64,000 nt of DNA from an uncultured Pseudomonadales bacterium. Lineage in GTDB: Bacteria; Patescibacteriota; Microgenomatia; UBA1400; UBA1396. Both the position numbers and the translations under genes were made by a program. Below the pieces are notes generated by a model that ran no database searches, was not told the origin of the DNA, and worked only from the letters and a program-made list of their open reading frames with translations. This document shows positions 1 through 64,000 of the stretch, piece after piece. Location of the stretch: the NCBI GenBank assembly GCA_964511175.1, contig CAZEEI010000005.1, positions 3,416 through 67,415 of the forward strand, read 5' to 3'. Numbering within the stretch: position 1 is the stretch's first letter; the number at the start of each line of letters is the position of its first letter.

Positions 1-405
1 TGATATATCAGCATAAACAATAGGTCCCAATAATCCTTCTGGAGAACAATCGTCGATTTTGACGGGAAACAACTTACGTTTTAGTCCTTCTGGATCCGAT
101 TTAAAAAATACCGCCCATTCCGGTTGGGAAAATATCGACTTAAGGTAATTATTTGACAAAACGAGTACTGCCCTTTCGGAAACAATGATTCCTCGCTGCA
201 TTGATAAAACAAAATTATCACCTGAAGGAATGTCTACTGAGGCAATAAAAACCCTATACCCAGATTTTTTTAGTTGATCAGCAATCCAATTGGCAAAATC
301 ATGATCTTTAAATGAATAACTGACAAAAAAATCGAATTCGTAATCCTTCTTCTCAGAATTATTTTGATTGTCGTCCAAATTCTCGTTCTGGCTAACTCTA
401 CCCAT
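1..405 (-). CDS. TIR-domain protein, partial (N-terminal 135 aa visible; gene continues beyond window start)
   Basis: Manual translation of the minus strand from ATG at 405 (SD-like AAGGGA 9 nt upstream) gives MGRVSQNENLDDNQNNSEKKDYEFDFFVSYSFKDHDFANWIADQLKKSGYRVFIASVDIPSGDNFVLSMQRGII..SERAVLVLSNNYLKSIFSQPEWAVFF..DPEGLKRKLFPVKIDDC.. with no stop to position 1. This matches the bacterial TIR (TIR_2) pattern DxFxSY..D...A.W....L...G..V......I..G.N....RGI..S...V.V.S..Y..S.W...E. Local GC is clearly below the window average. Confidence 0.7.
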   Translation of the reverse strand, partial: MGRVSQNENLDDNQNNSEKKDYEFDFFVSYSFKDHDFANWIADQLKKSGYRVFIASVDIPSGDNFVLSMQRGIIVSERAVLVLSNNYLKSIFSQPEWAVFFKSDPEGLKRKLFPVKIDDCSPEGLLGPIVYADIS

Positions 406-503
406 AAAATCTCATCCCTTAATCTAAAATTCCCTAAAAACCATAGATTATAGGCGTGAAATAAATATATCTTCAATCTTCCCGTGTTACAATACACTCT
501 CTC

Positions 504-576
504 GAGTCTATAGCTCAGTTGGTAGAGCGCTTCGTTGACATCGAAGAGGTCACAGGTTCGAGTCCTGTTAGACTCA
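504..576 (+). tRNA. tRNA-Val (anticodon GAC)
   Basis: 73-nt cloverleaf: acceptor GAGTCTA/TAGACTC, D-arm GCTC-AGTTGGTA-GAGC, anticodon stem CTTCG/CGAAG with loop TTGACAT (anticodon GAC), T-arm ACAGG-TTCGAGT-CCTGT, discriminator A. Confidence 0.85.
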
Positions 577-597
577 CTTGTGCTACAATAAATCCCT

Positions 598-849
598 ATG
601 GCAGCCATTACAGCAGGTGGACGACAGCATCGAGAGCGTGTGGAGTGGATGAAGATAATGGGTGGTAACACCGGTTTTGGTGGTGGTCCTCGTCGACCAG
701 ATAAAGACCCCCAAGATGAAGACAAGTCTCTCCTGAAACGTTGCGAGCATTGGCTGGAACATTTTTATCATTCCCTTTACTGCTGGTGGATTAATGTTTG
801 GTATCCTCATCCGAAAAAAGATTCGCCCCAGAAACCACCGACCCGTTAA
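598..849 (+). CDS. hypothetical small protein (83 aa)
   Basis: ATG-initiated ORF directly after the tRNA; its stop lies 3 nt before the next ORF start. No recognisable domain. Confidence 0.25.
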   Translation: MAAITAGGRQHRERVEWMKIMGGNTGFGGGPRRPDKDPQDEDKSLLKRCEHWLEHFYHSLYCWWINVWYPHPKKDSPQKPPTR

Positions 850-852
850 TTT

Positions 853-1200
853 ATGACACTACTTGACACTGGTGAGGAAAATCAAGTCAGTCAAAGTATC
901 AACCGCAAAACGATTTATGACGTGCCGGTGCGCGAAGTTGCCTGGCGCAGTTTTGTGGCTGGTTTGTTTTTAGGTTTAGGCCGAACCGCCGCCAGTGGGT
1001 TACTGTGGCTAGTGGTTTTACTGCTTTCCGTACAGATTTTGCAGCCGCTGGTTATGCCACTTTTTAGCCAATTTGAACAGCTGACCCAGATACTGGGTCG
1101 TCAACCTTCTGGTTCTACTCCCGCCGATTTTGCGACCTTAAACAGCCTGAATTCGGTCGATTGGGGCAGTATTCTACCTTCTCTAAAAACCACCCAATAA
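853..1200 (+). CDS. hypothetical membrane protein (115 aa)
   Basis: ATG ORF with a hydrophobic core (LLWLVVLLLSVQILQPLVMPLF), suggesting a TM segment. Confidence 0.4.
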   Translation: MTLLDTGEENQVSQSINRKTIYDVPVREVAWRSFVAGLFLGLGRTAASGLLWLVVLLLSVQILQPLVMPLFSQFEQLTQILGRQPSGSTPADFATLNSLNSVDWGSILPSLKTTQ

Positions 1201-1208
1201 GGTTTGAT

Positions 1209-1745
1209 TTAAAGCAGAGTGATGGTTAGTTCTAGGGGATCACTAGGGTCTTCCACCACTTGCAATTGCCCGGCTTTCTGTTCGGATAAAAGCAACTTTT
1301 TGGAGTTTTCCCAAACGTTAGCTTTATACCGGCGAATGCCGCGTTTTTTCAACTCTTTATGTTTTCGACGTAACAATAATCGTCCCAAACCATGGCGTCG
1401 GTACTCCCAGCCCACTCCCAAAAATGAAGTGATAAGTACTAGTTTGTCATCCTGTTTTTGGATTACACAGATCGCCACACCAATGGTTTTATTATCCAAC
1501 TTCGACCAAAGTATAAAGCTATTTTCTGCATGACCAGGTACTAGAGCGGCGTTCATCTCCTCAGTGGCCCAAAAAACCAGACGAAAACCATACTCAAAAT
1601 GCGGATCCTGAGAGTTTGCTTCGGTGAAGGCAATCTTTTCTTTTACTAAAAATTTGCGCAATTGCTCTTTGGCTGTTGGGCTAGCCGATACTAGCTCGAT
1701 GTTAACTCTCTTCAGAAAATCCTCTTGTTCCTTATCAAATGTCAT
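1209..1745 (-). CDS. GNAT family N-acetyltransferase
   Basis: 178 aa with an acetyl-CoA-binding motif A-like segment (VGWEYRRHGLGRLLL) and a typical GNAT size. Confidence 0.65.
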   Translation of the reverse strand: MTFDKEQEDFLKRVNIELVSASPTAKEQLRKFLVKEKIAFTEANSQDPHFEYGFRLVFWATEEMNAALVPGHAENSFILWSKLDNKTIGVAICVIQKQDDKLVLITSFLGVGWEYRRHGLGRLLLRRKHKELKKRGIRRYKANVWENSKKLLLSEQKAGQLQVVEDPSDPLELTITLL

Positions 1746-1757
1746 ATTTTCCTTTGC

Positions 1758-3278
1758 TTAGGGCAGGGTAAAAAATTGACTGACTAACGCTTGTCGCTGC
1801 GTTTCATTCCAACCAATCACTACATCTTGTCGCACGTAGAGGTCAGTTACCCGACCGTCGGCGCGATATAAATGGTAATACTGCTTCGTCAGGAGCGGCG
1901 CCAGCGATTGGTAATAGAAACTGCTGGGTTCGGTTTGGAAGTAAACAAAAGCAGGCGGTGCAGCCAACAAAGCCTGCCAGTCGGCCTGAAGTTTGGGTAC
2001 ATTCCAAGCCCAGTTGAGGTGAAACACCTGCTGGTCGGACGTTGGCAGGCTGGTCAGGATGTGCAAATACCCGTCGCCGTCTGGACCGGTCAGAAGAGTA
2101 TCGCCAGGATTCTTCACTAGGTTAAGCGCGTTGGCAATAGCTTGATAAGTCCCGTACTGGATTGCATTTTCGGCTAACCGATTTTTCCGTTCGGCCACCC
2201 AAACTAAATTACCAGTCAGCAAACCTAGCCATATTAGCAGTAATACCCCACGCGCTATTCGGCTGGGCCAGCGCCGCCAGACCGTGGTGGTAGCTACGGC
2301 CAATACTGCTGCCAAGGCTGCCAAATAGGGCCAGAGGTGAAAACCCTGGTAGAACCGAATATTAAAGTGGTCACTGCGGGTGTTTAGTAGCCAAAGACCA
2401 ATCAAAGCCAACCACCACGGCCAGCGTTTTTTACTTTGCCAAATCACCAAACTAACTAGCACAATCGCTGCCGCAAAAAGACGACCTATTGGCTCGCTAA
2501 GTGCCGCTGCTTGAATAAACGGATAAAACAATACGGCCCATCGGTTACCTGGCGTTGCCGCGGGAATGACGTAACGTACTGAAGTTAAAACCGTTTTCTC
2601 CCACCAAGCCGCTGGTGAAATCAGGCCAAACAAAGCGAGGGTCGGCAATAAACCGGCTAGCACTAATAACTTTTTTTGCGGCCAAGGCAGACGCCAAAGG
2701 AACCAGCCAGTCGCCAAGCCAACCAGTGGCCAGAGAGGTAAAAGGTTGAAAAAAGCCCCAAACAAGGCGATTGCCAAAGCAATTACATCAGGAACGGCTA
2801 AACGGTAGTAGGAATCTTGGGCTAAAGCGAAGTAGTAAAGCACAATCGCCGCCACCGCCGGCGCGGCCAAAGATTCACCCAACACATACCAGCCAAAAAA
2901 CCAGTGGGACAACGCCAGCAGCAGCGCACTAGTCAGCAAGCCGCGCCAACGGAAACGAGCCACCAGCCAGGCCGAGCTCACTGCTAAATACACCAGCATC
3001 ACCCAACGAATACGTTCGATTAGTAAGAAAAGCGAATTGTAGGGTAGTAGTTTAGTTAAAATCGCCCCAGCCAGCACCGGCAGAGGTTGGTGCGTTAAGG
3101 AAAGGTCGGTGTACAACCGGCGGCCGGACGACCACATCAGCCAACCCATCGTTAAGTGGTCGGTTTCATCCTGAAAATACCAGGATTGGGAGTGGGAGCG
3201 TAGTCCCCAACCAACCACTACCAACAAAATAAAGAAAATCGGCCAAATCAACCAAGATCGACGGGCAATTAATTTCAT
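1758..3278 (-). CDS. polytopic membrane protein, glycosyltransferase family 39/83-like (ArnT/PMT-type) candidate
   Basis: About 505 aa with more than 10 predicted TM helices (Trp/Leu/Ala-rich) and a C-terminal soluble domain. The supplied ORF starts at TTG 3287; ATG at 3278 gives MKLIARRSW. Confidence 0.5.
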   Translation of the reverse strand: MKLIARRSWLIWPIFFILLVVVGWGLRSHSQSWYFQDETDHLTMGWLMWSSGRRLYTDLSLTHQPLPVLAGAILTKLLPYNSLFLLIERIRWVMLVYLAVSSAWLVARFRWRGLLTSALLLALSHWFFGWYVLGESLAAPAVAAIVLYYFALAQDSYYRLAVPDVIALAIALFGAFFNLLPLWPLVGLATGWFLWRLPWPQKKLLVLAGLLPTLALFGLISPAAWWEKTVLTSVRYVIPAATPGNRWAVLFYPFIQAAALSEPIGRLFAAAIVLVSLVIWQSKKRWPWWLALIGLWLLNTRSDHFNIRFYQGFHLWPYLAALAAVLAVATTTVWRRWPSRIARGVLLLIWLGLLTGNLVWVAERKNRLAENAIQYGTYQAIANALNLVKNPGDTLLTGPDGDGYLHILTSLPTSDQQVFHLNWAWNVPKLQADWQALLAAPPAFVYFQTEPSSFYYQSLAPLLTKQYYHLYRADGRVTDLYVRQDVVIGWNETQRQALVSQFFTLP

Positions 3279-3362
3279 TATAACCAAGCGTACTGCCAGA
3301 TCTATGTTTAATCAATCGTGCTGACTGCCACACCGTATGCTTCCGTTTTAACTCGACTACTC

Positions 3363-3494
3363 TTATGCCGTGAAACGCATATTGGGTAAATGATTGTTTT
3401 GTTTGATAGATAAAGTTAAAAATTAACAGTTAATCGAATATAAAGTCTTCCCCAGATACAAAACCTTGGTTGCTATATGCGTTTCACGGCATAA
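3363..3494. repeat. 20-bp perfect inverted repeat (TTATGCCGTGAAACGCATAT / ATATGCGTTTCACGGCATAA) flanking a 92-bp AT-rich spacer
   Basis: Arms at 3363-3382 and 3475-3494 are exact reverse complements. The element lies in the divergent region between the membrane-protein gene and infC, 10 bp upstream of a TTGACA hexamer. Confidence 0.8.
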
Positions 3495-3584
3495 ACGAGT
3501 CGGTTGACAAAAGATATGTTTACCACCCCCAATACCCCGCCTGCAATGTTATAATCGCTGAGTAGAAAAAATAAGGAGGTCACG

Positions 3585-4157
3585 ATTCGTTTTCGACCAC
3601 GCAAACCAAAACATCATGATGTCCGCCCCGCCATGGCGCGCTATGTGATGAATGAAATGATTACCGCGCCACAAGTGCGGCTAATTGATCAGTATGGCGG
3701 CCAAATTGGCGTCATGTCACGCGAAGAAGCGTTGGCTAAAGGTGATGAGGAAGAAAAAGACCTCATCATGATTGCCGACCAAGCCGTACCACCGGTTGTT
3801 AAATTGATTGAACTTTCCAAATTCCGCTACCAAGAGCAACAGAAGCGTCAAGAAGAAGCCAAAAAGTCCAGTAAGGGTAGCGACCTCAAGGAACTGCGTC
3901 TTACTCCCTTTATTGCTGCTGGCGACCTAGAAGCGCGGATTAACCGGGTGCGTGAGTTTTTGGAAGAGGGAAGTAAAGTACGTCTCCACGTCAAATTCCG
4001 CGGCCGGGAAGTAACTAAACCGGAATTCGGCAATCAAGTACTCAAAAAAATATTTGATGCTGTAGCCGATGTGGGCAAAGTGGAAACGGCTCCCAAACTG
4101 GCCGGTAAGTTCATGACTGCTCAGTTAATGCCAACCGGCAAGAAAAAGACGGTTTAG
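3585..4157 (+). CDS. infC: translation initiation factor IF-3 (probable AUU start codon)
   Basis: IF-3 signature (ITAPQVRLIDQYGGQIGVMSREEALAKGDEEEKDLIMIADQAVPPVVKLIE). An in-frame ATT at 3585 sits 4 nt after a strong SD (AAGGAGGT, 3573-3580), and the region to ATG 3633 has no stops. The extension adds an RPRKPK basic N-terminus that aligns with the E. coli IF-3 N-terminus. AUU initiation is the conserved autoregulatory feature of infC. Confidence 0.8.
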   Translation: MRFRPRKPKHHDVRPAMARYVMNEMITAPQVRLIDQYGGQIGVMSREEALAKGDEEEKDLIMIADQAVPPVVKLIELSKFRYQEQQKRQEEAKKSSKGSDLKELRLTPFIAAGDLEARINRVREFLEEGSKVRLHVKFRGREVTKPEFGNQVLKKIFDAVADVGKVETAPKLAGKFMTAQLMPTGKKKTV

Positions 4158-4208
4158 CGTTGCGATTTTATTACTTGCTGTTATAATACTTCTTCTGTCA
4201 GGAAATTT

Positions 4209-4418
4209 ATGGCGGCAAAAAAGTTTAAACATAAGACTCGTAAAACCGTAATTAAGCGCTTCAAGATTACCGGTACTGGTAAGGTGATGCGTCGCTCCCA
4301 GGGTATGCGCCACTTGCGCCGTCGTAAGGGTAAAGCTCTGCAGCGTCGCTACGCTATCCCGGTAGAAATCAAAGGCCGCTGGGCTAAGAAAATTAAACAA
4401 ATGTTGGGCATCGCTTAA
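4209..4418 (+). CDS. rpmI: 50S ribosomal protein L35
   Basis: 69 aa, MAAKKFKHKTRKTVIKRFKITGTGKV..., typical L35; conserved infC-rpmI-rplT order. Confidence 0.9.
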   Translation: MAAKKFKHKTRKTVIKRFKITGTGKVMRRSQGMRHLRRRKGKALQRRYAIPVEIKGRWAKKIKQMLGIA

Positions 4419-4427
4419 AAAGGAAAT

Positions 4428-4787
4428 ATGTCACGCGTTAAAACTGGTTTTCATCGTCACGCTCGTCACCAAAAAGTGCTTGGTTTCACCAAGGGCTACC
4501 GCATGACGAAAAACCGCCTATACAAAGTGGCGCACGAAGCCATGCTACACGCTGGTCAATACGCTTACATTGGCCGCAAGAATCGCAAACGCGACTTCCG
4601 CGCCCTCTGGATCACGCGTATCAGCGCCGCCGTCAAAGCGGTGTCGGCTCAACTTAATTATTCTCGCTTCATGAACCAACTCAAAGCCGCCAATATCGAG
4701 TTAGATCGCAAGATGCTAGCCGATTTAGCCGTACATGATTTGGACGCTTTTAGTGAGGTGGTTAAGGCCGCCGAAGCTAAAAAATAA
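4428..4787 (+). CDS. rplT: 50S ribosomal protein L20
   Basis: 119 aa, [26 protein letters not shown]...[14 protein letters not shown], typical L20. Confidence 0.9.
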
Positions 4788-4797
4788 AACGCCAAAC

Positions 4798-5220
4798 TTA
4801 TATCGCGTGCCTAGTACTATTCCGTTCAAGTTCGCTCTGCTTTTGTCGATAAAGCACTCGTTGCTCAATATCGCCAATTTGTGGTACCTTTTGTTGAGCG
4901 ATCGTGCTTAAAAGCAAATCACGCGCACCGGAATCTAGCCAGTCTTTAATCGGCAAGCGTAGTTTTTCGCCATTATTGGCTAGAATAATAATTTCTCCCC
5001 AGTGATGCCACACCTCCAGTTCAGGAATTAGCCCCACCACGCTATCTTCTTTAACCGACTGCCCACGCTGTCGAGCTAATAATCTGGACTGATCCAGAAA
5101 TCTCATCTCATCGCGAACGGCCACAATGTCTGTGGCCAATAATTGTGTAGTCCCAACCGCGACCATCAACTGAGGAGAGCCTTCTTTACTACTGCGACCT
5201 ACTGTTAATAATCTGTTCAT
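4798..5220 (-). CDS. hypothetical protein (140 aa)
   Basis: ATG with SD AAAGGA 8 nt upstream; no recognisable domain. Confidence 0.5.
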   Translation of the reverse strand: MNRLLTVGRSSKEGSPQLMVAVGTTQLLATDIVAVRDEMRFLDQSRLLARQRGQSVKEDSVVGLIPELEVWHHWGEIIILANNGEKLRLPIKDWLDSGARDLLLSTIAQQKVPQIGDIEQRVLYRQKQSELERNSTRHAI

Positions 5221-5235
5221 AATTTTCCTTTCCCA

Positions 5236-5266
5236 AACAAAAAACCCTCCTTGTGGAGGGTTTGTT
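5236..5266 (-). terminator. rho-independent terminator (hairpin CCCTCC-TTGT-GGAGGG plus U-tract on the minus strand; weaker on the plus strand)
   Basis: 6-bp GC stem at 5245-5260. On the minus strand it is followed by UUUUUUGUUU (complement of 5236-5244), and it sits downstream of the decarboxylase gene stop at 5406. Confidence 0.6.
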
Positions 5267-5405
5267 CGGCTGCTTTATTTTAGACTACGCGCTTAACCCT
5301 CCCCTTAATTTCGGGAAGAAAAAGAAAGACGCAAAAGAGAATACTATTAAACTTCTCATTAGGGCTAAGGTTACTATATTTATCCCCAATTGGCAAGCAG
5401 AGAAC

Positions 5406-6923
5406 CTACCTATTTGTCGCTGACTCAATTAACTGTTCCAGCAGGGTAATGGCCTCTTCAATATGTGTGGGCTCAGTGCGTGGATGCATTAATACGGCGC
5501 GGTAAGTCCATTGTTGTCTTTCAGCGGGTGACAAAGCATCAACTGACTCATCTACACTTAAGTTGGTGGCGGAAAAGAAATATCCCGACTGATCACGCAG
5601 TTGTTGTCTGGTTAACTCGATGATTGGCTCCAGTTGAGAATTATGGGTTATACCATGCCTGCGACAATACTCGGGTCGGATGGTGAAACAAACCACGTTG
5701 AGATGCGGCTTGTGCAGAGGCTGAAGTATCGGAGAGGCTAAGAGCCGTCGATAAAGGTACCCTGTATTATTCAGAGTGTGGTCTAAAAGTGCTTGCCACT
5801 CTTGTTTAGAAAAAGCATTGATGGCAGCCACGGTGGCTAAAACACAACCCGCCCCCGCCGATCCTTCAATTCTTTTCTGTCCAAGACTAACTTGTCCTGG
5901 CTTGAAAACATAAGCAGCATCATCCGAATCAAATTTTATTTTAGCGTGTTCATGAGGATCACGAAAAACGACTGCCCCAGCCTCATATGGCGTGTTTAAC
6001 GTTTTATGTGGATCCAGTGTAACCGAATTGGCTCTTTGAATACCCTTAAACAAATGTTTTTGGGTAGACATTAGATACGCAAATCCATAGGCGGCGTCTA
6101 CGTGGAGATAAATGTGATATTTCTTAGCGATATCCGCAATAGCATTAAGAGGGTCAACAATACCAGTTTCCGTTTCGCCAGCAATTGCGACAATTGCCAT
6201 AATTTTTTTGCCGCTGTCCGTAATTTCGCGGATCATCGCTTCTAGACCAGCCGGATCCATTTGGAGATTACGACTAGGAGCCTTAAGAACTGAGATTGAT
6301 CCATTGGGTCCGGCCAGAATGCGTACTGCTTTAGTGATGGAGTAATGGATAAACGGATTAGCAATAACGACGAACTCATTATTAGGACGTTCAGTGGTTG
6401 TTAGTCTTTCACGCTCAGCTTTTTCGGAGGCTAACTCACGGGCGACCCAAAGAGCGGTAAGGTTGGCCAGCGAGCCGCCGGAGGTAAAAGTCCCGCTGGC
6501 GCTCTTTTTGTCAAAACCAACTAACTCAGCCAACCAACCAATAGCCTCCGGTTCTAAGGCTGACTCTACTTCCGAAACTTCCCGGGCAACCGTATTAGAT
6601 CCAGACCGAATAGCCAGAATATATGCCAGCATCGCCGGAATTGAAGCCTCCGTCAACATATGACCAAGATAAAACTTATCAAAACGCTGCGCCTTTTTAA
6701 GGTGTTCAAAAATACGTTGAATAGCCTGCATCGCTTGGGGATTTTTTCTACTTACAAAACCCCGATCTCCATCCGCCATGTTTTGCAGAAGAATATAGAA
6801 TTGTTCGAGCTCGGCATCGTGATTTTCAGGGTCAAAAAAAGCAGCTCGCGCTGCCTCTAAATCAGATTGGTTAACCCTAAATTTAAACTCAGGATTTTGT
6901 TTTCGCGATCCTCGCTTATTCAT
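5406..6923 (-). CDS. pyridoxal-phosphate-dependent group II amino-acid decarboxylase (fold type I)
   Basis: HVDAAYGFAYL...SVTLDPHKTLNTPYEAGAVVFRD carries the S-x-HK PLP-lysine motif of GAD/TyrDC/MfnA-type decarboxylases. The supplied ORF starts at TTG 6983; ATG at 6923 (MNKRGSRKQ..., GGTGA upstream) is preferred. Confidence 0.8.
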   Translation of the reverse strand: MNKRGSRKQNPEFKFRVNQSDLEAARAAFFDPENHDAELEQFYILLQNMADGDRGFVSRKNPQAMQAIQRIFEHLKKAQRFDKFYLGHMLTEASIPAMLAYILAIRSGSNTVAREVSEVESALEPEAIGWLAELVGFDKKSASGTFTSGGSLANLTALWVARELASEKAERERLTTTERPNNEFVVIANPFIHYSITKAVRILAGPNGSISVLKAPSRNLQMDPAGLEAMIREITDSGKKIMAIVAIAGETETGIVDPLNAIADIAKKYHIYLHVDAAYGFAYLMSTQKHLFKGIQRANSVTLDPHKTLNTPYEAGAVVFRDPHEHAKIKFDSDDAAYVFKPGQVSLGQKRIEGSAGAGCVLATVAAINAFSKQEWQALLDHTLNNTGYLYRRLLASPILQPLHKPHLNVVCFTIRPEYCRRHGITHNSQLEPIIELTRQQLRDQSGYFFSATNLSVDESVDALSPAERQQWTYRAVLMHPRTEPTHIEEAITLLEQLIESATNR

Positions 6924-6995
6924 TATCACCGCTCCGTCAGAATTACAATTATTGATATTAGCATAAAAGATATTAATCGACAATATCCAATCAAT

Positions 6996-8093
6996 CTATA
7001 TCAATAGATTCTGAATTAATTCTTCATTTACAGCAAAACCTAATCCCAATTGTCGAGATACTTTGACGGTACCATTCTTGGTCATGGTAATTTCCGGCAC
7101 AATAATATCTTCTGTAAAAATCTTAGCCGAAGGAAAAATATCTGCTGGCAAACTAAACTCCGATAGTGAGGCGGTAAAAATATTAAAGGCATTAGCTATA
7201 CCCGCTTCCAACATGCCACCACACCATAGAGGGATATTTTGTTCTTTGGCCAACTGGTTAATTTGTAAAACCTCGACCAGACTGCCAATTCTTCCCGGCT
7301 TCACGTTAATAATGCCGCATGCTTTTAATTCTATGGCTTTTTTAGCTTTGGAATAACTAACAATGCTCTCATCCAAGCAAATTGGTGTTTTGATCTCTTT
7401 TTGTAATAATGAATGGTGCCAAAGGTCATCAAACTCCAAAGGTTGTTCAATCATTAATAAGTTAAAGTTATCCAATTGCTTGAACGTATCTAAATCATCG
7501 AGGGTGTAAGCTGAGTTAGCATCAACCATCAATACTAAATCGGGAAAAGACTGGCGAATAATTTTTACCAACTCCACATCCCAACCCGGCTTAATTTTCA
7601 CCTTAATACGATGATATCCTTCCTCAACACGCTTGGTAATTAGTTGCAAGGTTTCGTCAACGGTGGGTAAAATACCTATACTTTCGCCTAAATTTATCTC
7701 TCGACGTGTTCCGCCCAGCAAATCTACAATTGGTTTGCCCGAAATTTGGGAAATGATCGACCATAATGCACATTCCACGCCAAATTTAGCGATCTTATTG
7801 CCGCGTAAATGTTGTGTCTCTTGGTAGAAATCACTAGGTGTTAAAGCCTTATTCAAAACAATTGGTTTTAAAACATTTTCTAATATCGCTATAACCGTAT
7901 CGGTTGATTCCTCCAGATAAACAGGCTCCGTCAAGGCAGCTGACTCGCCGTAGCCAACAACGCCATCATCTGTTGTTAATTTAATAACCACCGTTTCCCG
8001 AAATGGTATGTCACCAAAACTAGTCTTGAAGGTAAACTTCATTGGCAGTCTCAGGCGAAAAATATCAAATCGGGCAATCTGAACGGGTGTCAT
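6996..8093 (-). CDS. enolase-superfamily enzyme, MLE subgroup (N-succinylamino-acid racemase / o-succinylbenzoate synthase / dipeptide epimerase-like)
   Basis: KVKIKPG (KxK), metal ligands in MVDANSAY, MIEQP, CLDES, and catalytic Lys in VKPGRIG; 365 aa; SD GGAGG 9 nt upstream of ATG. Confidence 0.8.
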   Translation of the reverse strand: MTPVQIARFDIFRLRLPMKFTFKTSFGDIPFRETVVIKLTTDDGVVGYGESAALTEPVYLEESTDTVIAILENVLKPIVLNKALTPSDFYQETQHLRGNKIAKFGVECALWSIISQISGKPIVDLLGGTRREINLGESIGILPTVDETLQLITKRVEEGYHRIKVKIKPGWDVELVKIIRQSFPDLVLMVDANSAYTLDDLDTFKQLDNFNLLMIEQPLEFDDLWHHSLLQKEIKTPICLDESIVSYSKAKKAIELKACGIINVKPGRIGSLVEVLQINQLAKEQNIPLWCGGMLEAGIANAFNIFTASLSEFSLPADIFPSAKIFTEDIIVPEITMTKNGTVKVSRQLGLGFAVNEELIQNLLI

Positions 8094-8135
8094 AAAACTA
8101 ACCTCCGGAGGCTCAATTATCCATTTATCTAACCA

Positions 8136-9092
8136 TTAACGCAAGCTTGGAGAAGATTGAACAACGTAAAAACTTCTCTTTTTTGAACCATCCAAACCCG
8201 TAGCAAATCCTGTGATAAGTCCCCGGCGATTAATATAATCGCTAGCTGTTTCACTGGTCATTACCTGGCTACATACTTGACGAAGCTGCACTCGCCAGGC
8301 CGCACTGTCAGCCGCGGATAAAGAATCTACATCGTAAGGTATTTCGACTAAAAATTTGTTGGGTAGTGATTTTGAACCAACTTCAGCAATAATCGGCAAG
8401 TTTGCCACATCATTGAGTGTTAGTGGTTGATAACTACCTGTGTGAATACCATTAAGACGTTTTTTTGTTGCAGGTTCATTAAGATTCCAGCGCACAGTAA
8501 AGCGATCGGTTGGATTCTCGCCATAGAGTTCACTGGATACTCTGCCATATTTGTTTACTGTGTATTTGTAACCGACAGCCCCTAATTTTTCTAAGTTTAA
8601 CCTAGCATTACTGCCGCGAAGCGGATCGTAAGTCCAATCTATTTCCGCAATCCCTTTAGCTTTAGCCAGTGCAGCTTGAATAAGCGAAAGATTCCAGCCC
8701 AGATCCTTACGGTAGCGCAGTGAGGGGTTGACACCGATCATATGTAAAATAAGCTTGCCGTCGATTGTACCCATAGTGAACACAAATCCTTCAAGCTGAC
8801 CCGAATTGTTCCGCGCAACAACAACATCCCCACCGGTATCACCAGCTATTGCTAGTAAATTACTGGGAACTAAATCCCGCGCGCCCATACCCCAGACCTG
8901 ACCCTGCAAACTGGTCACTTCTTCCAGAGCGGGAATATTCTTCCAATCCACCACTGAAAAAATAGTGTCTTTTCCGGCAAGCTCTTTTTGCCAAGAACGC
9001 GGGTCGACCTGTTGAAAACCAAAATTCTCCGGCCGCAGATATCCAGCTTTGTCTATTTCTATTCCTGAGTGTTCTTTTTTTTGAAAAGGCAT
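8136..9092 (-). CDS. hypothetical protein (318 aa), possibly an acyl-CoA N-acyltransferase-fold protein
   Basis: ATG with GGAG SD; no firm motif. Its position between an NSAR-like enzyme and an aminotransferase suggests a pathway role. The fold assignment is inference only. Confidence 0.45.
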   Translation of the reverse strand: MPFQKKEHSGIEIDKAGYLRPENFGFQQVDPRSWQKELAGKDTIFSVVDWKNIPALEEVTSLQGQVWGMGARDLVPSNLLAIAGDTGGDVVVARNNSGQLEGFVFTMGTIDGKLILHMIGVNPSLRYRKDLGWNLSLIQAALAKAKGIAEIDWTYDPLRGSNARLNLEKLGAVGYKYTVNKYGRVSSELYGENPTDRFTVRWNLNEPATKKRLNGIHTGSYQPLTLNDVANLPIIAEVGSKSLPNKFLVEIPYDVDSLSAADSAAWRVQLRQVCSQVMTSETASDYINRRGLITGFATGLDGSKKRSFYVVQSSPSLR

Positions 9093-9100
9093 CTATACTC

Positions 9101-10276
9101 CTATCTTTGATCCATGATGATCTTTAGCCGCCGATCCAATTCGTGTATATTCGCCTCATTGCCAGGTATACGTAGCCTAACTATTGAATCATCCATTTTT
9201 GCGTGAGTAGGTTTGAATGTTCCACCATCCTCAGAGCTAACTCCATATTCTAAGAGTTTGCCATAAAATCCTTCTGGTCCTCTGGCCATTAAAATACTTA
9301 CGGAAGGATGGGTGGGAGCCACGGCAACATTATTCGCCTGTAGAACCTCCACCAATTTAGTCTTCAGACTAGCAGTCTTAGCTCTAATTCCTGGTAAGAA
9401 CTTGGCCAGTATTTGAGAGTTAAGAGCAACTTGACTAAGCAAGTGAGTGATAGCATCGACGGTAAAAACCAGTTCAAAATTGCGGTACACATCACCCAAA
9501 TCCTTGGACATAACCGCATAACCCAAACGCGGAGAAGCCAGGCCTATCCCTTTAGAGATAGATCGCAAAACAATGAGATTAGAAAATTGTTCTGTCAATG
9601 GAATAGCCGAGTTCTGGTCGTCTATCAAATCGGCATAGGCTTCGTCAATGATAACGAGGTCTCTATTTTGAGTAACTTGAAGCAATCTGGATAACATTTG
9701 TTGGGTAACAGCGTCACCGGTTGGGTTGTTGGGATTATCAACATAAATTACCGCTTCTTTACGACTTTTTCTGCGATTATCAATCAGGGCCTGAATACTA
9801 TCTACCATTGGTGAGCCTAATTCCAGCTGAATGGGAAAATAGGGGATAGCAGCCCGGTCAGCCAGTAAAGCAATGTTAGTGAACTGCGGACCATAACCAA
9901 TCACTTGAGCGCCACCACGCACGGCATCATGAGAAACAAAGTCTGATAATATTGCCGCTAACAGGCCATAGCTCCCTGCACCATTAAAGAAAATCGGAGA
10001 AATTGGATTGCCGTCTTTATCTCTGTGATCGGTAAGACCAAAACGTCTTCGCACACTCTCTTGCAACTTACGAGCGTAAGGATCCTCGGGATATTCATTG
10101 ATCAAGCGTGGCGTAATTTTGCGGAGAGCGGCATTAATTTCTCTAGGATATCCCAATGGTGAATGTCCTAAACCGCAATCAATTAGAGGAAAATTAGGGT
10201 TAGTTTTAGGCTTCTGAGAAACATAATCTTCACGCTCAATGGGCCTCTTTAACAATCTTGCTCTGACTTTATTCAT
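9101..10276 (-). CDS. class I/II pyridoxal-phosphate aminotransferase (HisC-like)
   Basis: LVIIDEAYADL...LIVLRSISKGIGLASPRLGYAV with the SxSK PLP lysine; 391 aa. Confidence 0.8.
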   Translation of the reverse strand: MNKVRARLLKRPIEREDYVSQKPKTNPNFPLIDCGLGHSPLGYPREINAALRKITPRLINEYPEDPYARKLQESVRRRFGLTDHRDKDGNPISPIFFNGAGSYGLLAAILSDFVSHDAVRGGAQVIGYGPQFTNIALLADRAAIPYFPIQLELGSPMVDSIQALIDNRRKSRKEAVIYVDNPNNPTGDAVTQQMLSRLLQVTQNRDLVIIDEAYADLIDDQNSAIPLTEQFSNLIVLRSISKGIGLASPRLGYAVMSKDLGDVYRNFELVFTVDAITHLLSQVALNSQILAKFLPGIRAKTASLKTKLVEVLQANNVAVAPTHPSVSILMARGPEGFYGKLLEYGVSSEDGGTFKPTHAKMDDSIVRLRIPGNEANIHELDRRLKIIMDQR

Positions 10277-10325
10277 ATTTTACAAGTATATGGGTTTTGC
10301 ATATTTTACAAGTATATGGGTTTTG
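10274..10325. repeat. perfect tandem direct repeat, 2 x 26 bp (CATATTTTACAAGTATATGGGTTTTG)
   Basis: Copies at 10274-10299 and 10300-10325 are identical. Copy 1 includes the aminotransferase start codon (CAT is the complement of ATG). Confidence 0.85.
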
Positions 10326-10363
10326 TTCGTGCTGTCAATAATTAGTCATGATAGAATTTAACC

Positions 10364-11440
10364 ATGACCAAAACTCGGGAAGATCTATTAAAAATAATTA
10401 AATCTTTAGTAAGCTACCAAACAACTAATGATAATTTCGCTGCCATTACGGAATGTTATAACTATGTTGATCGACAATTAGATTTTTTCCCATTCCATAA
10501 AAAAATTATCAACCACAACGGTGTCAAGTCGCGCCTTTGGACAACCACAAAAAATAAACATCACACCTATATTTTAAATGCCCACGTCGATGTTGTGCCG
10601 GGAAGTAATAAATTATTCGCTCTGCGGCGCAAAAACGATAAACTATTTGGCCGTGGTGTTTCCGATATGAAGTACGCCATAGCGGTTTACATCCAAACTT
10701 TGCGCACTTTATACGAAAAAACAAAACGGCTGCCATCTCTGGCCCTAATCCTGACCGCAGATGAAGAGCGGGGCGGCCTAAATGGGACGGGCTATCTGGT
10801 TAAAGATTTGGGTTATCGGGCTGACCTTGCTTTTGTGCCGGATGGAGCAGAAAACGATCGTATTGTTGAAGAAGCCAAAGGAGTACTACAACTTAAAATT
10901 ACAACGCGGGGTAGGAGTGCTCATGCCGCGCGATTGTGGGAGGGGATAAGTGCCATTGATAATTTATGTCAAGTAATTGATCAATTGCGCCAGAAATACC
11001 CTTTTCCATCCAAACCCGTCTGGAAGACAACTTTAAACTTAGGGCAAATTAGTGGCGGGCAACAAACTAACCAGGTGGCAGATGAGGCTTCTCTTCTAGT
11101 CGATATTCGTTATACACCCAATCAATCCACGGCAAATATCTTGGAAAACATACGTAAAATTTGCCCAGGTTGTTTGGTAGAAATAGTTGTTAAAGCCGAT
11201 GCTTTTCAGATCAATCGTCAAAATCCTTATATCCAGAAATGGAACCAGATTTTAACTAAAGGCGATAAAAATGCATTTATCCGTGAAGACGGGGCTTCGG
11301 ATGGCCGCTACTTTACCGCCCAAGGAATTCCAACCATTGTTAGTAAACCAGAAGGTGGCCTCATTCATACGGAAAAGGAGTGGACCAGCCTTAGTTCGAT
11401 TGAACATTTCAGCCAATGTTTACAGCAGTTTCTCTCATAG
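10364..11440 (+). CDS. M20 family metallo-hydrolase (ArgE/DapE/N-acyl-amino-acid deacylase-like)
   Basis: LNAHVDVVPG, GRGVSDMKYAIAVYI (DMK motif), ADEERGG; 358 aa. Confidence 0.8.
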   Translation: MTKTREDLLKIIKSLVSYQTTNDNFAAITECYNYVDRQLDFFPFHKKIINHNGVKSRLWTTTKNKHHTYILNAHVDVVPGSNKLFALRRKNDKLFGRGVSDMKYAIAVYIQTLRTLYEKTKRLPSLALILTADEERGGLNGTGYLVKDLGYRADLAFVPDGAENDRIVEEAKGVLQLKITTRGRSAHAARLWEGISAIDNLCQVIDQLRQKYPFPSKPVWKTTLNLGQISGGQQTNQVADEASLLVDIRYTPNQSTANILENIRKICPGCLVEIVVKADAFQINRQNPYIQKWNQILTKGDKNAFIREDGASDGRYFTAQGIPTIVSKPEGGLIHTEKEWTSLSSIEHFSQCLQQFLS

Positions 11441-11476
11441 TGGGAGTTATTGCTATATAATGCAGTAGGAAACAGC

Positions 11477-12520
11477 ATGACATTATCAGAATTCAAACAA
11501 GAAATTGATTCAGCTCAACAAAAACTTACCGATCTATCGGAGTCAGCCGAACTTAAGACGCTTTTTTTCAGTAAAAAAAGTGGTATTTTCACCAAATTAT
11601 CCAAGGAGTTAGCAAATTTATCTGGTGATAAAAAAGAGGCTGGACTACTTTTATGTTCTTTAAGAATTAAAATTGATAAACAAATAAGAAAGTTGTCAAG
11701 CAATACTCATTCTGTTTGGCAGGATCCCACCCTGCCGCCAGAGGACGTTGAGCTAGGTCGTCTGCACCCCGTTTCCCAGGCCATCCGCGACATCACCCGC
11801 ATTTTTGAGCGGATCGGCTTCACCCGCGCACGTTACCCGGAAGTGGACTGGGACTACTACGCTTTCACCAGCCTCAACATGCCGGCTAATCATCCCGCCC
11901 GCGATGAATGGGAGACTTTCTTTGTGGACGCACCGGCTAATGCGGAGAAGGGCAAAATGGTTCTCACTCCCCACACCAGTAACGGCCAGGTACGGGAAAT
12001 GGAACGCCTCCATCACCAGCCACCGATCCGCATGATTAATATTGCCCGTTGTTACCGTCGTCAACAAGATGTGACTCACACCCAGATGTTCCACCAATTT
12101 GAAGGGTTGGTGGTAGACCAGGGGATCAATATCCAGCACCTCAAAGGCACCATTGATCATTTTGCTCATGAGTTTTACGGTCCAGGCACCAAGTCACGAT
12201 TGCGCCCTTTTCATTTTCAGTTCACCGAGCCATCTTTTGAGGTCGATTTTTCTTGTACCATTTGTGGTGGTTCTGGCAAGGTACTTGACGGTGAAAAGAG
12301 TGAAAAATGCCGTTTTTGTAAATCCGGCTGGCATGAAGTAGGGGGCGCCGGCATGGTCCATCCCAACGTCCTGCGTGCCGGCGGTATTGATCCAGAGGTG
12401 TACACTGGTTTTGCCTTCGGCTGGGGAATCGAACGCACTTATGCCCTCCAAAAAGGTTTAAACCTCGACGATATTCGTCAGCTTTATAGTAGTGATTTAC
12501 GTTTTCTGCAGCAATTCTAG
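11477..12520 (+). CDS. pheS: phenylalanine--tRNA ligase alpha subunit
   Basis: FTEPSFEVDF...GWHEVGGAGMVHPNVL...FAFGWGIER class II motifs. The supplied ORF starts at TTG 11450; ATG 11477 has an AGGAAA SD. Contains a CxxC...CxxC insertion. Confidence 0.88.
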   Translation: MTLSEFKQEIDSAQQKLTDLSESAELKTLFFSKKSGIFTKLSKELANLSGDKKEAGLLLCSLRIKIDKQIRKLSSNTHSVWQDPTLPPEDVELGRLHPVSQAIRDITRIFERIGFTRARYPEVDWDYYAFTSLNMPANHPARDEWETFFVDAPANAEKGKMVLTPHTSNGQVREMERLHHQPPIRMINIARCYRRQQDVTHTQMFHQFEGLVVDQGINIQHLKGTIDHFAHEFYGPGTKSRLRPFHFQFTEPSFEVDFSCTICGGSGKVLDGEKSEKCRFCKSGWHEVGGAGMVHPNVLRAGGIDPEVYTGFAFGWGIERTYALQKGLNLDDIRQLYSSDLRFLQQF

Positions 12521-12529
12521 GAGCTTAAT

Positions 12530-14518
12530 ATGAACATTTTAATTCCTCATTCCTGGCTAACCGAATACCTTAAGACTAAAGCTGAACCCGCTGATATCCA
12601 GCGGATGCTGGCTCTCTGCGGCCCTTCCGTGGAGCGAATTGAAGAAGTCGAAGGCGAGCCAGTCTACGATATTGAAATCACCACCAACCGTGTCGATTCG
12701 TTCTCAATTTTAGGAATTGCGCGGGAAGCAGCGGTTATTCTGCCACAGTTTGGCATCGAGGCCAAACTAGCACCACCTATTTTGCCTCTACCAAAAACCA
12801 ATACTGATAACAGCGCTTTGCCACGTTTCACCAATGATCCCAGCCTGAATCGCCGTGTCTTGATGATTTTACTCACGGGCGTTAAACACACCCCCACACC
12901 ACCTTGGATGGCGCGACGCCTGCGTCAGATCGGCCAGAATGTTCATGATAGTGTCATCGACATTACCAACTACATTACGCACGAATTAGGTCACCCCTGT
13001 CACGCTTTTGATGCGGATAAGCTCCAACAACTTGGCGGTGAAATAATTGTGAAAACCGCCAAAGCCGGTTGGCCCTTCACCACGCTGGATGGCGAGTCTT
13101 ACACTACAGTGGGTGGCGAGGTTGTGTTTGTTAACCCGACTGGTGAAATTATTGATCTACCAGGCGTTAAAGGGACAGCCAATAGTGCGGTTGATGACCA
13201 GACCAGTAACGTCTTGTTCTTCATTGAGTCCATTCTGCCGGAGAAAATTCGTTTCACCTCCATGACCCACGCAATTCGTACGCAAGCGGCCCAAATCAAC
13301 GAAAAAGACATTGATCCCCACCTAGCTGACAATACGCTACGGCGGGCGGTCCAGCTTTATCAGGAGTTGACGAGTGCCCAAGTCGCCAGTCCAGTATATG
13401 ACGACTTTCCTGGTAAAAAACTACCTCAAACCATCTCGCTTTCCTTAGCAAAAGTGGTTACTTACCTAGGAATAGAGCTCTCGTTGGAAAAAATCAGCGA
13501 CATCCTAGTTGCTTTGGACTGCCAGGTTGAATCTACTGACGCCAATACCGTGCTAGTTACGCCGCCTACTTACCGCCCGGACTTAAGCATTGAAGCTGAT
13601 TTAATTGAGGAAGTCGCGCGGATCTACGGCTACCACAACTTGCCTAGCGTGTTAATGCCAACCGCCGTTCCCACTATTTATCCGGAAGGCACCAACTTCC
13701 CGCTGGAAGAACGGGTACAACAGTTGCTAGCCGACTTGGGCTACCAGGAACTCTATACTTATTCCCTGGTGAGCGAAGAACTAGCGCGGTTGGTTGATGC
13801 TAACCTAGAGAACACCTTGCCACTCCGCAATCCTTTAACTAGTGACGCGGCCTATTTGCGGCGGCATATTCTGCCCTCTCACGTGGAAGCGATGCATCGC
13901 CAACTGCCCTACACTAAGCTGCGCGGTAGTTTTGAGTTAGCTAATGTTTATGCACCCAGAGAGGGTGATCTGCCGGACGAGCACTTGGTTTTAGCTATTC
14001 TGGACCGTGATTTACGCGCCTTGCGTACTAGTTTGATGGCGCTGTTTAACCGCCTTCACTTAACGGGGATTAAAGTGGATATGACCGAACATAATCCGAA
14101 AATGGCTGATAGGAAAGGGCTTTTTTCAGGTAGTATGGCCGTTATCAGTTGCCACGATCGAGTGCTAGGAAAGATTGGCTATCTTCCTGAAGGATTAGTG
14201 GGTGCAGAGCTGGAGTGGCGCCAATTATTAGCGGTCGCCCGCCGGTATCCAGCGTACCGCAGCTTGCCCACCACGGCGCCTTATTTCGAAGATATCACCC
14301 TAACGATTCCTAACGGCTTACCGGTGGGTAAAGTTCTCACTGCACTGGAATCAGTTAGTGAAGTAATCGATAAAGTCATCCTGCTGGACCGCTACCAAGA
14401 CCGTTGGACTTTCCGTCTACGTTACTGGGACCGAGAGAAACAAGTTGATGCCCAACAAGCCCAGCAGCTGCAGGAACAGGCTTTGGCGGCAGTCGCAAAA
14501 CTGGGCGTAGGATTTTAA
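12530..14518 (+). CDS. pheT: phenylalanine--tRNA ligase beta subunit (short form)
   Basis: 662 aa directly downstream of pheS with a GGAG SD; B3/B4 and catalytic-like core regions recognisable. Confidence 0.85.
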   Translation: MNILIPHSWLTEYLKTKAEPADIQRMLALCGPSVERIEEVEGEPVYDIEITTNRVDSFSILGIAREAAVILPQFGIEAKLAPPILPLPKTNTDNSALPRFTNDPSLNRRVLMILLTGVKHTPTPPWMARRLRQIGQNVHDSVIDITNYITHELGHPCHAFDADKLQQLGGEIIVKTAKAGWPFTTLDGESYTTVGGEVVFVNPTGEIIDLPGVKGTANSAVDDQTSNVLFFIESILPEKIRFTSMTHAIRTQAAQINEKDIDPHLADNTLRRAVQLYQELTSAQVASPVYDDFPGKKLPQTISLSLAKVVTYLGIELSLEKISDILVALDCQVESTDANTVLVTPPTYRPDLSIEADLIEEVARIYGYHNLPSVLMPTAVPTIYPEGTNFPLEERVQQLLADLGYQELYTYSLVSEELARLVDANLENTLPLRNPLTSDAAYLRRHILPSHVEAMHRQLPYTKLRGSFELANVYAPREGDLPDEHLVLAILDRDLRALRTSLMALFNRLHLTGIKVDMTEHNPKMADRKGLFSGSMAVISCHDRVLGKIGYLPEGLVGAELEWRQLLAVARRYPAYRSLPTTAPYFEDITLTIPNGLPVGKVLTALESVSEVIDKVILLDRYQDRWTFRLRYWDREKQVDAQQAQQLQEQALAAVAKLGVGF

Positions 14519-16110
14519 ATGTTAAATCCATGCCGACGCAACATTTCCTTGGATCGTTTATTCATACCGCGCGTTAGTTCAGTAATGGGCGCCTCATATT
14601 CCTGACCGGCGCCAAGATGAAAATGCAGATTTCTCCCTCCTAAAAAGTAAGGCTGAAGACGCATTGTTTGGTTGAAGCCAAAATTAAGACAAATACTGGT
14701 AGTTTCGTTGTCAGAAGCAAAAACTTCGGCTCCGGTTTGGGAAAGATTAGCAGCTAGACTGTCTGGGCCACGGCCAACATAGCAAGAGTCTAAAACGAAC
14801 TTCGGCTGCGACTGGAAACAAGCCATAAACCTAGCCAAAAAACTGCTTTGCGGCCGCAGCGCTATTCCTTTTAACATTTTTTTAATGCTTTCAACCGTTA
14901 CCTGATCATATGGCTTCTCCAGATAAAGAATCGTATCCCCACCATGAGAGTGCTCCACCAACCCAGCGAATAAGCCAAAATGTTGGACCCAATTTTCTAA
15001 GGTATGCAGCATATCAATCGGCTGGCCGTACTCCATCACTAGAAGGTTACAAGTAACTTTGCCGTGGTTGCGCGCCTCCACTTGGTGCATTTTAGTATGT
15101 AGTAGTTCCAGCATATCTTTGCCATCGTACATTTTGCCGGAATGATCATCGTGCGGTTTTACTACCAAAAAGTTTACTGTCCTGGGCGCTTTTTTAACTT
15201 CCTGATTAGACCAACCCTTCTCACCGCGATCGCGCAACTTTTTTACCTGTTCGACCAAGACAGACAGGGGATAGCGGGCAAAACAATAAACCAGTTTCCG
15301 TTGTATTAGGAAAGCGGCAGCACCAGGCAGTGCTGCCTCTAGATCCTGGAGCGCTTGGTAATTATTGGTAAGAGTAACCGGTGCCTGCTTGGGACTACTG
15401 CGTAGCCAACGGTCTAACGTTTCTTCACTTTCTGGCAGGGTTAAAGCCAGCTCGCTTTGGAGATAAAGTAAAAACCACTGCCGCAAAGTGGATTCGATTT
15501 GAGGGTCGGCGGAGTGGAGGAAAATTAAATACTCGGCCGGATCAGTGTTGCGGCGCAACCTCGTTAGTAACGCTTCATTCACATTTGGATCCGAGCGATG
15601 GCGAAGGTAGTTGGTAATCACCTGGTGAATAGTGAAGGTATAGTCCAGGTTGTGGGTGCTGATATGGTCAATTAAAGAAGGTATGGCCTTTTTGGCCAAT
15701 TCGCCCGCCCGTAACCAAGCCTGATGGGATTCGATTTGTTGCAGGCTGGTAATTAAATCTAAAATGGTGTCAACCCCTAAGGGATGCTTGTGCCAATATG
15801 CCGGCGATTGTAGTTGGACAACTAGTAATTCTCCAATACCATGGTAGATGGCTAAAACAAAATCCTGTGCTTCTGGCCGTTCGCGAAGGTTGGTAACCAC
15901 TAGATAGGCAAATAAGCATTGGCCAGCACGGATAAACTCCATCGGATCAGCTTGTTGAAAATAAGTAATTATTTCGGCTTGGACTGCGGTAGCGTTATTC
16001 GCGTCGGCATCAAAAAGTCTAAAGGCAGCTTCCAATTCCGGAGATCCACCCGACCAGCCAGGCTTGGTTTCCGTTCTTACCGACCAACTGCGCGGGGCTT
16101 CCGTTCCCAT
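14515..16110 (-). CDS. hypothetical protein (531 aa), large alpha-helical N-region plus C-terminal His/Asp-rich putative hydrolase-like domain
   Basis: ATG start; C-terminal VKPHDDHSG...HSHGGDTILYL segments are suggestive of a metal-dependent hydrolase but not diagnostic. Confidence 0.45.
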   Translation of the reverse strand: MGTEAPRSWSVRTETKPGWSGGSPELEAAFRLFDADANNATAVQAEIITYFQQADPMEFIRAGQCLFAYLVVTNLRERPEAQDFVLAIYHGIGELLVVQLQSPAYWHKHPLGVDTILDLITSLQQIESHQAWLRAGELAKKAIPSLIDHISTHNLDYTFTIHQVITNYLRHRSDPNVNEALLTRLRRNTDPAEYLIFLHSADPQIESTLRQWFLLYLQSELALTLPESEETLDRWLRSSPKQAPVTLTNNYQALQDLEAALPGAAAFLIQRKLVYCFARYPLSVLVEQVKKLRDRGEKGWSNQEVKKAPRTVNFLVVKPHDDHSGKMYDGKDMLELLHTKMHQVEARNHGKVTCNLLVMEYGQPIDMLHTLENWVQHFGLFAGLVEHSHGGDTILYLEKPYDQVTVESIKKMLKGIALRPQSSFLARFMACFQSQPKFVLDSCYVGRGPDSLAANLSQTGAEVFASDNETTSICLNFGFNQTMRLQPYFLGGRNLHFHLGAGQEYEAPITELTRGMNKRSKEMLRRHGFNI

Positions 16111-16130
16111 AACCAGCGTATTCTACCGTA

Positions 16131-18863
16131 TTAAATTAACGTCACATTTAACTGAGCACTGCTGGAACTAGTCGGTGTGGGAATCGGTGTTGAGGGAGCT
16201 GGCGTTGGAGTGGTCGGCACAGGCGTAGGGGTGGGTTCACGCCAATCCTCATTACTGGTGCCAATGTGAACGTCACCAGTTTTGCCTTCCTTGCCGTCGG
16301 CTCGAATCGCTTTAGCGTACAAAGTGTAGCGGCCGCGCGGCAAATTCAGAGTCGTGTTGTAGGGTTTTTCCCGCAAGGTTTCGCGCAAAGAACCGTTAAC
16401 GTAGATTTCGACGCGATCCACTTTTTCTTCCGAAACAGTTTCCACTTCTATCCCGATATTCTCCTCACTATAAGAATGTTCATTCTCCGGTTTTTTCAGT
16501 AGCACCACTACCTCTGCCTGCGAGTCACAATACTCGGTGGGGGCACGATAATCATTGGGATTGGGCTGACCGTTGACCCAGGCGTCAATCGCTTCCTGGT
16601 AACGATTGCGCCCATCTTGGCTAATCGGATCATCTTCACGCAGGTTAGTAACAATCTTTTCTTCCCAGTTGCCGCGCTGAATATCCACGGCGGTAGCTAG
16701 TTTATTCTGACCTTTACAGAGCCGCGCTTTTTGGTGAATCGGATCCGGGCCAGTTGGTAGAGAACCTTTAATTACCCATTCCTCTTTGGCAGCCAGCTCG
16801 TCATGCGCCGGCCAACCGGAAACAGCATCAACTTGTACTTTTTCGACCCCCTCCGGTACGGGGAAAGGATCGGTCGTGCGACCACTGGCAATTGCCGCCA
16901 GCATAATGCGCCGCCAAATCGGTGAAGCACCGGTAATACCAGAAGCCACTTGTTTCATCTCCGAGTTATCATTGTTACCCACCCACACACCTACGATCGT
17001 GGACAAGCTCCAGCCAATCGTCCAGTTATCGCGTTTATCGTTGGTCGTACCGGTTTTGACAGCAATCGGGCGATTTTGAATATTCAGTTGGGAACCGCGG
17101 CCAAAGGCGCCGGAACGGGCGTCGTCGTCGGACAAAATCGAGTTGATGAGGAAGGACTGTTCAGGCGTGAGCACCTGCCTGCCCGCCACGTCACGGTGCT
17201 TAAAAAGGGTCTGACCTTGGGTGTTTTTGACTTCCAAAATGGAGACCGGTTCGATCCGGTGGCCTTGGTTAGCAAAAGCGCTGTAGGCCGACACTGTGTC
17301 GATTAAGTGCACTTCCGCGCCGCCCAAAGTGACGGACAAACCATAATTGCGCAGGTTTTCCGTGGTTGGTTCCAGTGTGGGAAAACCTAAATCATAGGCG
17401 GTGGCCAACATGTTAGACACACCTACCTGCGACAACAATTTTACAGCCACCACGTTGTTGGATTCAGCCAAACCGCGCCGCAGGGGCATTGGACCACGGA
17501 ATTTGTTGTCATAGTTGTTGGGCTGGTAAGGCTTGGCTGAATCGTTGGGGGCAAACACTGTGGAAGCATCCACCACCATGGTTGCTGGCGTCTTGCCCTG
17601 CTTAAATGCGGTCACGTACGTTACCGGTTTAATCGAAGAACCAGGCTGGCGTAGACCATCCACGGCGACGTTAAACTTGCCAGGGATATCTTCGGCAAAA
17701 TAATCCTTACTGCCGATCATCGACAAAATCTCACCATTGCGCGGATCCATCACGATCGTGGCACCGTTACTGATATTAAAGTTTTTTACCTTTTCTAACT
17801 CTTCCTGCACAATCGTTTCAGATTCCTGCTGGAAAGGAAGGTCTAGGGTTGTGGTCACCGTCAGGCCACCTTTTTCAACCAGCTCCGAACCAAATATTTC
17901 CTCTAACTGGTCCTGCACATAAAACACAAAGTGAGGCGCTTGAATCGGAATGGTTTGGCGCGCAAAAGCCAACGTGTCCATTTGCCGTAGCGCTTCTGCT
18001 TCCAGTTCCGACGAAATATACTCATCTTCCCGCATCCGGCGCAGTACGCCCTCGGTCCGCCAACGCCAGAGGGGAACGCCGTCCTCCGTAGTGCGTCCCA
18101 AAAATGGTGAGTAGGCTGTGGGCCGTTGAGGCAAACCAGCCAGGACGGCCGACTCAATCAGAGTTAGATCAGCCACTGGCTTATTAAAATAGACCTGTGC
18201 GGCCGCACCAATACCTACCGCCGTACCACCATAGGGCGTTTCGTTCAGATACATTTGCAAAATCTCATCTTTCGAAAATTGACGTTCAATTTCTAAAGCC
18301 AGAATAAACTCCCGCAATTTGCGCGTAATGGTGCGCTCGTTGGAAAGTAAGGCATTCTTGACTAGCTGTTGAGTGAGCGTTGAACCACCAATTAGACGCC
18401 TTTTGGTAACCAGGTTATAGGCAATGCGCAGGGGAGTGAGGGGGTCAAAACCGCCGTGTTTATAAAAATCCTTGTCTTCAATGGCCACGGTAGCTTGGCG
18501 CAGATAGGGAGAAACTTGATCAATTGTGATTGGCAGACGCTGTTCGGTATTAAATACGTCGTAAAGCACCGTGCCGTTGCGGTCGGTGATTTTGGTGCTG
18601 AACCCTTCCGTGCGTCGTACACCGCTGGGATCAGGTAAATCACTAGCCACCCAGGCCACTAGAGCCACAAACCCCACGATACCAACCAAAACACTCGCAA
18701 TCGCCCCTAAAGCCAGGAGGCGCAGTAAACGAGCCCGCCACATAGTGCCGTGCTTAGCCGTTAACCGCCGCTCCGCCCAGCGAGCGTGGAAGCGCGCCCG
18801 TCGTTTAGAACGGTGCATTAACCGCCCTACATAACGATTGATTTGCCGCCACCAGCTAACCAT
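16131..18863 (-). CDS. class A penicillin-binding protein (glycosyltransferase + transpeptidase), PBP1A-like
   Basis: GT51 motifs (EDKDFYKHGG, RKLREF..ALEIER), transpeptidase SSIKP (SxxK) and KTGTT. C-terminal Pro/Thr-rich tail PTPTPVPTTPTPAPSTPIPTPTSSS. The supplied ORF starts at TTG 19070; the first ATG (18863) precedes the TM helix. Confidence 0.8.
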   Translation of the reverse strand: MVSWWRQINRYVGRLMHRSKRRARFHARWAERRLTAKHGTMWRARLLRLLALGAIASVLVGIVGFVALVAWVASDLPDPSGVRRTEGFSTKITDRNGTVLYDVFNTEQRLPITIDQVSPYLRQATVAIEDKDFYKHGGFDPLTPLRIAYNLVTKRRLIGGSTLTQQLVKNALLSNERTITRKLREFILALEIERQFSKDEILQMYLNETPYGGTAVGIGAAAQVYFNKPVADLTLIESAVLAGLPQRPTAYSPFLGRTTEDGVPLWRWRTEGVLRRMREDEYISSELEAEALRQMDTLAFARQTIPIQAPHFVFYVQDQLEEIFGSELVEKGGLTVTTTLDLPFQQESETIVQEELEKVKNFNISNGATIVMDPRNGEILSMIGSKDYFAEDIPGKFNVAVDGLRQPGSSIKPVTYVTAFKQGKTPATMVVDASTVFAPNDSAKPYQPNNYDNKFRGPMPLRRGLAESNNVVAVKLLSQVGVSNMLATAYDLGFPTLEPTTENLRNYGLSVTLGGAEVHLIDTVSAYSAFANQGHRIEPVSILEVKNTQGQTLFKHRDVAGRQVLTPEQSFLINSILSDDDARSGAFGRGSQLNIQNRPIAVKTGTTNDKRDNWTIGWSLSTIVGVWVGNNDNSEMKQVASGITGASPIWRRIMLAAIASGRTTDPFPVPEGVEKVQVDAVSGWPAHDELAAKEEWVIKGSLPTGPDPIHQKARLCKGQNKLATAVDIQRGNWEEKIVTNLREDDPISQDGRNRYQEAIDAWVNGQPNPNDYRAPTEYCDSQAEVVVLLKKPENEHSYSEENIGIEVETVSEEKVDRVEIYVNGSLRETLREKPYNTTLNLPRGRYTLYAKAIRADGKEGKTGDVHIGTSNEDWREPTPTPVPTTPTPAPSTPIPTPTSSSSAQLNVTLI

Positions 18864-18884
18864 ACCGTTATTTAGTATACCGGA

Positions 18885-20873
18885 ATGCGCTACAATGCCG
18901 CCAGGGGAGTCATGATCTGGGATCAACGTGTCACTACTATTCCGGGGGTGGGACCTAAGCGCGCCCAATTGTTGGCCGAAATGGGCCTGCAAACCATTGG
19001 CGATCTGGCCCTTAATCTTCCTAGCCGTTACTTGGATGCGTCGCAAGTTACCCCAATTGCTCATCTGCAACCTAACACTACCATCACTTTACACGTCACG
19101 GTAGAGACAGCGCGACTAATCCACACTCGTTCCCGCCAATCAATTGTCACGGCTACGGTTAGCGACGCCAGCGGTAAGTTGCCACTCACTTTTTTCCATC
19201 AGCCCTACATTATCAAAAAATTACCGGTTGGCGAAAAAGTGGCCCTCATGGGAAATGTCTCGGTTTACCAAAAAAAATTAACTCTAATTAATCCTACTGT
19301 GGAAAGCTTAGCCCGGGAAGAATCGATCCACACCGGTCGGATTATTCCGATCTACCGTCAACACGAAACTTTAAAGGCTGCCTGGCTGCGTCAGACGCTT
19401 TTTACTTTGCTGAAGGCGGCATTGCCGGAGTTAAGCGACTCTCTGCCAGATAATATTTTGCGGCAGGAACAGCTAATGCCTTTTCCGGAGGCAATTTGGC
19501 AAGCCCATTTTCCGGATTCGCTGGCACAGGCCGAGGCGGCGCGGCGGCGGCTGGCGTTTGCCGAATTGTGGGACGTTTTCGTCCAACTGCGGGAGCAGGA
19601 CGCGGCCCGGCGCCAGAAAACCGCCGCCGCCGCACTGGAGCCAAACTGGCTAACTGATTTCTACCAGCAATTCCAAACTATCGCGCCCTTCCCGCTGACC
19701 GCCAGCCAACAAACCGCCTGCCAAGAATTGATGACCCTTTTAACCCAAACTCACCCCGATTTTCACCTGGTTCAGGGCGAGGTCGGTAGCGGTAAAACTT
19801 TAGTCGCCGCTTTTGTGCTCCTGGCGATGGCGGCGGCCGGACACCAAGCCCTTTACTTAGCCCCCACCACTGTTTTAGCTCAACAACATTACCAAACACT
19901 CTCGCCACTGGCCGCCGCGCTCAATCTTTCGCTTGCTCTCTGGACTGGCCAGCAAAAATCCAACCAAACTGCGTCCATCCTCATCGGCACCCACGCTCTT
20001 TTGCACCAGCCGGAGCGTTTTTTACCTGGCATTGTAGTTATCGACGAGGAGCACCGGTTTGGCGTGCGCCAGCGCGGCACATTTTGGGAGGGACACTCAC
20101 CTACTGCGCCCGAGGGAAGGGTTCCTCACTTAGTCTCCTTAACCGCCACACCCATTCCCCGCACCCTGGCGCACGCCCTATACGGCTCCCACACCACTTC
20201 CTATCTCCAACCTATTCCTGGCCAGGAAAAGCAAATTACCACGCGCGTCTTTGATCATACCCGTCTAATTCAACATTTCGCCTGGCTGCAAACCCAAATT
20301 GCCACCGGCGCGCAGGTTTTTCTCATTACTCCCTTCATCAACGCCTCCGAAGCCGAAGGTCTCACCGAAGTTTATGATGCCCAGTCGCTCTACCAGCGCG
20401 CTGAGCAGGAACTACCGCAAGCTAGAATCGCTTTGCTTACCGGCCAAACCAAACCGGCGGCTAAACAAAAAATTCTTAACCAAATGCAAGCGGGCAAATT
20501 AGATGTTCTGGTAGCCACACCGGTCATCGAGGTTGGTATTGATATCCCGCACGCCAGCATCATGACCATTTTTAGCGCCGAACGCTTTGGTCTAGCGCAA
20601 CTGCACCAACTGCGCGGTCGGGTAGGACGCCGCGGCCAGGAGAGCTGGTGTTTCCTGGTACCGTCGCCCAACCTTACTGATACCAAACGGTTGGTTAAAC
20701 TCACCCGCGTCAATGACGGCAGCCAATTAGCCGAAATTGACCTGCAAACACGTGGGGTAGGCGAGTTCTTAGGTACCCGCCAGTCTGGCTGGGATACGCT
20801 GCGCACGGCCGATTGGCTGGATCTAAGACTGATTGAGCAAGTTAAGCGGGTTCAGGACCAAATATTGGCTTAA
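18885..20873 (+). CDS. recG: ATP-dependent DNA helicase RecG
   Basis: GEVGSGKTLVAAF (Walker A), VIDEEHRFGV (DEEH), helicase C motifs; alternative start ATG 18912. Confidence 0.85.
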   Translation: MRYNAARGVMIWDQRVTTIPGVGPKRAQLLAEMGLQTIGDLALNLPSRYLDASQVTPIAHLQPNTTITLHVTVETARLIHTRSRQSIVTATVSDASGKLPLTFFHQPYIIKKLPVGEKVALMGNVSVYQKKLTLINPTVESLAREESIHTGRIIPIYRQHETLKAAWLRQTLFTLLKAALPELSDSLPDNILRQEQLMPFPEAIWQAHFPDSLAQAEAARRRLAFAELWDVFVQLREQDAARRQKTAAAALEPNWLTDFYQQFQTIAPFPLTASQQTACQELMTLLTQTHPDFHLVQGEVGSGKTLVAAFVLLAMAAAGHQALYLAPTTVLAQQHYQTLSPLAAALNLSLALWTGQQKSNQTASILIGTHALLHQPERFLPGIVVIDEEHRFGVRQRGTFWEGHSPTAPEGRVPHLVSLTATPIPRTLAHALYGSHTTSYLQPIPGQEKQITTRVFDHTRLIQHFAWLQTQIATGAQVFLITPFINASEAEGLTEVYDAQSLYQRAEQELPQARIALLTGQTKPAAKQKILNQMQAGKLDVLVATPVIEVGIDIPHASIMTIFSAERFGLAQLHQLRGRVGRRGQESWCFLVPSPNLTDTKRLVKLTRVNDGSQLAEIDLQTRGVGEFLGTRQSGWDTLRTADWLDLRLIEQVKRVQDQILA

Positions 20874-20903
20874 ATTGTTATACTACGGTGTTACAGTTAA
20901 TCT

Positions 20904-21761
20904 ATGGTTATAGCTAAAGATCGCATTTATCCTGACCAAGTTATTCCTTTAAGTCTAACCGCCGTGGTTTGCTTAACCGGCGTACTGCTGCTTTATGCCG
21001 TTATCCTGCTGCTAAATCGGCTGGTGGTGGCCCGTGAGACGATCATCGCTCAACTGCACCCGGCTGACATTTTGGTTGGCATGACTATCTACCTCAAGAC
21101 CTCCATTGACTTCGCTATCTTTATCGGCCGTTTAATGCACCGCTACCCCGGTTGGAAAAACCGCATTATGATCGAAGTGGGTACTGCCCTGGGCAATATT
21201 GCTGGCACCCTGGGCATATTGGTCATTTGGGATCTTTTTCGCGAAGTACGGGTGTTGATGGCTGGGATGATCTTTCTGGCCGGTCTGGTCCTGCTGCGCA
21301 TGGCCGAAGATGGACTAGAGCACGTTAAGGATGAAGCGGGCAAGTACCAAGTGAGTTTCGACGGACTGGAGATTACGTTTGAGCGTTGGTTGTCCCGTGT
21401 CAATAAATTAGTGGCACCGGTACTGAACCGTTTAATTCCCGCCATGCACGTTGATGAGACAACCCAAAAGGCTGGTTTCCGGGCAGTGTTTCTTTTATCC
21501 TTTACCATTCCCTTTATCTTGGGTCTGGATGATTTTGCTGGCTATATTCCGCTTTTTAACATTGTTAACGTGTTTGGATTTGCCACCGGAGTTTTCCTGG
21601 GACACATGATTTTGAATATCGCTTTATTCTTGTCACCGCGCCTAACCATCCGCCTGGTTAAACATCCACTAATTTCCTTTACCGGCAGTTTGGCTTTTGT
21701 CGGTCTAGCCTTCTGGGGTTTCTGGGAAGCGGCTAAACTCATCGGTTTTGCGGCCCACTAA
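20904..21761 (+). CDS. hypothetical integral membrane protein (about 7 TM)
   Basis: 285 aa, highly hydrophobic; ATG start. Confidence 0.5.
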   Translation: MVIAKDRIYPDQVIPLSLTAVVCLTGVLLLYAVILLLNRLVVARETIIAQLHPADILVGMTIYLKTSIDFAIFIGRLMHRYPGWKNRIMIEVGTALGNIAGTLGILVIWDLFREVRVLMAGMIFLAGLVLLRMAEDGLEHVKDEAGKYQVSFDGLEITFERWLSRVNKLVAPVLNRLIPAMHVDETTQKAGFRAVFLLSFTIPFILGLDDFAGYIPLFNIVNVFGFATGVFLGHMILNIALFLSPRLTIRLVKHPLISFTGSLAFVGLAFWGFWEAAKLIGFAAH

Positions 21762-22457
21762 CATCAGCATTGCCTGCACCGGTTTTTGTTGGTCATAACG
21801 CCAAGAAAAATAAGTATCGGCGTGGTCGTAAGTGCAAATCGAACTAACTTCAATGCGGCTCGATTCAATTCCCAGTGACACCAACTGCTGACGCGCTACT
21901 TCCTTTAAGTCGAGATAATTTTTACCTGCCCGATAATCAACTACGCCATCGTAGTCGGCAAATTTAGCTACTAAATCGTCTTGCACCTCATAATGACAGG
22001 GTCCAATACCAGGACCGATCCAAGCGGTTAAATCGGCGCTTTTTGTACCGAAGGTAGTCTGCAGCTGTTTAACCGCTGCGCGAATAATTCCCTGATCTAA
22101 ACCGCGCCAGCCGGCGTGCAAGAGAGCAATCACCTGATGCTGCAAATCAAATAGTACTATCGGCAGACAATCGGCCACCGTAATGGCCAGATATAAGTCG
22201 GCTTGATCGGTAATTAAACCATCAGCCTGGTCGACTATCCGGCCAGCATCAGCCCGGGTCACTACTACTACCCGATTGCCGCTGATTAAACCAGCACTAA
22301 CCACTTGACTAGGATCAACCTTCTGTTTAGTCAGCCATTGCTGCCGATTGGTGATAGCCCGATCATTAATCAAATTGGGCTCGAGTTTCATGTTACCGTC
22401 AGGTCGCTGCGAAAGATTAATGCGCAACTGAGGGAAAGTGGGGAAAAAATCGGCCAT
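21705..22457 (-). CDS. pgeF: YfiH/PgeF family (laccase-domain) purine nucleoside phosphorylase / peptidoglycan editing factor
   Basis: VIALLHAGWRGL motif (HAGWRG). The supplied ORF starts at TTG 22550; ATG 22457 (MADFFPTF) is preferred. Confidence 0.75.
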   Translation of the reverse strand: MADFFPTFPQLRINLSQRPDGNMKLEPNLINDRAITNRQQWLTKQKVDPSQVVSAGLISGNRVVVVTRADAGRIVDQADGLITDQADLYLAITVADCLPIVLFDLQHQVIALLHAGWRGLDQGIIRAAVKQLQTTFGTKSADLTAWIGPGIGPCHYEVQDDLVAKFADYDGVVDYRAGKNYLDLKEVARQQLVSLGIESSRIEVSSICTYDHADTYFSWRYDQQKPVQAMLMLVGRKTDEFSRFPETPEG

Positions 22458-22595
22458 GATTATGAAAATATATCCCTTTTTCATGTAGTAGTGTAGTGAT
22501 GCATGAAAAAACGATGCACTCCACCAGCGCGATGGTGACGAGTACGGCAAACCTTATTTGTTTTCAGCATTACACAATGTAGGTATAGTAGGTAT

Positions 22596-23132
22596 ATGTC
22601 TAATTCATTATCACTGTCAGAACGCTTTAAACAAAGAGTGGTGACTGTGGCCGAAAGGGTAGTAGGCGTCAAGCGCCACGAAGTAGGGGAAACAGAACTA
22701 GCCAAGTTAGCCGAAATTTATGCACAGTTAATCGCTAACCGCCGGCGGATTTCGATTGCGGCAGAGGTCCTGCCGCCCGGACTTTTTAATCATCCTGACG
22801 TCATTACCCAACTACAACAAACCCAAGCGCGCAGTGGTGTGGTGGAAATATTTGTCCCTCACCAGCAGGTAGGTACCAATCTAGAAAGCATTGTTGTTCT
22901 GCAACAGGCTGGTCTGCCGGTTTTTTACCACCAATGGGGAAGTTGGATTGAACCATGGGTGGAGGCGATTACTTTGTTGGATCGTCGCGGTATGATAGCT
23001 TTAATGCGCCCTGAGGGAAAACTAACTGGTTGGGAACAAATCTCCATGCCAAGTTATTTGGGAGCCAGAGAGCTAGCCGAACAATTTCAGCGCTTAAAAC
23101 AGCAGTCCATTCCTTCCTTGGGTACGCGTTAA
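22596..23132 (+). CDS. hypothetical protein (178 aa)
   Basis: ATG ORF; no motif recognised. Confidence 0.45.
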   Translation: MSNSLSLSERFKQRVVTVAERVVGVKRHEVGETELAKLAEIYAQLIANRRRISIAAEVLPPGLFNHPDVITQLQQTQARSGVVEIFVPHQQVGTNLESIVVLQQAGLPVFYHQWGSWIEPWVEAITLLDRRGMIALMRPEGKLTGWEQISMPSYLGARELAEQFQRLKQQSIPSLGTR

Positions 23133-23183
23133 AAACCCTAATCAAATTGATCATTTTGGTCTATTTTGATATACTCCCGCGAA

Positions 23184-24125
23184 ATGCCTAGCGAGATAAA
23201 AAAATTCAATCCGGAAAATATTGGTCCGGAAAACTTATTCCGACCGCCAACAGCGGTGGTTCATGATGAATTGAAATATCTAATCACACAGGTCGATTTG
23301 GCTTTGCGGGGCGAGAAGAAACATAAGCGCCTTCTTCAAGTTGGCACAGAACTGGAAATGTTTTTCTTTAGTCCAGATATGGACCCAGTTGACGCGGAAG
23401 CTCAATATGGCGAATCGGACCAAAATCCCAACTATGATCCTTGGCACCGTCGTAAAATTGAAGAACTCGAGAAATTTGGTACTAGCCTATTAAAAAATCC
23501 CCATCGTTTTATGTTTACCAGCGATTTGGGAAGAATATTTCTTGAGTTCCGCACTGCTCCACAATCAGCAAAAGAGTATTTAAAAACAATCGAGATGTTT
23601 GGTAATAGGCTTCGCCGTCAATGTGAACGCTTACGCGTTTGGCCGGTTGTTCACTCTCAGCATATCCATGTATCACTGGTCGACCGACGAAATGCGACCA
23701 CAATCATTCCTTCCGATAAACCGGTGAAAAGTTGGTTCTCTAAGGTAAGTCCTCTAGTGCTACTACCCGAAGAATGGGGTAGCAGAGACTATCGCCCCCA
23801 TTGGGTTAGGAGTAACGGTATCAAACCAAATGGTGTGAATGACTTATCTCACCCCGAATTTCGCATGCTTTCGTCCGAGTATGCTAATGACCCTGTTCTT
23901 AATTTATTATTGAGCTTAAAAACCATGTATGAAGGTTGTTTGGGTAAAGGGGGAATTACCCCACACGTCTATGGTAGAGAATATCAACAATCTGCCATTG
24001 AAATGGGAAATGATCCGGATTTAATTGATTTTTTTGGACAATCAACGCTGGCAACCCTGGCCAGAATCACTAGTCAATATCCAGCTGTTTCACGAAGGGA
24101 AATAACAATCGATCAAGTCCGCTAA
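23184..24125 (+). CDS. glutamine-synthetase-like catalytic-domain / carboxylate-amine ligase family protein (truncated form)
   Basis: GTELEMFFF (cf. GS GPEPEFFLF) and HIHVSL (cf. GS MHxHxSL). About 313 aa, so it lacks the GS N-terminal domain. The supplied ORF starts at TTG 23166; ATG 23184 is used. Confidence 0.4.
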   Translation: MPSEIKKFNPENIGPENLFRPPTAVVHDELKYLITQVDLALRGEKKHKRLLQVGTELEMFFFSPDMDPVDAEAQYGESDQNPNYDPWHRRKIEELEKFGTSLLKNPHRFMFTSDLGRIFLEFRTAPQSAKEYLKTIEMFGNRLRRQCERLRVWPVVHSQHIHVSLVDRRNATTIIPSDKPVKSWFSKVSPLVLLPEEWGSRDYRPHWVRSNGIKPNGVNDLSHPEFRMLSSEYANDPVLNLLLSLKTMYEGCLGKGGITPHVYGREYQQSAIEMGNDPDLIDFFGQSTLATLARITSQYPAVSRREITIDQVR

Positions 24126-24190
24126 ACTAGTACATTTTTTTCTTGAGGCTTATGATACAATCACCCTTCGATTACTAACGAAAGGAAAAC

Positions 24191-24346
24191 ATGGCAGCAC
24201 TACCCAAACGACGGATTTCGACCGGCCGCTCCGGCCGCCGCCGCCAGGCTATCGCCATTAAGCTGAGCTCCGGCAAGAAATACGTTTCCAGCCGCGATCG
24301 CAAGGCCGCCAAGCGCGGTACTGATTCTGCTTCTACTGAGGCTTAA
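24191..24346 (+). CDS. rpmF: 50S ribosomal protein L32
   Basis: 51 aa MAALPKRRISTGRSGRRRQAIAIKLSSGKKYVS... matches the L32 N-terminal signature MAxPKRRxSxxR. AAAGGAAAAC SD upstream. Absent from the ORF track because it is under 60 aa. Confidence 0.65.
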   Translation: MAALPKRRISTGRSGRRRQAIAIKLSSGKKYVSSRDRKAAKRGTDSASTEA

Positions 24347-24374
24347 ACTCTGTGCTACTCTCTAAAGTGTATCT

Positions 24375-24752
24375 ATGGCGTCGGAAAAAAACCGCCACGA
24401 GCAGCGTTTGGAGCGCGTACAAGCGTTGTTTTCTTGGGATTTTCAGCCTGGTGAACAAAGCCATCACTTTGCCCTAATCGCCGACATTGTTAGTCATCTG
24501 GATGAATTGGACGCGATTATTCTCCATTTCGCCCCCAAGCGTGATCTAGCCCAGTTCGATAAAGTCGGTCTTGCAATTCTGCGCCAAGCTTTGTATGAAT
24601 TAAAGTACACTCGTACGCCGCCAGCCGTGGTTATCGATGAAGCAATTAATTTAGGCAAATTGTTAGCCGATGAATCCGCCGCTGGTTTTATTCATGGCGT
24701 ACTAGCCACGTATTTGGATGATTTAAGGAAAGGACCTGCCCGTGAACCGTGA
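24375..24752 (+). CDS. nusB: transcription antitermination factor NusB
   Basis: 125 aa; ...DEAINLGKLLADESAAGFIHGVLATYL typical NusB C-terminus. Confidence 0.75.
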   Translation: MASEKNRHEQRLERVQALFSWDFQPGEQSHHFALIADIVSHLDELDAIILHFAPKRDLAQFDKVGLAILRQALYELKYTRTPPAVVIDEAINLGKLLADESAAGFIHGVLATYLDDLRKGPAREP

Positions 24753-24999
24753 GCAAACTACTAACCAAATTATTACGCTGATTAGCGACATTTATGGTAT
24801 CGAAAGCGCCGACCTTTCCCTCAACTCTAACCTGGTAGAGGATGTTGATATCAAGGGCAATTTGGACGAATTCATTCGTTTTGTCCACCGTCTTAACCAT
24901 ATTTTTGAAATTGACCTACAACCCAAGGACATTAACGTGGAAGAAATTGAGACCGTCGCCGACTTGGTTTACCTAGTCGAGGACGCCATGTTGGGGTAA
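24742..24999 (+). CDS. acyl-carrier-protein-like small acidic protein lacking the phosphopantetheine-attachment serine
   Basis: 85 aa, GTG start overlapping the nusB stop. Aligns to ACP helix II (LVEDVDIKGNLDEF versus FVEDLGADSLDTVEL), but the DSL serine is Asn. Sits immediately upstream of rnc, as acpP does in Gram-positives. Confidence 0.5.
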   Translation: MNREQTTNQIITLISDIYGIESADLSLNSNLVEDVDIKGNLDEFIRFVHRLNHIFEIDLQPKDINVEEIETVADLVYLVEDAMLG

Positions 25000-25005
25000 A
25001 ACTTT

Positions 25006-25698
25006 ATGAACCAGGAATCTACCACTCTAGTACCAGAGCTGGCCGCTTTGCCGCCCAACCTTTTGGCTCAAGCTTTTACCCACCGCTCCTTGTGTGCCCG
25101 GGACGTAACCCACTGTGAAACTAACGAGCGTTTGGAGTTCCTCGGTGACGCTGTTCTGGAATTGGCCGTATCCGAATATTTGTTCGGTGAGTTTCCGCAA
25201 CTGGATGAGGGCACCCTCACCCGTTATCGTTCGGCACTGGTGCGCACCGAGTCACTGGCGCACGTGGCCGCCACGCTACATCTGGGCGAACACTTGCGCA
25301 TGAGCGTTGGCGAGGAACAAAATGGCGGTGAGCAATCGACCTCAACTTTGGCTAATACCTTTGAAGCGGTAATTGGCGCCCTTTACCTGGGTGCAGGTTA
25401 CCTTGCCGTTAAAAAATTCATTCACACCCACTTACTTAGTCATTTTGACGAGTTCGTGACCGATCAAAACGCCAAAGACGCCAAAACATTACTCCAAGAA
25501 AAAGCCCAGGCGCTAGGTAAGCCGGCTCCCACCTATCAAACCGTGCAGGCTGAAGGTCCAGACCACGCCAAGTTATTTACGGTAGCCGTTACCGTAGAGG
25601 CGTTACCGGCCGTAACTGGCCGCGGCGCCAGTAAACAAAAAGCGGAACAGGAGGCTGCGGACCGCGCCTTGAAACAATACTTCTCAGACCAGCCCTAA
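25006..25698 (+). CDS. rnc: ribonuclease III
   Basis: ERLEFLGDAVLELAVSEYLF RNase III signature plus C-terminal dsRBD. Confidence 0.9.
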   Translation: MNQESTTLVPELAALPPNLLAQAFTHRSLCARDVTHCETNERLEFLGDAVLELAVSEYLFGEFPQLDEGTLTRYRSALVRTESLAHVAATLHLGEHLRMSVGEEQNGGEQSTSTLANTFEAVIGALYLGAGYLAVKKFIHTHLLSHFDEFVTDQNAKDAKTLLQEKAQALGKPAPTYQTVQAEGPDHAKLFTVAVTVEALPAVTGRGASKQKAEQEAADRALKQYFSDQP

Positions 25699-25717
25699 GC
25701 TGATATAATTCCTCCCT

Positions 25718-25951
25718 ATGCTGAAAATTAAATTAGCCCGTGTCGGTAGAAAAAATCAAGCCAGCTACCGTATCGTGGTAAACGAAAAACGCGACAAACG
25801 TGACGGTAAATACGTGGAGCAAGTTGGTTTTTATAACCCCTCCATCACCCCTAAGGACGTCCGTTTTACGCGCGATCGTTACGAATATTGGCTACAAAAA
25901 GGCGCCCAACCAACTGCAACGGTGGCCGCGCTGTACCGGAAATCCAAATAG
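25718..25951 (+). CDS. rpsP: 30S ribosomal protein S16
   Basis: MLKIKLARVGRKNQASYRIVV... Confidence 0.9.
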   Translation: MLKIKLARVGRKNQASYRIVVNEKRDKRDGKYVEQVGFYNPSITPKDVRFTRDRYEYWLQKGAQPTATVAALYRKSK

Positions 25952-25954
25952 AGT

Positions 25955-26188
25955 ATGCGCAACTTAATCGAATTTATTTTGCTCCATATTGTTCAACATC
26001 CGGACGAGGTAAAAGTCACGGAAGAAGAAGTTGAGGGTCGCTTTATTTACACCATTAGTGTTCACACGGAAGACGTTGGCCGGGTAATTGGCCGCAATGG
26101 TCGCACCATTGACGCTATCCGCTCACTGGCCAAGGTGCGTGCCATGAAAGACGGTATCGCCGTCCAGGTTAAAGTCGCCAGCGAATAA
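25955..26188 (+). CDS. KH-domain RNA-binding protein (KhpA/YlqC-like)
   Basis: VGRVIGRNGRTIDAIRSLAKV KH motif; conserved position after rpsP. Confidence 0.8.
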   Translation: MRNLIEFILLHIVQHPDEVKVTEEEVEGRFIYTISVHTEDVGRVIGRNGRTIDAIRSLAKVRAMKDGIAVQVKVASE

Positions 26189-26196
26189 TTTTTCTT

Positions 26197-27117
26197 TTAT
26201 TGAGTTGGGGCAGTTTCAACTGGTTTTTCTGGTGCTGCACCCTCGGTCACACCAATGGTGACGGTTTCGGTCGGCAGCTCTGGCACTGGTGAAGGAGTGG
26301 GTGTAGGCGGGCTAGCCTCGACGGCCGTAGGTTGGTTTACGCCAAATAGATTAGGATTATTAAACTCGGGCGGCGCAGTAGTATCGTCAATGGCGGTGGT
26401 TAAACGATAAGTCATACCGGTAATCAGGGCTAAGGTATCTTGCTGAGCTTTACTAAGAGCGGCCGCTCCTTGTTTGGCTAAATCTTTAGCGTTAAGGGGA
26501 GCATAATAGGTATTTAATAATAAATTGGCAATATAGGAGGTGGTTGGCGTCGAAAAATCCGTTTGGTGTTCCGGATTAAGACTCATCTCCACCACTTCCA
26601 TCAGCGGTAAACTATCTTCAATTAAATCGATGGTCCGCTGGATATCGCTAAACTGACCAACTACCTCCACCGAAAGTGGCATTACTTGAGCCTGGGCGGC
26701 GCGGGCTTGTTTAGTGCGGGTAACACGCCGGGTGGTTTCCGCCGCTTGGGTGGAAATCAATCCCGGATTAAGATCATATTTACCTAAACTGACTTTAGCT
26801 TCGGTAGCCACTGCCTCCAAACTTTGGAGAACCACCAGCGGCTGCTTACCCAAAGGCAAGGCTTGCCCGGCTCGTCTAAATGAATTCTGCTCTTCCGGAC
26901 CAATGTTGGTTAGCAAAGCAGCTCGTTGCTGAATCCGCTGTAAGGATATTTTTTCCCGCGTAATATCGGCTTGCACGACACGTGAACGGGTCCAAAAAGG
27001 CATGGTACCAAAAATAAGGAGAGCGGCGCTGGCGACCAACAACACCACTGCAATAAGTAGATTGCGCCGCTGTAACAGCAACTGACTCCAAAGTCGCCGT
27101 GCCTCCAGTTCAGCCAT
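26197..27117 (-). CDS. type IV pilus assembly protein PilO-like
   Basis: N-terminal TM plus periplasmic domain, position after pilN. ATG 27117 has a GGAGGA SD; the longer supplied ORF overlaps pilN. Confidence 0.55.
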   Translation of the reverse strand: MAELEARRLWSQLLLQRRNLLIAVVLLVASAALLIFGTMPFWTRSRVVQADITREKISLQRIQQRAALLTNIGPEEQNSFRRAGQALPLGKQPLVVLQSLEAVATEAKVSLGKYDLNPGLISTQAAETTRRVTRTKQARAAQAQVMPLSVEVVGQFSDIQRTIDLIEDSLPLMEVVEMSLNPEHQTDFSTPTTSYIANLLLNTYYAPLNAKDLAKQGAAALSKAQQDTLALITGMTYRLTTAIDDTTAPPEFNNPNLFGVNQPTAVEASPPTPTPSPVPELPTETVTIGVTEGAAPEKPVETAPTQ

Positions 27118-27676
27118 TTGATTCCTCCTCAGTCTCCAACTGCACCGACATTTCCAACGAGTAAATCTGGTTTTCGTCACGCTTAATGTCGTTGAGTGCT
27201 AAATTAACAAACTTACTACGCACGTTAGGCGAACGCAAGGTATTAAGGAAACGTTCTACGGTCAGCACATTTTGGGCTTTTACCCGAAAAGTCAGTGTCT
27301 TTTTTTCGTCGTCATAGCTAATCCGGTCAAAGGCGATATCCGCCCTGGCTAGTTCGGCTAAAAACTCCAGCGCCCGCTGCTGCGAACCACGACCGGTTAA
27401 AATACTTTGGAGAATGTTTAGCCGCGCGGCGTATAAAATATAATCTGCTTCACTGCTGGCCTGTTTATTCACTAATGCTTGGGTAGAACGTTGTTGCTGT
27501 TTAATAGTTTCTAACTCCTGCACACTATTCTGTGTCCAAAAGAGTAAACCAATGGTAATCACCACCGCCACCACCGCTACTACAATAGATAATTGCAAAA
27601 TCCGCTTATCTAGCGGTTGGTAACGGAGCGCTCGTTGCCGCCGCTTACGTAGAAAATTAATGCCGTTGCCCGCCAT
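27110..27676 (-). CDS. type IV pilus assembly protein PilN-like
   Basis: Short basic N-terminus, single TM, coiled-coil periplasmic region; follows pilM. Confidence 0.6.
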   Translation of the reverse strand: MAGNGINFLRKRRQRALRYQPLDKRILQLSIVVAVVAVVITIGLLFWTQNSVQELETIKQQQRSTQALVNKQASSEADYILYAARLNILQSILTGRGSQQRALEFLAELARADIAFDRISYDDEKKTLTFRVKAQNVLTVERFLNTLRSPNVRSKFVNLALNDIKRDENQIYSLEMSVQLETEEESNG

Positions 27677-27680
27677 AGTG

Positions 27681-28739
27681 TTAGCCCTCTTTTAAAGCCA
27701 AACCAGCCGCTACCAAAAATCGGCTGTCTTGGGGTAGTGCCTCCCGGAAAGTAATTTCCTCTAGGCGGCTTAACTCGACGGGAACTACTTCCAGAGACAA
27801 AATTTGGGACAAATAGGGCAATAATTCCGGCAGGTAAAGTGAACCACCACTGACGTAAATGCGGCCTACTGCTTCGCCGGGATGCTGGGTGGTAAAAAAC
27901 CGTAGGGCTTTTTGCAATTCCATTGCCAGAGCATCAATAATCGGGGCCAGAGCGGCCCGCATTCGCCCTTCCAACTGCTGGGCTTGTAAGCCAAAAGTGC
28001 GCTTATACTCTTCTGCCCGGGCGGCATCCAAACCAACGCCGCGTTCAATGGCGCGGGTAAACAGTGTGCCGCCGGAAGGAATCGCTTGGGCAAAATTAAG
28101 GTTGCCGTGCCAAAGCAAAACAATACTGGAACTGGTGGCTCCTAAGTGCAGGTAGGCCGTATTTTCCTCCGGTTGCAACATGAGAGCCAAAACACGCAAT
28201 GTGGCCAAGGTATCGGTTTCCATGAAGGAGACATCTAAGCCTGCATCTAAAAAGATGTCAGCTAAATCGGTAACATACTGTTTCTGCACACCGATAATGA
28301 GCACCTGCATGTCCTGTACCTTGTCTTTAGGATTACTGCGGCGCAAAACCGAGTACTCATACTCCATCTGTTCGAGTGGAATGGGAATATGCTGCTCTAC
28401 CTGCCACTGAATGGCTGAGGCTAATTCGGCGTCAGATAGGGATGGCATTGTTACTACTTTAGTTACCACCATGGACTCAGACAAACCCAACCGCAGATTA
28501 CTAGTCGGCAGATGTTGTTCCTTAAACAAGCTGCTTAACGCCGTAACTAGCTTTTGCCGCTGATCAGCGTCGGTGGGTAAGAGCGAACCGATTGGATTCA
28601 TGGCCTCCGCCGCCCGTTCTACAGCCAGACCACGGCCTTTCTTCTTACCGACCAGTACTTTAATGGCGTACGAACCAAGATCCACACCAACGTTGGGCAT
28701 ACTCTTATCATAGGGCAAAATCGTACCGGTGCCAAGCAA
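27681..28739 (-). CDS. pilM: type IV pilus assembly ATPase-fold protein PilM
   Basis: Actin-like fold with VGVDLGSYAIKVLV N-terminus; 352 aa. Confidence 0.8.
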   Translation of the reverse strand: MLGTGTILPYDKSMPNVGVDLGSYAIKVLVGKKKGRGLAVERAAEAMNPIGSLLPTDADQRQKLVTALSSLFKEQHLPTSNLRLGLSESMVVTKVVTMPSLSDAELASAIQWQVEQHIPIPLEQMEYEYSVLRRSNPKDKVQDMQVLIIGVQKQYVTDLADIFLDAGLDVSFMETDTLATLRVLALMLQPEENTAYLHLGATSSSIVLLWHGNLNFAQAIPSGGTLFTRAIERGVGLDAARAEEYKRTFGLQAQQLEGRMRAALAPIIDALAMELQKALRFFTTQHPGEAVGRIYVSGGSLYLPELLPYLSQILSLEVVPVELSRLEEITFREALPQDSRFLVAAGLALKEG

Positions 28740-28741
28740 AA

Positions 28742-29533
28742 TTATTTCAAAATAGTAGCACCGGAAACTAGGGCGTAATCGAAAAGAGCTGGCGCATAAT
28801 CGGTTGTCCGGTCAACTTCAATAGCCTTGGTTTCCCGTCCCAACAGGTTTTTCGCTACCGAACTAATCAGAAACTGCTGCGTGGGAAGGGTCCAGTCCAC
28901 GCCATTCACTAAAATATCAGTATCGTTATAAATGGGAGTAACCCGCAGTGTCACATCACCAGCCTGTAGCGTCAGTAAAACCTGACGCGCCAAAGTGGCA
29001 CCAGTATCACTAATTAAGGTAAAACCGTCGCTGCGCTCACAAATTGCGTACGACTCGTAGCGAGCCACGGGAGTCCCACTGTTATTATTAACCACTGCCA
29101 CCACTAAAGAAGCTGGTGACAACGTACAATCGCTGGTATTGCTCCACTCAATCCGCACCTGTTGGCCAGCGGCGGCGCCAGTTACGTTAACTTCCGCCAC
29201 CGATCCTTGGAGTAACTTGGTATTTAACTGAGTTTGGGAAGTAATGGTGTAAGCTACGTTGGCGTTGGTAACATCGGTATACTGGCCGCTACTGGTCTCC
29301 AGCAGATAATCTTGACCCTGGGAAAGAATGTTTTCTACAGCCGACTCCGCCGCCGTAAAAGTCTGCACAGCTTCCTGGGACTGACGGGAAGTTTGGATGT
29401 CTTGAGTGGTGCGGGCGGCAATCGAAATACCAATCGTCGACAATACCACCATAATCAACAACACCGCAATACCAACTTGGCCGGATCGGGAGTTCACCCT
29501 TTTAGTGTAACATTTATTGGTGAGAGCGCACAT
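28742..29533 (-). CDS. PilX-N-like minor pilin / pilus assembly protein
   Basis: N-terminal hydrophobic helix GQVGIAVLLIMVVLSTIGISIA followed by TTQDIQTSRQSQEA, like the PilX_N domain. The supplied ORF starts at TTG 29659; the ATG 29533 start is chosen by inference. Confidence 0.45.
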   Translation of the reverse strand: MCALTNKCYTKRVNSRSGQVGIAVLLIMVVLSTIGISIAARTTQDIQTSRQSQEAVQTFTAAESAVENILSQGQDYLLETSSGQYTDVTNANVAYTITSQTQLNTKLLQGSVAEVNVTGAAAGQQVRIEWSNTSDCTLSPASLVVAVVNNNSGTPVARYESYAICERSDGFTLISDTGATLARQVLLTLQAGDVTLRVTPIYNDTDILVNGVDWTLPTQQFLISSVAKNLLGRETKAIEVDRTTDYAPALFDYALVSGATILK

Positions 29534-30044
29534 AGATATTGCCGGTAAACTCCTGCGCGTAGTAGGCCTCCGGCGAAAGATCTTCCTTATTACCGCTGGC
29601 CACTTTGAAGTAAACATTAAGGTAAGCCCCGTGCGCCGCTGGATCCTGCTGGCAGTCAAAGGTTAAACCAGTAACTTCCACCGTTGGACTGGAAAGGTAG
29701 GCCGCTGGCGGATCAGTCAGCAGGGTGCCGGAGTTAGAGGCGACCCGCTCTTGATCCAAATAAATTTCCACCGTACCGCCATTTTGGTCGACTACACGAA
29801 TCGCCGTCATTTGATTGATACAGACCTGGGAAAATTGGTTGGCTTCCAAATAGCGGGCATTACGGAGCAGGTAGGTGATTGAGCTTAAAATAAAGTCGCC
29901 CTCGCGCCGCACTTGCGAAATAGTATTGGCACGCGTGCTGCGAATCTGGGAAGTTACTAAAACATTCACGGAAACCAAGCTTATGATGGCGGTAATCGCC
30001 ACCACGGTAATCAATTCTATTAAGGAAAAACCGGCGTGCTTCAT
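29514..30044 (-). CDS. type IV pilin-like (pseudopilin) protein
   Basis: Prepilin motif MKHAG|FSLIELITVVAI (G-F-x-x-x-E). ATG 30044; the supplied ORF starts at TTG 30050. Confidence 0.65.
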   Translation of the reverse strand: MKHAGFSLIELITVVAITAIISLVSVNVLVTSQIRSTRANTISQVRREGDFILSSITYLLRNARYLEANQFSQVCINQMTAIRVVDQNGGTVEIYLDQERVASNSGTLLTDPPAAYLSSPTVEVTGLTFDCQQDPAAHGAYLNVYFKVASGNKEDLSPEAYYAQEFTGNIYVRSHQ

Positions 30045-30523
30045 TCCCAATCCCCCAATACCGTTTCCAGGGTGGTAGTAATGGTGCCAGTTCGACCTGG
30101 CCGGCTGACGCTAACAATAGCCTTTACTTGGTTGGCCGCCGGTAGTTGTAGTTCCACTTGCCGTCGATAGTTGGTTGCGGTAATCACTGTAATTTCATCA
30201 CAAGCGCCTACTTCTAAGGCAATCAGGTCGGCTGAGGAAGAGGCAACCGCCGGCAAACAATAAATGGTGTCATTACCAACGGACGCCAAGTTACCATAAA
30301 AGGTGCCCCAACCCTCTTGGTCCCGGACACTGCGCAACCATTCGATTACCTCCTGAGCGTACTGAGTAGACTTAGTTTGTTCCAGCGATACCCGAGCGTT
30401 ACGCAAAGATTGGATTACGGAGGACAATAGGGCTACCAGTACCAGCGATACCACGGCCGTAGCAAAGGTTACTTCGATCAACGACTGACCGGCTTGGCGA
30501 AAAGAAGGGCAGAATCGGTTCAT
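30041..30523 (-). CDS. type IV pilin-like (pseudopilin, PilV-like) protein
   Basis: N-terminal QAGQSLIEVTFATAVVSLVLVALL prepilin-like segment. Confidence 0.55.
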   Translation of the reverse strand: MNRFCPSFRQAGQSLIEVTFATAVVSLVLVALLSSVIQSLRNARVSLEQTKSTQYAQEVIEWLRSVRDQEGWGTFYGNLASVGNDTIYCLPAVASSSADLIALEVGACDEITVITATNYRRQVELQLPAANQVKAIVSVSRPGRTGTITTTLETVLGDWE

Positions 30524-30549
30524 ACTTACCAGGTTACCACGAGCCGGGT

Positions 30550-31050
30550 CTAGGGTGTAAGAATACCGTGGTCTTCTACTACCCCACTCGTCGTAATAAT
30601 AAATTCATAGGGCTGGTCTACCTGATCTAAACGCGAGATGCGTACCGTTACCGGGGCACCAGTGACCGGACCAGGCTGTGCGGGAAAAATGACCGAAAAA
30701 TCATTCTGGAAATACTCCAACTCCCGCAGGCGGCTAACCACTCGCTCATCACTCACGTCCTGACCGTCACAGCGCGGTACTATGCCGTAATCCTGGGTAC
30801 TTTGCGAACCAAAAACACGGTAGCCGTCCAGCGAGTTACAGTCGACCGGCGGCTTATCGCCGGACTGGCTGCGGTTCTGGGCAACCCGCAGTAGAGTAGT
30901 GACGTCGCGCGCCGATTCGGCGCGCGCCTGACGCGTGGAGAGGGAAGAGTAGGCCGCCAAAACACCGGTCAGCATTAATAATCCTAGAGCGGTGGTAACC
31001 AGTAGCTCAATGAGCGTAAAACCGGCTTTAGCGGGGTTGGACGACCACAT
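30550..31050 (-). CDS. type IV pilin-like (pseudopilin) protein
   Basis: MWSSNPAKAG|FTLIELLVTTALG. ATG 31050 has a GGGGAG SD; ATG 31107 further upstream is also possible. Confidence 0.65.
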   Translation of the reverse strand: MWSSNPAKAGFTLIELLVTTALGLLMLTGVLAAYSSLSTRQARAESARDVTTLLRVAQNRSQSGDKPPVDCNSLDGYRVFGSQSTQDYGIVPRCDGQDVSDERVVSRLRELEYFQNDFSVIFPAQPGPVTGAPVTVRISRLDQVDQPYEFIITTSGVVEDHGILTP

Positions 31051-31528
31051 AAATGTTGCTCCCCGTATAACCATAGGTGCTGCCATTAATGCTGGCATCG
31101 TCGTCATTTTCCAAACGGGTTAACAATTGGTAGCTGGTGTTAGTTAAACGCGTGTAGTTGTAAGTGTAAGTCTGCGTGGATAGATTACTGATTTCTCCTT
31201 CATAATTCGATTTAGGATCAACCGGCAATATTTCTAAATAATCCGGCTGAATACCGGGAATCCAGTCACTATCACAACCGGGCCAAGTGAAATCGCCACC
31301 GCAAACCGTCGATTCGGGATAAATACCATTATATTGTTTGTAAGATTCCAGTGCCGCCTGGGTGTTGGCTAAATCTCGCTTACGGCGGGCGTCACGGGTA
31401 AATCGGCCGGTAGTTACGAAAGAAACCGCCACAATTGCCGCCAACACGGCGATAATCACACCCACCACGAGCATTTCAATAAAAGTGAAACCGGTCTGTT
31501 TAGTCGCTGACACAGTAGATACTGGCAT
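31028..31528 (-). CDS. type IV pilin (paralog 1 of 3)
   Basis: MPVSTVSATKQTG|FTFIEMLVVGVIIA...DARRKRDLANTQAALESY; GGAG SD. Confidence 0.7.
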   Translation of the reverse strand: MPVSTVSATKQTGFTFIEMLVVGVIIAVLAAIVAVSFVTTGRFTRDARRKRDLANTQAALESYKQYNGIYPESTVCGGDFTWPGCDSDWIPGIQPDYLEILPVDPKSNYEGEISNLSTQTYTYNYTRLTNTSYQLLTRLENDDDASINGSTYGYTGSNIYVVVQPR

Positions 31529-31961
31529 CGGTTACTCCACAACTAGCACAACTTTGACCGCTGCTAGACTCCATCCGAGCACTCAGCTCATAGGTACAGC
31601 CAGGCAAATTATGCACTCTATAACGATAATAATAGTAATTACCAAATTCGGCGGCAACTAGTGGATCAGTAAACTGATGACTCATAAAATCGGCAGGGAT
31701 GTTCTCTAAAAAGTTGCCGTCAGCACTATATTCATAACCACCCGACTCATTGTTGTAATCCGGATAAGTTCCCATTTCGGCACGGTAATTTTCAATAATC
31801 CCGCGCATTTCTTGAATGTCGGCTTTGCGTTTGGTATCGCGAGCGGTGGCGTTTAACTTGCGGAAACTAACAGCAACGATGGTTAGCAACACGGCCAAAA
31901 TGGTGGTAGAAACCAACAACTCAATTAAGGTGAAACCCGACCTACTGGAGACCTTGGACAC
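31500..31961 (-). CDS. type IV pilin (paralog 2 of 3)
   Basis: ...SSRSG|FTLIELLVSTTILA...ARDTKRKADIQEMRGIIENY. GTG 31961 with a G-rich SD gives a 9-aa leader; the alternative ATG 32012 gives a 26-aa leader. Confidence 0.65.
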   Translation of the reverse strand: MSKVSSRSGFTLIELLVSTTILAVLLTIVAVSFRKLNATARDTKRKADIQEMRGIIENYRAEMGTYPDYNNESGGYEYSADGNFLENIPADFMSHQFTDPLVAAEFGNYYYYRYRVHNLPGCTYELSARMESSSGQSCASCGVTDASIYCVSD

Positions 31962-32358
31962 AGAAATAATCCCCCCCCGCTGCCATATCGCTACAGTCGT
32001 TGGCGTTAGCATTACCGCGGCCGGTTTGCTCTAATAAAGCACAGGCACAGTAGTCGGTAACCGAGCAAGTGAGAGAGTATTGGTAATCCACGGTATTTTT
32101 AGGATCAACCGGTAAACCGTTTGGTAGGACATCCACCAATTCAGTATTATTACACTCGGTTGGGTACTGCGTATTCAGAGCATAATATTGTTCGACTGCC
32201 TTCCGTATTCCTTCAACATCTGCCCGTCGCCGCGAATCACGACTATTTTTTTGAGCGGTAGTGAAACTAACCGTGGCTAGAGCCATCAAAATACCCATAA
32301 TCGAAATAGTTACCAACAACTCCAAAAGACTGAAGCCGCGCCGCTGGACATTGCTCAT
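31942..32358 (-). CDS. type IV pilin (paralog 3 of 3)
   Basis: MSNVQRRG|FSLLELLVTISIMG...SRDSRRRADVEGIRKAVEQY; ATG 32358. Confidence 0.7.
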   Translation of the reverse strand: MSNVQRRGFSLLELLVTISIMGILMALATVSFTTAQKNSRDSRRRADVEGIRKAVEQYYALNTQYPTECNNTELVDVLPNGLPVDPKNTVDYQYSLTCSVTDYCACALLEQTGRGNANANDCSDMAAGGDYFCVQGLQ

Positions 32359-32379
32359 GCTTCCAGTATACACAACTTC

Positions 32380-33306
32380 TTACGGAACCGTAGCGGCGCC
32401 CAATTCAATCGTTAAGCGGTCAATCCGGCTAGCCGCAGCGGCATTACCGTCAACGTCGCGCGCGATTAATTTAACCTGGTAAAGGCAGGGTGGGGTAGCA
32501 CAGGCGTATTCTTTGCTGAATTGGCCGTTACGCTTGCCACTTAACACCTCGGTGGTACCGTCACCATAATCAATGGTTACTTGATCCAACGCCGCCGCCC
32601 GATCGTCAAACACGAAGTTGAACAAAACCAACGCCGTATTTCCGGACAGATTGATCTGGCGTTGTTCGTAATCCAGAGGCGGATCAGTCTGAAACGATAG
32701 TAGTAGCGGACGTTGTTGGCAACTGGTATAACAGGAGGCTGGACAGTCGGTTACGCCGCCGGACTGTAAATCGCCTTTACCCACTTCTTGTACTGGATCG
32801 CAACAACGCAACCCATGCGCTTGACAAACACTCGCTGGCAAATTGGCGCGCAAGTTTGAAATACCCCAGACTTGATTAGCTCGGTCGCCTTCGGCAAAAA
32901 CTAATTTGCGCTGTCCCCACAATTCCAGGGTAATTTCACCCGCCAGCTGCTGGTCGACATAATTGTAAAAGAATCCGGCCGAACCAGTTGTTTTTTTCAC
33001 CCATCCCGGCAATTTTCGGCTGGCTTGCAACCCAGGTGCAGTGCTTAAACAATGTACTTCCAAGTTATAATCACGATCGTTGAGAAAACGTAGTTGAAAA
33101 CCGTCATAACTTTGACCTTCACTAAACTCCTGACTGCAAAGTGTGGCCGCCTCCCGCCAACGCTGGGGGATGGTTAGGGTGCGCACATCGGTAATAACTT
33201 GAGCGCTGGCCCAGTATAAAATTATCTCCCGCCCTCCAAAAAAAACGACGAAAAAAACCATCATTAAAACCACGGCCAAGCGGATCAAGGTGATGAGAAA
33301 GTTCAT
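32380..33306 (-). CDS. membrane-anchored Cys-rich protein with C-terminal PKD-like domain
   Basis: N-terminal TM (LAVVLMMVFFVVFF); C-terminus VTIDYGDGTTEVL...YQVKLIARDVDGN resembles the PKD signature WDFGDG...Y.V.L.V.D. Confidence 0.55.
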   Translation of the reverse strand: MNFLITLIRLAVVLMMVFFVVFFGGREIILYWASAQVITDVRTLTIPQRWREAATLCSQEFSEGQSYDGFQLRFLNDRDYNLEVHCLSTAPGLQASRKLPGWVKKTTGSAGFFYNYVDQQLAGEITLELWGQRKLVFAEGDRANQVWGISNLRANLPASVCQAHGLRCCDPVQEVGKGDLQSGGVTDCPASCYTSCQQRPLLLSFQTDPPLDYEQRQINLSGNTALVLFNFVFDDRAAALDQVTIDYGDGTTEVLSGKRNGQFSKEYACATPPCLYQVKLIARDVDGNAAAASRIDRLTIELGAATVP

Positions 33307-34112
33307 AACTGGCTCAGATACCAGCCTAGCAGAGAATCACCCCACAATAAAGATAATAACGTGCCAATTACTAAAAAGGGACCAAACGGTAAGGGTCGCC
33401 CAAACTTGGCCTTACCGGCCAAGATTAAACCAACTCCAACCACCGCCCCAATGACAAAGGACAAAAATAAAGCCACCCAAACTTGCGGCCAGCCCACAAT
33501 TAGAGCCAGTGGAAAGACTAGTTTAACGTCGCCAAAACCCAAACCGCGCCGGCGCGTAATTAACCACAAACCTAAAAAGATCATGAGGGCCAGCCAAGCG
33601 CCAAACAACGACCTAGCTAAATCAGCCGGTTGGTAAACTCCCCAGGTTACCAGTAATATCCGGTAAACTAGGGTACTTACAGCGAGAGTTAGCACCGCCC
33701 AATCCGGAATAATCATTGCGCGCCAATCAACCACGGTAATCAGTAGTAACAGTAGGCCTACACTCAACCAAAATACAGGCTGGATAACATTCAGAGGCTG
33801 TTGACTTAATTGGAAAAAGGCCGAACCGATCAACCACCACCAGACAAATAATGAACCAAATAGTAATTCTCCTACCGGATGCATCACGTCAATCTCGGCG
33901 TGGCAAGTGCGACAGCGTCCGCGCAGGAAAAAATATGATAGCAGCGGGACTAGCTCATACCATTCCAGCGGGCGGCGGCAGGCATCGCAGCGAGACCGTC
34001 CTCGCACATAATCTTCTCCCGCCAGAGTACGCAAGACGTAAACATTAATAAAGCTACCAACACTGGCTCCCAATAAAAAGATGACTGGCGTTAATAGTAA
34101 TGATAAGTTCAT
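33303..34112 (-). CDS. pilD: prepilin peptidase (A24 family)
   Basis: CDACRRPL...CRTCHAEI zinc motif; catalytic-Asp context GFGDVKL; polytopic. Confidence 0.85.
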   Translation of the reverse strand: MNLSLLLTPVIFLLGASVGSFINVYVLRTLAGEDYVRGRSRCDACRRPLEWYELVPLLSYFFLRGRCRTCHAEIDVMHPVGELLFGSLFVWWWLIGSAFFQLSQQPLNVIQPVFWLSVGLLLLLITVVDWRAMIIPDWAVLTLAVSTLVYRILLVTWGVYQPADLARSLFGAWLALMIFLGLWLITRRRGLGFGDVKLVFPLALIVGWPQVWVALFLSFVIGAVVGVGLILAGKAKFGRPLPFGPFLVIGTLLSLLWGDSLLGWYLSQL

Positions 34113-34121
34113 TGGACCCGC

Positions 34122-34736
34122 TTACGGTAAACACGTCAAGCAGGTACTTACGTCACTGCTGTCCGTGCAAGTAGCCGGGCAGGCATACGCTTCCACATCC
34201 GCACCTACACCCTCGCTGGTGCAGCGAGTTTGGGCTTCCTGCTGGAAGGCGTTGGATGATGGTGCAAAACAAATATACATGGTGGCGTTGGAAGAGTCGG
34301 ACTTATAAATTAGGTACTCCACCCTAGTGTCGGTTTTGAGCCGACTGACAAACCCCTCCTTAACCTCCGCCGTCTCCGTCAAAACATCCAGCCAGTTCCA
34401 GTCAGTAATTGCGCCGGCAATCGGATTAAGGGTACGCTCGTCAAAAGCAAACTCGTCAACGTAGTCAGTCGAAACGCCTGCCGCCACCGGATCAAAAGTA
34501 GCAGAAACAGCATTCCAAGGGTAAACCTCATGAATGGAAAAATAACGATCCACCGCGTTAATTAGTTGAGCTGCGTCAGAGCGGGTACGCGTATCCCGGC
34601 CTTTATTGATTTGTTCAATCGGGTTAATCGAAGACAAAACTGCCACGGCCAAGACACCGATAACCGCAATAACCACCAATAGCTCGATCATGGTAAAACC
34701 CAATGAGCGGCAACGACGAGTAAAAGATGTGATCAT
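34122..34736 (-). CDS. pilA: type IV pilin (probable major pilin, PilA-like)
   Basis: MITSFTRRCRSLG|FTMIELLVVIAVIGVLAVAVL; Cys-rich C-terminus; located between pilC and pilD. Confidence 0.75.
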   Translation of the reverse strand: MITSFTRRCRSLGFTMIELLVVIAVIGVLAVAVLSSINPIEQINKGRDTRTRSDAAQLINAVDRYFSIHEVYPWNAVSATFDPVAAGVSTDYVDEFAFDERTLNPIAGAITDWNWLDVLTETAEVKEGFVSRLKTDTRVEYLIYKSDSSNATMYICFAPSSNAFQQEAQTRCTSEGVGADVEAYACPATCTDSSDVSTCLTCLP

Positions 34737-34792
34737 AATCCACCAACCTCAACTAATATTAAGAGTAGGGACTCTCCTTTGGCTTGTCAAGA

Positions 34793-35995
34793 TCAAAACT
34801 GCGACGTAAGGTTATAAATCGGCATCACGATCGCAACAATAAGAAAACCTACCCCAATACCTAAAACAATCATTATCAGTGGTTCCAGCGCGGTAGTTAA
34901 ACCTTTGATGGCGTATTCCGATTCCCGCTCATAGTAAGTGGCTAATTTAGTTAAAACCTCATCAAGCTGGCCAGTTTCTTCACCAACCGCCACCATTTGC
35001 GGTAAAAGGACTGGGAACACTGCCGATTTTTCCAAGGAGTGACTGAGCGAGCGCCCCTTTTCTACATCCTGACGGGCCTCTTGCACGGCGCGCCGGTAAA
35101 CCAAATTATCAATACCGCCAATGACAATATCCAGTGCTTCCAACAGAGAAATACCAGCGGAGACCAGTAACGACAGCGTACGAGCAAACTCAGTCACTAA
35201 AACCTTTTGGCGCAAATTGCCAAAAACCGGCACCTTGAGCAATAGTTGGTCGAATTGATACTGACCTTGGGCAGTGCGGTGCCAAGCCCGAAAAACAAAT
35301 CCTCCCAAAAAAACAAAACCTAACACGATATACCATTGCGTGGCAAAAAAGTTGGAAATATTAATCAAAACTTGGGTGGGACCAGGCAGGTCGGCGCCAA
35401 AATCTTCATACATGGCGGTCATTTTAGGTACTACAAAAATCAGCATCACCACTGCCACAATTAACATGGCAATCATCACAATGATTGGATAAATTAGTGC
35501 GCCCTTCGTTTTAGAACGAAAATCTTTTTGTTTTTCCAGCGTGTCGGCCAAACGCATGAGAATTGTGTCCAAAGCACCTGCCGCCTCGCCGGCCTGTACT
35601 AGCGAAATAAAAACTTTATCAAAAATCTTACCCTGTTTGGCTAGGGCCGCACCCAAGTTAGACCCGCCCTCAACATCCCGCTGCAAAGCCCGGATTACTT
35701 TTTGCATAGCTGGTGAAGATTGATTTTCCAAAATATGAAAGGCCTGGATTAAAGGTAGACCGGCATTAATCATGGTTGCTAGCTGTCGCGTAAAGTTAAC
35801 AATATCGTCGGTTTTAACCCGGGCAAACAGATTTTGGAACTCGGCTAAGCCAGTACTACCGCTCGCTCGCAGGGAAACAATAAAAAAATTACGTTCCCGC
35901 AAAATGTTGGCCGCCACGACTTCGCTTTTGGCTTCAACTTTACCTTTTACCTTCTGGCCATTTTGACCTCGAGCAACGTAAACAAAAGTGGGCAT
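34793..35995 (-). CDS. pilC: type IV pilus platform protein PilC (GspF family)
   Basis: 400 aa with two GspF repeats and 3 TM segments. Confidence 0.85.
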   Translation of the reverse strand: MPTFVYVARGQNGQKVKGKVEAKSEVVAANILRERNFFIVSLRASGSTGLAEFQNLFARVKTDDIVNFTRQLATMINAGLPLIQAFHILENQSSPAMQKVIRALQRDVEGGSNLGAALAKQGKIFDKVFISLVQAGEAAGALDTILMRLADTLEKQKDFRSKTKGALIYPIIVMIAMLIVAVVMLIFVVPKMTAMYEDFGADLPGPTQVLINISNFFATQWYIVLGFVFLGGFVFRAWHRTAQGQYQFDQLLLKVPVFGNLRQKVLVTEFARTLSLLVSAGISLLEALDIVIGGIDNLVYRRAVQEARQDVEKGRSLSHSLEKSAVFPVLLPQMVAVGEETGQLDEVLTKLATYYERESEYAIKGLTTALEPLIMIVLGIGVGFLIVAIVMPIYNLTSQF

Positions 35996-35999
35996 AAGC

Positions 36000-37064
36000 T
36001 TAGTGTCCCATCAACCGGTCAAACTCTTCCGGACGGATCGAATGTTTGCGGGCTTCCTGGGCAGTAATGGCACCTGCATTAACGAGTTTGGCTAAGGCAG
36101 CTTCCAACAACGTCATACCAATGCCTCCGGAAACTTGGATCACGTTATCAAGTTGGAAGGTCTTGCCTTCTCGGATCAGGTTAGCCGAAGCGGGCGTGTT
36201 GATCAAAACTTCCAGGGCGGGAATCCGGCTGCGGCCGTCGCTGGTGACAATTAGGCGCTGGGATAGAACCGCCTTAAGCGTGGAGGCTAGTTGCTGTCTG
36301 ATTTGGCTTTGCTGAAATTCGGGGAAAACGTCAATGATCCGATCCACCGTTTCCGGACCGGAATTAGTGTGCAGGGTAGCAAAAACCAAGTGGCCGGTTT
36401 CCGCCACCGTAATTGCCGCGGCAATGGTTTCTAAATCACGCATTTCTCCTACGAGCAACACGTTGGGGTCTTCCCGCAAGGAGGAGCGCAGGGCGTTGGT
36501 CCAACCTAGCGTATCTTGATTAATTTCCCGCTGGGAAATGATCGACTTCTGGGGAGTGTAAATAAACTCGATCGGATCCTCAATCGTCAGAATGTGTTCT
36601 GCCCGAGTGGCATTAATTTCCTGAATAATCGCAGCTAGGGTAGAGGACTTACCGGTACCGGTGGGACCGGTTACCAACACCAAACCCGCCCCTTCCTTGG
36701 ACAAAACGTGACAGATATCAGGCAAACCAAGTTCATCAATAGTTTTAATTCGCAGGGGAATGAGACGCAGGGAGACCGCCGTACTGCCTTTTTGGGTATA
36801 AACGTTAACCCGGAAACGGGCTTTGTCGCCCCATTGGTAAGAAAAATCAATTTCCTTCTGTTTCTCAAAAATCTTTAATTGTTCGGGGGTAAAAAGCTGA
36901 AGAGCAAAATCATTAGTTTGGGATGCGTCCAACATTGTCTCACCGTTAACCGGCAGCAGTGCGCCATTAACCCGCACGGTAGGCGGATTGCCGGCCACCA
37001 AATGAAGATCGGACGCCTGCTGGCTAACCAAGAGGTCTAACAATTGCGGAAGAGTGGCAGCCAT
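36000..37064 (-). CDS. pilT: twitching-motility retraction ATPase PilT
   Basis: VLVTGPTGTGKSSTLAAII Walker A; 354 aa PilT size; His box. Confidence 0.85.
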   Translation of the reverse strand: MAATLPQLLDLLVSQQASDLHLVAGNPPTVRVNGALLPVNGETMLDASQTNDFALQLFTPEQLKIFEKQKEIDFSYQWGDKARFRVNVYTQKGSTAVSLRLIPLRIKTIDELGLPDICHVLSKEGAGLVLVTGPTGTGKSSTLAAIIQEINATRAEHILTIEDPIEFIYTPQKSIISQREINQDTLGWTNALRSSLREDPNVLLVGEMRDLETIAAAITVAETGHLVFATLHTNSGPETVDRIIDVFPEFQQSQIRQQLASTLKAVLSQRLIVTSDGRSRIPALEVLINTPASANLIREGKTFQLDNVIQVSGGIGMTLLEAALAKLVNAGAITAQEARKHSIRPEEFDRLMGH

Positions 37065-37097
37065 ATCTTTATTCTATTCTAATTCTAGGGCGAACGC

Positions 37098-38933
37098 TTA
37101 GATTTGCGCAACCCGGAGTACTTCTTCGATGGTGGTAATTCCTTCTAGTGCTTTTAAGTAACCGTCCTGTTTCATCAGCATCATGCCATCCTGACAAGCT
37201 ATTTTTTCAATTTCGGCGGCGCTGCGCCGTTCCAAAATCATGCGGCTGATTTTCTCGGTAACTGGCAAAACTTCAAAAATACCAATACGACCTAGATATT
37301 CGGTTTCGGTCGGCGGGCGGCTAGCACTAGCTCGGTAAAGTTTAATTTCCTCTGGTCGCAAATTTTTCTGCTTAAGATAAACGTCAAAGTAGGGTCCTAG
37401 GGCGGTCTTGATGTCCGCAATCACCTCCGGCGGCGGCGTGTAGGCTTCCACATAAGCCTCATTAAGGCGGCGCACTACCCGCTGTGCCATTACTAGCGTC
37501 ATGGATGAGGCCAACAAAAAAGGTTCAGCCTTCATATCCAACAAACGCGGCAGGGCGCCGGCAGCCGAGTTGGTGTGAACTGTAGAGAGAACCAGGTGAC
37601 CAGTCAGGGAAGCCTGTATCGCCAGTTCGGCCGTTTCTTCATCCCGAATTTCACCGACCATAATAATGTTGGGGTCTTGCCGAAGAAAAGAACGTAACCC
37701 GGAAGCAAAAGTTAGGCCGGCTTGAGGATTGGTCTGCACCTGATTAACACCGTCTATCTGGTATTCAACCGGATCTTCCAGCGTAATAATGTTCACTTCG
37801 GCCCGATTGAGTTTATGCAGAATCGAATAAAGCGTGGTCGTTTTACCGGAGCCAGTTGGACCAGTAACCAGAATGATGCCGTGGGGAACCCGAATCGCTA
37901 CTTCCAGTTGCTTTAGACCCAAACCGCGCATGCCTAATTCGTTCAAAGTTGGCACGTTACCGGACTTCTGTAAAAGACGCATCACTACTTTCTCGCCATG
38001 GACGGTCGGCAGGGTAGAAATACGCAGGTCAACCTCCTGGTCGCCGTCACGGAAAGTAAAACGACCATCCTGAGGAATACGTTTTTCGTCAATTTTTAGG
38101 TCCGACAAAATTTTAATACGCGAAACCACCGCGTCGTGCACCGTCTTGGGTAAAACCAATTTCTCCTGCAAAATACCATCGATACGATAGCGGATCCGCA
38201 CTTTATCGGCCAACGGCTCGATGTGGACATCACTCGCCCGAGCTTTGAGGGCAAAGCTAAGTACTGTTTCCACAATTTTGGCGATGGGGGCCTCACGTAC
38301 TACCTCTCCAGGCGCCATAGTCAGATCACTGGTACCGGCAATTAAGATTTTTTGGCCAAGGGCAGGACCGGTGTCCTTGAGCGCTTGGGTAACTTCCGTA
38401 CTTAAACTCTGAGCATAGCGTTCGGCAATGGCGCGCTGAATATCCGTAGCTGGCGCAATGTGCGGCTTAACCCGCAAACCGCTTTTACGCTGGACAAACT
38501 CGATTGCTTCCAGATCAAGCGGATCAGCCATGACCACCGACAACTCACTATTAACCCGGTCAATCGCGAACGGCAGCATGGTATACATCTTGGCCGTGCC
38601 GTCTGGAATCTGAGCCAGAGCCTCCGGCGAAGCCCCAATCTGACTAATTTCGACGTAGGGAATGCTATACAGAATCGACTTAGCCACCGCCAAATCTGTC
38701 TCGTCAACATAATGTTTGTCTTCTAAAATTTGATCCGGTGCTTTGCCGGTCCGGATTTGTTCCAAACTAATATCGTCGACTTGAATTTGGGTAAGTTTTT
38801 TTTGATCCAAAAGAATATCGACCAAAGAAACATAGCGGCGCGCCGGGCTAGAGGAAGTGTCCGCTATTGAGGCAGGCACCAATTGACCAGGCGAACCAGG
38901 CTGACCGGTCTGGACTGAGGCAGGACCATCCAT
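37098..38933 (-). CDS. pilB: type IV pilus assembly ATPase PilB (GspE family)
   Basis: ILVTGPTGSGKTTTLYSIL Walker A; 611 aa with N-terminal GspII-like domain. Confidence 0.85.
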   Translation of the reverse strand: MDGPASVQTGQPGSPGQLVPASIADTSSSPARRYVSLVDILLDQKKLTQIQVDDISLEQIRTGKAPDQILEDKHYVDETDLAVAKSILYSIPYVEISQIGASPEALAQIPDGTAKMYTMLPFAIDRVNSELSVVMADPLDLEAIEFVQRKSGLRVKPHIAPATDIQRAIAERYAQSLSTEVTQALKDTGPALGQKILIAGTSDLTMAPGEVVREAPIAKIVETVLSFALKARASDVHIEPLADKVRIRYRIDGILQEKLVLPKTVHDAVVSRIKILSDLKIDEKRIPQDGRFTFRDGDQEVDLRISTLPTVHGEKVVMRLLQKSGNVPTLNELGMRGLGLKQLEVAIRVPHGIILVTGPTGSGKTTTLYSILHKLNRAEVNIITLEDPVEYQIDGVNQVQTNPQAGLTFASGLRSFLRQDPNIIMVGEIRDEETAELAIQASLTGHLVLSTVHTNSAAGALPRLLDMKAEPFLLASSMTLVMAQRVVRRLNEAYVEAYTPPPEVIADIKTALGPYFDVYLKQKNLRPEEIKLYRASASRPPTETEYLGRIGIFEVLPVTEKISRMILERRSAAEIEKIACQDGMMLMKQDGYLKALEGITTIEEVLRVAQI

Positions 38934-38970
38934 GATTACATGGTAACATTCTCCGTGCTATCCTCAAAGC

Positions 38971-39660
38971 ATGGACCAACCCGGCGCGCTCGCCCCCGAA
39001 TCCGCCAGTGAAGATGCTAGCGAATCTCCAACCAACTCTATCGGGGCAACGACGGCAACCCCTCCTCCTACCGCTACGCCAGCCGGTATACCCCCTAGCA
39101 GTCTACCGGGCAGTCAAGCTTCCCTAGGTCTTCAGGAATCAATAAAATTATTTTCGCCCACGTCCTTGCTCGCTTCAATTCAAACCCAATTTCTGGGCGA
39201 AAAAACCGAAGCCCAACAAAAACAAGAACAAGCCGATTTAGCTAAAGCTCAGCGGCGCGCGGAAACAGAGCGTCAAGCTTTCACCGCCTACCAAGAACGG
39301 CAAAAGGCGGCCGAGCAGCAACGCGTCCAGGCTACCGTACAACTCAAAAGTCAAGCCCGCCAGTTGGGCGCTTATGATGAAAGCTCGGCCGTATTGAGCC
39401 AAACTACCGGCGGCGACCTCAGTGAACAAACGGTAGTTAATTCCGCCAGCAAAGCAGCTCGGGAAAGACAACTTAAGGAACAGCGGGCGCGGCAGATGAT
39501 GGCACAGCAACGCCACGTCAAAAAGGGTCCTCAACCGGAAGGCGGCGAAGGCAAGGTGAGTTTGGTCGACCAAATGACTACTGGCCAAGAAACAGTGACT
39601 ACACCGGCCGAAGACCAAGACGCCCTCCAACGCCAGGCTGAGCAGGCGCTTGGCGAATAA
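38971..39660 (+). CDS. hypothetical low-complexity protein (Pro/Thr-rich N-terminus, Gln/Ala/Arg-rich coiled coil)
   Basis: ATG ORF of 229 aa; compositionally biased. Confidence 0.5.
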   Translation: MDQPGALAPESASEDASESPTNSIGATTATPPPTATPAGIPPSSLPGSQASLGLQESIKLFSPTSLLASIQTQFLGEKTEAQQKQEQADLAKAQRRAETERQAFTAYQERQKAAEQQRVQATVQLKSQARQLGAYDESSAVLSQTTGGDLSEQTVVNSASKAARERQLKEQRARQMMAQQRHVKKGPQPEGGEGKVSLVDQMTTGQETVTTPAEDQDALQRQAEQALGE

Positions 39661-39679
39661 GCTTGGTAAAATAGCTCCC

Positions 39680-40441
39680 ATGTCGGCATTGCGCATAGTT
39701 GAGTTAACTGCCTCGATTAATAACCAGGAAATTTTGCACGGCCTGTCTTTAACGGTTAAACCGGGTGAAATTCACGCAGTCATGGGTCCAAATGGTGCCG
39801 GCAAGTCAACTTTAGCAGCTACTTTGGCCGGCCATCCAGCTTACCAAGTGGGCGCCACTTCACGTTTACAACTAGATCGCCACAATCTCGTGACGCTTAC
39901 GCCCGACGAACGGGCGCGGTTGGGTTTATTCCTGGCTTTCCAATATCCTACTGAAATTCCAGGTGTTTCGGTCCAAAACTTTTTGCGAGCCATGTGGGAG
40001 GCGCGGTTTGGACCACTGGGACCACAAAACCGCTATCCTTCCGTGTTAGCTTTGCGCCAATATTTAACCCAGCTGGCCCAAGAACTTTCGATCAAACCAG
40101 AATTGCTGCGACGCAACCTGAATGAGGGTTTTTCTGGTGGCGAAAGGAAGCGTCTAGAGATTTTGCAGATGGCAGTTTTTGAACCTAGGTACGCTATTTT
40201 GGATGAAACGGATTCTGGGCTGGATATCGATGCTATTAAAATTGTGGCTCAGGGAGCGCAGACTATTGTGAACCGCTTCCATACTGGCATTATTATAATT
40301 ACTCACTACCAACGTATCCTCCAATTTTTGCGGCCAGATTTTGTCCACGTTTTGGCGGGCGGCAAAATTGTGACCAGCGGTGGTGTCGAGTTAGCTGATA
40401 AACTAGAAAAGGAAGGGTACGCCCAATATCAAAACTTATGA
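39680..40441 (+). CDS. sufC: Fe-S cluster assembly ATPase SufC
   Basis: GPNGAGKSTL Walker A, ABC signature FSGGERKR, Walker B ILDETDSGLD. The supplied ORF starts at TTG 39650; ATG 39680 is used. Confidence 0.85.
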   Translation: MSALRIVELTASINNQEILHGLSLTVKPGEIHAVMGPNGAGKSTLAATLAGHPAYQVGATSRLQLDRHNLVTLTPDERARLGLFLAFQYPTEIPGVSVQNFLRAMWEARFGPLGPQNRYPSVLALRQYLTQLAQELSIKPELLRRNLNEGFSGGERKRLEILQMAVFEPRYAILDETDSGLDIDAIKIVAQGAQTIVNRFHTGIIIITHYQRILQFLRPDFVHVLAGGKIVTSGGVELADKLEKEGYAQYQNL

Positions 40442-40929
40442 ATGAATCAGTCCGTCAACCACAACAATTAACTCCTAACGTCAAACTGCTCCAAAAAATA
40501 GCCTTGGTTAGCCAGGGCAAAGTTCTCCTGTTACGCCGCGATGCGGCTTCGTTCTCCCGCCCCGGCGCTTGGGATTTACCAGGCGGCAACTCTGAATGGC
40601 CCGCCACCACTGAGCCAACGGTCAATCTGCACCAAATTGATGCTGCCAGGGAAGTAGAAGAAGAAACCGGGATTGGCCTCACACCCGACCAGTTTGCGTT
40701 GGCAAATTTAATTCATCTAGAAACCCATTTTGACCCAGAGCGACAAATCTTCACGGTTTTACTGGGTTGGCGAATAGTTTTACCTGACTCTTTTGGTCTT
40801 GAGTCGATTCGTCTTAGTCAGGAGCACACTGATTACCTTTGGAGCAAACTGGACGAAGCCAGTTTAATGGACTTTGGTGGAAATAAAGGCCAATTTATGC
40901 AACGTATTTTACAGGAAGCAGCCGCTTAA
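40438..40929 (+). CDS. NUDIX hydrolase
   Basis: Nudix box GG...REVEEETGI; the start overlaps the sufC stop (ATGA). Confidence 0.7.
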   Translation: MNESVRQPQQLTPNVKLLQKIALVSQGKVLLLRRDAASFSRPGAWDLPGGNSEWPATTEPTVNLHQIDAAREVEEETGIGLTPDQFALANLIHLETHFDPERQIFTVLLGWRIVLPDSFGLESIRLSQEHTDYLWSKLDEASLMDFGGNKGQFMQRILQEAAA

Positions 40930-40980
40930 AAATTCTTGTTTTGCGCCGTTTGGTAACTATCTCATCAGGATGTTCTGTTT

Positions 40981-41000
40981 ATTTGTACATATGTACAAAT
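40981..41000. promoter_or_regulatory. 20-bp perfect palindrome ATTTGTACATATGTACAAAT (candidate operator), copy 1
   Basis: Exact self-complementary 20-mer; identical to 60798-60817. With flanks the match extends to a 24-mer GTTTATTTGTACATATGTACAAAT plus a shared GAACA at +6..+10. Overlaps the putative promoter and start of the downstream two-gene cassette. Confidence 0.6.
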
Positions 41001-41281
41001 TCTCTGAACACGATAAAAAGGCACTCTATCTGCGTCGTGGTCTAGAAACCAGAATCATCTCAGCAGGTGAATTTAGGCAAGATATGTTTATTTTACACCG
41101 CCAATTTTTGCACCCTCACACCGAGCAACAATATCTCATTGTTGTGCGTAATATGAAGGAAGGACATGACATGTTTCTCGTTACTCCTCTAGATCCGCTT
41201 GGCCGTTTTGAAGTACAAGAGTATATGAATTATGTTCAATCCGAATTAACCTATTACCGACAAAAGGGGTTGTTACCATGA
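40991..41281 (+). CDS. small hypothetical protein, putative antitoxin-like partner of the downstream PIN-like gene
   Basis: First ATG lies at the palindrome centre (leaderless?); alternative ATG 41084. The stop overlaps the next start (ATGA at 41278). The supplied ORF starts at TTG 40874. Confidence 0.35.
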   Translation: MYKFSEHDKKALYLRRGLETRIISAGEFRQDMFILHRQFLHPHTEQQYLIVVRNMKEGHDMFLVTPLDPLGRFEVQEYMNYVQSELTYYRQKGLLP

Positions 41282-41658
41282 CTGGCGGTCTTCTCGTAGA
41301 CGAAGTTGCCTTTCTTTATCTGGCACAACAGCGAAATAGGGCCTACCGCAACTTGCTGCGCGAAAGCTTTCAGAATAATGCCGCTTTATACCTTCTGCCG
41401 GAAGTGGTTTTATACCTCTACCAACACCAAAATTTAAACTTGCCTCTCAGTGTTTTTGAACCGTTTCGGTTGCTAACCCCAGAAACAGCCGTATTGGTCG
41501 GAGCTTGCCGCTGGGCCGTCAAAAAACAACTGCCACTACACCGAGCCTTAATTATTTATGCGGCCCACTTCTATCGCACTAGGGTAGCAATTATCGATTA
41601 CCACCTTTATGGTGGTTTGGGTCTGCCACACCACTATCGGCATTACATTAGCGGGTAG
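41278..41658 (+). CDS. PIN-domain-like (VapC-like) protein candidate
   Basis: 126 aa with an acidic residue pattern compatible with PIN: D8 (LLVDEVAF), E42 (LLPEVV), D107 (AIIDYH). Translationally coupled to the upstream small ORF. Confidence 0.4.
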   Translation: MTGGLLVDEVAFLYLAQQRNRAYRNLLRESFQNNAALYLLPEVVLYLYQHQNLNLPLSVFEPFRLLTPETAVLVGACRWAVKKQLPLHRALIIYAAHFYRTRVAIIDYHLYGGLGLPHHYRHYISG

Positions 41659-41674
41659 CAGGTACAATACACCC

Positions 41675-43105
41675 ATGGCGCGCTTTGCCCCTATCCACAG
41701 TCAGACTCCAGTCAACAATTTGACTGATCAGCCATATGAACATGGTTATTCTTTTAGTACCGCCGATTATGCCCTTATTACGGAACCGGGAATCAACCAA
41801 CGCATTGTGGAATTAATTAGCCACCATAAGAATGAACCGGATTGGATGCGTCGGCTTCGCCTGGATGCCTTACACCAATTCTTGGCTAAACCTTTGCCGA
41901 CTTGGGGAGCCGATTTGTCGGGCATTAATTTTGATACCCTTCACTACTATCTTCGGCCGCTCAGTCAAGCGGCTAAAACTTGGGCGGAAGTACCGGCGGA
42001 CATCAAAACCACTTTCGAACGGATTGGCGTACCGAAAGCTGAACGGGAATACTTAGCCGGGGTCAAAATGCAGTACGACAGCGAGGTGGTGTATGGTTCG
42101 CTGAAAAAACAGTGGGAACAAGACGGCGTTATTTTCCTGTCTATGGACGAAGGACTAGCGCAATATCCCGACTTGGTGCGGGAGTATTTTGGCAGAATTA
42201 TTCCAGCCGGCGATAACAAATTTGCCGCTCTCAACACCGCCGTTTGGAGCGGCGGATCATTCGTTTACGTGCCGCCTGGCGTAGAAGTAAAAATGCCTCT
42301 CCAAACCTACTTTCGCATTAATGCCCGTAGTGCCGGCCAGTTTGAGCGTACTTTGGTTATTGTCGACGAGGGCGCCAAAGTTCACTACCAAGAAGGCTGC
42401 ACTGCTCCTTCTTTTACGGAAAGCTCTCTGCACGCAGCGGTCGTGGAGATTATTGTAAAAAAGGGTGCTCGCTGCCAGTACACCACCGTCCAAAATTGGT
42501 ACAAAAATGTTTACAACCTAGTGACCAAGCGAGCCAAAGTGGCGGCGGAGGGGACTATGGTCTGGACCGACTTCAACCTGGGCTCAAAAGTAACGATGAA
42601 ATATCCTGGGTTTATCTTGGCCGGCGCCGGTGCAACCGGAGAAGTTTTATCCATGGCCATCGCCGGCGCCGGCCAGCACCAAGACACCGGCAGTAAGGCC
42701 ATTCATCTGGCTCCGCACACCAGTTCGACTATCGTCGCCAAATCGATTAGTAAGGATGGCGGGCGGGCGGGCTATCGTGGTCTAGTTCACGTCAGCCCGC
42801 CCGCCCACCACAGCAAAAACAAAGTCGTCTGCGACGCTCTCATTTTGGATCCGCGCAGCCGCAGCGACACCTATCCCACACAGCGCGTCTATACCAGCCA
42901 AGTACAGTTAGAGCACGAAGCCACCGTCAGCCGCATTGGTGAAGAACAGCTTTTTTACCTAATGAGCCGCGGCCTCACCGAAGAAGCGGCTGGTAAAATG
43001 ATCGTTCGGGGTTTTGCTGAACCATTGGTTAAGAAACTACCGCTCGAGTACGCAGTGGAAATGAATCGCCTCATCGACCTGGAAATGGAGGGATCCATTG
43101 GTTAA
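41675..43105 (+). CDS. sufB: Fe-S cluster assembly protein SufB
   Basis: About 477 aa with the SufB/SufD beta-helix core; alternative longer start ATG 41609. Confidence 0.85.
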   Translation: MARFAPIHSQTPVNNLTDQPYEHGYSFSTADYALITEPGINQRIVELISHHKNEPDWMRRLRLDALHQFLAKPLPTWGADLSGINFDTLHYYLRPLSQAAKTWAEVPADIKTTFERIGVPKAEREYLAGVKMQYDSEVVYGSLKKQWEQDGVIFLSMDEGLAQYPDLVREYFGRIIPAGDNKFAALNTAVWSGGSFVYVPPGVEVKMPLQTYFRINARSAGQFERTLVIVDEGAKVHYQEGCTAPSFTESSLHAAVVEIIVKKGARCQYTTVQNWYKNVYNLVTKRAKVAAEGTMVWTDFNLGSKVTMKYPGFILAGAGATGEVLSMAIAGAGQHQDTGSKAIHLAPHTSSTIVAKSISKDGGRAGYRGLVHVSPPAHHSKNKVVCDALILDPRSRSDTYPTQRVYTSQVQLEHEATVSRIGEEQLFYLMSRGLTEEAAGKMIVRGFAEPLVKKLPLEYAVEMNRLIDLEMEGSIG

Positions 43106-43610
43106 AGTTTTCACCATCAACTCGGCTGATCAGTTACACGTCATTAAGCTGGTTCGATCCGGCCACTACCGTGTCGAAATTAAGGCCGAGGGAGCGCGAG
43201 TGGAAATCAGGGGTGATTGGCTGGTGCGAGGTAAAACCAAAACTGCCATCACACTGGAGGTCATCCACGCGGCGCGGCACACCCATTCTAATACTCTGCT
43301 ACGCGGGGTAGTCGACGACCAAGCCCAGCTGCAACTCCAAGGCACGATCATTGTCGAACCTGGCGCTCAAGATACCAACGCTTTCCTCACGGAAAATATT
43401 CTCCTACTCAGCGACCGGGCCGTAGCTCATGCCATACCCAACCTGGAAATTAGCGCCAACGAAGTAAAGTGTTCCCACGCGGCCACCGTTAGCCCGATTC
43501 CGGAAGAGTACTTGTTTTATCTCCAGTCGCGCGGGCTGACCCGGAAAACGGCACAAAAAATGATTGTGGATGGTTTTTTGGCAAAAACTACCGCAAACTC
43601 GCCGGCCTAA
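43098..43610 (+). CDS. SufD-like Fe-S assembly protein, truncated (170 aa)
   Basis: Resembles the SufD C-terminal region (LLSDRAVAHAIPNLEI...). The TTG start overlaps the sufB stop. Confidence 0.55.
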   Translation: MVKVFTINSADQLHVIKLVRSGHYRVEIKAEGARVEIRGDWLVRGKTKTAITLEVIHAARHTHSNTLLRGVVDDQAQLQLQGTIIVEPGAQDTNAFLTENILLLSDRAVAHAIPNLEISANEVKCSHAATVSPIPEEYLFYLQSRGLTRKTAQKMIVDGFLAKTTANSPA

Positions 43611-45099
43611 AACCCACCCGGCGTCGTTGTCGCCTGCCGGTTTCGCGCACTTCCTCTTGATTGTCTTTTTGCTTCGCCAATGCCTCCACTACCATAGCGT
43701 GATTAACTAACATCGGCTTTTTGCGCCGCGACTCATCCAATAACAACTGTTCATTAACTTGGAAAAGTGCCTGTTCCAAAGCGGCGGCTAATTCAGCCTG
43801 GGCCACATCCTCACTCACCGTAGCCAATTCGTCCCAATGCAGACGACCGAAAATCTTACGTCTAGCCTTACGCTCTAATCGTTGGACATGCAATCGCAAT
43901 ACTTGTTTTCTTTCCTCAAAGGTGGGTAATTCAAAAGTGAAAACCCGGCTACCAAATCGGCCAGCCCGGTAGAGAGCGGGGTCGAGGTTATCCTTCCGGT
44001 TAGTAGCGGCAACCACTAGGTAGTTATTACCGGCAGTCGCGCCACCAACATATCCCAACATTTGATTCATAGCCGCGGTTCGATACTCATTAGTACTATG
44101 ACCACGCGCACTAAACAAAAGATCTAAATCATCGAAAAAGATAATGGAAAATACTCCGGGAAGCTGTCCCTTAGCATCATTAAAGATGGTTTGGATATTT
44201 CTTTCTAAATCGCCCACTAAGCCGCCAATATAAAATGAGGAATCAACCAAAACAAAACGGCATCTAGCTTGATTAGCCAGGGCTTCAATCATTAGAGTTT
44301 TACCTGTTCCTGGCGGACCAACCAACAAGATACCCGGGGGCAATTCAACTCCTAACTGCTCCCGACGCTGAGGATCGGCAATGGCCCTAGCCAGGGCCAT
44401 CATGCTACGCACAATTTCCCGATTACCAACAATGTCGTGAAAAGTATGTTTCGGCTCAATTGGACTAAGCGACCAAACCGGTTTTTCAGCCTTCTTGCTC
44501 GGTGGTTCAGGTGACGCTTTTTTTACCTCAGACTCAGCTTTGACTGTTTTGGGCTGTCTAGTCTTTAGGTCTAATTCATATACATTCGAAGAGGGCAGAG
44601 CTCCATATTCATTGTAAGCAAAATAAATCATGGTCGCGAGAAAAGTGACTAATTCGTTTAATATGCGTCTCACTTCAGCAACCTCGGGCTTACCATTCAC
44701 CATGATGCGCAGCCCATTATGCAGGCTATTTTCCAGAATAAACTGCGTCCCGGAACGACTTTGAAAAACCGGAAAACCGTGTACCAGTTTCAGCTCATAC
44801 GCCTTACTTAGAGCCATTATTAAAGGCTGAAAATCAATCGAGGGAATTTCCTCATAGTAAGGATTAACCTGGGTTACAATCTGAAAACCCCGCTCGGTAG
44901 GTATTATGTCCGACTGCAGTAAATTGATCGGATCACAATCCTCATAGTACTGGAAACCAATCGTATGTGGGTAGCCATCCTGAATAACTTGCAGATACTC
45001 CCGAGGATGACCAAATAATCTTACGTGAAATTCTGACTGTGGCGCTTTTTCTGGAGAAGTATGTTTAGTCCCTGTCTCTAACCGATTTTGTCCTGCCAT
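43588..45099 (-). CDS. AAA+ ATPase with unknown N-terminal domain
   Basis: GILLVGPPGTGKTL Walker A, FFDDLD Walker B, and a second region of homology with an Arg finger; 503 aa. Confidence 0.75.
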   Translation of the reverse strand: MAGQNRLETGTKHTSPEKAPQSEFHVRLFGHPREYLQVIQDGYPHTIGFQYYEDCDPINLLQSDIIPTERGFQIVTQVNPYYEEIPSIDFQPLIMALSKAYELKLVHGFPVFQSRSGTQFILENSLHNGLRIMVNGKPEVAEVRRILNELVTFLATMIYFAYNEYGALPSSNVYELDLKTRQPKTVKAESEVKKASPEPPSKKAEKPVWSLSPIEPKHTFHDIVGNREIVRSMMALARAIADPQRREQLGVELPPGILLVGPPGTGKTLMIEALANQARCRFVLVDSSFYIGGLVGDLERNIQTIFNDAKGQLPGVFSIIFFDDLDLLFSARGHSTNEYRTAAMNQMLGYVGGATAGNNYLVVAATNRKDNLDPALYRAGRFGSRVFTFELPTFEERKQVLRLHVQRLERKARRKIFGRLHWDELATVSEDVAQAELAAALEQALFQVNEQLLLDESRRKKPMLVNHAMVVEALAKQKDNQEEVRETGRRQRRRVGFRPASLR

Positions 45100-45149
45100 T
45101 ATCTGGTTCTCCTGCGTAGTCCGCTAAATTGTTAGAAGTTTACCACCCT

Positions 45150-45362
45150 CGACTGAACGCGCAAGCATCAGATTGGTAATTGTGTTAGAATTAAGGAACA
45201 ACTAACAACAACGTTAACTTGGCTTCCAACCAGGGAGTTGGCCGGGGTCGCAACCGGTTCGGGTAAGCCCGTCACAGCCGGAATAAGTAGCAAACGGTGG
45301 CACCTTCGTCCCGAACCGTGCAGGGGAAATGGGAGGGTGCCTTTTTAGCACTCTCTATAGTC
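45150..45362 (+). promoter_or_regulatory. candidate T-box riboswitch leader of serS (Ser-specific)
   Basis: AAACGGUGGCACC matches the T-box consensus AnnnGGGUGGnACC, with UGGC complementary to the tRNA-Ser 3' end GCCA (discriminator G). A terminator GGCACC..UCCC / GGGAGGGUGCC plus UUUUU lies immediately before the serS SD. UCC-A occurs in the upstream stem region. Confidence 0.35.
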
Positions 45363-45392
45363 GACTGCTAACAAAACAGCAAAGGAGAAAAG

Positions 45393-46682
45393 GTGCTAGA
45401 CATCAATTTTATTCGAACAAAACCCGAAGAACTGCGCCAAGCGGCGCGGGATAAGCAGCTGGATCCCAGTGTCATTGACCGCGTCCTGGATTTGGACGGC
45501 CAGCGGCGGGAATTACTAAGCCAGGTGGAAGAACTACGCCATCGGGCAAATGACCTCCAAGACCAAATCAAAGGCCGCCAACCCAGCGAGGGTGAAATCG
45601 CCGCTGGCCGCCAACTAAAAGAACAACTGCGGGAAGTGGAACCGACACTACGTTTGGTTGAGGAAGAACTCGCTGCCGCCCTGTATGCCGTACCCAATCC
45701 GGCCAGCAGCGACACACCCGTGGGACCAAACGAAAGCGGCAATGTGGAAGTACGGCAAGTCGGCACCAAACCTGCCTTCGACTTTGCCCCCAAAACCCAT
45801 GACGAACTACTCACCGAACTAGGTTTATTGGACACCAAACGCGCCGTCAAAATCGCCGGCACCCGCTCGTATTTTCTGAAGGGAAAACTGCTTTTGCTGG
45901 AACAAGCCATTCTGCAGTACGCCCTGCACTTCATGGTCGAACAAGGCTTCACCCCGTTTGGCGTGCCAGTGATGGTTAAGCACGAAGCCTTCATGAACAC
46001 TGGCTATGGTCCGTGGGGAATGGACGATATTTTCAGCATCGGTAATCCGGAAAAAGAAGGCGACTGGCGCGGCCTAGTGGGCACCGCCGAAGTACCCCTT
46101 ACCGCTTATTACCAAGGTGAAGTCCTGCGCGAAGCCGATCTGCCCATGCGGATGGTAGGCATTAGTCCCTGTTTCCGCAAAGAGGTGGGCTCTTACGGCA
46201 AAGACACTAAGGGTATGTTCCGCGTCCACACCTTCACTAAGGTCGAACAAGTGGTTTATACCATCGCTGATGAAGAGGTAACGCGAGCTTGGCACGACAA
46301 GATGCTAGGCTACGCCGAACAGCTCCTCCAAAATCTCGGTTTGGCTTACCACGTTTTGCTCATGTGCACTGGCGACATGGGGGCCGGCCAACGACGCAAG
46401 TACGACATCGAAACTTGGTTCCCGGGACAAAACGCCTACCGCGAAACCCATTCGGACAGTTACTTTAACGATTTTCAGGCGCGGCGGCTGAATATCCGTT
46501 ACCAAGCGCAGGACGGCAGTCTCAAATACGTCTATACCATTAACAATACGGTTGCGGCCACGCCGCGCCTGCTGGCCGCGGTGGTAGAAAACTACCAACA
46601 AGCGGATGGTTCGATTGTGGTACCGGCAGTACTGCGCCCACTGACTGGCTTCGATCGGATTGAGGCGAAAAACCTGATGTAG
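45393..46682 (+). CDS. serS: serine--tRNA ligase
   Basis: N-terminal coiled-coil arm plus class II core; GTG start with an AAGGAG SD. Confidence 0.9.
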   Translation: MLDINFIRTKPEELRQAARDKQLDPSVIDRVLDLDGQRRELLSQVEELRHRANDLQDQIKGRQPSEGEIAAGRQLKEQLREVEPTLRLVEEELAAALYAVPNPASSDTPVGPNESGNVEVRQVGTKPAFDFAPKTHDELLTELGLLDTKRAVKIAGTRSYFLKGKLLLLEQAILQYALHFMVEQGFTPFGVPVMVKHEAFMNTGYGPWGMDDIFSIGNPEKEGDWRGLVGTAEVPLTAYYQGEVLREADLPMRMVGISPCFRKEVGSYGKDTKGMFRVHTFTKVEQVVYTIADEEVTRAWHDKMLGYAEQLLQNLGLAYHVLLMCTGDMGAGQRRKYDIETWFPGQNAYRETHSDSYFNDFQARRLNIRYQAQDGSLKYVYTINNTVAATPRLLAAVVENYQQADGSIVVPAVLRPLTGFDRIEAKNLM

Positions 46683-46726
46683 TTGATGTCTTATGATATA
46701 CTTTGGCAAGCAAAAGATAAGTGGTT

Positions 46727-47125
46727 ATGCCAAAACATCGTCATGTTTCGATTGAACCAGAAACCCTACGGGCTACTGTTGTTGATTTTTCTCTCCCACC
46801 TGACTCACAATGTGGTTTAAGTTTCAGAAATTGGTTATTGGGATTTGCTCAAGAACATGGATTACCGATAGCTCTATATCCAAATGACGTTGCAGTACAA
46901 CCGGTTCTGGATTGGATAAGACAGAATCATCCAGATGAGTCCAACTTTCTCGTTTGGATCGATAGTTTAAGGATATTTGTCCAACACGACCGAGAGTTGA
47001 TTAACCAGTGTTTAACTAGGGGGTGGCCGAATAGGAATTATTCTACTATAACTAACCAGCGCAATTATATTGCGTGGGTTAATTTACAACTAGAAGTTAT
47101 TGACAATTACAACGCTATACCGTAA
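46727..47125 (+). CDS. hypothetical protein
   Basis: ATG 46727 (supplied GTG 46721); no motif. Confidence 0.45.
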   Translation: MPKHRHVSIEPETLRATVVDFSLPPDSQCGLSFRNWLLGFAQEHGLPIALYPNDVAVQPVLDWIRQNHPDESNFLVWIDSLRIFVQHDRELINQCLTRGWPNRNYSTITNQRNYIAWVNLQLEVIDNYNAIP

Positions 47126-47151
47126 CTTTACCGAAAAGCAGAAAGGCACCC

Positions 47152-47544
47152 ATGGCGTCACCAGATCGATTAGGTTTATCACCAGATTCGCTGGATATTC
47201 TCCCTAATCTGCAGCGTAATCTAGGCAAAGCCATTCGGCTTTATGTTGAACGAATTGCCCAGGAAAACCAGTGTCTGGTAGGCAAAGACGAAATAGATGG
47301 CAGTTTAAATATCAAATCAATTGTGCGTTTTCTGCGACTGCTTAACTATCATGGCTACTATACCCGTTTCGTCGATTCAAAAGTGCTAATGGGGACTACG
47401 GTTGAGGCCCACTTTATTATTGAAGACCGCAATGGTTCAGCGGCAATTAGTACTGAAGTGACATTTATTTCCGAAGATTTAAATGACTATGTCGTTTATG
47501 GCCTTGGCAAAATACCTGATAAAAAACCTAAAAAACGGCGCTGA
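47152..47544 (+). CDS. hypothetical protein with Lys-rich C-terminus
   Basis: ATG ORF, 130 aa. Confidence 0.45.
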   Translation: MASPDRLGLSPDSLDILPNLQRNLGKAIRLYVERIAQENQCLVGKDEIDGSLNIKSIVRFLRLLNYHGYYTRFVDSKVLMGTTVEAHFIIEDRNGSAAISTEVTFISEDLNDYVVYGLGKIPDKKPKKRR

Positions 47545-47618
47545 AATCATTAAATATCCAAACCAGATAGGGAAATGCCCCTATCCGGGCGGTTCGCCGA
47601 GGGTTATAATCAACTTCC

Positions 47619-49310
47619 ATGAGCCTTCATGGGATATCCCAAGCGATTTTGCCGAAACGTGAGTTCCTACCGAATTATATTTTTGTGTCGGGTGGAGTGC
47701 TGTCATCACTGGGTAAAGGCACTACCACCGCCTCCATTGCCTTACTGCTGAAGTCGCGCGGCTACCAAGTCACGATCGTTAAGTGCGAAAATTACCTCAA
47801 TATTGATGCTGGTTTAATTAATCCGATCGAACACGGCGATGCTTTTCTCTGCGAAGATGGTACCGAAGCCGACATGGACTTGGGTACCTACGAACGCTTC
47901 ATCAACCAAGACTTAGGACGGCATAATTTTGTCACGATGGGCCAAATCTACCAGACGGTAATCGAACGCGAACGGGCTTTTGGTTATAAGGGCGAAGACG
48001 TAGAGGCCGTGCCACACGTTACTGACGAAATCATTGACCGTATTAACGAAGCCGCACGACGCGATAAAGCCGAAGTGGTAATTGTGGAGCTTGGCGGCAC
48101 GGCCGGCGAGTACCAAAACGCTCTTTACTACGAAGCCTCCCGCATCTTGGATTACCAGCATGGTAACCGGGTGGTCCACGTGCACGTCAGCTACTTACCT
48201 ACACCAGCGCATATCGGTGAACCCAAGACCAAACCCACCCAGCTGTCGGTACGCAACCTCAATAGTATGGGCGTCCAACCAGATTTCATTGTTACCCGCG
48301 CCACGCGTCCCATCGACGAGCGCCGACGGGAAAGATTGGGCTTGTTTTGTCACGTTCCCTGCGAAAACGTAATTGACAGTCCGGATGTCAGCAACATTTA
48401 TGAAATTCCTCTAATCTTAGCCCAGCAGGAGTTTGATATAAAACTACTGCACCAGTTACACCTGCCAACGCGCCGCCTTAACTTGCGCCGGTGGCAAAAA
48501 TACGTTACCCAAGCTAAAGCACCCAAAACTCAAACGGCAACGATTGGCATTATTGGCAAGTACTTTGCCACCGGCGATTACGAGCTACGTGATTCCTATG
48601 CTGCTTTGTTGGAGGCTATTAATCACGCTGCGGTAGCCGCCAACGCCCAAACTAAAGTAGTTTGGGTTAACGCCGAAGAATTAGCCAAAGTGGAAAAGGC
48701 CGAAACTTTGTTGGGCCAATTGGACGGCATTATTGTGCCGATCGGCTGGGGCGAACGCGGGGTGGAGGGTAAAATCCGTGGTATCGCTTACGCCCGGGAA
48801 AACAAGATCCCATATTTAGGTCTTTGCTACGGCATGCAACTGGCAGTGGTAGAGTACGCCCGCCACGTGTTGGGTTGGCCGGACGCCCACACCACGGAGG
48901 TTAACCCTGATACTACTCATCCGGTTATTCACATCATTCCTGAGCAAAAACGGGTTCTGGAAAACCGCGCCTACGGTGGCACCATGCGGCTGGGACGATG
49001 GGATTGTCACCTAACCAAAAATACTGAGGTACAGCGCATCTACCAAAAAGACTTAATTGCGGAGCGCCACCGCCACCGCTATGAGTTCAATGACCAATTT
49101 GCTAAACAACTAACTAAGGGTGGTTTAGTGATTGCCGGCCGTTCGGTGCAGGAAAATTTGGTGGAGTTTATTGAATTGCCCAGGAGCGTCCACCCGTTTT
49201 TTGTGGGGACGCAGGGACACCCGGAATATAAGTCCAGACCGCTACAACCGCACCCGTTGTTTGTGGCGTTTGTGCAGGCGGCACTGCAACAGAGTATTGC
49301 TAAGTTATAG
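47619..49310 (+). CDS. pyrG: CTP synthase
   Basis: YIFVSGGVLSSLGKG, glutamine amidotransferase LGLCYGMQ. A perfect TATAAT at 47605-47610 lies only 8 nt before ATG 47619, which suggests a leaderless or very short-leader mRNA. Confidence 0.9.
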   Translation: MSLHGISQAILPKREFLPNYIFVSGGVLSSLGKGTTTASIALLLKSRGYQVTIVKCENYLNIDAGLINPIEHGDAFLCEDGTEADMDLGTYERFINQDLGRHNFVTMGQIYQTVIERERAFGYKGEDVEAVPHVTDEIIDRINEAARRDKAEVVIVELGGTAGEYQNALYYEASRILDYQHGNRVVHVHVSYLPTPAHIGEPKTKPTQLSVRNLNSMGVQPDFIVTRATRPIDERRRERLGLFCHVPCENVIDSPDVSNIYEIPLILAQQEFDIKLLHQLHLPTRRLNLRRWQKYVTQAKAPKTQTATIGIIGKYFATGDYELRDSYAALLEAINHAAVAANAQTKVVWVNAEELAKVEKAETLLGQLDGIIVPIGWGERGVEGKIRGIAYARENKIPYLGLCYGMQLAVVEYARHVLGWPDAHTTEVNPDTTHPVIHIIPEQKRVLENRAYGGTMRLGRWDCHLTKNTEVQRIYQKDLIAERHRHRYEFNDQFAKQLTKGGLVIAGRSVQENLVEFIELPRSVHPFFVGTQGHPEYKSRPLQPHPLFVAFVQAALQQSIAKL

Positions 49311-49510
49311 CGGTAATTTTTTTAACCCTATTGGATGACTGAACGGGTTCGCAGATGAATTGAGGGTGTTTTGAGTCAAGATTCAAGACACTAGATAAAA
49401 CAATAGTGTTTGGGTATAATTCGTATCTAGCAAACTGTCGAGGAATGTTATATAAAATTATCTAATCTCGTAACACTTTCGTAATATTCTCGTAGTAAAG
49501 TAAGAAGAGT

Positions 49511-49675
49511 ATGAAAAAAAATAAATCCAAAACCACTATCCGAGATATTGAAAGAGAATACAAAATAGACTTTGGGGTCAGTGGTGATATGAATCTAAGT
49601 ACTTACCTAAAAAATCAAGGTCTTTTATCCCTCAGTCGTTTCCTTAAAAAAATAGAGTCTAGACCTAGTATTTAA
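49511..49675 (+). CDS. small hypothetical protein (54 aa) in AT-rich island
   Basis: ATG ORF MKKNKSKTTIRDIEREYKIDFGVSG..., 4 nt upstream of the next ORF; region GC is about 30%. Confidence 0.3.
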   Translation: MKKNKSKTTIRDIEREYKIDFGVSGDMNLSTYLKNQGLLSLSRFLKKIESRPSI

Positions 49676-49679
49676 TTAA

Positions 49680-50210
49680 ATGCCTGATTCTCTTGTTCTT
49701 TGGCATAACATTAAGACCACATTTAGTGATGTTGCTGTTCAATACAAACACGCTCAATCCGTGGGTACTAGAGCTAGAACAGGTTATTATCGAGCTGCTT
49801 TTATACTTCTAGCTTCTATCGTAGAGGCTATGTTATATCGCCTAATAGAAAAAGCTATTGATCAAGATGAATCTGTTGTCCAAAGACAACAATTTGAAAG
49901 AATAAAAAAGATTCAAAAAGTTAATAGTTCCCATATTGGAACAAATAAAACCATTTATATTTGCGAAATATATAAAGAAAATTTTATTTTAACTCCAGAA
50001 AAATCCAAGTTTAGTGGTATGAATACTTTCTGTCTAACATCTGGATTAATTGACTTACAGCTATATAAAAAGATTGATAAAGTAGTAAAAAAGAGGAAAG
50101 AAATACACCTTCAAGGTCTTGTTACAAAAAGAAGACAATACAATGAATTAACTTTAGATATGGCAGGAGAATTAATGGATGAAATTTTGGCAAAGATAGA
50201 TTCTATTTAA
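49680..50210 (+). CDS. hypothetical protein (176 aa) in AT-rich island
   Basis: ATG ORF with AT-rich codon usage unlike its neighbours; no recognised domain. Confidence 0.5.
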   Translation: MPDSLVLWHNIKTTFSDVAVQYKHAQSVGTRARTGYYRAAFILLASIVEAMLYRLIEKAIDQDESVVQRQQFERIKKIQKVNSSHIGTNKTIYICEIYKENFILTPEKSKFSGMNTFCLTSGLIDLQLYKKIDKVVKKRKEIHLQGLVTKRRQYNELTLDMAGELMDEILAKIDSI

Positions 50211-50315
50211 TTTTCATTCATTCATTTACTTGTTTATATTAAGGAGGTGCCCCCAAAGCCTCTCGACTATCAGCTAATTCCTGCTATAATAGACCCCTCA
50301 AGCAAAGGCTGATCT

Positions 50316-50657
50316 ATGGCAAATAACTTAACTTTTAACGAGCAACGCTTCAACGTGGGTGACACCGTGCGTGTCCACCAGCGGATTACCGAAGCCGGCA
50401 AGTCGCGTATCCAGATTTTGGAAGGCGTTATCATTGCCATCAATAATCGGGAAAGCGGCAAATCCTTTATTGTGCGCAAAATCGGCGCCAACGGCATCGG
50501 GGTCGAGCGTATTTTTCCCCTCAATTCACCAGCAATCGTTAAATTGGAAATGAAACAGGCCGGCCGGGTTCACCGCGCCAAGTTATTCTACCTGCGTAAC
50601 CGGATTGGTAAGGCGGCTTCAGCCATTAAAAAGCGCCTCATTACTACCGAAGCGTAA
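50316..50657 (+). CDS. rplS: 50S ribosomal protein L19
   Basis: [12 protein letters not shown]...[15 protein letters not shown]...FIVRKI typical L19. Promoter-like TCGACT-N16-TATAAT upstream. Confidence 0.9.
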
Positions 50658-50691
50658 CCTTTTTGACACTATTGTCTGGCATGTTAAATAC

Positions 50692-51060
50692 ATGCCAATT
50701 TCACTTCCCTCCACTCGTACCCGCGGCCAAATTGCCGAAGATTTAGTGGCGACGTATTTGCAACGCACTGGCCACATTATTCTCCAGCGCAACCTCTATA
50801 CCCGTTTTGGCGAAATTGATATTTTAGCCCGCAAGGGTGATGAATTTATTGCGGTCGAGGTCCGCTCCCGCACCCGCCAAACCAATATTCCGCCGGAACT
50901 TTCGGTCAGCCGGAACAAGTACCGCCATTTAGTAAAAACTTTACTCAGTTTGTCTTTTTTGCAAAATAAACCTACCCGAATCGACCTAGTTACCGTGGAG
51001 GCTGGCCGTATTCGGCATCATTTCCGGGCGATCAATCCGCTACAGGGAAGTTACTGGTGA
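50692..51060 (+). CDS. yraN: YraN family (UPF0102) endonuclease
   Basis: GEDLVATYLQRTGHIILQRN...GEIDILARKGDEFIAVEVRSR. The supplied longer ORF overlaps rplS. Confidence 0.75.
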   Translation: MPISLPSTRTRGQIAEDLVATYLQRTGHIILQRNLYTRFGEIDILARKGDEFIAVEVRSRTRQTNIPPELSVSRNKYRHLVKTLLSLSFLQNKPTRIDLVTVEAGRIRHHFRAINPLQGSYW

Positions 51061-51866
51061 GAGTTACTGCCAGATTGATCTTTTTTAATTTGGGCCATCA
51101 TGGACTCCGGCACTACCACGTATTGCAGCGGTTTTTCGGCTTCCGGTTCCGGCTCCGGAAATAGTTTGTGGTAAAGGTAAACAGTCTGGCGAATAATCAC
51201 CACCAAGAGGCTAAATAATAGTGTGGTGATAATAAACACCTTTTTACCGGCCGGCAAAAAGGCAAACACCATAAAGGACACAATCGGCAAAGTCAGTTGG
51301 ACGCGGAAAATCTCTTGGCGACTAGTGGGGTATGGTGAAGTCATTAGAGCCGCGGCCTCCAAAACAAAAATTACCAGCGATTGTAGTAGGTTAAGCCAAA
51401 CATTAGAGCGGCTGAGATCGAATCTTCCCAAGAACATCAAATTATAAGGTTGGGGCACAGTGGGAATCCAGGAATAAAGCAGGTGGAGGTCTTCGCCTTC
51501 TAAGCCTGTCGTAAAAATACGGTACAAAATCAAAGCAATTACCAGCTGAACCAAAAACATGAAACCTTCGGCCAGGATAATGCGCGGTTTAGAACGTAAA
51601 ACGACTTTAGTTTCTTGTTGTAGGAGCAGGGGATCACCCGCAAACTGCTGTTGAACTTGTTTGACTTTAACCTCGATTTCGCGTCGTTCTTTTTCCGAAC
51701 GGTGACCCAGAATAGTGAGGGGTAAAAGGATAATCCGAATCAGAATCGTCAAAAGGATCACGGCTACACCCATGTCGTAGCCGGTGCTGGTTCGACCTAG
51801 CGCCCAGTAAAACAACACCAAAATATTGAAAAAGGGCTGGTAAACAAACTGAACAAAAAGATCCAT
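51051..51866 (-). CDS. yidC: membrane protein insertase YidC/Oxa1 (short form)
   Basis: QPFFNILVLFYWALG...YDMGVAVILLTILIRIILLPL signature; ATG 51866. Confidence 0.8.
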   Translation of the reverse strand: MDLFVQFVYQPFFNILVLFYWALGRTSTGYDMGVAVILLTILIRIILLPLTILGHRSEKERREIEVKVKQVQQQFAGDPLLLQQETKVVLRSKPRIILAEGFMFLVQLVIALILYRIFTTGLEGEDLHLLYSWIPTVPQPYNLMFLGRFDLSRSNVWLNLLQSLVIFVLEAAALMTSPYPTSRQEIFRVQLTLPIVSFMVFAFLPAGKKVFIITTLLFSLLVVIIRQTVYLYHKLFPEPEPEAEKPLQYVVVPESMMAQIKKDQSGSNSHQ

Positions 51867-52432
51867 CACTGCTGTATTGTACCCTGCTGGCTTTTCTTTG
51901 TCGTCGAAATCGCCGGATTGTGTTGGTGCACTACTACCAGTTTTCCGCCGAACTCACGCAGAATGGCAGCTTTGGCAGTTTGATGCGGCGAATGACTGGA
52001 AACCGCCAAAATGTGCGGACGAAGCAGGCTAATTAAAGCCCGATGGTGAGCGGGTGTATCAAAGCGCTCCGGTAGAATGGCGGCGGCGTCCACTAGACCA
52101 GAAGCTAATACTGCCGCCAGACGCTGTGCCTGCGGATCGTACGGCCGATCTGGACCCTTGGTGCGTCGTACCCGATCATCTGATTCAATACCCACCACCA
52201 AGAAATTACCTACCTCCCGTGCTTTGGCCAAAAAACGCTGGTGCTCTTCGTGGAACAAATCGAATACACCTGACACAAACACGATCCGCCGCAAATCTTT
52301 TTTAGCTTGTTCTACTGCCCGCCAAACCTCCTGCCAGGCGGTAATTTCGGCTGGTGTCCAGTCGGTAGGAAAAGTATGTTTGGCGATTAGTTGGGCGCGG
52401 CGAACCATGCGGGTATTCCTTGCGATGTGCAT
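51866..52432 (-). CDS. cytidylyltransferase-like nucleotidyltransferase (TagD/RfaE-domain II-like)
   Basis: VSGVFDLFHEEHQRFL (HxGH-type motif) and VVGIESDDRV...VDAAAILP resemble glycerol-3-phosphate cytidylyltransferase. Confidence 0.6.
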   Translation of the reverse strand: MHIARNTRMVRRAQLIAKHTFPTDWTPAEITAWQEVWRAVEQAKKDLRRIVFVSGVFDLFHEEHQRFLAKAREVGNFLVVGIESDDRVRRTKGPDRPYDPQAQRLAAVLASGLVDAAAILPERFDTPAHHRALISLLRPHILAVSSHSPHQTAKAAILREFGGKLVVVHQHNPAISTTKKSQQGTIQQ

Positions 52433-53256
52433 ATTGTCTCATACCGCCGCTGCACCCAGGAACGAGTATCGCGAGGGTGAAAAAAAGCTAGCGCTGGTTG
52501 AACCACCTCCCGCGAACGGTGTTTCGCCATCAGTCGGCACTGCAGCCGCCAAAGAACACCATTGAGGATCCGCTCTAACCAAGCGGGGGCAAACACGGGC
52601 CAGAACGCTGGAGCAGAGCGGGCGCGGCGGGCGCGCTGCCAAGCTTGGTTAAAGCCATTGGCCGACCACCGCCGCGCCCAACGGTTATGTTCTAACAAGA
52701 GGGTGGCGCGCTCGCCCGGCCGGACGTAAACCGGAACGGCCTGCATCAGCTCGCGCGCTTCGTACAGCGTTTGCCGCTCCGGCGGCAGGGCGAGCGCGCT
52801 AGGTTCCAGCCAAATATTGCAGCACCAACGATCGCGATTAGAACGACGCGGCAGCCAACGCGAGCGGTACCTATTAAGTAATAAGCCGATCGCTACTAAG
52901 CAAAAACGGGTCAGCCACAGACGATGCGAGTCGGTGACGATCAAAAAATCCAGATCGTCATTCTCTTTCACCACGCCAGCGGCCAAGGCACCGGTCAACC
53001 AGACACCTTTAATCCAGGGAAGCCAGCCAAAAAAACTCACCGCTTGGGCCACGGCGCGCCATTTCGCCAACACTATTTGATTCGCTGAATTAGTACTGGG
53101 TAGTTTTCGAAAACACGGCACGGTCAATAAGACCAGGTAAGTTACTCGCTCGTCAGTTGCTAAATACTGCCACACTTCGCGACGACTAGGTCGATAACCA
53201 AAAACTTCGGCATAAGCCAAAGTGCGAGCCACGGCTTGGTGGAGATCGGTGGACAT
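52387..53256 (-). CDS. nucleotidyltransferase-fold protein (Arg/Trp-rich)
   Basis: GALAAGVVKENDDLDFLIVTD matches the pol-beta-like NTase motif [GS]x9-13Dh[DE]. ATG 53256; the supplied ORF starts at TTG 53340. Confidence 0.5.
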   Translation of the reverse strand: MSTDLHQAVARTLAYAEVFGYRPSRREVWQYLATDERVTYLVLLTVPCFRKLPSTNSANQIVLAKWRAVAQAVSFFGWLPWIKGVWLTGALAAGVVKENDDLDFLIVTDSHRLWLTRFCLVAIGLLLNRYRSRWLPRRSNRDRWCCNIWLEPSALALPPERQTLYEARELMQAVPVYVRPGERATLLLEHNRWARRWSANGFNQAWQRARRARSAPAFWPVFAPAWLERILNGVLWRLQCRLMAKHRSREVVQPALAFFHPRDTRSWVQRRYETICTSQGIPAWFAAPN

Positions 53257-53320
53257 GGCCCTCAGTCTCGGCGAGTTGGGACGGAAAGTCAAGCTGGCGT
53301 GTGCTAGAACTGCGCTCAAC

Positions 53321-53635
53321 TCACCGCGTAATACTGGCAAACACTTCCTGGCTGTGTTGGAGCATGCGATCGTAATACGCTGGGCTATACAGTGTTCTTA
53401 GCAAAAGTGCCGACCAATTTTCATCTCGAGGAACTGCTTCCCATTCGATTTGCGCGGCGACCAAACCCGGTGCTTGTAGGCCTTGTTCATCAATAAAAAG
53501 GGCGATTTCGGCATCTACCAGCGCATTGACATTATTCTTTTCGGGTACCGGCCAGCGACCATCATGCTGTCGAGGTGCCACCATCGCTTCCCAAGCCCCT
53601 TCACCATGGATTTCCACAAATTCATCTCTACGCAT
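53321..53635 (-). CDS. hypothetical protein (104 aa)
   Basis: ATG 53635 with an AAGGAG SD. Confidence 0.45.
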   Translation of the reverse strand: MRRDEFVEIHGEGAWEAMVAPRQHDGRWPVPEKNNVNALVDAEIALFIDEQGLQAPGLVAAQIEWEAVPRDENWSALLLRTLYSPAYYDRMLQHSQEVFASITR

Positions 53636-53654
53636 CACTCTCCTTTCCCTTTAA

Positions 53655-55430
53655 TTAACTAGCCGCAGCACTGGGTGGTTGGTGTTCCGCACTAATGTTG
53701 TAGCGGGACAGCACTTGTTGGACGCCAGGCAGAATCGTCTCTAAAGCCTGTTGCGCGTTACCGGTGCGCACCGTCTCATTTACTGCATCGGTGTAGTACT
53801 GGATTAGTTGGTCATCCAAACCTTCGTCATGGGTGTACGACGCCATAAACCAGGAGTCGGCATACAACGCATCTTCTAAATAAGGCGCAATGAGTTTATT
53901 ACTGCTCAGTTCCGCAGCCATATCAACCCGTGGATAAAGCTCGCCGAAACCGCGCACGGAAGCGGCCTGGGTTTGGAAGCGACGCAACTGCTCCGGCTGA
54001 CTAAGCCAGGCCAGAAAACGCCAGGCTTCCGCGGTATTCTTAGAGGCCTTACTAACCCCTTCCACCCAGTAGCTGGACCAGGCTAAACGCTGTCCACCCA
54101 ACTGCGGCAAAGCGGTAACCCCAAACTGTAAATTTGGATTCAAGCGCTGAATTTCAAAAATACGCCAGGAAGGAGCCAAAATCATGGCTACCTGTTCGTT
54201 GGCAAAAGCTACCGTGGAGTTGGGCATGGTTTCGTCCCAAACTTTATCCGAACGGCTGAAGATGGTATAGAACTCCAGGGCGTGCCGGGCATTTTCACTA
54301 ACCGGATTACCCGGTTGAGCCGAATTCTGGAGGAGCATTAGAGCCAGAATGTCGGAAAAAGAATCAACGTTGCTGGTTGTCCCCAAGGCAATACCACCGC
54401 GTTCCAGGCGATCGTTGTTGCGAACGGCTAATTGGGAAGCCAAGGTGCGCACTTGCTCCCAATCCTTAGGAGGTTGGGCGTTGGCCGTGGTCAGCATGGA
54501 TTGGTTGTAGAGCAGCGCCAGACCTTCGTACATTAGCGGCACACCCAGTACGTCAGTGCCACCGGCCAGTTCTTTAGCCATGATTGGATAATAATTTTGG
54601 CGCAGTTCGGCTAAACTAACGGTGTCGGTGGTGGCGGGCGCCAGATCGGTAGATAACATCGGCAGCCAAGTATTGTGGTAACGGAAAATATCTGGACCCG
54701 AACCATCACGGATGGCGGCTTGCAGCCGCTGGCGGTATTGTTCGCTTTTTTGTTGAACGTAAGTTATTTTGATATTGGCGTGGTCTTTTTGGTACGCCTC
54801 GATTAAAGCGTTCATCACCTCCGGCGGTTCCCATAGTCCCCAGTAAGTAAGGGTCACGTTACGACTGGCGGGAGTGGTAGTTTTAACCGCTACTTCCGGC
54901 TCGCTGGGTCGCAAAAACAGATAGCCGCCAATCATGATAAGTAGCATTAGCAATCCGCCCACCGCCGCCATAATTAAATTACGCCGCCGGGTAAAGAAGG
55001 AGGGCAGTTTAGCGGCAGCTGCCGCGACTGGTTGACCAGCCGGCGGTTTACCACTGGGAGGCAAACCAAAACCAGCTGTCTCCTGCGGAACACCACCTAC
55101 TGAAGTGGGAGACGGGATTTTTGGCGCCGCAACTGAGGCTGGCGGCATACCTGGTAAACCAGTGACTGGCGGCGGCGTAGGTTGAACCGCGGCAGCAGTC
55201 TGGAAGGGAGCCGGGTTAACCGATTGCAAATTCTGGAGGAAACGACTAGAAATTGGCGGCGGCTGTACAGGCTGTACACTAGCTACAGGAGTTACTGGTG
55301 CCGGCGTCACTGATAGGGGAGGCGCTACCGGCGGTGCTACCGGCCTCACCGGAGTTGGCACCATCCCAGGGGATACCGGGGTCAAAACCGGCCGGGAAGG
55401 CGGAATGAGCGGATTAGTGGTGTCAGCCAT
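53655..55430 (-). CDS. ABC-type extracellular solute-binding protein (family 1, MalE-like) with Pro-rich N-terminal repeat region and TM anchor
   Basis: VTLTYWGLWEPPEV...GPDIFRYHNTWLPML SBP_bac_1-like. The N-terminal 90 aa are PxxP-rich, followed by a TM helix. Confidence 0.7.
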   Translation of the reverse strand: MADTTNPLIPPSRPVLTPVSPGMVPTPVRPVAPPVAPPLSVTPAPVTPVASVQPVQPPPISSRFLQNLQSVNPAPFQTAAAVQPTPPPVTGLPGMPPASVAAPKIPSPTSVGGVPQETAGFGLPPSGKPPAGQPVAAAAAKLPSFFTRRRNLIMAAVGGLLMLLIMIGGYLFLRPSEPEVAVKTTTPASRNVTLTYWGLWEPPEVMNALIEAYQKDHANIKITYVQQKSEQYRQRLQAAIRDGSGPDIFRYHNTWLPMLSTDLAPATTDTVSLAELRQNYYPIMAKELAGGTDVLGVPLMYEGLALLYNQSMLTTANAQPPKDWEQVRTLASQLAVRNNDRLERGGIALGTTSNVDSFSDILALMLLQNSAQPGNPVSENARHALEFYTIFSRSDKVWDETMPNSTVAFANEQVAMILAPSWRIFEIQRLNPNLQFGVTALPQLGGQRLAWSSYWVEGVSKASKNTAEAWRFLAWLSQPEQLRRFQTQAASVRGFGELYPRVDMAAELSSNKLIAPYLEDALYADSWFMASYTHDEGLDDQLIQYYTDAVNETVRTGNAQQALETILPGVQQVLSRYNISAEHQPPSAAAS

Positions 55431-55468
55431 TTACTCTCTCAGTATAATGAAAACACTACTTTGCAACA

Positions 55469-57241
55469 ATGGACACACACCCGTTTAACTTTCACCATCG
55501 CTCTCATCAAACCGTCTGGCTGGCAACGGCAATTGGTTTTTTGTTGACTGGACTGTTGGCTGCCTATTTGCTTTGGACGCGTTCGCCCCGCATCGTGCGC
55601 GGTGTCACTATTCAAGGCATTGCCGTGGCTGGTTTAACTCAAACCGAAGCCCGCCAAAAGTTGATTGCTGAACTTCCGGAACTGCCCAATCACCAAATAA
55701 AGGTATCCTCGGCCGACCAGGAATGGGCCACCGCGGCGGCTCAGCTGGGTTTACACCGCGACCTTGACACCGCCCTTAATCAAGCTGTGGCTCTAGGCCG
55801 ACACCAACTCTTACTCACCAGCCAATCCTTAGAGCGAGTTCAACTTTTAGCCACACCGCGCGACATCGCTATTCCCTGGTTACTGGATGATACCGCCGTG
55901 CGTGACTGGGTAGCTACGATTGCCGCTGAGGTTAATATCGAAGGCCAAGCACCGACCGTGAAACTTACTAAACAATCTTTTGTCATTGACCCAGGTATTT
56001 ATGGCCAACGGCTCCAAAACGAAGTTTTAATTCAAGATTTAAAAGATTACCCCCTCAACACAGCGGCACGGCCAGCACCGATTGAACCCACCCATATTCC
56101 CCTCACTCCCGACGCTCTTATTATGGCGGAAAAACGCCTGCAAGTTTTACGCTCGGCACGGCTAATTTTGCACCTTAGCGACGCTGAACCGGATCAGACC
56201 CTAACCGCGGTCGACTTCTTCCCTTGGGTTGAGTTGCCTTTGGGTTGGAACGCCGCGGCAATCGACCAGTATCTAACTAACCTGGCTTCTAAGGAAAACC
56301 AAGCGGCGGTCGACGCTATCTTCGAGTTGGACGAAACTCAGACCAAACTACAAAAATTCCAACCCGAACGTATTGGCCGCACACTTGATCAAGCCACTTT
56401 GCGGGAAACTCTACTGCACCAACTACTGCTGATCGAACAGGGTCAGGCCGAAGCCAAACCGACCGTCGCTGTACCATGGCAAACGCTTGAGCCAGCCGTC
56501 AAGTTGGCCGATCTGAATACATTAGGTGTTAACGAACGCCTGGGAGTGGGTGATTCTACCTTCTTTCACTCCATTCCTAACCGGGTTGATAACGTTGCCT
56601 TAACCAGCCGCCGCCTCCACGCCACTCTGGTGCCGCCAGGAGAAGAATTTTCCTTCAACCGAGCGGTGGGCGAAATCAGCCGTCAAACCGGCTACAAGCC
56701 GGCCTACATTATTGCCGAAGGACGCACTATCTTGGGCGACGGCGGCGGCGTTTGCCAAGTAAGCACTACTACTTTCCGAGCCATGCTCAGCGCCGGTTTA
56801 CCAATTACCCAGTGGAAAGCCCATAGTTACCGCGTGGGCTACTACGAGCAGAACATGAAACCGGGTTTTGATGCTACGGTTTACTCTCCCAGCGGCGATC
56901 TGCGCTTCCGCAATGACACCGACCATTACGTGGCTTTAGCCACTATTATTGATGTTGATAATCGCCACCTAACTATCGAAATTTGGGGCACTAGCGACGG
57001 CCGCCAAGCCACTACTAGCAATTACCAGATTAGCAATCAAACTGGTGCGCCGGCGCCGGCCTATCTACCCGATCCTACTTTGCCCAAAGGAACAACGCGG
57101 CAGATCGATTGGTCTGCCCCAGGAGCCACTACTCGTTTTACCTACACGGTCACCGACCAAAACGGCGCCACTACTTTTCAACGTGAATTTGTCAGTCACT
57201 TCCAAGCCTGGCGGGCCGTCTACCTCGTCGGCACCCAATAA
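55469..57241 (+). CDS. VanW-domain protein
   Basis: C-terminal GGGVCQVSTTTFRAMLSAGL...DLRFRND VanW signature; N-terminal TM. Confidence 0.75.
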   Translation: MDTHPFNFHHRSHQTVWLATAIGFLLTGLLAAYLLWTRSPRIVRGVTIQGIAVAGLTQTEARQKLIAELPELPNHQIKVSSADQEWATAAAQLGLHRDLDTALNQAVALGRHQLLLTSQSLERVQLLATPRDIAIPWLLDDTAVRDWVATIAAEVNIEGQAPTVKLTKQSFVIDPGIYGQRLQNEVLIQDLKDYPLNTAARPAPIEPTHIPLTPDALIMAEKRLQVLRSARLILHLSDAEPDQTLTAVDFFPWVELPLGWNAAAIDQYLTNLASKENQAAVDAIFELDETQTKLQKFQPERIGRTLDQATLRETLLHQLLLIEQGQAEAKPTVAVPWQTLEPAVKLADLNTLGVNERLGVGDSTFFHSIPNRVDNVALTSRRLHATLVPPGEEFSFNRAVGEISRQTGYKPAYIIAEGRTILGDGGGVCQVSTTTFRAMLSAGLPITQWKAHSYRVGYYEQNMKPGFDATVYSPSGDLRFRNDTDHYVALATIIDVDNRHLTIEIWGTSDGRQATTSNYQISNQTGAPAPAYLPDPTLPKGTTRQIDWSAPGATTRFTYTVTDQNGATTFQREFVSHFQAWRAVYLVGTQ

Positions 57242-57264
57242 AGAAGGTACAATAGAGAAACATT

Positions 57265-58296
57265 ATGCCGCTAGTCCTAGGTGTACTCATTTTTAGCTTC
57301 TGCGTCACTAGTGCGTTTATTGTGCCTTTCATTAATGCTCTTTATCACTTTAAGTTCCAGCGCCGGAAGCAAATGACCACCGACACTTTTGGCGAACGGG
57401 CCACTATCTTTGATACTTTTCACGCTCACAAGGCTGGTGTACCGGTGGGCGGTGGCATTTTGATTATTGCGGTGATTTTAAGTATTTTTGCCTTAATTTT
57501 TCCAGCTCTGCGCTGGCTGGGTATTAATGTTACTAATGTTTACCCTCTGAAGGCGGAAATTACGATTTTATTCTTCTCCTTTCTTTCGTTTGGTTCGATT
57601 GGTCTTTATGATGACATTAAGAAGTTCTTTGGTATTAAAAAATCCAAATTTTTCGGCTTACGGTGGCGGCATAAACTTTGGCTGCAGGTAGCCAGCGCCG
57701 CTGCCCTGGGATCCATGATGTACTTCTGGCTAGGCATCAACTTTATCCATATCCCATTCGTGGGACAGATTCAGCTTGGAGCCTGGTTTATTGCCTACGC
57801 CACTTTTGTGATTGTGGCCTTTGCTAACGCGGTCAATATTACCGATGGCCTGGATGGTCTGGCGGCTGGCGTGCTGCTGTTTTGTATGTTCGGTCTCTGG
57901 GTGCTGTCGGCCTCGATTCTGGATACAACTTTGTCGATTTTTGTCGCCCTAATTATTGGCTCGATTATCGCGTTTTTATACTTCAATATTTATCCAGCCC
58001 GATTATGGATGGGGGACGTGGGAGCGTTGGCGTTGGGCGCCAGTTTGGCGGTAATTGGTTTATTGCTAGGCAAAAGCATGGCGCTGGTAGTAATCGGCGG
58101 AATTTTTGTGGCCGAAATTGCGTCCAGTGCCGCACAGTTGCTATCCAAGCGTTTCCGTCACCGCAAGATTTTGCCGGTAGCCCCGCTTCATCTCTGGCTG
58201 CAATACGTCGGTTGGGAAGAACCTAAGATTGTGATGCGTGCCTGGGTAACCGGCATCATCTTGACTGCCATCGGCGTTTGGCTGGCCATGATTTAA
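57265..58296 (+). CDS. mraY: phospho-N-acetylmuramoyl-pentapeptide transferase
   Basis: NAVNITDGLDGLAAG signature; 10 TM. Confidence 0.9.
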   Translation: MPLVLGVLIFSFCVTSAFIVPFINALYHFKFQRRKQMTTDTFGERATIFDTFHAHKAGVPVGGGILIIAVILSIFALIFPALRWLGINVTNVYPLKAEITILFFSFLSFGSIGLYDDIKKFFGIKKSKFFGLRWRHKLWLQVASAAALGSMMYFWLGINFIHIPFVGQIQLGAWFIAYATFVIVAFANAVNITDGLDGLAAGVLLFCMFGLWVLSASILDTTLSIFVALIIGSIIAFLYFNIYPARLWMGDVGALALGASLAVIGLLLGKSMALVVIGGIFVAEIASSAAQLLSKRFRHRKILPVAPLHLWLQYVGWEEPKIVMRAWVTGIILTAIGVWLAMI

Positions 58297-58309
58297 GGAA
58301 AGGAAACTT

Positions 58310-58699
58310 ATGTCTGATAAAGAAAAAAAGGAAAAAGGTCGCCCCTTTTTATCTCTTAGTGTTAAGGAAAGTGTTTTGCTCCTTGATCCTCTAGGTAATG
58401 ATCTTCTTCAACTTACCGATTACGAAGTATATGGACGGTTGCTGCCGGAAACAATTGATTTCCTTAACCAAAAACGCCAACTTTATATTCGGCTCGCCCG
58501 CGCCATCAGAACAGTTAATCAGTTAACGATCGAGCAAAAACTGAGTATGGGTTTAGTCGATCTATTAACCGAAACTGAACTGGAGCGGATTACTGCGGCA
58601 ACACAGCCGGGAAAATTACAGCTAAACAACCGAAACTATGCTCTCTATGCTGAGTATTTTTTGGCACAGAAAAGAGCGGAGTACGAATCGCCGCGCTAG
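58310..58699 (+). CDS. hypothetical protein (129 aa)
   Basis: ATG with an AAGGAAAGGAAA SD. Confidence 0.5.
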   Translation: MSDKEKKEKGRPFLSLSVKESVLLLDPLGNDLLQLTDYEVYGRLLPETIDFLNQKRQLYIRLARAIRTVNQLTIEQKLSMGLVDLLTETELERITAATQPGKLQLNNRNYALYAEYFLAQKRAEYESPR

Positions 58700-58701
58700 T
58701 T

Positions 58702-60462
58702 TTATTTGACCGTAACGCTTTTGGCCAAATTCCGCGGCCGATCAGGATTATTGCCCCGTAAAATGGCCAGGTGGTAGGCCAGCAGCTGGCTGAAGAGCGC
58801 GGCGGCGGCGAGTTGAGCCAAAGGTTCTTCCGGCAAGATAATGGATCGGTCAAATACCGCATCCGATTGGGTTGCGATCCCCACGAGCCAGCCGCCGCGC
58901 GCTTTTAACTCCAGCGCCGTGGTTATCGTTTCCGTCTGCTGTTGAGCCGAACCAAATAACAAGCACGGCACTCCCGCCTCAATTAAGGCCAAAGTTCCGT
59001 GTTTTAACTCACCGGCTGCCATCGCTTCTGCGTGCAAATAACTAATCTCTTTAATCTTCAGAGCTGCTTCTAAGGCGATCGGTAAAAATGAACCACGCCC
59101 TAACAAAAAAAGATTAGGTTGATTGGTCAGTTCTTTGGCTAATTGTTCGATTTTACCCAGCCAAATTTGATCCCGTAGTAAGCTGTCCAATACCTCTGCT
59201 GCTGCTTCAACCGAACACTTTCCTGCGGAGAAGTGGCCGCTAATCATCTGGGATAACCAAAAAAGCAGAGCCATTTTAGCCATGAAGGCTTTAGTCGAAG
59301 CCACCGCTTTTTCCCGACCGGCCGCTAATTGTAATTTAAGGTCGGCCATCCGGTCTAAGGTTGACCAGGGGGAGTTGGTAATAGCGATCACCTTGGCGCC
59401 GCGCGCCTGCCACTGGATCAACGGCTCAACCACATCAATAGTTTCACCACTCTGAGAAAGTACAACTACTACTGTTCCCTCGGCGATGAAACGTGTGAAA
59501 GAAGACGCCTCACTCGCTAAAATCGTACGGGAAGCAATGCCTTGGGCTGCTAAAAATTGTTCACCAAGTAGAGCGGCGTGCCAGGCTGTTCCGCAAGCTA
59601 GGAAGTAAATTGCCGGTGCTTTGACTAGGCGATCAACTACCGGTTGCAGTTCTGTCTCAGCGCGCTGACTCAGACGATGAAGTACTGTCGGTTGTTGGTT
59701 AATTTCGCGCAACATTTGGTGGGGGAAACGACCATCATCTTGATCAATCGTATCGGCCGATATTTGACGCCATACCGGCATTATCACTTCTCCCGATTCT
59801 TGGTAAAACCAAGCTTGCTCGGCCGATAATTGAGCCAACTGGCCATCGGCTAGAAATAAGACTTGGTTAGTCAAACTGGCCAGCGCGGCGCCGTCAGAAG
59901 CCACTGCGTAACCATCGGCCAAACGACCTACGGCTAAAGGGGAACCGCGTCGCCCTAAAAATAGGCGCCGCGCGCGCAAGGCCAGCAGTACCACCGCATT
60001 CAAACCGGTCAACCGTGACCACGTCTGTTGCCAGGCTTGCCAAACATCCCCACACTGCTGGTAGTTGGCCACCATTAAGTGAACAATCACTTCGGAGTCG
60101 GTTTCGGAACGGAAACTGTATCCCTGATTTTGCAATTCCTCACGCAGCAACAAAAAGTTTTCAACAATACCGTTATGAACTACGGCAAATTGGCCGTCCG
60201 CACTCAAATGCGGATGGGCGTTAGCTACGGTTACGCCGCCGTGGGTAGCCCAACGGGTATGGCCGATACCCAATTGGGTAGGTTGCCAATGCAAAGATTC
60301 CACTTTAATCGGCCCCACTTCTTTGTGTGTCTCCAACCGACCATTTTGTTCGACAGTCACGCCCCAGGAGTCATAACCCCGGTACTCCAAATCCCGCAAT
60401 CCAGCCAAGATTTCGTCAGCGGGATGTTTTTTACTGGTCACTAAACCAAAGATGCCGCACAT
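58702..60462 (-). CDS. glmS: glutamine--fructose-6-phosphate aminotransferase
   Basis: MCGIFG N-terminal nucleophile; two SIS domains; 586 aa. Confidence 0.9.
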   Translation of the reverse strand: MCGIFGLVTSKKHPADEILAGLRDLEYRGYDSWGVTVEQNGRLETHKEVGPIKVESLHWQPTQLGIGHTRWATHGGVTVANAHPHLSADGQFAVVHNGIVENFLLLREELQNQGYSFRSETDSEVIVHLMVANYQQCGDVWQAWQQTWSRLTGLNAVVLLALRARRLFLGRRGSPLAVGRLADGYAVASDGAALASLTNQVLFLADGQLAQLSAEQAWFYQESGEVIMPVWRQISADTIDQDDGRFPHQMLREINQQPTVLHRLSQRAETELQPVVDRLVKAPAIYFLACGTAWHAALLGEQFLAAQGIASRTILASEASSFTRFIAEGTVVVVLSQSGETIDVVEPLIQWQARGAKVIAITNSPWSTLDRMADLKLQLAAGREKAVASTKAFMAKMALLFWLSQMISGHFSAGKCSVEAAAEVLDSLLRDQIWLGKIEQLAKELTNQPNLFLLGRGSFLPIALEAALKIKEISYLHAEAMAAGELKHGTLALIEAGVPCLLFGSAQQQTETITTALELKARGGWLVGIATQSDAVFDRSIILPEEPLAQLAAAALFSQLLAYHLAILRGNNPDRPRNLAKSVTVK

Positions 60463-60757
60463 GTCGACCTTTCTTTTTTCGCTTAATCAGAAAACCGAAG
60501 CAGTTGCTTCGGACAGTGTGATCAAAGACTTTGTTCCAGCGTTTACACGCTGGCTTTAATCCTGATCTCAGTTGGTGGACTGCCAACCACCAGAGGGTCT
60601 CCGCTGATGCTCGCTTTCGCCACGGAAAGCGGTCCGATCACGCTTTAGGGTGTAACCCTCCAGGCGTATCCCTCCTCCTCGTTACCCGCCAATTGGCGGG
60701 CCAGACGCTCGTCAAAAGTGTGATTTAGGGAGGCCTCCTTTCGCTATGATTGGTCTC
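60463..60757 (-). promoter_or_regulatory. long structured glmS 5' leader (candidate riboswitch / attenuator)
   Basis: Minus-strand promoter TGtgTATAAT at 60758-60767 gives a roughly 290-nt leader. The leader holds multiple GC hairpins (CCCGCC-AAUU-GGCGGG, CGCUUUC-N6-GAAAGCG, CCAGCG-UGUAAA-CGCUGG) and UAACGAGGAGGAGGG, which resembles the glmS-ribozyme GACGAGGAUGGAGG core. It ends in the terminator hairpin. Confidence 0.4.
60485..60512 (-). terminator. intrinsic terminator-like hairpin (CCGAAGC-AACU-GCUUCGG plus UUUUCUGAUU) inside the glmS 5' leader, about 25 nt before the SD
   Basis: 7-bp GC-rich stem followed by a U-tract on the minus strand, between the leader and the glmS RBS. This is the classic expression-platform position. 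Confidence 0.55.
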
Positions 60758-60797
60758 ATTATACACATTACCGACTTCTTTTTTGGCTGCTCAGTTT

Positions 60798-60817
60798 ATT
60801 TGTACATATGTACAAAT
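60798..60817. promoter_or_regulatory. 20-bp perfect palindrome ATTTGTACATATGTACAAAT (candidate operator), copy 2
   Basis: Identical to 40981-41000. It sits in the divergent region, about 30 bp upstream of the glmS leader -10 and 92 bp upstream of ORF 60909. Confidence 0.6.
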
Positions 60818-60908
60818 AAATCGAACATGCTGACGTAATAATTACGACCGATTTATATGCTAGTGAGTGTGTTAGAATAACCGAAAACTTATCGCTTGAA
60901 AGGAAAAT

Positions 60909-61289
60909 ATGGGTCGCACTCCTCATAGTAGTAGCCGTGAAAATGTAGAATCTACTCTTCAGGACAGTATGAACCTCCGGGATGCACTCTTGACTTTAGG
61001 CGCGGAGCAGCGCCTCCTTTCTATGCACCCTGTTCCTGAAGAAGCGGTGACAATGGCCATCCATCAAATTACTAGGAATAAAAATCGTTTACAGGCCATG
61101 GCCGATTTACAAATCCTTCATAACATTGCTACAAATCTCTTGCGAATGTTCGAAACCACCGAATATTTAAGTCTTTTCCCACATTATAATCGACTGTGGA
61201 ACATCATCAATGATGCTCGCGCTCTTACTCAACTAGGAGATGACTATCGCGTCGAATTGACGCGTCGTGGCGCTAAAAATCCGCGCTAA
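60909..61289 (+). CDS. small hypothetical protein (126 aa), paralog of the next gene
   Basis: ATG with an AAGGAA SD. Shares AMADLQILHNI...FPHYNRLWNII with the downstream protein's VMADLQTLQTHI...FDHYTDLWLIV. Confidence 0.5.
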   Translation: MGRTPHSSSRENVESTLQDSMNLRDALLTLGAEQRLLSMHPVPEEAVTMAIHQITRNKNRLQAMADLQILHNIATNLLRMFETTEYLSLFPHYNRLWNIINDARALTQLGDDYRVELTRRGAKNPR

Positions 61290-61355
61290 CACTTGACCAC
61301 TAGATGGTGTGTTTGTGTTAGAATGATCGACAAAGCCAAAGATTGGAGCTAAATT

Positions 61356-61685
61356 ATGGCGCGTATCCTAAATCAAGAAACTACCTTTTCGCCGGAAATT
61401 CTTGCGGGCTGGGGTATAAAACCGGAATCACTCAGTCATCCCATCACAACTGAGACTATTCAGCAAATTGTTGCGCGGATACGGCTACAACAAGACCCTG
61501 CTTGTGTTATGGCTGATTTACAAACTCTGCAGACTCATATCGAAAAGATAAAAGGTCGGTATGATGATGACGATGACGATGATGTTCGCCAAAAAATTTT
61601 TGATCACTACACCGATCTCTGGCTTATTGTTTTTGACACCATGGAAGCTTTGCAGGAAATCGAAACTCCTAATACTTTAAGATAA
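61356..61685 (+). CDS. small hypothetical protein (109 aa) with poly-Asp run, paralog of the previous gene
   Basis: ATG with a GGAG SD; DDDDDDD run. Confidence 0.5.
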   Translation: MARILNQETTFSPEILAGWGIKPESLSHPITTETIQQIVARIRLQQDPACVMADLQTLQTHIEKIKGRYDDDDDDDVRQKIFDHYTDLWLIVFDTMEALQEIETPNTLR

Positions 61686-61716
61686 GGACCAAAAACCAGC
61701 GTATACTGAGGCTGAG

Positions 61717-63054
61717 ATGACCGTCTGGGAGCGCTTTCAACAAGAAGTTAAGGGCAAACGTGTCCTAGTGTTCGGCTTGGGCATCCAGGGTGGGGGAGTA
61801 GCCGCAGCCAATACTCTCGTCCAGGCTGGCGCGGTGATGCGCGCTACTGATCAACAGCCGGCCAAACAACTAGGTGAAGCATTAACTCAACTGGATCACT
61901 CGATCGAAGGCACTTACGGCGAACACCGTAAGTCAGATATCGATTGGGCCGACATCGTCTTAAAAAATCCCGCTGTGCCATTTACCCATCCCTTAATCAA
62001 ACAGGCCCAAGCCGCTGGCAAATTAGTCTTAACTGAAACCGCTTGGGCTCTGCAGTACCTGCGCGACCAAACGATCGGCGTCACCGGTACCCGCGGCAAA
62101 ACCACCACCAGTCATTTGATTGCGGCCATCCTGACGGCCAGCGGCCAACCGACTTTACTGGGTGGCAACATTCCGCAGCAACCCGCTCTTTCCCTGTTGC
62201 CTAAAGTCACTGCTGACACTGCCGTTGTGCTGGAAATTTCTTCTTTTCATCTCGAATCAAGTGATCGGCAGCAAGTTTCGCCCCGCTACGCCGTTGTCAC
62301 CAACCTTTATCCTGACCACCTTAACCGCTATACTTCACTAACTGAATATGCGCAGGCTAAAGCGGCGATTTTTGCTTGGCAAAAAGCCGGAGATCACGCT
62401 TTTTACGGCAAACATCACCCTTGGTCGGACACCCTAGCAAAAGCCATTCAGCCAGGAGTGCAAGCTCATGTTTTAACCGCAGCCGATTTTGCCGCTGCCG
62501 CGTCTTATGACACTCACTTACCAGGCGAACATAATCGCGAAAATATGGCCTTTGCCATAGCGGTAACCCAAGCTTGGGGAATTGCTGAACCCTTGATTAG
62601 GGCGGCGATCGCTAATTTCACCGGCGTGCCGTTCCGTCTGCAAACGGTGGGTCGGGTAGGGAAAATTGAGTTCATTAACGACACTACTGCTACGACACCG
62701 GTTGCTTTGGAAAAAGCCCTGGACACCATGACCGAACCTTTTGTTCTCATCGTTGGTGGTGCCACTAAACATCTACCACTGGAAGCTAACTTGCTAACTA
62801 AATTGCGGGAAAAACCTAGTGCGATCATTTGGCTGGCCGGTTCGGGCACAGACGAACTACAGTCGGCTTTAGGATTAAATAACATCCGGGCAACCACAGC
62901 TCTGCCGCTGGCCGTCAGCCAAGCGTTAGAACAGGCTAAGCAAAATGGTGCCACTAAGATTCTCTTTTCGCCTGGTTTTACTTCTTTCGAATTCTTCCGT
63001 AACGAGTTTGACCGCGGCGAACAATTTAACCAAGCTGTACAGGCTTATACCTAA
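61717..63054 (+). CDS. murD: UDP-N-acetylmuramoylalanine--D-glutamate ligase
   Basis: Rossmann N-terminus VLVFGLGIQGGGVA, Mur ligase P-loop GVTGTRGKTTTSHL. Confidence 0.9.
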   Translation: MTVWERFQQEVKGKRVLVFGLGIQGGGVAAANTLVQAGAVMRATDQQPAKQLGEALTQLDHSIEGTYGEHRKSDIDWADIVLKNPAVPFTHPLIKQAQAAGKLVLTETAWALQYLRDQTIGVTGTRGKTTTSHLIAAILTASGQPTLLGGNIPQQPALSLLPKVTADTAVVLEISSFHLESSDRQQVSPRYAVVTNLYPDHLNRYTSLTEYAQAKAAIFAWQKAGDHAFYGKHHPWSDTLAKAIQPGVQAHVLTAADFAAAASYDTHLPGEHNRENMAFAIAVTQAWGIAEPLIRAAIANFTGVPFRLQTVGRVGKIEFINDTTATTPVALEKALDTMTEPFVLIVGGATKHLPLEANLLTKLREKPSAIIWLAGSGTDELQSALGLNNIRATTALPLAVSQALEQAKQNGATKILFSPGFTSFEFFRNEFDRGEQFNQAVQAYT

Positions 63055-63057
63055 ACC

Positions 63058-64000
63058 ATGATGAAAATCGGCACCGGCTGGCTCCAACCCTGGCGTTTTT
63101 TTGGCCTAGTGATGGCCATTTCCTTTTTTGGGCTGGTGTTAATCTACGATGTTTCAGTGGCCGAAAGTCTGCAGACTTTCGGCCACCCCTGGTATTTCGC
63201 CGCCCGCCACTTGGCTTGGATTGGCATTGGAGCAGTGGCCTTTCTCTTGGCCAGTTACGTTAAACCAGAATTATGGCAGAAAACAGCTGGGCTGGTTTTT
63301 CTGGGAGCGGTAGGACTCCTCATTGCCGTTCTTATTCCCGGCATCGGCCAGCGGGTGCAAGGCGCCCAGCGCTGGATTGTCATTGGCGGACACGTTCTCC
63401 AACCGTCTGAATTTGCCAAACTTGGCTTAGTTTTATTCTTCTCCTCTTGGTTGTCTAAACACCAGCGTTTTGTTCCCTTCCTGGTCTTTACCGGCTTACT
63501 GTTCGGTTTAATCCTCCTGCAACCTAACTTAAGCACGGCCTGTATTGTGGCTACCTTGGCCGCTACTTTGTACTTTCTGGGTGGTGGTAACCTCAAACCA
63601 CTGCTAGTATTTGGTTTGGTGGGAGTAGTGCTCTTAGCTGTTTTGATTTTGACAGTTCCGTACCGTCGACAACGCCTAACCACTTTCCTCAACCCAGCTA
63701 GTGATCCCCTGGGCAAGTCCTACCATATCCGCCAAATTACGATTGCTTTGGGCCGCGGTGGCCTCCTGGGGCAGGGGATTGGTTTATCTAAACAAAAACA
63801 GCAGTATATCCCCGAGGTTGCCAGCGATTCTATTTTTGCCATTTATGCGGAAGAGACAGGCTTTATTGGCTCAGTGGCTCTGATTGGCCTCTATGTTTGG
63901 CTGATCAATTTGGGCTATACCACGGCTAGTCAACAACCCACGCGTTTCCGCTCTTTGGTAGCCAGCGGCATTACCAGCTGGCTGACCCTGCACTTTATTT
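63058..64000 (+). CDS. ftsW: FtsW/RodA (SEDS family) peptidoglycan glycosyltransferase, partial (continues beyond window end)
   Basis: Manual translation MMKIGTGWLQPW...GAQRWIVIGGHVLQPSEFAKLGLVLFF shows the SEDS signature. Not in the ORF track because it has no stop in the window. Confidence 0.8.
   Translation, partial: MMKIGTGWLQPWRFFGLVMAISFFGLVLIYDVSVAESLQTFGHPWYFAARHLAWIGIGAVAFLLASYVKPELWQKTAGLVFLGAVGLLIAVLIPGIGQRVQGAQRWIVIGGHVLQPSEFAKLGLVLFFSSWLSKHQRFVPFLVFTGLLFGLILLQPNLSTACIVATLAATLYFLGGGNLKPLLVFGLVGVVLLAVLILTVPYRRQRLTTFLNPASDPLGKSYHIRQITIALGRGGLLGQGIGLSKQKQQYIPEVASDSIFAIYAEETGFIGSVALIGLYVWLINLGYTTASQQPTRFRSLVASGITSWLTLHFI

Follow-up and report, generated by a model that had tools for sequence, protein, structure and literature searches.

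In Thoeris loci, some 29 classes of effector, many of them functionally uncharacterised, are found as partners of TIR genes, and tandem ThsB genes occur (Yirmiya et al. 2025 preprint, 10.64898/2025.12.03.692087). Stand-alone TIRs were set aside in that survey as not assignable (10.64898/2025.12.03.692087). Enzymatic TIRs are recognised by a catalytic Glu in helix alpha-C, at the position of AbTIR E208 or SARM1 E642. According to the AbTIR literature, E208 is catalytic and E208A inactive, G174A shows very little activity or none, and TIRs that produce cyclic ADPR products keep an aromatic residue where AbTIR has W204. Tcp-type TIR NADases (PdTIR, 3H16; AbTIR; TcpB/BtpA) carry N-terminal coiled-coil or other extensions and have been studied mostly as virulence factors. 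TIR-X proteins of Bacillales plasmids, whose function is itself uncharacterised, have a conserved C-terminal region of ~240 aa after a PFPG linker. In STAND/NLR-like proteins (TIR-nSTAND1-WD40, FxsT TIR-TPR, Avs-like) the TIR domain comes together with an NTPase or repeat sensor.

Here we describe a TIR gene at the left edge of a 64-kb stretch of DNA (the window, meaning the whole stretch that was analysed), which we followed for a further 4.8 kb to the left, so that 68.8 kb were covered. The gene product, P0001, is a complete stand-alone TIR domain protein encoded on a small acquired cassette. In the window only its first 135 codons are visible, read on the minus strand from 405 to 1 (MGRVSQNENLDDNQNNSEKKDYEFDFFVSYSF...PIVYADIS). 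The original prediction of a clean bacterial TIR domain in this fragment was borne out by the translation and by Pfam TIR_2 (PF13676), which matched with E=4.4e-26 and 92.2 bits against a cutoff of 28 bits. In a word-indexed search, 5.8 billion proteins yielded a single match, a protein of 168 aa that is 100% identical to the fragment and represents P0001 in full length. On Logan contig L002 its coding span is 148-654, of which 102 nt lie past the left window edge. The full protein matched TIR_2 over profile positions 1-118 of 122 (E=4.7e-27, 95.3 bits versus the 28-bit cutoff). P0001 thus scores above the curated gathering threshold across the complete domain and is a member of the TIR domain superfamily.

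Alignments with solved structures placed P0001 F92-S-Q-P-E96 opposite AbTIR W204-T-E-Y-E208. The Glu of the SQPEW segment, E96, which had been assigned to the catalytic position from the start, is thus aligned with AbTIR E208 and with the corresponding Glu of PdTIR (3h16). The aromatic F92, four positions earlier, corresponds to AbTIR W204, and G62 to the BB-loop Gly of AbTIR, G174. P0001 therefore possesses the catalytic Glu, the aromatic residue and the Gly of enzymatic TIRs, and NADase activity is predicted on this basis. It shares with the ThsB proteins of Thoeris (types I-XI) the small TIR, the catalytic Glu and the aromatic 'cyclase' residue. The predicted structure of P0001 (pLDDT 34) was unusable.

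The best solved-structure matches were PdTIR (3h16, E 2e-5), MyD88, an Acinetobacter TIR (7uxr, 7uwg, 8g83) and TcpB. Like the Tcp-type proteins among them, P0001 is TIR-only, and it keeps their WxxxE-type motif as FxxxE. The similarity to Tcp-type proteins is only remote (E 2e-5 to 2e-3), and in place of their N-terminal extensions P0001 has a polar tail of just 25 aa. These matches and the TIR-only architecture would fit a role outside defence: a Tcp-like TIR for interaction with another organism (of the TcpB/BtpA, TcpC or PdTIR type), or one that serves NAD metabolism or signalling within its own cell. However, P0001 lacks a signal peptide or transmembrane segment (KD19 maximum 1.35), the flanking genes show no linkage to a secretion system, and the closest relatives by sequence occur in immune-type architectures. 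A core physiological role is further opposed by the absence of the gene from all related genomes. We therefore regard a non-defence role as very unlikely.

The TIR gene lies 98 bp from tRNA-Val(GAC), the sole tRNA gene in the window, and the adjoining tRNA had been called correctly. A TIR gene, low GC content and adjacency to a tRNA gene had together been read as marking the probable right-hand end of a larger defence island that had integrated at tRNA-Val, so that the effector or partner domain and partner genes would lie further to the left. This reading was refuted by the leftward Logan contigs L002 and L003. They show a stop codon 33 codons past the window edge, so that the protein ends at 168 aa without a second domain, and the foreign DNA ends 895 bp past the edge, where housekeeping genes begin. 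Nor did the tRNA gene prove to be an integration boundary, since the block lies on its 5' side and has neither an att repeat derived from the tRNA end nor an integrase. A larger island with partners further left is extremely improbable.

What the contigs reveal instead is an AT-rich insert of 1,375 bp, from window position -895 to 480 (73-1448 on L002), with three ORFs that we refer to as the TIR gene, gene 2 and gene 3 (Table 1).

Table 1. Features of the insert and the adjoining tRNA locus. Positions refer to the window unless contig L002 is named.
Feature	Position	Strand	Basis or remark
AT-rich insert, part within the window	1..480	.	composition; empty sites in relatives
Stand-alone TIR gene (P0001), first 135 of 168 codons	1..405	-	translation; Pfam TIR_2
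5' leader and promoter-like region of the TIR gene	406..480	-	promoter scan; right insert junction at ~480
Leader of tRNA-Val with extended -10 TGnTACAAT (485-493)	481..503	+	invariant in four genomes (alignment A1); backbone
tRNA-Val(GAC)	504..577	+	ARAGORN; Rfam tRNA, 75.2 bits; backbone, same place in all relatives
Gene 2 (P0002), truncated TIR of 81 aa	L002 663-908		outside the window; co-directional with the TIR gene
Gene 3 (P0003), orphan of 163 aa	L002 955-1446		outside the window; co-directional with the TIR gene

Low GC content relative to a background of 50% had been noted at the window edge. The first 600 bases indeed have a GC content of 0.34-0.37, and the dip exceeds local variation, but the background is about 0.48 rather than 0.50. 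For the insert as a whole the GC content is 0.356, compared to a mean of 0.483 (sd 0.038) and a minimum of 0.367 among 647 non-overlapping windows of the same size. Its tetranucleotide distance of 0.49 (versus 0.27+/-0.04) was equalled in none of these 647 windows. In GC and tetranucleotide signature the insert is the most deviant segment of the 68.8 kb, and its dinucleotide signature falls within the top 1.2%. Codon usage points in the same direction: GC3 is 0.30 in the TIR gene and 0.28 in gene 3, while 33 long ORFs have a mean of 0.49 and a minimum of 0.367. The sequence is not an assembly artefact, since two independent Logan assemblies from different runs (L002, 5.4 kb; L003, 3.1 kb) agree with the window at 100% identity in 552 and 1,009 overlapping bases, and both insert junctions lie within L003. 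Elsewhere in the window there is a second islet of similar composition.

The insert has a coding density of 90%, and an SD-like site precedes each of its three ORFs, the one upstream of the TIR ATG being a purine-rich AAGGGA. A sigma-70-like promoter (TTGAAG-18-TATAAT, 10 of 12 consensus matches) was found at 476-447, inside the insert and 35-60 nt upstream of the TIR start. As promoter evidence this is weak, since the total of the scan differed little from that expected of shuffled sequence.

Related genomes, which we reached via homologues of the flanking trigger factor, show what the locus looks like without the insert. To the left of the insert, a convergent conserved gene, gene X (266/288 aa), has its stop codon 2 bp away from that of gene 3. 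Gene X keeps its native C-terminus '...GE*' and is followed by a trigger factor without PPIase domain (Tig), GreA and sortase. To the right follow the tRNA gene, small membrane genes and genes for GNAT, IF3, L35 and L20. The closest relatives share 80-83% identity with the window proteins for IF3, about 87% for L20 and L35 and 69% for PheS, and have the common order sortase, GreA, Tig, the X orthologue, tRNA-Val(GAC) on the plus strand, a small membrane gene, ThrRS or GNAT, IF3, L35 and L20. This order was found with an empty site in L008, L009 and L010 and, among more distant genomes, in L015/L016 and L017/L018/L019. In these seven loci from five lineages the X gene is followed by the tRNA or its conserved leader after only 5-52 bp, and the insert is therefore a lineage-specific insertion. 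A still more distant genome (L004) has Tig, a gene of 226 aa and, after 33 bp, tRNA-Val in inverted orientation; similarity of its 226-aa protein to the 288-aa product of gene X was undetectable. A conserved housekeeping context across related genomes had been named as an observation that would speak against a defence gene. The relatives do share this context, yet none of them has the TIR block in it.

In alignment A1, conservation with the relatives begins at window position 481 with CCCGTG (CCCGTGTTACAATAC...), directly next to the insert. The TGnTACAAT element downstream of this point is probably the extended -10 promoter of tRNA-Val, and an insertion directly upstream may have been tolerated because an extended -10 can work without a -35 element. 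The insert has a foreign composition and is an insertion relative to five related lineages. Both are best explained if the cassette was acquired horizontally and entered the 5-52-bp gap that lies between a conserved gene and the promoter of tRNA-Val. Like tRNA-linked genomic islands, the insert is foreign, AT-rich and immediately adjacent to a tRNA gene. Unlike such islands, it measures 1.37 kb, lies upstream of the tRNA 5' end, on the promoter side, instead of at the 3' end, and has neither an integrase nor a duplicated tRNA segment. Searches of the insert for tRNA-derived direct repeats, terminal repeats and att-like repeats gave short chance matches only, and its three small ORFs account for all 1.37 kb, leaving no integrase. 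Donor DNA was found neither in viral contig scans with P0001 and P0003, nor in tblastn searches of P0001 against phages, nor in blastn searches of plasmids and phages with the entire cassette.

Gene 2 starts nine bases past the TIR stop codon and encodes the only other TIR-like segment in the 68.8 kb. P0002 shares 30% identity with residues 17-87 of P0001 and matches TIR_2 over profile positions 2-57 only (E 8e-5, under the family cutoff). It ends six codons past the SNxY motif of beta-C ('SNRY'), lacks the catalytic helix and the remaining domain, and the DNA at the expected catalytic 'PEW' reads '*GW'. Gene 2 covers the N-terminal 60% of a further TIR, a paralogue of P0001, and most likely is a decayed gene. 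The open frame of gene 3 reaches back into gene 2. We considered that both might form a single frameshifted TIR-X gene and rejected this, since in two conceptual repairs the TIR_2 match did not extend beyond profile position ~60.

P0003 is an orphan. It matched no Pfam or PHROG family, and the word-indexed search of 5.8 billion proteins returned the protein itself only. An exhaustive HMMER scan of 1.84 billion representatives gave a single non-self match (P0029, E 1e-5), a beta-rich surface protein with LRR / InlB-B repeats. We rejected it as a chance match amplified by the repeats. Weak PADLOC matches to AriA (E 4e-4) and HamB (E 5e-3) were judged non-significant, as was the best PDB match, a TetR-family chain with E 0.08, and no credible relative was found in the PDB. 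No TM-like segment was found in P0003, and the low-confidence structure prediction (pLDDT 50) is all-alpha, suggesting a soluble, all-helical protein. P0003 might also have been the C-terminal domain of the TIR-X relatives, split off from its TIR. We rejected this, as BLAST found no similarity and hhalign comparisons with two alignments of the C-terminal region reached probabilities of 0.2% and 0.07%; P0003 and that region are unrelated. All three cassette proteins form singleton clusters.

To place P0001 among known TIR proteins, we sampled its relatives by tblastn against plasmids, which gave 33 records, in addition to one genomic match. The closest relatives (at most 49% identity) are all longer, 238-1271 aa, and carry the TIR as an N-terminal module. 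On plasmids they comprise proteins of Planococcus (387 aa), Bacillus (388-394 aa), Agrobacterium pTi (321 aa), Bosea (315 aa) and Methylobacterium (238 aa); further relatives are FxsT-type TIR-TPR proteins of 785 aa and a Rhodothermales TIR-nSTAND1-WD40 protein of 1,271 aa (L001), the sole genomic match. Closest of all are the TIR-X proteins of Bacillales plasmids, with 49% identity over the whole TIR for Planococcus lenghuensis WP_077591405.1 (387 aa) and about 40% for B. cereus AH820 WP_012477848.1 (388 aa). P0001 shares with them the (S/T)QPEW catalytic motif, which reads AASEW in the Agrobacterium protein, the DxxPGxNF BB-loop and (L/I)xPV(K/R)I. E96 is conserved in all four aligned plasmid-borne TIR-X relatives. 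The STAND/NLR-like proteins have the same TIR subtype (34-40% identity), and the Rhodothermales protein also has the LFPVKIDDC motif of P0001. Unlike these proteins, P0001 is not accompanied by an NTPase or repeat sensor, either in cis or in neighbouring genes. The Agrobacterium pTi relative (39% identity) matched the PADLOC ThsB model PDLC00420 end to end (E 1.6e-25) and is encoded beside two CHAT-domain genes. In the multiple alignment P0001 was colinear with these proteins through the whole TIR and ended in the inter-domain linker of the longer ones, within the PFPG linker in the case of TIR-X. So the TIR subtype of P0001 is a shuffled immune module that here stands alone.

The truncated gene 2 and the end of P0001 exactly in the inter-domain linker of all longer relatives raise the question of whether the cassette is a decaying relic, i.e. 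a non-functional remnant of a larger TIR system (multi-ThsB Thoeris, TIR-X or TIR-STAND) that has lost its sensor and effector parts and is leaving a compact genome. The absence of a known partner from the cassette is in line with such decay, as are the truncation of P0002 after SNxY, its '*GW' for 'PEW' and the failure of either frameshift repair to restore the domain. On the other hand, the TIR domain of P0001 is complete with all key residues present, and the open frames far exceed what is expected for DNA of 36% GC: the 199-codon frame of gene 3 was longer than that in all 1,000 block shuffles (mean 81, maximum 165). The high coding density and the SD-like site of each ORF likewise argue against decay, and the three assemblies are identical in sequence and thus give no sign that it is ongoing. 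Altogether, we consider a relic possible but doubtful.

We then compared the cassette with known defence systems, given that a partner from Thoeris, CBASS/Pycsar or NLR-like systems had been expected. Pfam and PADLOC scans detected no such partner (SIR2/SLOG, Macro, cyclase or STAND NTPase). For Thoeris, no effector (SIR2-SLOG, Macro/TM, caspase-like, DUF2270 or others) was found in P0002, P0003 or six flanking proteins, and P0001 gave weak, partial matches to ThsB HMMs, the best with 21.5 bits and E 3e-5 over about 50 residues. The cassette resembles Thoeris loci in its tandem second TIR gene and an adjoining small gene without assigned function, but has no recognised adjacent effector, and no recurrent pairing of the TIR with P0003 is demonstrable, because P0003 is a singleton without credible homologue in either protein collection. 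There is no CD-NTase, pyrimidine cyclase, STING or SAVED of CBASS/Pycsar in cassette or flanks, no STAND NTPase or repeat sensor of Avs-type systems (P0001 ends at residue 168), and no APAZ or pAgo gene of SPARTA, the PADLOC TIR-APAZ-type models matching the first ~60 TIR residues only. The six neighbouring proteins scanned for clustering with other defence genes had zero PADLOC matches. By these tests, the cassette does not belong to the effector-paired Thoeris, CBASS or NLR-like systems.

A small, tightly packed, co-directional and self-promoted module on foreign DNA without mobility genes could also act selfishly in the manner of a toxin-antitoxin system. The TIR, which lacks the C-terminal domain found in its relatives, would then be a constitutively active NADase held in check by P0003 or by P0002 as a decoy that blocks assembly. 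Such restraint would stabilise the cassette, with abortive infection possibly a by-product. The pairing of a basic TIR (pI 8.8) with an acidic P0003 (pI 5.8) is compatible with this. However, neither P0003 nor P0002 has homology to any antitoxin or immunity family, half of a flavodoxin-like fold is unlikely to be stable alone, and a toxin-first gene order is atypical of type II toxin-antitoxin modules. We judge this explanation unlikely.

Our preferred reading, to which we give about an even chance, sees the cassette as an anti-phage module built on a TIR, of the Thoeris kind and either minimal or partly eroded, that acts by abortive infection or signalling. In favour of this, the best solved relatives of P0001 include the NADase-type bacterial TIRs PdTIR and AbTIR. 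Relatives by sequence occur in immune-type contexts (the ThsB match beside CHAT genes, TIR-nSTAND1-WD40, FxsT-TPR), and the tandem TIR genes recall multi-ThsB Thoeris loci. The SD-like sites, the 90% coding density, the long frame of gene 3, the empty sites and the extreme composition also fit. Against it, no effector, sensor or cyclase was recognised in the cassette by Pfam or PADLOC, one of the three cassette genes is visibly degraded, and there are neither other defence genes nearby nor relatives in phage collections. The defence role of the cassette is something we infer from this balance.

If the cassette is an anti-phage module, an infection trigger would lead to self-association of the TIR and to cleavage of NAD+, resulting either in NAD+ depletion or in a cyclic-ADPR-type signal. 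A cyclic product would be favoured because of the aromatic F92 at the 'cyclase' position. The orphan P0003 would be the partner of the TIR, as effector, sensor or regulator, although any functional role of this protein is conjecture on our part, and the half TIR P0002 would be a relic. A more elaborate version, in which P0003 is a new kind of TIR partner (a Thoeris-type effector or a licensing regulator) and P0002 an assembly-blocking decoy, making up a new minimal three-part immune module, is in our view quite unlikely.

The cassette is mainly useful as a corrected annotation, in which another bacterial TIR gene is placed on a short stretch of acquired DNA. P0001 provides a clean natural case in which the TIR module known from TIR-X and NLR-like proteins stands alone and ends at the linker, which bears on the shuffling of TIR domains between immune architectures. 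The precise insertion into a spacer of a few bases without mobility genes, and the similar second islet, hint at how AT-rich cassettes enter compact genomes. The orphan P0003 is a cheap candidate for a TIR partner, and should the cassette prove active, few TIR-based systems would be smaller.

Besides the TIR cassette, two further stretches of the window stood out by their base composition. Between rplT and pheS, window 4,790-11,445 holds six genes of lower GC (0.39-0.45), among them those for a PLP-dependent decarboxylase, a MenC-like enolase-superfamily enzyme, a 318-aa unknown protein, an aminotransferase and an M20 DapE/ArgE-like peptidase. Since rplT and pheS are separated by just 77 bp in the related locus L008, this block is probably a second, larger insertion, of metabolic content. 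Another AT-rich islet, at window 48,900-50,400, has a GC content of 0.367; its tetranucleotide signature ranks second in deviation across the sequence, and its composition resembles that of the TIR cassette. It is located between pyrG and a putative rplS-like gene, so named from reading its translation, and contains two ORFs, the longer of which had no match in PDB, plasmids or phages.

Gene order also varied near the left end. In four relatives (L008, L009, L015 and L017), ThrRS is encoded between a small membrane gene and IF3. Within window 1,209-3,287 it is not at that place, which is taken by genes for a GNAT acetyltransferase, with an orthologue in L010, and for a membrane protein of 509 aa that has its orthologue in L009. 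In this lineage the trigger factor, encoded at 2361-3266 of the overlapping contig L002 (homologues P0004-P0025), has only about 300 aa. It comprises Trigger_N and Trigger_C without an FKBP/PPIase domain; that domain is present in more distant matches of 428-484 aa. Further right, a glmS ribozyme was detected, with glmS directly downstream.

Coordinates of individual features in the window and in the overlapping contig L003
Feature	Position	Strand	Remark
D3 repeat, copy 1	L003 584-606 (= window 426-404)
D3 repeat, copy 2	L003 1396-1418		off-window
rplT	window 4428-4787
pheS	window 11450-12520
54-aa ORF	window 49511-49675	+	AT-rich islet
176-aa ORF	window 49680-50210	+	AT-rich islet
glmS	window 58702-60462
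glmS ribozyme	window 60,510-60,720	-	Rfam RF00234, 60.2 bits

Within the TIR cassette, the same 10-mer, TAGATTAAGG (repeat family D3), precedes the start codons of both the TIR gene and gene 3. It may represent a common translation-initiation region, or may have arisen by chance in AT-rich DNA. The tRNA-Val promoter at window 485-493 reads as an extended -10 element, TGnTACAAT, which abuts the insertion junction directly and is kept across relatives (TGGTAAAAT in L008 and L010). On the 3' side of tRNA-Val, L009 carries about 400 bp of additional DNA (7834-8229) with a 131-aa ORF; the flanks of this tRNA therefore differ between genomes on both sides.

Follow-up and report, generated by a model that had tools for sequence, protein, structure and literature searches.

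The closest described counterpart of the locus analyzed here is the pathway reported in papers from the Glasner laboratory, which comprises a GNAT succinyltransferase, an NSAR/OSBS enzyme, and an M20 L-desuccinylase; such operons are reported in Lysinibacillus and Roseiflexus, and these papers summarize work on the system from 2006. In the DgcN-DgcA pathway, D-Glu is N-acetylated and the resulting N-acetyl-D-Glu is then acted on by an enolase-superfamily racemase, a process termed irreversible racemization (PMC12363236). The enterococcal tyramine (TDC) cluster consists of tyrS-tdcA-tyrP-nhaC (PMC3315439), and TyrZ of B. subtilis is a second TyrRS with strong discrimination against D-tyrosine (Williams-Wagner et al. 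2015, as cited in PMC11005379), described in the citing article as a known defence in this species.

The window, that is, the whole 64-kb stretch of DNA analyzed, carries five adjoining genes, and the ORF list confirmed the coordinates, strands, and order given for them in the earlier note: genes for a decarboxylase, an enolase-superfamily enzyme, a 318-aa protein, and an aminotransferase are consecutive on the minus strand, and an M20 gene is divergent on the plus strand. The cluster is inserted within an infC–rplT/pheS–pheT string. The stop codon of the M20 gene is separated by 9 nt from pheS, and the M20 gene is probably cotranscribed with pheS and pheT (Phe-tRNA ligase alpha and beta; 11450-14518, plus strand), which are context and not pathway enzymes. 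The label "CPR-like" suits the organism, in that the closest homologues came from MAGs labelled as belonging to the Patescibacteria group and the remainder of the window carries type IV pilus, peptidoglycan (MurD, an MraY-like gene, and PBP1), and translation genes.

Among promoter-like sites in the region, the best, TTGACA-16-TATACT, is on the minus strand at 10338-10311, between the divergent aminotransferase and M20 genes and upstream of the former; its 11/12 matches to a sigma-70-like consensus represent a consensus match only. A strong intrinsic-terminator-like hairpin with a 9-bp stem and a trailing T run was found downstream of the decarboxylase gene (5263-5242, minus strand) and is the probable 3' end of a four-gene operon. 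The four minus-strand genes are thus bracketed by a promoter-like site and a terminator-like hairpin. TRF identified a perfect 26-bp tandem duplication (10274-10325; 2.0 copies, 100% identity) that includes the aminotransferase start codon and a -10-like box, and it possibly creates a 9-codon upstream ORF, MQNPYTCKI, the stop codon of which overlaps the aminotransferase start codon.

We consider the chances about even that this locus encodes irreversible D-to-L deracemization of amino acids of the Geobacillus type, to which two PLP enzymes have been added, with hydrophobic or aromatic D-substrates. The racemase gene (6996-8093, minus strand; 365 aa; MR_MLE_N and MR_MLE_C domains) scored 324.2 bits on the NSAR/OSBS model TIGR01928, passing the cut-off of 200.65, and the best PDB matches of its product were the NAAAR of T. 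thermophilus (2zc8, 294 bits), the NAAAR of D. radiodurans (1r0m), and the NSAR of Amycolatopsis (1sja). All catalytic and metal-binding residues are kept (K164/K166 in the KxK motif, D191, E216, D241, and K265), R268 is the counterpart of the NSAR-enabling R266, and the protein is 41% identical to the NSAR of Sporosarcina. By its sequence, the protein is most likely an N-succinyl/N-acyl-amino-acid racemase of the NSAR/OSBS subfamily. The locus shares with DgcN-DgcA the logic of acylation before racemization and the use of an enolase-superfamily racemase; however, the DgcA model, with its cut-off of 400, gave the window protein only 101.8 bits, the acyltransferase belongs to another family, and the substrates of DgcN-DgcA are acidic.

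The 318-aa protein (8136-9092, minus strand), which the earlier note had left unassigned, had no sequence match in Pfam, NCBIfam, or the PDB. Its AF2 model (pLDDT 89.7) matched GNAT acetyltransferases in Foldseek with a probability of 1.0 over approximately 170-200 residues, bearing out the GNAT fold that had been suggested as a possibility. An hhalign comparison with the GNAT family found in Bacillaceae NSAR operons gave a probability of 99.9% (E 4e-34, 252 columns), BLASTP gave 33% identity with the Sporosarcina GNAT (E 4e-30), to which the homology is full-length, and distant members of the protein's family matched PF00583; the protein also has a C-terminal domain specific to its family and is extended at the N terminus by approximately 50 aa. 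We predict that it is a GNAT-fold acyl-CoA N-acyltransferase that serves as a D-amino-acid N-acyl(succinyl/acetyl)transferase. A GNAT-like gene adjoins the NSAR/OSBS gene in the same direction in 58 of 60 genome loci spanning five phyla (Patescibacteria, Chloroflexota, Deinococcota, Bacillota, and Actinomycetota), which argues that acylation feeds the racemase.

The product of the M20 gene (10364-11440, plus strand; 358 aa; PF01546 and PF07687, M20 and M20_dimer) scored 152-170 bits on the DapE/ArgE models, below their cut-offs, with 2rb7 as the best PDB match (150 bits), and its metal and catalytic residues H74, D101, E134/E135, D160, and H335 are conserved across the Patescibacteria copies. 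The protein is a predicted N-acyl-L-amino-acid hydrolase. The GNAT–NSAR pair is usually accompanied by an amide hydrolase in loci from several phyla: M20 in CPR and Actinomycetes, M20D in Sporosarcina, where the operon reads M20D–GNAT–NSAR, and Amidohydro_1 in Thermus. Because the window M20 is ArgE/DapE-like and not of the Sporosarcina M20D type, its L-specificity is an assumption, as is its acyl preference.

The locus resembles the Geobacillus-type route in encoding the same three enzyme classes together, with a racemase of the same subfamily, a GNAT of the same family (that of the Sporosarcina operons, to which the characterized G. kaustophilus transferase may belong), and the same logic of acylation, racemization, and stereospecific hydrolysis. 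By contrast, the host is a Patescibacteria-like organism with a reduced genome, the M20 is of another type, the GNAT carries the additional N-terminal extension, and the acyl donor is uncertain. The aminotransferase and decarboxylase also belong to the cluster as constant members, and it is linked to pheST or tyrS. This route had been one of two suggested previously; GNAT fold and family and the adjacency to NSAR favor it as a set of genes, and its activities are predicted from them.

The gene set recurs in relatives. All five families were found together, in varying order, in L010, L070, L071, and L073, which are independent Patescibacteria contigs; near-complete sets were found in L001, L007, L002-4/L011, L074, and L075, and the aminotransferase and CPR-specific decarboxylase accompany the racemase trio, in shuffled order, in at least seven further Patescibacteria contig types. 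This recurrence across independent contigs indicates that the grouping is not due to chance; the orthologues are linked in relatives and not scattered. L071 shares the placement seen in the window, rplT-[cluster]-pheS-pheT. Other relatives have the cluster beside or around tyrS and genes for chorismate mutase, prephenate dehydratase, and prephenate dehydrogenase: CM_2, PDT, and PDH genes flank it in L001, L007, L070, L071, and L072, and tyrS directly adjoins the decarboxylase gene in L001 and L007. No tyrS, CM_2, PDT, or PDH gene was found within the 64-kb window. The L010 cluster is also flanked by gatCA and argS, and the adjacency to aaRS genes partly reflects a conserved backbone rich in translation genes (thrS-infC-rplT-pheST; tyrS-recG). 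The tyrS inside the L007 operon is a second copy that shares 62% identity with the cluster-linked tyrS of L001 and only 42% with the other tyrS of L007. As with TyrZ, a duplicated TyrRS would be associated with the handling of D-amino acids, although this parallel concerns relatives and not the window.

For the two PLP enzymes, the earlier note had named a HisC-like aminotransferase and a DPHK decarboxylase, and both names held at the superfamily level only. The aminotransferase (9101-10276, minus strand; 391 aa; HisC/CobD-like branch of class I/II) scored 87 bits on PF00155 (Aminotran_1_2), with its PLP lysine K242 in SISK, but missed every equivalog cut-off (hisC 113.7/276.6 and CobD 97.8/290.6, bits/cut-off); its PDB matches were HisC enzymes and the M. 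tuberculosis phenylalanine aminotransferase 4r2n (E approximately 1e-13 to 1e-14). Orthologues with 43-54% identity lie inside the cluster in L010, L070, L071, L074, and L075. A second aminotransferase alongside CM_2 and PDH/PDT in L070 suggests that the cluster enzyme is not simply an aromatic biosynthetic enzyme. The group II (fold-type I) decarboxylase (5406-6923, minus strand; PF00282, 129.7 bits) has its PLP lysine in the DPHK motif at residues 324-327; the ORF is open to a TTG at 6983, and the public copy has 505 aa from the ATG at 6923. All curated-model cut-offs were missed, the nearest being PanP (192/606), DABA decarboxylase (146/900), MfnA (128/299), and enterococcal TyrDC (105/905). 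The best PDB matches were the DABA decarboxylase 8zpi, 4rit, GAD65/67, CSAD, and MfnA, and the nearest characterized relatives use Asp, DABA, Glu, or cysteine sulfinate, not aromatic amino acids. Approximately 55 close homologues were found, from metagenomes or CPR only, with a sharp fall in score beyond them. The CPR relatives L001 and L007 resemble the TDC cluster in having a group II PLP decarboxylase beside an extra tyrS-like gene; in contrast to that cluster, the window cluster has no antiporter gene, and the decarboxylase is an appendage of a racemization module and not the core. The D-to-L route requires neither PLP enzyme, although both are conserved in the cluster.

An unlikely alternative is that preformed N-acyl amino acids or short peptides, rather than free D-amino acids, are scavenged. 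The M20 enzyme would free amino acids from host-derived N-acyl amino acids or dipeptides, the NSAR would make both enantiomers usable, and the aminotransferase and decarboxylase would catabolize the amino acid for nitrogen, an amine, or a gain in pH or energy, with the GNAT in a side role such as detoxification or reacylation. The M20, aminotransferase, and decarboxylase genes remain together in L074 and L075, which lack the usual GNAT/NSAR pair or have it replaced; many M20 enzymes are dipeptidases or aminoacylases, and an M55 D-aminopeptidase is found beside M20 in Actinomycete loci. Against this stand the nearly invariant GNAT–NSAR adjacency, the lack of an amine antiporter or amino-acid transporter gene adjoining the cluster, and the little use of a racemase unless a stereospecific step flanks it on each side.

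A nonorthologous N-acyl-protected biosynthesis, similar to the succinylase branch of DAP/lysine synthesis or to ornithine synthesis, is distinctly unlikely. The acyltransferase, aminotransferase, deacylase, epimerase, and decarboxylase pair one-to-one with the activities of DapD, DapC, DapE, DapF, and LysA, and the pathway would lead to a diamino acid or a diamine/polyamine. The top curated matches of the M20 are DapE/ArgE models, those of the decarboxylase are DABA decarboxylase and PanP, and the organism makes peptidoglycan. Nevertheless, the acyltransferase, epimerase, and decarboxylase come from protein families different from those of the DAP branch, all equivalog cut-offs for these curated activities were missed widely, and no dapA, dapB, asd, arg, or other dap genes were seen near the cluster in approximately 10 CPR loci, where the neighbors are aromatic-pathway and aaRS genes. 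The GNAT–NSAR pair is also present in phyla with normal DAP pathways. Moreover, inversion by NSARs takes place at the acylated alpha-carbon, so meso-DAP could not afterwards be released by an L-specific M20, and this stereochemistry is unsuited to the role of DapF.

The GNAT, NSAR, and M20 enzymes might instead run from L to D: the transferase would be L-specific and the deacylase D-specific, and the D-amino acid produced would serve the cell wall or a secreted signal. Direction is set solely by the stereospecificities of the transferase and deacylase, the organism builds peptidoglycan, and the Amidohydro_1 partner in Thermus belongs to a superfamily that includes D-aminoacylases. We assign this reversal a low probability: characterized M20 ArgE/DapE enzymes and aminoacylases are L-specific, the known pathway runs from D to L, and the PheRS/TyrRS linkage suits the supply of an L-isomer.

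Murein peptide salvage, the second route suggested previously, would combine an L-Ala-D/L-Glu-type dipeptide epimerase (AEE) with an M20 dipeptidase. The MLE subgroup includes dipeptide epimerases, M20 includes dipeptidases (PepV), and weak matches to both were present. The enolase-superfamily member reached only 92.6/500 and 73.7/343 (bits/cut-off) on the AEE models, far below its NSAR/OSBS score, and its PDB neighbors were NAAAR/NSAR enzymes at approximately 245-294 bits versus dipeptide epimerases at approximately 85-109 bits; the conserved GNAT partner would also be left unaccounted for. This placement makes murein salvage very improbable. A role as o-succinylbenzoate synthase (MenC) in menaquinone synthesis is hardly credible: TIGR01928 bears the OSBS name, bifunctionality is common among NSAR/OSBS members, and a UbiA-family gene lies a few genes off in some Chloroflexota loci, but men genes are absent from the window and every CPR locus examined, the partners of the enzyme are a GNAT and an M20, and R268 is present, although OSBS members of the subfamily also carry the counterpart arginine.

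Under D-to-L deracemization, the GNAT-fold protein would N-acylate a free D-amino acid using succinyl- or acetyl-CoA. No CoA, succinyl-CoA, or TCA genes were seen within the 64-kb window, and organisms of this kind may have little succinyl-CoA; the pairing of the L075 racemase with a GCS2-type ligase in place of the GNAT suggests that the acyl group may not be succinyl. The NSAR would bind the N-acyl amino acid through Mg2+ (D191/E216/D241) and invert its alpha-carbon by a two-base 1,1-proton transfer between K166 and K265, the latter tuned by R268. The M20 hydrolase would strip the acyl group from the L-isomer only, thereby drawing the equilibrium toward the L-amino acid. The L-product could then be charged onto tRNA, with pheS/pheT here and tyrS in that place in relatives; alternatively, the HisC-like aminotransferase could interconvert it with its 2-oxo acid, or the group II decarboxylase could turn it into an amine.

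D-amino acids with hydrophobic or aromatic side chains, for example D-Phe and D-Tyr, scavenged from the surroundings or a host, are the most likely substrates; the aromatic-pathway genes flanking the cluster in relatives, the second tyrS of L007, and the 9-nt spacing of M20 and pheS hint at this choice. The best reading is the salvage or detoxification of such D-amino acids, with the product passing to tRNA charging and to an outlet as an amine or keto acid. Although known from relatives of Bacillus, the route had not previously been noted in the Patescibacteria-like group, in which the new element is an aminotransferase and a CPR-specific decarboxylase travelling with the GNAT–NSAR–M20 trio. 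If this reading is true, the module would supply an auxotroph with salvaged amino acids and at the same time clear D-isomers that poison translation.

All five open reading frames that the earlier note had grouped into a compact cluster were found in the window, exactly those five, with four on the minus strand and the M20 gene on the plus strand. The minus-strand genes encode a group II PLP decarboxylase (5406-6983; PF00282, DPHK at residues 324-327), the public protein of which starts at the ATG at 6923 and comprises 505 aa; an MR/MLE enolase-superfamily protein, referred to here as the racemase (6996-8093); a 318-aa protein (8136-9092); and a class I/II aminotransferase (9101-10276; PF00155). 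Spacers of 8, 42 and 72 nt separate these four genes. Upstream of the aminotransferase lies the region's best sigma-70-like site (10338-10311, minus strand; 11/12 matches), and a 9-bp hairpin with a T-run (5263-5242, minus strand) lies 3' of the decarboxylase. The divergent gene encodes an M20 metallohydrolase with a dimerisation domain (10364-11440, plus strand); its stop codon is only 9 nt from pheS, and M20, pheS and pheT are thus probably transcribed together as a second, divergent unit.

At 42.6% GC, compared with 48.5% for the window and 39% in the racemase gene, the cluster is richer in AT than the DNA around it, and it breaks an otherwise conserved infC-rplT/pheS-pheT string, at a point identical in the relative's locus L071. 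These features suggest that the five-gene cluster is an inserted module. A perfect 26-bp tandem duplication, two copies of CATATTTTACAAGTATATGGGTTTTG at 10274-10325, covers a -10-like TATACT box together with the start codon of the aminotransferase; its upstream copy encodes a 9-codon minus-strand ORF, MQNPYTCKI, the TGA of which overlaps the aminotransferase ATG. The duplication may serve as a leader or in regulation, or may have arisen by recent slippage. The Rfam search revealed no riboswitch or T-box near the cluster and matched only a tRNA and a glmS ribozyme (60510-60720, minus strand; 60.2 bits, gathering score 37), the latter upstream of the glmS gene (58702-60462, minus strand). A 140-aa ORF (4798-5220, minus strand) between rplT and the decarboxylase terminator had no family match, and its homologue was absent from every relative locus fetched. 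The window also carries a type IV pilus/T2SS-like block of the kind typical of CPR genomes (27681-38933, with PilM, a prepilin peptidase, a PilC-like T2SSF protein and two T2SSE ATPases), as well as PBP1 (16131-19070), a VanW-like protein, an MraY-like gene and MurD.

The racemase exceeded the curated cut-off of TIGR01928, the low-GC/archaeal "OSBS" model spanning the NSAR/OSBS subfamily (324.2 bits, cut-off 200.65), with residues 12-335 aligned to positions 1-324 of the 325-position model. This assigns it to the NSAR/OSBS subfamily within the MLE subgroup of the enolase superfamily. Its nearest solved structures are the NAAAR enzymes of Thermus thermophilus (2zc8, 294 bits) and Deinococcus radiodurans (1r0m, 275 bits), followed by Listeria and Enterococcus OSBS/NSAR proteins and then by Amycolatopsis NSAR. 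Enzymes of this family act through metal-assisted 1,1-proton transfer between two lysines. A motif search revealed that the racemase keeps the KxK lysines K164 and K166, the metal carboxylates D191, E216 and D241, the catalytic K265 and the second-shell R268, and the catalytic assignments agree with alignments to 2zc8 and 2ggg. R268 is the counterpart of Amycolatopsis NSAR R266, which according to the Glasner laboratory favours racemase chemistry; a preference for hydrophobic side chains is seen in the NSAR/OSBS enzymes characterised to date (PMC12006748). We conclude that the enolase-superfamily member is an NSAR/OSBS-subfamily racemase in its predicted activity. Identity as the N-acetyl-D-Glu racemase DgcA was rejected (NF042940, 101.8 bits, cut-off 400).

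The 318-aa protein had no match in sequence searches against Pfam, NCBIfam and PDB sequences and was resolved only by structure prediction and profile methods. Structure prediction, which the earlier note had proposed, was performed from an alignment of 21 homologues; the resulting AlphaFold model (pLDDT 89.7, pTM 0.87) and fold comparison revealed a GNAT fold. A profile search of 1.84 billion representatives returned 3,847 relatives, and distant members of about 260-290 aa match PF00583 directly. The protein is 33% identical to the GNAT of a Sporosarcina operon (E 4e-30), and the profiles of the two families can be aligned across 252 columns at 99.9% probability. By its fold, its Sporosarcina homology and its position beside the racemase gene, the 318-aa protein belongs with the GNAT N-acyltransferases that are encoded with such racemases. 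The Geobacillus kaustophilus transferase was not among the 120 matches listed for the family; the putative tie to that characterised route runs through the Sporosarcina operon and the Glasner-laboratory descriptions. Public labels within the family differ, and one source uses both "predicted GNAT superfamily acetyltransferase" and "chorismate synthase", the latter for the family members P0005, P0014, P0017, P0019 and P0021. Neither sequence nor fold supports the chorismate synthase label, which may stem from the frequent chorismate-mutase neighbourhood or from a mis-seeded orthologue group. A 298-aa protein of locus L074 was rejected as a homologue after comparison. A separate, small canonical GNAT (1209-1745, minus strand; 178 aa, PF00583) lies 3.6 kb from the cluster and is unrelated to the 318-aa protein.

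Linkage between the two families was scanned in one genome per species, which gave 60 loci spanning Patescibacteria, Chloroflexota (mostly Thermomicrobiales), Thermus/Meiothermus, Sporosarcina and Actinomycetes. An NSAR/OSBS-type gene was located within 1.5 kb of the GNAT-like gene and on the same strand in 58 of the 60, and one of the two unlinked loci stops at a contig edge. All five families stand together in several Patescibacteria contigs, and the synteny check in relatives thus upheld the cluster. The third partner is an ArgE/DapE-like M20 enzyme in Patescibacteria and Actinomycetes, an M20D enzyme in Sporosarcina, where the operon order is M20D amidohydrolase, 272-aa GNAT and NSAR, and an Amidohydro_1 enzyme in Thermus. 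The Thermus/Meiothermus loci L054, L058-L061, L064 and L066 carry, in this order, NSAR, a GNAT-like gene, the Amidohydro_1 enzyme and a CLC-type channel, so the third enzyme there is from the amidohydrolase superfamily and not M20. In the Actinomycete loci L068 and L069, an M55 D-aminopeptidase (293 bits) and M20 come after the GNAT-like gene and NSAR, an adjacency that ties the pair to D-amino-acid-containing peptides. Directly after NSAR in the Sporosarcina locus L053, a 263-aa ORF (11940-12731) resembles by eye the Cu-oxidase_4 (YfiH/PgeF-like) gene of the window (21705-22550, minus strand).

In Patescibacteria, the aminotransferase and the decarboxylase accompany the GNAT-NSAR-M20 trio. 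All five genes are colinear in two relatives, L010 (gatCA-tyrS-AT-GNAT-NSAR-M20-deC-argS, where AT is the aminotransferase and deC the decarboxylase) and L073 (pheS-pheT-PBP-GNAT-NSAR-AT-M20-deC-..-tyrS-recG); in L070 and L071 they are arranged as two divergent units, and in L001 and L007 they are partly dispersed. L073 belongs to assembly GCA_040961635.1 (a 930-kb contig) and L001 to GCA_964746005.1. The L071 cluster occupies the same rplT/pheS interval as that of the window in another internal order, and the set has therefore stayed together despite rearrangements. Locus L075 lacks the GNAT and pairs a racemase 46% identical to that of the window with a 484-aa GCS2-type carboxylate-amine ligase (PF04107, 30.7 bits); the pair spans 7224-9798 on the minus strand and is divergent from deC-AT-M20. 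The acylation step may have been replaced non-orthologously there, with the acyl group installed differently. Locus L074 combines M20, aminotransferase and decarboxylase genes with an FAD-dependent oxidoreductase, and no racemase was seen there; it is speculation that this set is an oxidase-plus-transaminase route to the same end. FAD_binding_2/DAO-like flavoproteins lie beside the decarboxylase in L074 (11574-12407) and among aromatic-pathway genes in L007 (15339-16823), and may represent an oxidative D-amino-acid route.

Further genes were observed around these relatives' clusters. An unannotated family of 283-298 aa without a Pfam or NCBIfam match occurs with the cluster in L001 (9137-9988), L007 (4749-5600) and L074 (7862-8758); the copies of L001 and L007 share 44-45% identity, that of L074 was linked only by eye through motifs such as GVKVGW...RDEK.FD, and none was found in the window. 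On the L072 contig, a GNAT-like gene and the end of a 238-aa chorismate-mutase-domain gene overlap (3374-6524), with an AstE/AspA-type deacylase and a class Ib aaRS close by; this contig showed no racemase gene. In L002-L004 and L011, the aminotransferase of the cluster is broken into two ORFs, one of 105 aa and the other of about 272-282 aa, but L010 has it intact (384 aa); the break reflects a frameshift, a sequencing error or a pseudogene.

The M20 enzyme retains the His/Asp/Glu-Glu/Asp/His metal and catalytic set, and its gene, divergently adjacent in the window, is conserved with the GNAT-NSAR pair in CPR loci, as in the known pathway. It belongs to the ArgE/DapE-like branch, and the Sporosarcina operon enzyme to the M20D branch. 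DapE and ArgE equivalog identities were rejected (NF006399, 170.1 vs 381; TIGR01892, 107.7 vs 297.7), and the score on the ArgE/DapE subfamily model TIGR01910 was below its cut-off (152.1 vs 217.6). For the aminotransferase, the label "HisC-like" holds at the superfamily level (PF00155, HisC/CobD-like branch) but not as a HisC equivalog (TIGR01141, 113.7 vs 276.55) or as CobD (TIGR01140, 97.8 vs 290.55); the phenylalanine aminotransferase of Mycobacterium tuberculosis is among its PDB matches. Likewise, the decarboxylase is a group II member by PF00282 and DPHK, but not an enterococcal TdcA (105.2 vs 905.3), archaeal MfnA (128.5 vs 299.4), PanP (192 vs 606.1) or DABA decarboxylase (146 vs 900). 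Its closest curated or solved relatives, PanP, DABA decarboxylase, GAD, CSAD and MfnA, are all far under the cut-offs, and it is no more like aromatic decarboxylases than like others. Its clade comprises about 55 sequences, all from metagenomes or CPR MAGs, beyond which scores drop to generic group II levels; homologue names such as "glutamate decarboxylase" or "glutamate/tyrosine decarboxylase-like" are generic and fix no substrate.

Gene neighbourhoods provide clues to the substrate. Chorismate mutase, prephenate dehydratase and/or prephenate dehydrogenase genes flank the cluster in L001, L007, L070, L071 and L072, with a second aminotransferase accompanying the aromatic genes in L070. A tyrS gene adjoins the cluster in L001 (15892-17139), L002/L010/L011 and L007 and is nearby in L073. 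Two tyrS genes lie within 9 kb of each other in L007 (4-1236 and 7635-8885), one of them embedded in an operon deC-tyrS-M20-GNAT-NSAR with gaps of 2-11 nt; this embedded copy shares 62% identity with the cluster-linked tyrS of L001 but only 42% with the other L007 copy. The arrangement recalls the additional tyrS found in the tyramine cluster of enterococci (PMC3315439) and TyrZ of Bacillus subtilis, a second TyrRS that rejects D-tyrosine (PMC11005379). The surroundings are rich in translation genes, and since several of these loci share a pheST/PBP/tyrS/recG backbone, the adjacencies are not independent. By tblastn, tyrS, CM_2, PDT, PDH and the "c58" protein were not found in the window. An aromatic amino acid is a tentative choice of substrate, somewhat short of an even chance.

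The D-to-L pathway that the earlier note had offered as one option agrees with the predicted assignments, with GNAT, NSAR and M20 encoded together and the racemase and GNAT placed in the expected families. In the proposed mechanism, the GNAT would N-acylate a D-amino acid in an acyl-CoA-dependent reaction, and the NSAR would racemise the N-acyl amino acid. The M20 enzyme would then hydrolyse it, and because this hydrolysis is predicted to be L-specific, the conversion would be irreversible. The L-amino acid would proceed to tRNA charging, transamination or decarboxylation. We consider this four-step mechanism as a whole evenly balanced between right and wrong; the three-enzyme core of GNAT, NSAR and M20 is more likely than the whole, and any specific role for both PLP enzymes is less likely. 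No CoA, TCA or succinyl-CoA-forming genes were seen within the 64-kb window.

A doubtful extension of the D-to-L mechanism would make the set a lineage-specific, five-enzyme "D-aromatic" module of Patescibacteria. D-Tyr and D-Phe from the host or environment would be converted to L-forms for a dedicated PheRS and TyrRS, the embedded TyrRS of relatives possibly discriminating against D-Tyr, and these L-forms would also be channelled to an amine via a previously uncharacterised group II decarboxylase clade; the acyl-CoA-dependent GNAT would be interchangeable with an ATP-dependent GCS2-type ligase. If true, this would be a defence-plus-nutrition system for an episymbiotic, amino-acid-auxotrophic lifestyle.

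Among the rival explanations, it is improbable that N-acyl amino acids or peptides are scavenged with no step on free D-amino acids. A non-orthologous N-acyl-protected biosynthesis resembling DapD/C/E/F plus LysA and leading to a diamine would match all five activity classes, but it has no supporting gene context and its stereochemistry is awkward, and we rate it lower still. That the same enzymes run in the opposite direction, from L to D, is very unlikely. The other option of the earlier note, dipeptide epimerisation with M20 in murein salvage, did not survive the AEE models (NF041118, 92.6 vs 500; NF011708, 73.7 vs 343) and is hardly credible. A menaquinone-pathway OSBS is the least probable, given the family tests and the lack of other men genes among the annotated ORFs of the 64-kb window and in the CPR loci examined.

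The predicted core is a new member of a known pathway in an unexpected lineage; what is new in kind is that an aminotransferase, a CPR-specific decarboxylase clade and genes for aromatic aaRS or biosynthesis are constantly associated with it. This extended module would not be a new kind of biochemistry unless it does more than the known route. A literature search of incomplete coverage found no paper on Patescibacteria with N-acylamino-acid racemase or on the Candidate Phyla Radiation with o-succinylbenzoate synthase, an absence that is weak evidence of novelty. With this locus, the NSAR pathway reaches new phyla, a large GNAT family without a Pfam or NCBIfam model (3,847 cluster representatives) is given a predicted function, and an uncharacterised decarboxylase clade and aminotransferase are flagged. 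CPR/Patescibacteria are thought to be nearly devoid of amino-acid metabolism and to depend on hosts. Bacterial cell walls are surrounded by abundant D-amino acids, which are toxic to translation and form a nutrient pool that most cells cannot use. A conserved D-amino-acid rescue operon would show concretely how CPR bacteria exploit this otherwise unusable, toxic pool.

Follow-up and report, generated by a model that had tools for sequence, protein, structure and literature searches.

What purpose might be served by a perfect 20-bp palindrome that occurs at the start of a small gene pair and again 20 kb away, where no such pair is present? The palindrome, ATTTGTACATATGTACAAAT, is found exactly twice in the window (the whole 64-kb stretch of DNA analysed here), at positions 40981–41000 (copy 1) and 60798–60817 (copy 2), and a search of the window allowing up to three mismatches gives no third match. 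The original prediction, which regarded it as a candidate operator of a small regulon, held that such a recurrence could hardly arise by chance, and this is borne out by dinucleotide shuffles of the window, as a match was obtained in 0 of 100. Identity between the copies extends beyond the 20-mer by 4 nt on the left (GTTT) and by 0 nt on the right, giving 24 identical nucleotides, and the motif GAACA follows in both copies after a gap of 5 nt (41006–41010 and 60823–60827). The next 13 nt to the left of this 24-nt core are identical at 10 positions (P ~2e-4) and the right flanks at 6 of 12. Beyond ~45 bp no homology between the two loci was detected, and local alignments of their 160-nt flanks score like those of shuffled sequences. 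Both copies are embedded in a larger imperfect palindrome of ~46 bp, with TGTTC or TGCTC as one outer arm and GAACA as the other. The extended element spans 40968–41010 in copy 1 (TGTTC at 40971–40975), including the left flank common with copy 2, and 60785–60827 in copy 2 (TGCTC at 60788–60792), where the perfect palindrome reaches 26 bp (60795–60820).

Copy 1 contains a 14-bp core, TGTACATATGTACA (40984–40997), made up of two TGTACA hexamers (40984–40989 and 40992–40997) with their centres 8 bp apart. Its dyad axis, between 40990 and 40991, falls precisely on the first base (A) of the ORF1 start codon. ORF1 (40991–41281, plus strand) is a putative antitoxin or repressor gene that encodes 96 aa, has host-like codon usage and begins with the central ATG of the palindrome. 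The second gene of the pair, ORF2 (41278–41658, plus strand, 126 aa), encodes a PIN-like putative toxin or corepressor and overlaps ORF1 by 4 bp (ATGA). The pair forms a lineage-specific insertion between a NUDIX gene, whose stop codon lies ~50 nt before copy 1, and sufB. Orthologs of ORF1 in two relatives (L161 and L165/L166, the latter P0243) share the same N-terminus, MY(K/T)F, and an in-frame TGA located 13 nt upstream in L165 makes the palindromic ATG the first possible start codon there. A coding signal is present directly after the palindrome, where L165 and L161 differ by an in-frame 6-nt indel and by synonymous switches such as AGC/TCA (Ser) and TTG/CTC (Leu).

The identity of the two proteins is best approached through a distant contig, L136. 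There the same 22-bp palindrome precedes, by 25 nt, a gene homologous to ORF1 (E 2e-5), and this gene is followed by a PIN gene. The product of the latter is assigned to PIN/VapC by Pfam (PF01850, E 3.6e-16) and also by NCBIfam. ORF2, which is 37% identical to its L161 ortholog, matches this PIN protein in BLASTP (E 2e-4) and as a profile (E 8e-4, 87 columns in register), and it has no direct match in Pfam, NCBIfam or PADLOC. The earlier description of the cassette at copy 1 as vapBC-like is therefore upheld by the 4-bp overlap of ORF1 and ORF2 and by the homology of the two genes to the L136 antitoxin and its Pfam-confirmed PIN partner. However, ORF2 and its orthologs have a replacement at the third acidic position of the catalytic site (HRALI); loss of at least this conserved acidic residue makes RNase activity of ORF2 doubtful, and together with the missing direct PIN match it indicates that ORF2 may not be a toxin. 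ORF1 matches no family in Pfam, NCBIfam or PDB, the Pfam PhdYeFM model (PF02604) does not detect it at E values up to 10, PDB sequence searches returned noise or nothing for both the ORF1 profile and the L136 antitoxin, and jackhmmer searches started from YefM, Phd and Axe found no match in any of the fetched loci. An hhalign comparison of the ORF1 family with four Phd/YefM sequences gave an E value of 0.006 with 56 columns in register, at a probability of 6%. AlphaFold2 models of ORF1 are of low confidence (pLDDT 52 alone and 48 with a three-sequence alignment) and unusable for fold comparison. Only two credible relatives of this antitoxin family were found among 1.84 billion cluster representatives.

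A promoter for the pair is suggested by comparison with the relatives. L165 has a TTGGTT-18-TATGAT promoter, with 11 nt between its end and the ATG. In the window, TTGGTA (40950–40955), 41 nt before the ATG, is at the same distance as TTGGTT in L165, and the putative operon promoter, positioned by matching to L165/L161, would span 40950–40979 on the plus strand. The corresponding -10 position (40974–40979, TCTGTT) is a poor match, and a consensus promoter scan found no sigma-70 site at copy 1. Copy 1 would span the region of transcription start as well as the start codon of ORF1, and the ORF1 mRNA would be leaderless or nearly so.

The nature of the site is further indicated by its distribution in relatives, where the original prediction had called for a test of its conservation. 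L161 and L165/L166 carry both the cassette and TGTACATATGTACA on the same start codon, so that in three genomes (window, L161 and L165/L166) ORF1 starts on the dyad axis. In L159, L160, L162 and L163/L164, by contrast, sufC(-NUDIX)-sufB is contiguous, and both cassette and site are absent. Across six relatives the site has been gained or lost together with the ORF1-ORF2 cassette. The antitoxin-first order of the gene pair is also found in L161, L165/L166 and L136, the hexamer centres are 8 bp apart in the window and also in L161, L165 and L136, and the core TGTACATATGTACA is invariant across the five aligned sites from four organisms. The outer arms are common only to the two copies in the window and are absent from the aligned sites of the relatives; the degenerate outer hexamers 13 bp away are likewise seen only in the window. 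Co-inheritance with the cassette and the occurrence of a homologous pair with the same palindrome in L136 support the part of the original prediction that had pointed to an antitoxin operator.

Taken as a whole, this arrangement makes it likely that the palindrome serves a type II toxin-antitoxin (TA) module as its operator and that copy 2 is an orphan site of the same kind. ORF1, which has a Phd/YefM-like layout, would bind the two TGTACA hexamers of TGTACATATGTACA as a dimer, and the PIN-like ORF2 protein probably joins it as a corepressor. Because the site lies on the start region and the start codon, its occupancy would shut off the ORF1-ORF2 operon, as in classical TA autorepression; we infer both the binding itself and this direction of regulation from the layout. 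The cassette is accessory and has been inserted into the sufC-NUDIX-sufB-sufD cluster. Against the operator reading, the similarity of ORF1 to Phd/YefM is weak and comes with no family match, and the -10 element of the window is poor where L165 predicts it.

Copy 2 is located in a different setting. It marks the left boundary of a ~0.9-kb lineage-specific insertion between the leader of glmS and murD; in L155, L156 and L158 glmS and murD are directly divergent and DNA of this insertion is absent. Both insertions in the window are richer in AT than their neighbours (GC 0.438 and 0.424 vs 0.48–0.52). Reading from the central ATG of copy 2 gives ATG TAC AAA TAA, and no antitoxin gene is present. 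Downstream lie two orphan genes on the plus strand. ORFa (60909–61289, 126 aa) has coding-like codon usage and an extended -10 element, TGTTAGAAT, at 60870–60878, and among 5.8 billion proteins no homolog was found besides itself. ORFb (61356–61685, 109 aa) is a tandem paralog of ORFa (E 5e-6) with a -10 of the GTGTTAGAAT type of its own (61309–61333). Neither orphan has a match in Pfam, NCBIfam or PADLOC. On the other side, the glmS leader (60510–60767, minus strand) includes a ribozyme at 60510–60720 (Rfam RF00234, 60.2 bits), and a putative extended -10 of glmS, TGTGTATAAT, can be read from the sequence at plus-strand positions 60758–60767. A GlmS query found no relative among metagenome proteins. 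The centre of copy 2 is ~47 bp upstream of this putative -10, and copy 2 is ~56 bp upstream of the inferred glmS start site and ~68–87 bp upstream of the start site of the best promoter candidate for ORFa; as judged from these predicted promoters, neither distance is a typical position for a repressor. The non-coding DNA beside glmS in L158 holds a dense array of five TGTACA hexamers.

Copy 2 probably originated from duplication, within the lineage of the window, of ~45 bp comprising the promoter, the operator and the 5' end of ORF1, and it now stands at the front of the other accessory insertion, that of ORFa/ORFb, directly before the glmS promoter. Whether it still has a function is where the main competing explanation begins, namely that copy 2 is a non-functional relic of a decayed TA cassette or of a duplicated ORF1 5' end once located between glmS and murD, of which the palindrome alone has survived owing to recent duplication or gene conversion, copy 1 being the sole working operator and no regulon existing. 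TA loci are known to decay and to move. The frame from the central ATG ends after three codons, parts of the 5' coding sequence of ORF1 can still be recognised (ATG TAC AAA ... GAA CA(C/T) G), no antitoxin-like ORF follows copy 2 and no promoter overlaps it. However, the core is identical to that of copy 1 at 24 of 24 positions, whereas the adjacent 25 flank positions have undergone nine changes; at the divergence rate of the flanks, the chance of zero changes in the core is ~2e-5 to 2e-3. Moreover, the perfect palindrome is longer in copy 2 than in copy 1, which is the opposite of decay, and the hexamer cluster beside glmS in L158 hints that extra sites of this kind recur. We consider a relic less likely, though by no means negligible. 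With an intact core between decayed flanks, copy 2 is most likely still a binding site for the same protein, and this suggests a maintained trans-operator, although the identity could also be explained, in place of selection, by a duplication or gene conversion that happened very recently. Through copy 2, from whose preservation we infer a function, ORFa/ORFb and possibly glmS may be tied to the state of the TA system, and the small regulon of the original prediction is to that extent possible.

A more far-reaching variant is that ORF1 and ORF2 are a domesticated TA module, in which the PIN partner, having lost catalytic residues, would serve mainly as a corepressor and the antitoxin would act in trans on ORFa/ORFb, and perhaps on glmS, through orphan operators kept by selection, of which copy 2 and the five-hexamer array beside glmS in L158 would be examples. 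We regard this scheme as speculative and rather improbable. If true, a small TA-derived regulon would be wired into the operons for cell-envelope precursors and Fe-S clusters.

It is less likely still that an unlinked factor, for example a repressor of the TetR, GntR or BlaI/CopY type, binds both copies and that the overlap with the start of the TA module is incidental. The 18-mer of the palindrome, TTTGTACATATGTACAAA, has 29 scattered matches among 185,579 species genomes, none of them from relatives of the window, and occurs at 120+ loci in a metagenome scan and at 3 in a viral scan, almost all of which are unrelated; contexts include an intergenic site in a gut Ruminococcus, the promoter of a TetR gene in Bradyrhizobium and a coding region in Brevibacillus. 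The Bradyrhizobium 18-mer is identical and lies directly upstream of a TetR-family gene, of which it is probably the operator. Other families can evidently use the sequence, so that the sequence alone does not name the binding protein, a caution that applies to motif-based prediction of regulons in general. Furthermore, the core contains TACAnnTGTA, which we take to be a box of the CopY/BlaI type, and profile searches found no DNA-binding domain in ORF1. Against an unlinked factor, the site and the ORF1-ORF2 cassette are gained and lost together in the six relatives, and the distant L136 has kept the site beside a homologous antitoxin. L136 was retrieved blindly and is the sole carrier of an ORF1 homolog among ~104 non-redundant occurrences of the 18-mer; an automated search for TA-like pairs beside the other ~100 gave no further ORF1 homolog. 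Nor is there a regulator of the TetR, GntR or BlaI type among the ORFs scanned in the window, which represents part of the genome.

The original prediction had also compared the core with LexA-type boxes; on such a reading, a LexA dimer would bind GTAC-N4-GTAC at two damage-inducible promoters. The core fits GTAC-N4-GTWC, the LexA box of the cyanobacterial type, and is similar to the Gram-positive CGAACATATGTTCG, while the GAACA/TGTTC outer arms have the appearance of Cheo-box halves. This analogy could not be sustained. The hexamers correspond to TGTACA, the published operator motif of YefM and Axe, and the site sits on the start codon of an antitoxin gene, relatives keeping or losing it strictly with the TA cassette. 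The neighbours of copy 1 are NUDIX, the TA pair and sufB, those of copy 2 are glmS, ORFa/ORFb and murD, and no lexA, recA, uvr, dinB or imuAB lies next to either copy. No S24/LexA domain was found among the 33 window ORFs scanned, and the NUDIX-sufB and glmS-murD junctions of relatives that lack the insertions contain no such site. Looser GTAC-N4-GTAC sites with up to one mismatch are not enriched in the 64-kb window (12 vs 14.6 expected), and 24 identical nucleotides greatly exceed what LexA boxes within a regulon normally have in common. A LexA box is thus very improbable, and the palindrome is most likely an ordinary kind of bacterial switch.

Hardly more credible is a structural or mobile repeat (MITE- or REP-like), an RNA hairpin or a terminator with no protein-binding role: the 46-nt elements do fold better than shuffled sequences (-12.4, -14.8 and -19.3 kcal/mol, z -3.3 to -6.8), which is uninformative since any perfect palindrome folds well, and the position of copy 1 shortly after the NUDIX stop would suit a terminator, but the stems are AT-rich, no U-tract follows either hairpin, terminator scans were negative at both sites and no plus-strand gene upstream of copy 2 is there to be terminated. 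The original prediction had named membership of a longer mobile repeat as a refutation; the two copies in 64 kb have only ~45 bp in common, no terminal repeats, target duplications or longer homology were found, and in relatives the site keeps its position.

If the palindrome is a TA operator, four genes that would otherwise be regarded as orphans, together with a repeat, can be read as one unit comprising a divergent antitoxin/PIN-like pair and its putative operator, in a poorly known and probably Patescibacteria-like host genome. The family of ORF1 would be one that is invisible to current profiles. The TA module is lodged in the sufCB operon, and its putative extra operator adjoins the glmS ribozyme leader.

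Comparison with known systems places the module between several of them. LexA boxes follow CGAAC-N4-GTTCG in Gram-positive bacteria and RGTAC-N3-DGTWCB in cyanobacteria. The palindrome in the window resembles them in its 4-N4-4 palindromic core with a central ATAT and differs from them in gene context, in its co-inheritance with a TA cassette, in the 24-nt identity of its copies and in the absence of SOS genes from both loci. With VapBC, the PIN-domain type II modules whose inverted repeats are autoregulatory, the module shares two genes that overlap by 4 bp, a PIN-related second gene, a palindrome at the promoter and a patchy, insertion-like presence of the cassette among close relatives. Unlike VapBC, however, ORF2 and its orthologs are missed by PIN profiles and have lost at least the third acidic residue.

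The operator itself is most reminiscent of YefM and Axe, antitoxins which bind paired 5'-TGTACA-3' palindromes overlapping their own promoters (Kedzierska et al. 2007, PMC1802561; PMC7730913). As in yefM-yoeB of E. coli and axe-txe of Enterococcus, two TGTACA hexamers are located within 80 bp of the antitoxin start, at the promoter and start (PMC1802561), a small antitoxin gene comes first and is overlapped by the toxin gene, and the palindromy of the hexamers runs into their flanks. The N-terminal pattern of ORF1 and its L136 homolog, and their predicted strand-helix-strand-strand-helix order, faintly recall Phd/YefM, although the Pfam model for that family does not detect ORF1. In YefM operators the hexamer centres are 12 bp apart (PMC1802561), whereas the 8-bp spacing in the window fuses the hexamers into one perfect palindrome of 14–20 bp. 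In further contrast to yefM-yoeB and axe-txe, the partner is PIN-like and neither YoeB/Txe (RelE-fold) nor Doc, the dyad axis runs through the start codon, and a second operator copy that has no TA gene is located 20 kb away in the window. The TGTACA operator code of YefM/Axe would extend to a different hexamer geometry and to a PIN-like partner.

For an operator acting away from its own module, a precedent is the antitoxin MqsA, which also regulates the unlinked rpoS and csgD promoters through extra palindromes. Copy 2 differs from that case in lying outside the classical repressor position relative to the predicted promoters, and its regulatory role is putative. As with MqsA, however, a palindrome identical to the autoregulatory one is present at a second locus that has no TA gene, and if copy 2 is functional, it would be a case in nature of an antitoxin that controls genes unlinked to it.

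The 20-bp palindrome ATTTGTACATATGTACAAAT occurs at exactly two sites in the window, 40981-41000 (copy 1, near sufB) and 60798-60817 (copy 2, near glmS), as the original prediction had stated. Allowing up to three mismatches reveals no other site in the window, and 100 dinucleotide-preserving shuffles contained no match. The identity that had been reported beyond the 20-mer is also confirmed. It extends leftward by four bases (GTTT), giving 24 identical bases, and on the right side GAACA alone is common to both copies, past a 5-nt gap. Of the 13 bases further left, ten are identical (P about 2e-4). Since local alignment of the 160-nt flanks scores no higher than shuffled sequence, the shared unit is about 45 bp in length. 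The palindrome consists of two TGTACA hexamers, 8 bp apart, and each copy sits in the middle of a larger imperfect palindrome whose outer arms are TGTTC/TGCTC...GAACA. A terminator or RNA hairpin is not supported, because the stem is AT-rich and lacks a U-tract, no terminator is called by the scan at either copy, and the good folding z-scores of these elements are trivial for any palindrome. Nor is a MITE/REP repeat supported by two copies with about 45 bp in common and no terminal repeats.

Other repeats were also seen in the window. A tandem 9-nt repeat, TGTACAGGCTGTACA, places two TGTACA hexamers 9 bp apart at 55264-55278, inside the 5' part of a solute-binding-protein gene (53655-55430, minus strand), and is most likely a coding repeat. 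A short way upstream of infC (3633-4157) there are perfect 20-nt inverted repeats, TTATGCCGTGAAACGCATAT and ATATGCGTTTCACGGCATAA, located 92 nt apart (3363-3382 and 3475-3494). At 10269-10320 a 26-nt unit, TTATTCATATTTTACAAGTATATGGG, is directly repeated in tandem (92% identity) at a divergent gene junction, the genes having an end or start at 10276 and 10364.

Copy 1 is followed by two small ORFs, a putative antitoxin gene (ORF1, 40991-41281, plus strand, 96 aa) and a PIN-like partner (ORF2, 41278-41658, plus strand, 126 aa), which overlap by 4 bp (ATGA). They are located between sufC (39650-40441) and a NUDIX gene (40438-40929, Pfam) on one side and sufB (41675-43105) and a SufBD-core gene on the other; a type IV pilus cluster adjoins the suf genes. 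Codon usage resembles that of the host in the reading frame of each ORF and in no other frame, and neither ORF matches Pfam, NCBIfam or PADLOC. The toxin-antitoxin (TA) cassette (40930-41674) interrupts an otherwise tightly packed sufC-NUDIX-sufB-sufD cluster and ORF2 ends 17 nt before sufB, therefore sufBD may rely for its expression on transcription that reads through, or starts in, the TA operator region.

Comparison with relatives shows that both palindrome loci are insertions. sufC, NUDIX and sufB are contiguous in L159, L160 and L163/L164, with 5-15 bp between NUDIX and sufB, and sufC-sufB are contiguous in L162; neither the small ORFs nor a TGTACA-NN-TGTACA site is present at these junctions. 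Similarly, the glmS ribozyme leader and murD are directly divergent in L155, L156 and L158, with neither the palindrome nor the orphan tandem paralogs (ORFa and ORFb) that follow copy 2 in between. GC content is lower in the inserted segments (0.438 and 0.424) than in the core genes around them (0.48-0.52). Relatives of SufB reach 80-83% identity, and named ones at about 72% are mostly Patescibacteria. The closest homologs of GlmS are 53-55% identical, with Patescibacteria/CPR and Thermomicrobiales as the named ones at 42-44%. The source of the window is thus probably a Patescibacteria-like bacterium.

The site is inherited together with the cassette. An exhaustive HMMER search with ORF1 against 1.84 billion representatives returned two credible relatives only, one of which (P0243) belongs to loci L165/L166 with the order NUDIX, spacer, ORF1', ORF2'. 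At the identical junction, locus L161 has two small genes that are homologs of ORF1 (30%) and ORF2 (37%, E 2e-23). The expected conservation at orthologous genes is observed, as the site is retained on the start of the ORF1 ortholog in L161 (CTGTACATATGTACAC) and in L165/L166 (GCTGTACATATGTACACAT); five aligned sites share the invariant block TGTACATATGTACA. The assembly that holds L161 and L155 (ENA ERZ25039545 contig_130668) contains many broken genes, among them T2SSF, prepilin peptidase and an ORF1' in which two frameshifts compensate each other; these look like long-read assembly indel errors rather than real pseudogenes. The co-inheritance of site and cassette does not support a LexA-type box, as had been suggested from the GTAC-N4-GTAC architecture, since the site is missing in cassette-free relatives. 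Moreover, neither copy has SOS neighbours, no LexA-like ORF is found among the window ORFs scanned and the loose GTAC-N4-GTAC pattern is not enriched in the window.

In L161 and L165/L166 the central ATG of the palindrome is the called start. In L165 it is the first possible one, because an in-frame TGA precedes it by 13 nt and no start codon occurs in the interval. The sequence directly after the palindrome is under coding constraint. Here an in-frame 6-nt indel separates the window from L161/L165, and L161 and L165 differ by synonymous multi-base switches (AGC/TCA Ser, TTG/CTC Leu, CTC/TTA Leu). Codons that vary at the third position are also seen, among them TTC/TTT, AAA/AAG and CGT/CGC. 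A TTGGTT-18-TATGAT promoter in L165 ends 11 nt before the ATG, implying that the mRNA would be leaderless or nearly so. In the window, TTGGTA is present at the same 41-nt distance from the ATG; because the -10 is poor and a consensus promoter scan calls nothing at copy 1, we only infer a TA promoter there.

Blind scans for the 18-mer TTTGTACATATGTACAAA yielded about 150 loci (about 104 non-redundant sites). When ORF1 was compared with all of them by tblastn and jackhmmer, L136 was the sole match (E 2e-5; 40% over 45 residues). Here a 103-aa gene, whose protein starts with MKTIYVSVSEFRAQF, begins 25 nt downstream of ATATTTGTACATATGTACAAAT, and the next, overlapping gene encodes a PIN/VapC toxin (Pfam PF01850, E 3.6e-16; NCBIfam VapC, E 2.6e-11). 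ORF2 shows weak similarity to this toxin, with the two aligning in register from the N-terminus onward (BLASTP E 2e-4), and a profile of three ORF2 orthologs (41278-41658; L161 9607-10029; L165 3326-3667) matches it with E 8e-4 over 87 columns. This agrees with the vapBC-like character proposed for the cassette. The orthologs carry an invariant LHRALI in place of the third catalytic aspartate of PIN domains and lack a conserved fourth acidic residue; ORF2 therefore appears to be PIN-derived but may be a catalytically dead toxin. That the same operator adjoins homologous antitoxin/PIN genes at about 36-40% protein identity is the strongest argument that the antitoxin would be the protein reading the palindrome.

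Binding by a different regulator is possible in principle, as the identical 18-mer is situated immediately upstream of a TetR-family gene (Pfam TetR_N and TetR_C_30) in Bradyrhizobium (L007), but the co-inheritance of site and cassette argues for ORF1. The 18-mer is conserved in Bradyrhizobium and allied Alphaproteobacteria, which represents an independent use of the same palindrome, and it lies by a TTGAC-type promoter at L005, L007, L009, L014, L015, L017, L020-L022, L025, L026 and many soil metagenome loci. It is also kept in a gut Ruminococcus/Ruminococcoides intergenic region (L010, L030, L035 and about 40 human-gut metagenome loci), between acyltransferase-like and glycerophosphotransferase-like genes and with ATATATACAAAA repeats on its flanks. 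For copy 1, the reading as an antitoxin-type operator stands: the site travels with the antitoxin gene, on its start codon, and is very probably the operator through which a divergent antitoxin/PIN-like cassette, lodged in the suf cluster as an insertion, regulates itself.

Copy 2 lies between glmS (58702-60462, minus strand) and ORFa (60909-61289), which is followed by ORFb (61356-61685; BLASTP against ORFa, E 5e-6) and murD. The glmS leader contains a glmS ribozyme (60510-60720, minus strand; Rfam RF00234, 60.2 bits), and an extended -10, TGTGTATAAT, can be read from the sequence at 60758-60767 (minus strand). ORFa and ORFb are each preceded by a GTGTTAGAAT-type extended -10 (repeat family D5; 60863-60887 and 61309-61333), which is also present upstream of serS (45176-45200). 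Most promoters of this lineage seem to follow the TGn-TAnnnT extended -10 pattern, with weak -35 elements, and the glmS promoters of relatives have the same look. The same glmS leader can be recognised by eye in L155 and L158, immediately beside the divergent murD promoter. Between copy 2 and the ORFa -10 lies a perfect 13-bp palindrome, CGTAATAATTACG (60834-60846), that resembles the 7-1-7 Zur/Fur-type box (TCGTAATnATTACGA); it is unique in the window, where near matches occur about as often as expected by chance.

No antitoxin gene is present at copy 2, because the frame from the central ATG stops at once (ATG TAC AAA TAA). Remnants of the ORF1 5' codons are recognisable (ATG TAC AAA ... GAA CAY G), and the outer arms, GTTT and left flank are common to the two window copies only, not to relatives. 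The simplest history would be that about 45 bp of the TA promoter, operator and 5' end were duplicated within the genome. Since then 9 of 25 flank positions have diverged against none in the 24-nt core, for which the chance at the flank rate is about 2e-5 (2e-3 from the left flank alone), and the perfect palindrome is longer at copy 2 (26 bp). A very recent duplication or gene conversion is a possible source of this identity; however, the unchanged core beside diverged flanks and the longer palindrome favour a maintained binding site. Copy 2 is about 56 bp upstream of the deduced glmS start and about 68-87 bp upstream of that of ORFa, positions that do not clearly indicate repression, and this region may hold an unannotated promoter equivalent to the TA promoter. 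Copy 2 would be a duplicated, gene-less operator heading another accessory cassette beside glmS, with a slightly better than even chance of functioning in trans. In the relative L158 (GC 0.63), all five TGTACA hexamers of the 8-kb contig, where about one is expected, fall within 110 bp of non-coding DNA (3187-3297) just downstream of glmS, between convergent glmS and glycosyltransferase genes. Among them are TGTACAGTTGTACA, with its hexamers again 8 bp apart, and two (A/G)TGTACAAAGT repeats, and the cluster may serve as an orphan array for binding the antitoxin.

YefM, whose binding is enhanced by YoeB, recognises neighbouring palindromes built on a 5'-TGTACA-3' core, 12 bp apart centre-to-centre and overlapping the promoter (Kedzierska et al., PMC1802561); paired hexamers are found up to 80 bp from yefM starts in diverse bacteria (PMC1802561), and Axe-Txe has the same cores at the same spacing (PMC7730913). 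ORF1 itself has no Phd/YefM match in Pfam and no match among PDB sequences, and jackhmmer from YefM, Phd or Axe retrieves nothing. The ORF1 family gives a weak in-register hhalign match to four hand-entered Phd/YefM reference sequences (E 0.006, probability 6%), and the strand-helix-strand-strand-helix order in the low-confidence AlphaFold models of ORF1 (pLDDT 52 and 48) is compatible with the Phd/YefM fold, though no proof of it. As the hexamers are alike but 8 bp apart here against 12 bp in the published operators, the motif is the known TGTACA one in a different geometry. The element would belong to a known kind, the type II TA operators with TGTACA cores, and is unusual in its hexamer spacing, in having the start codon at its dyad axis, in a PIN partner that is probably degenerate and in an orphan second operator.
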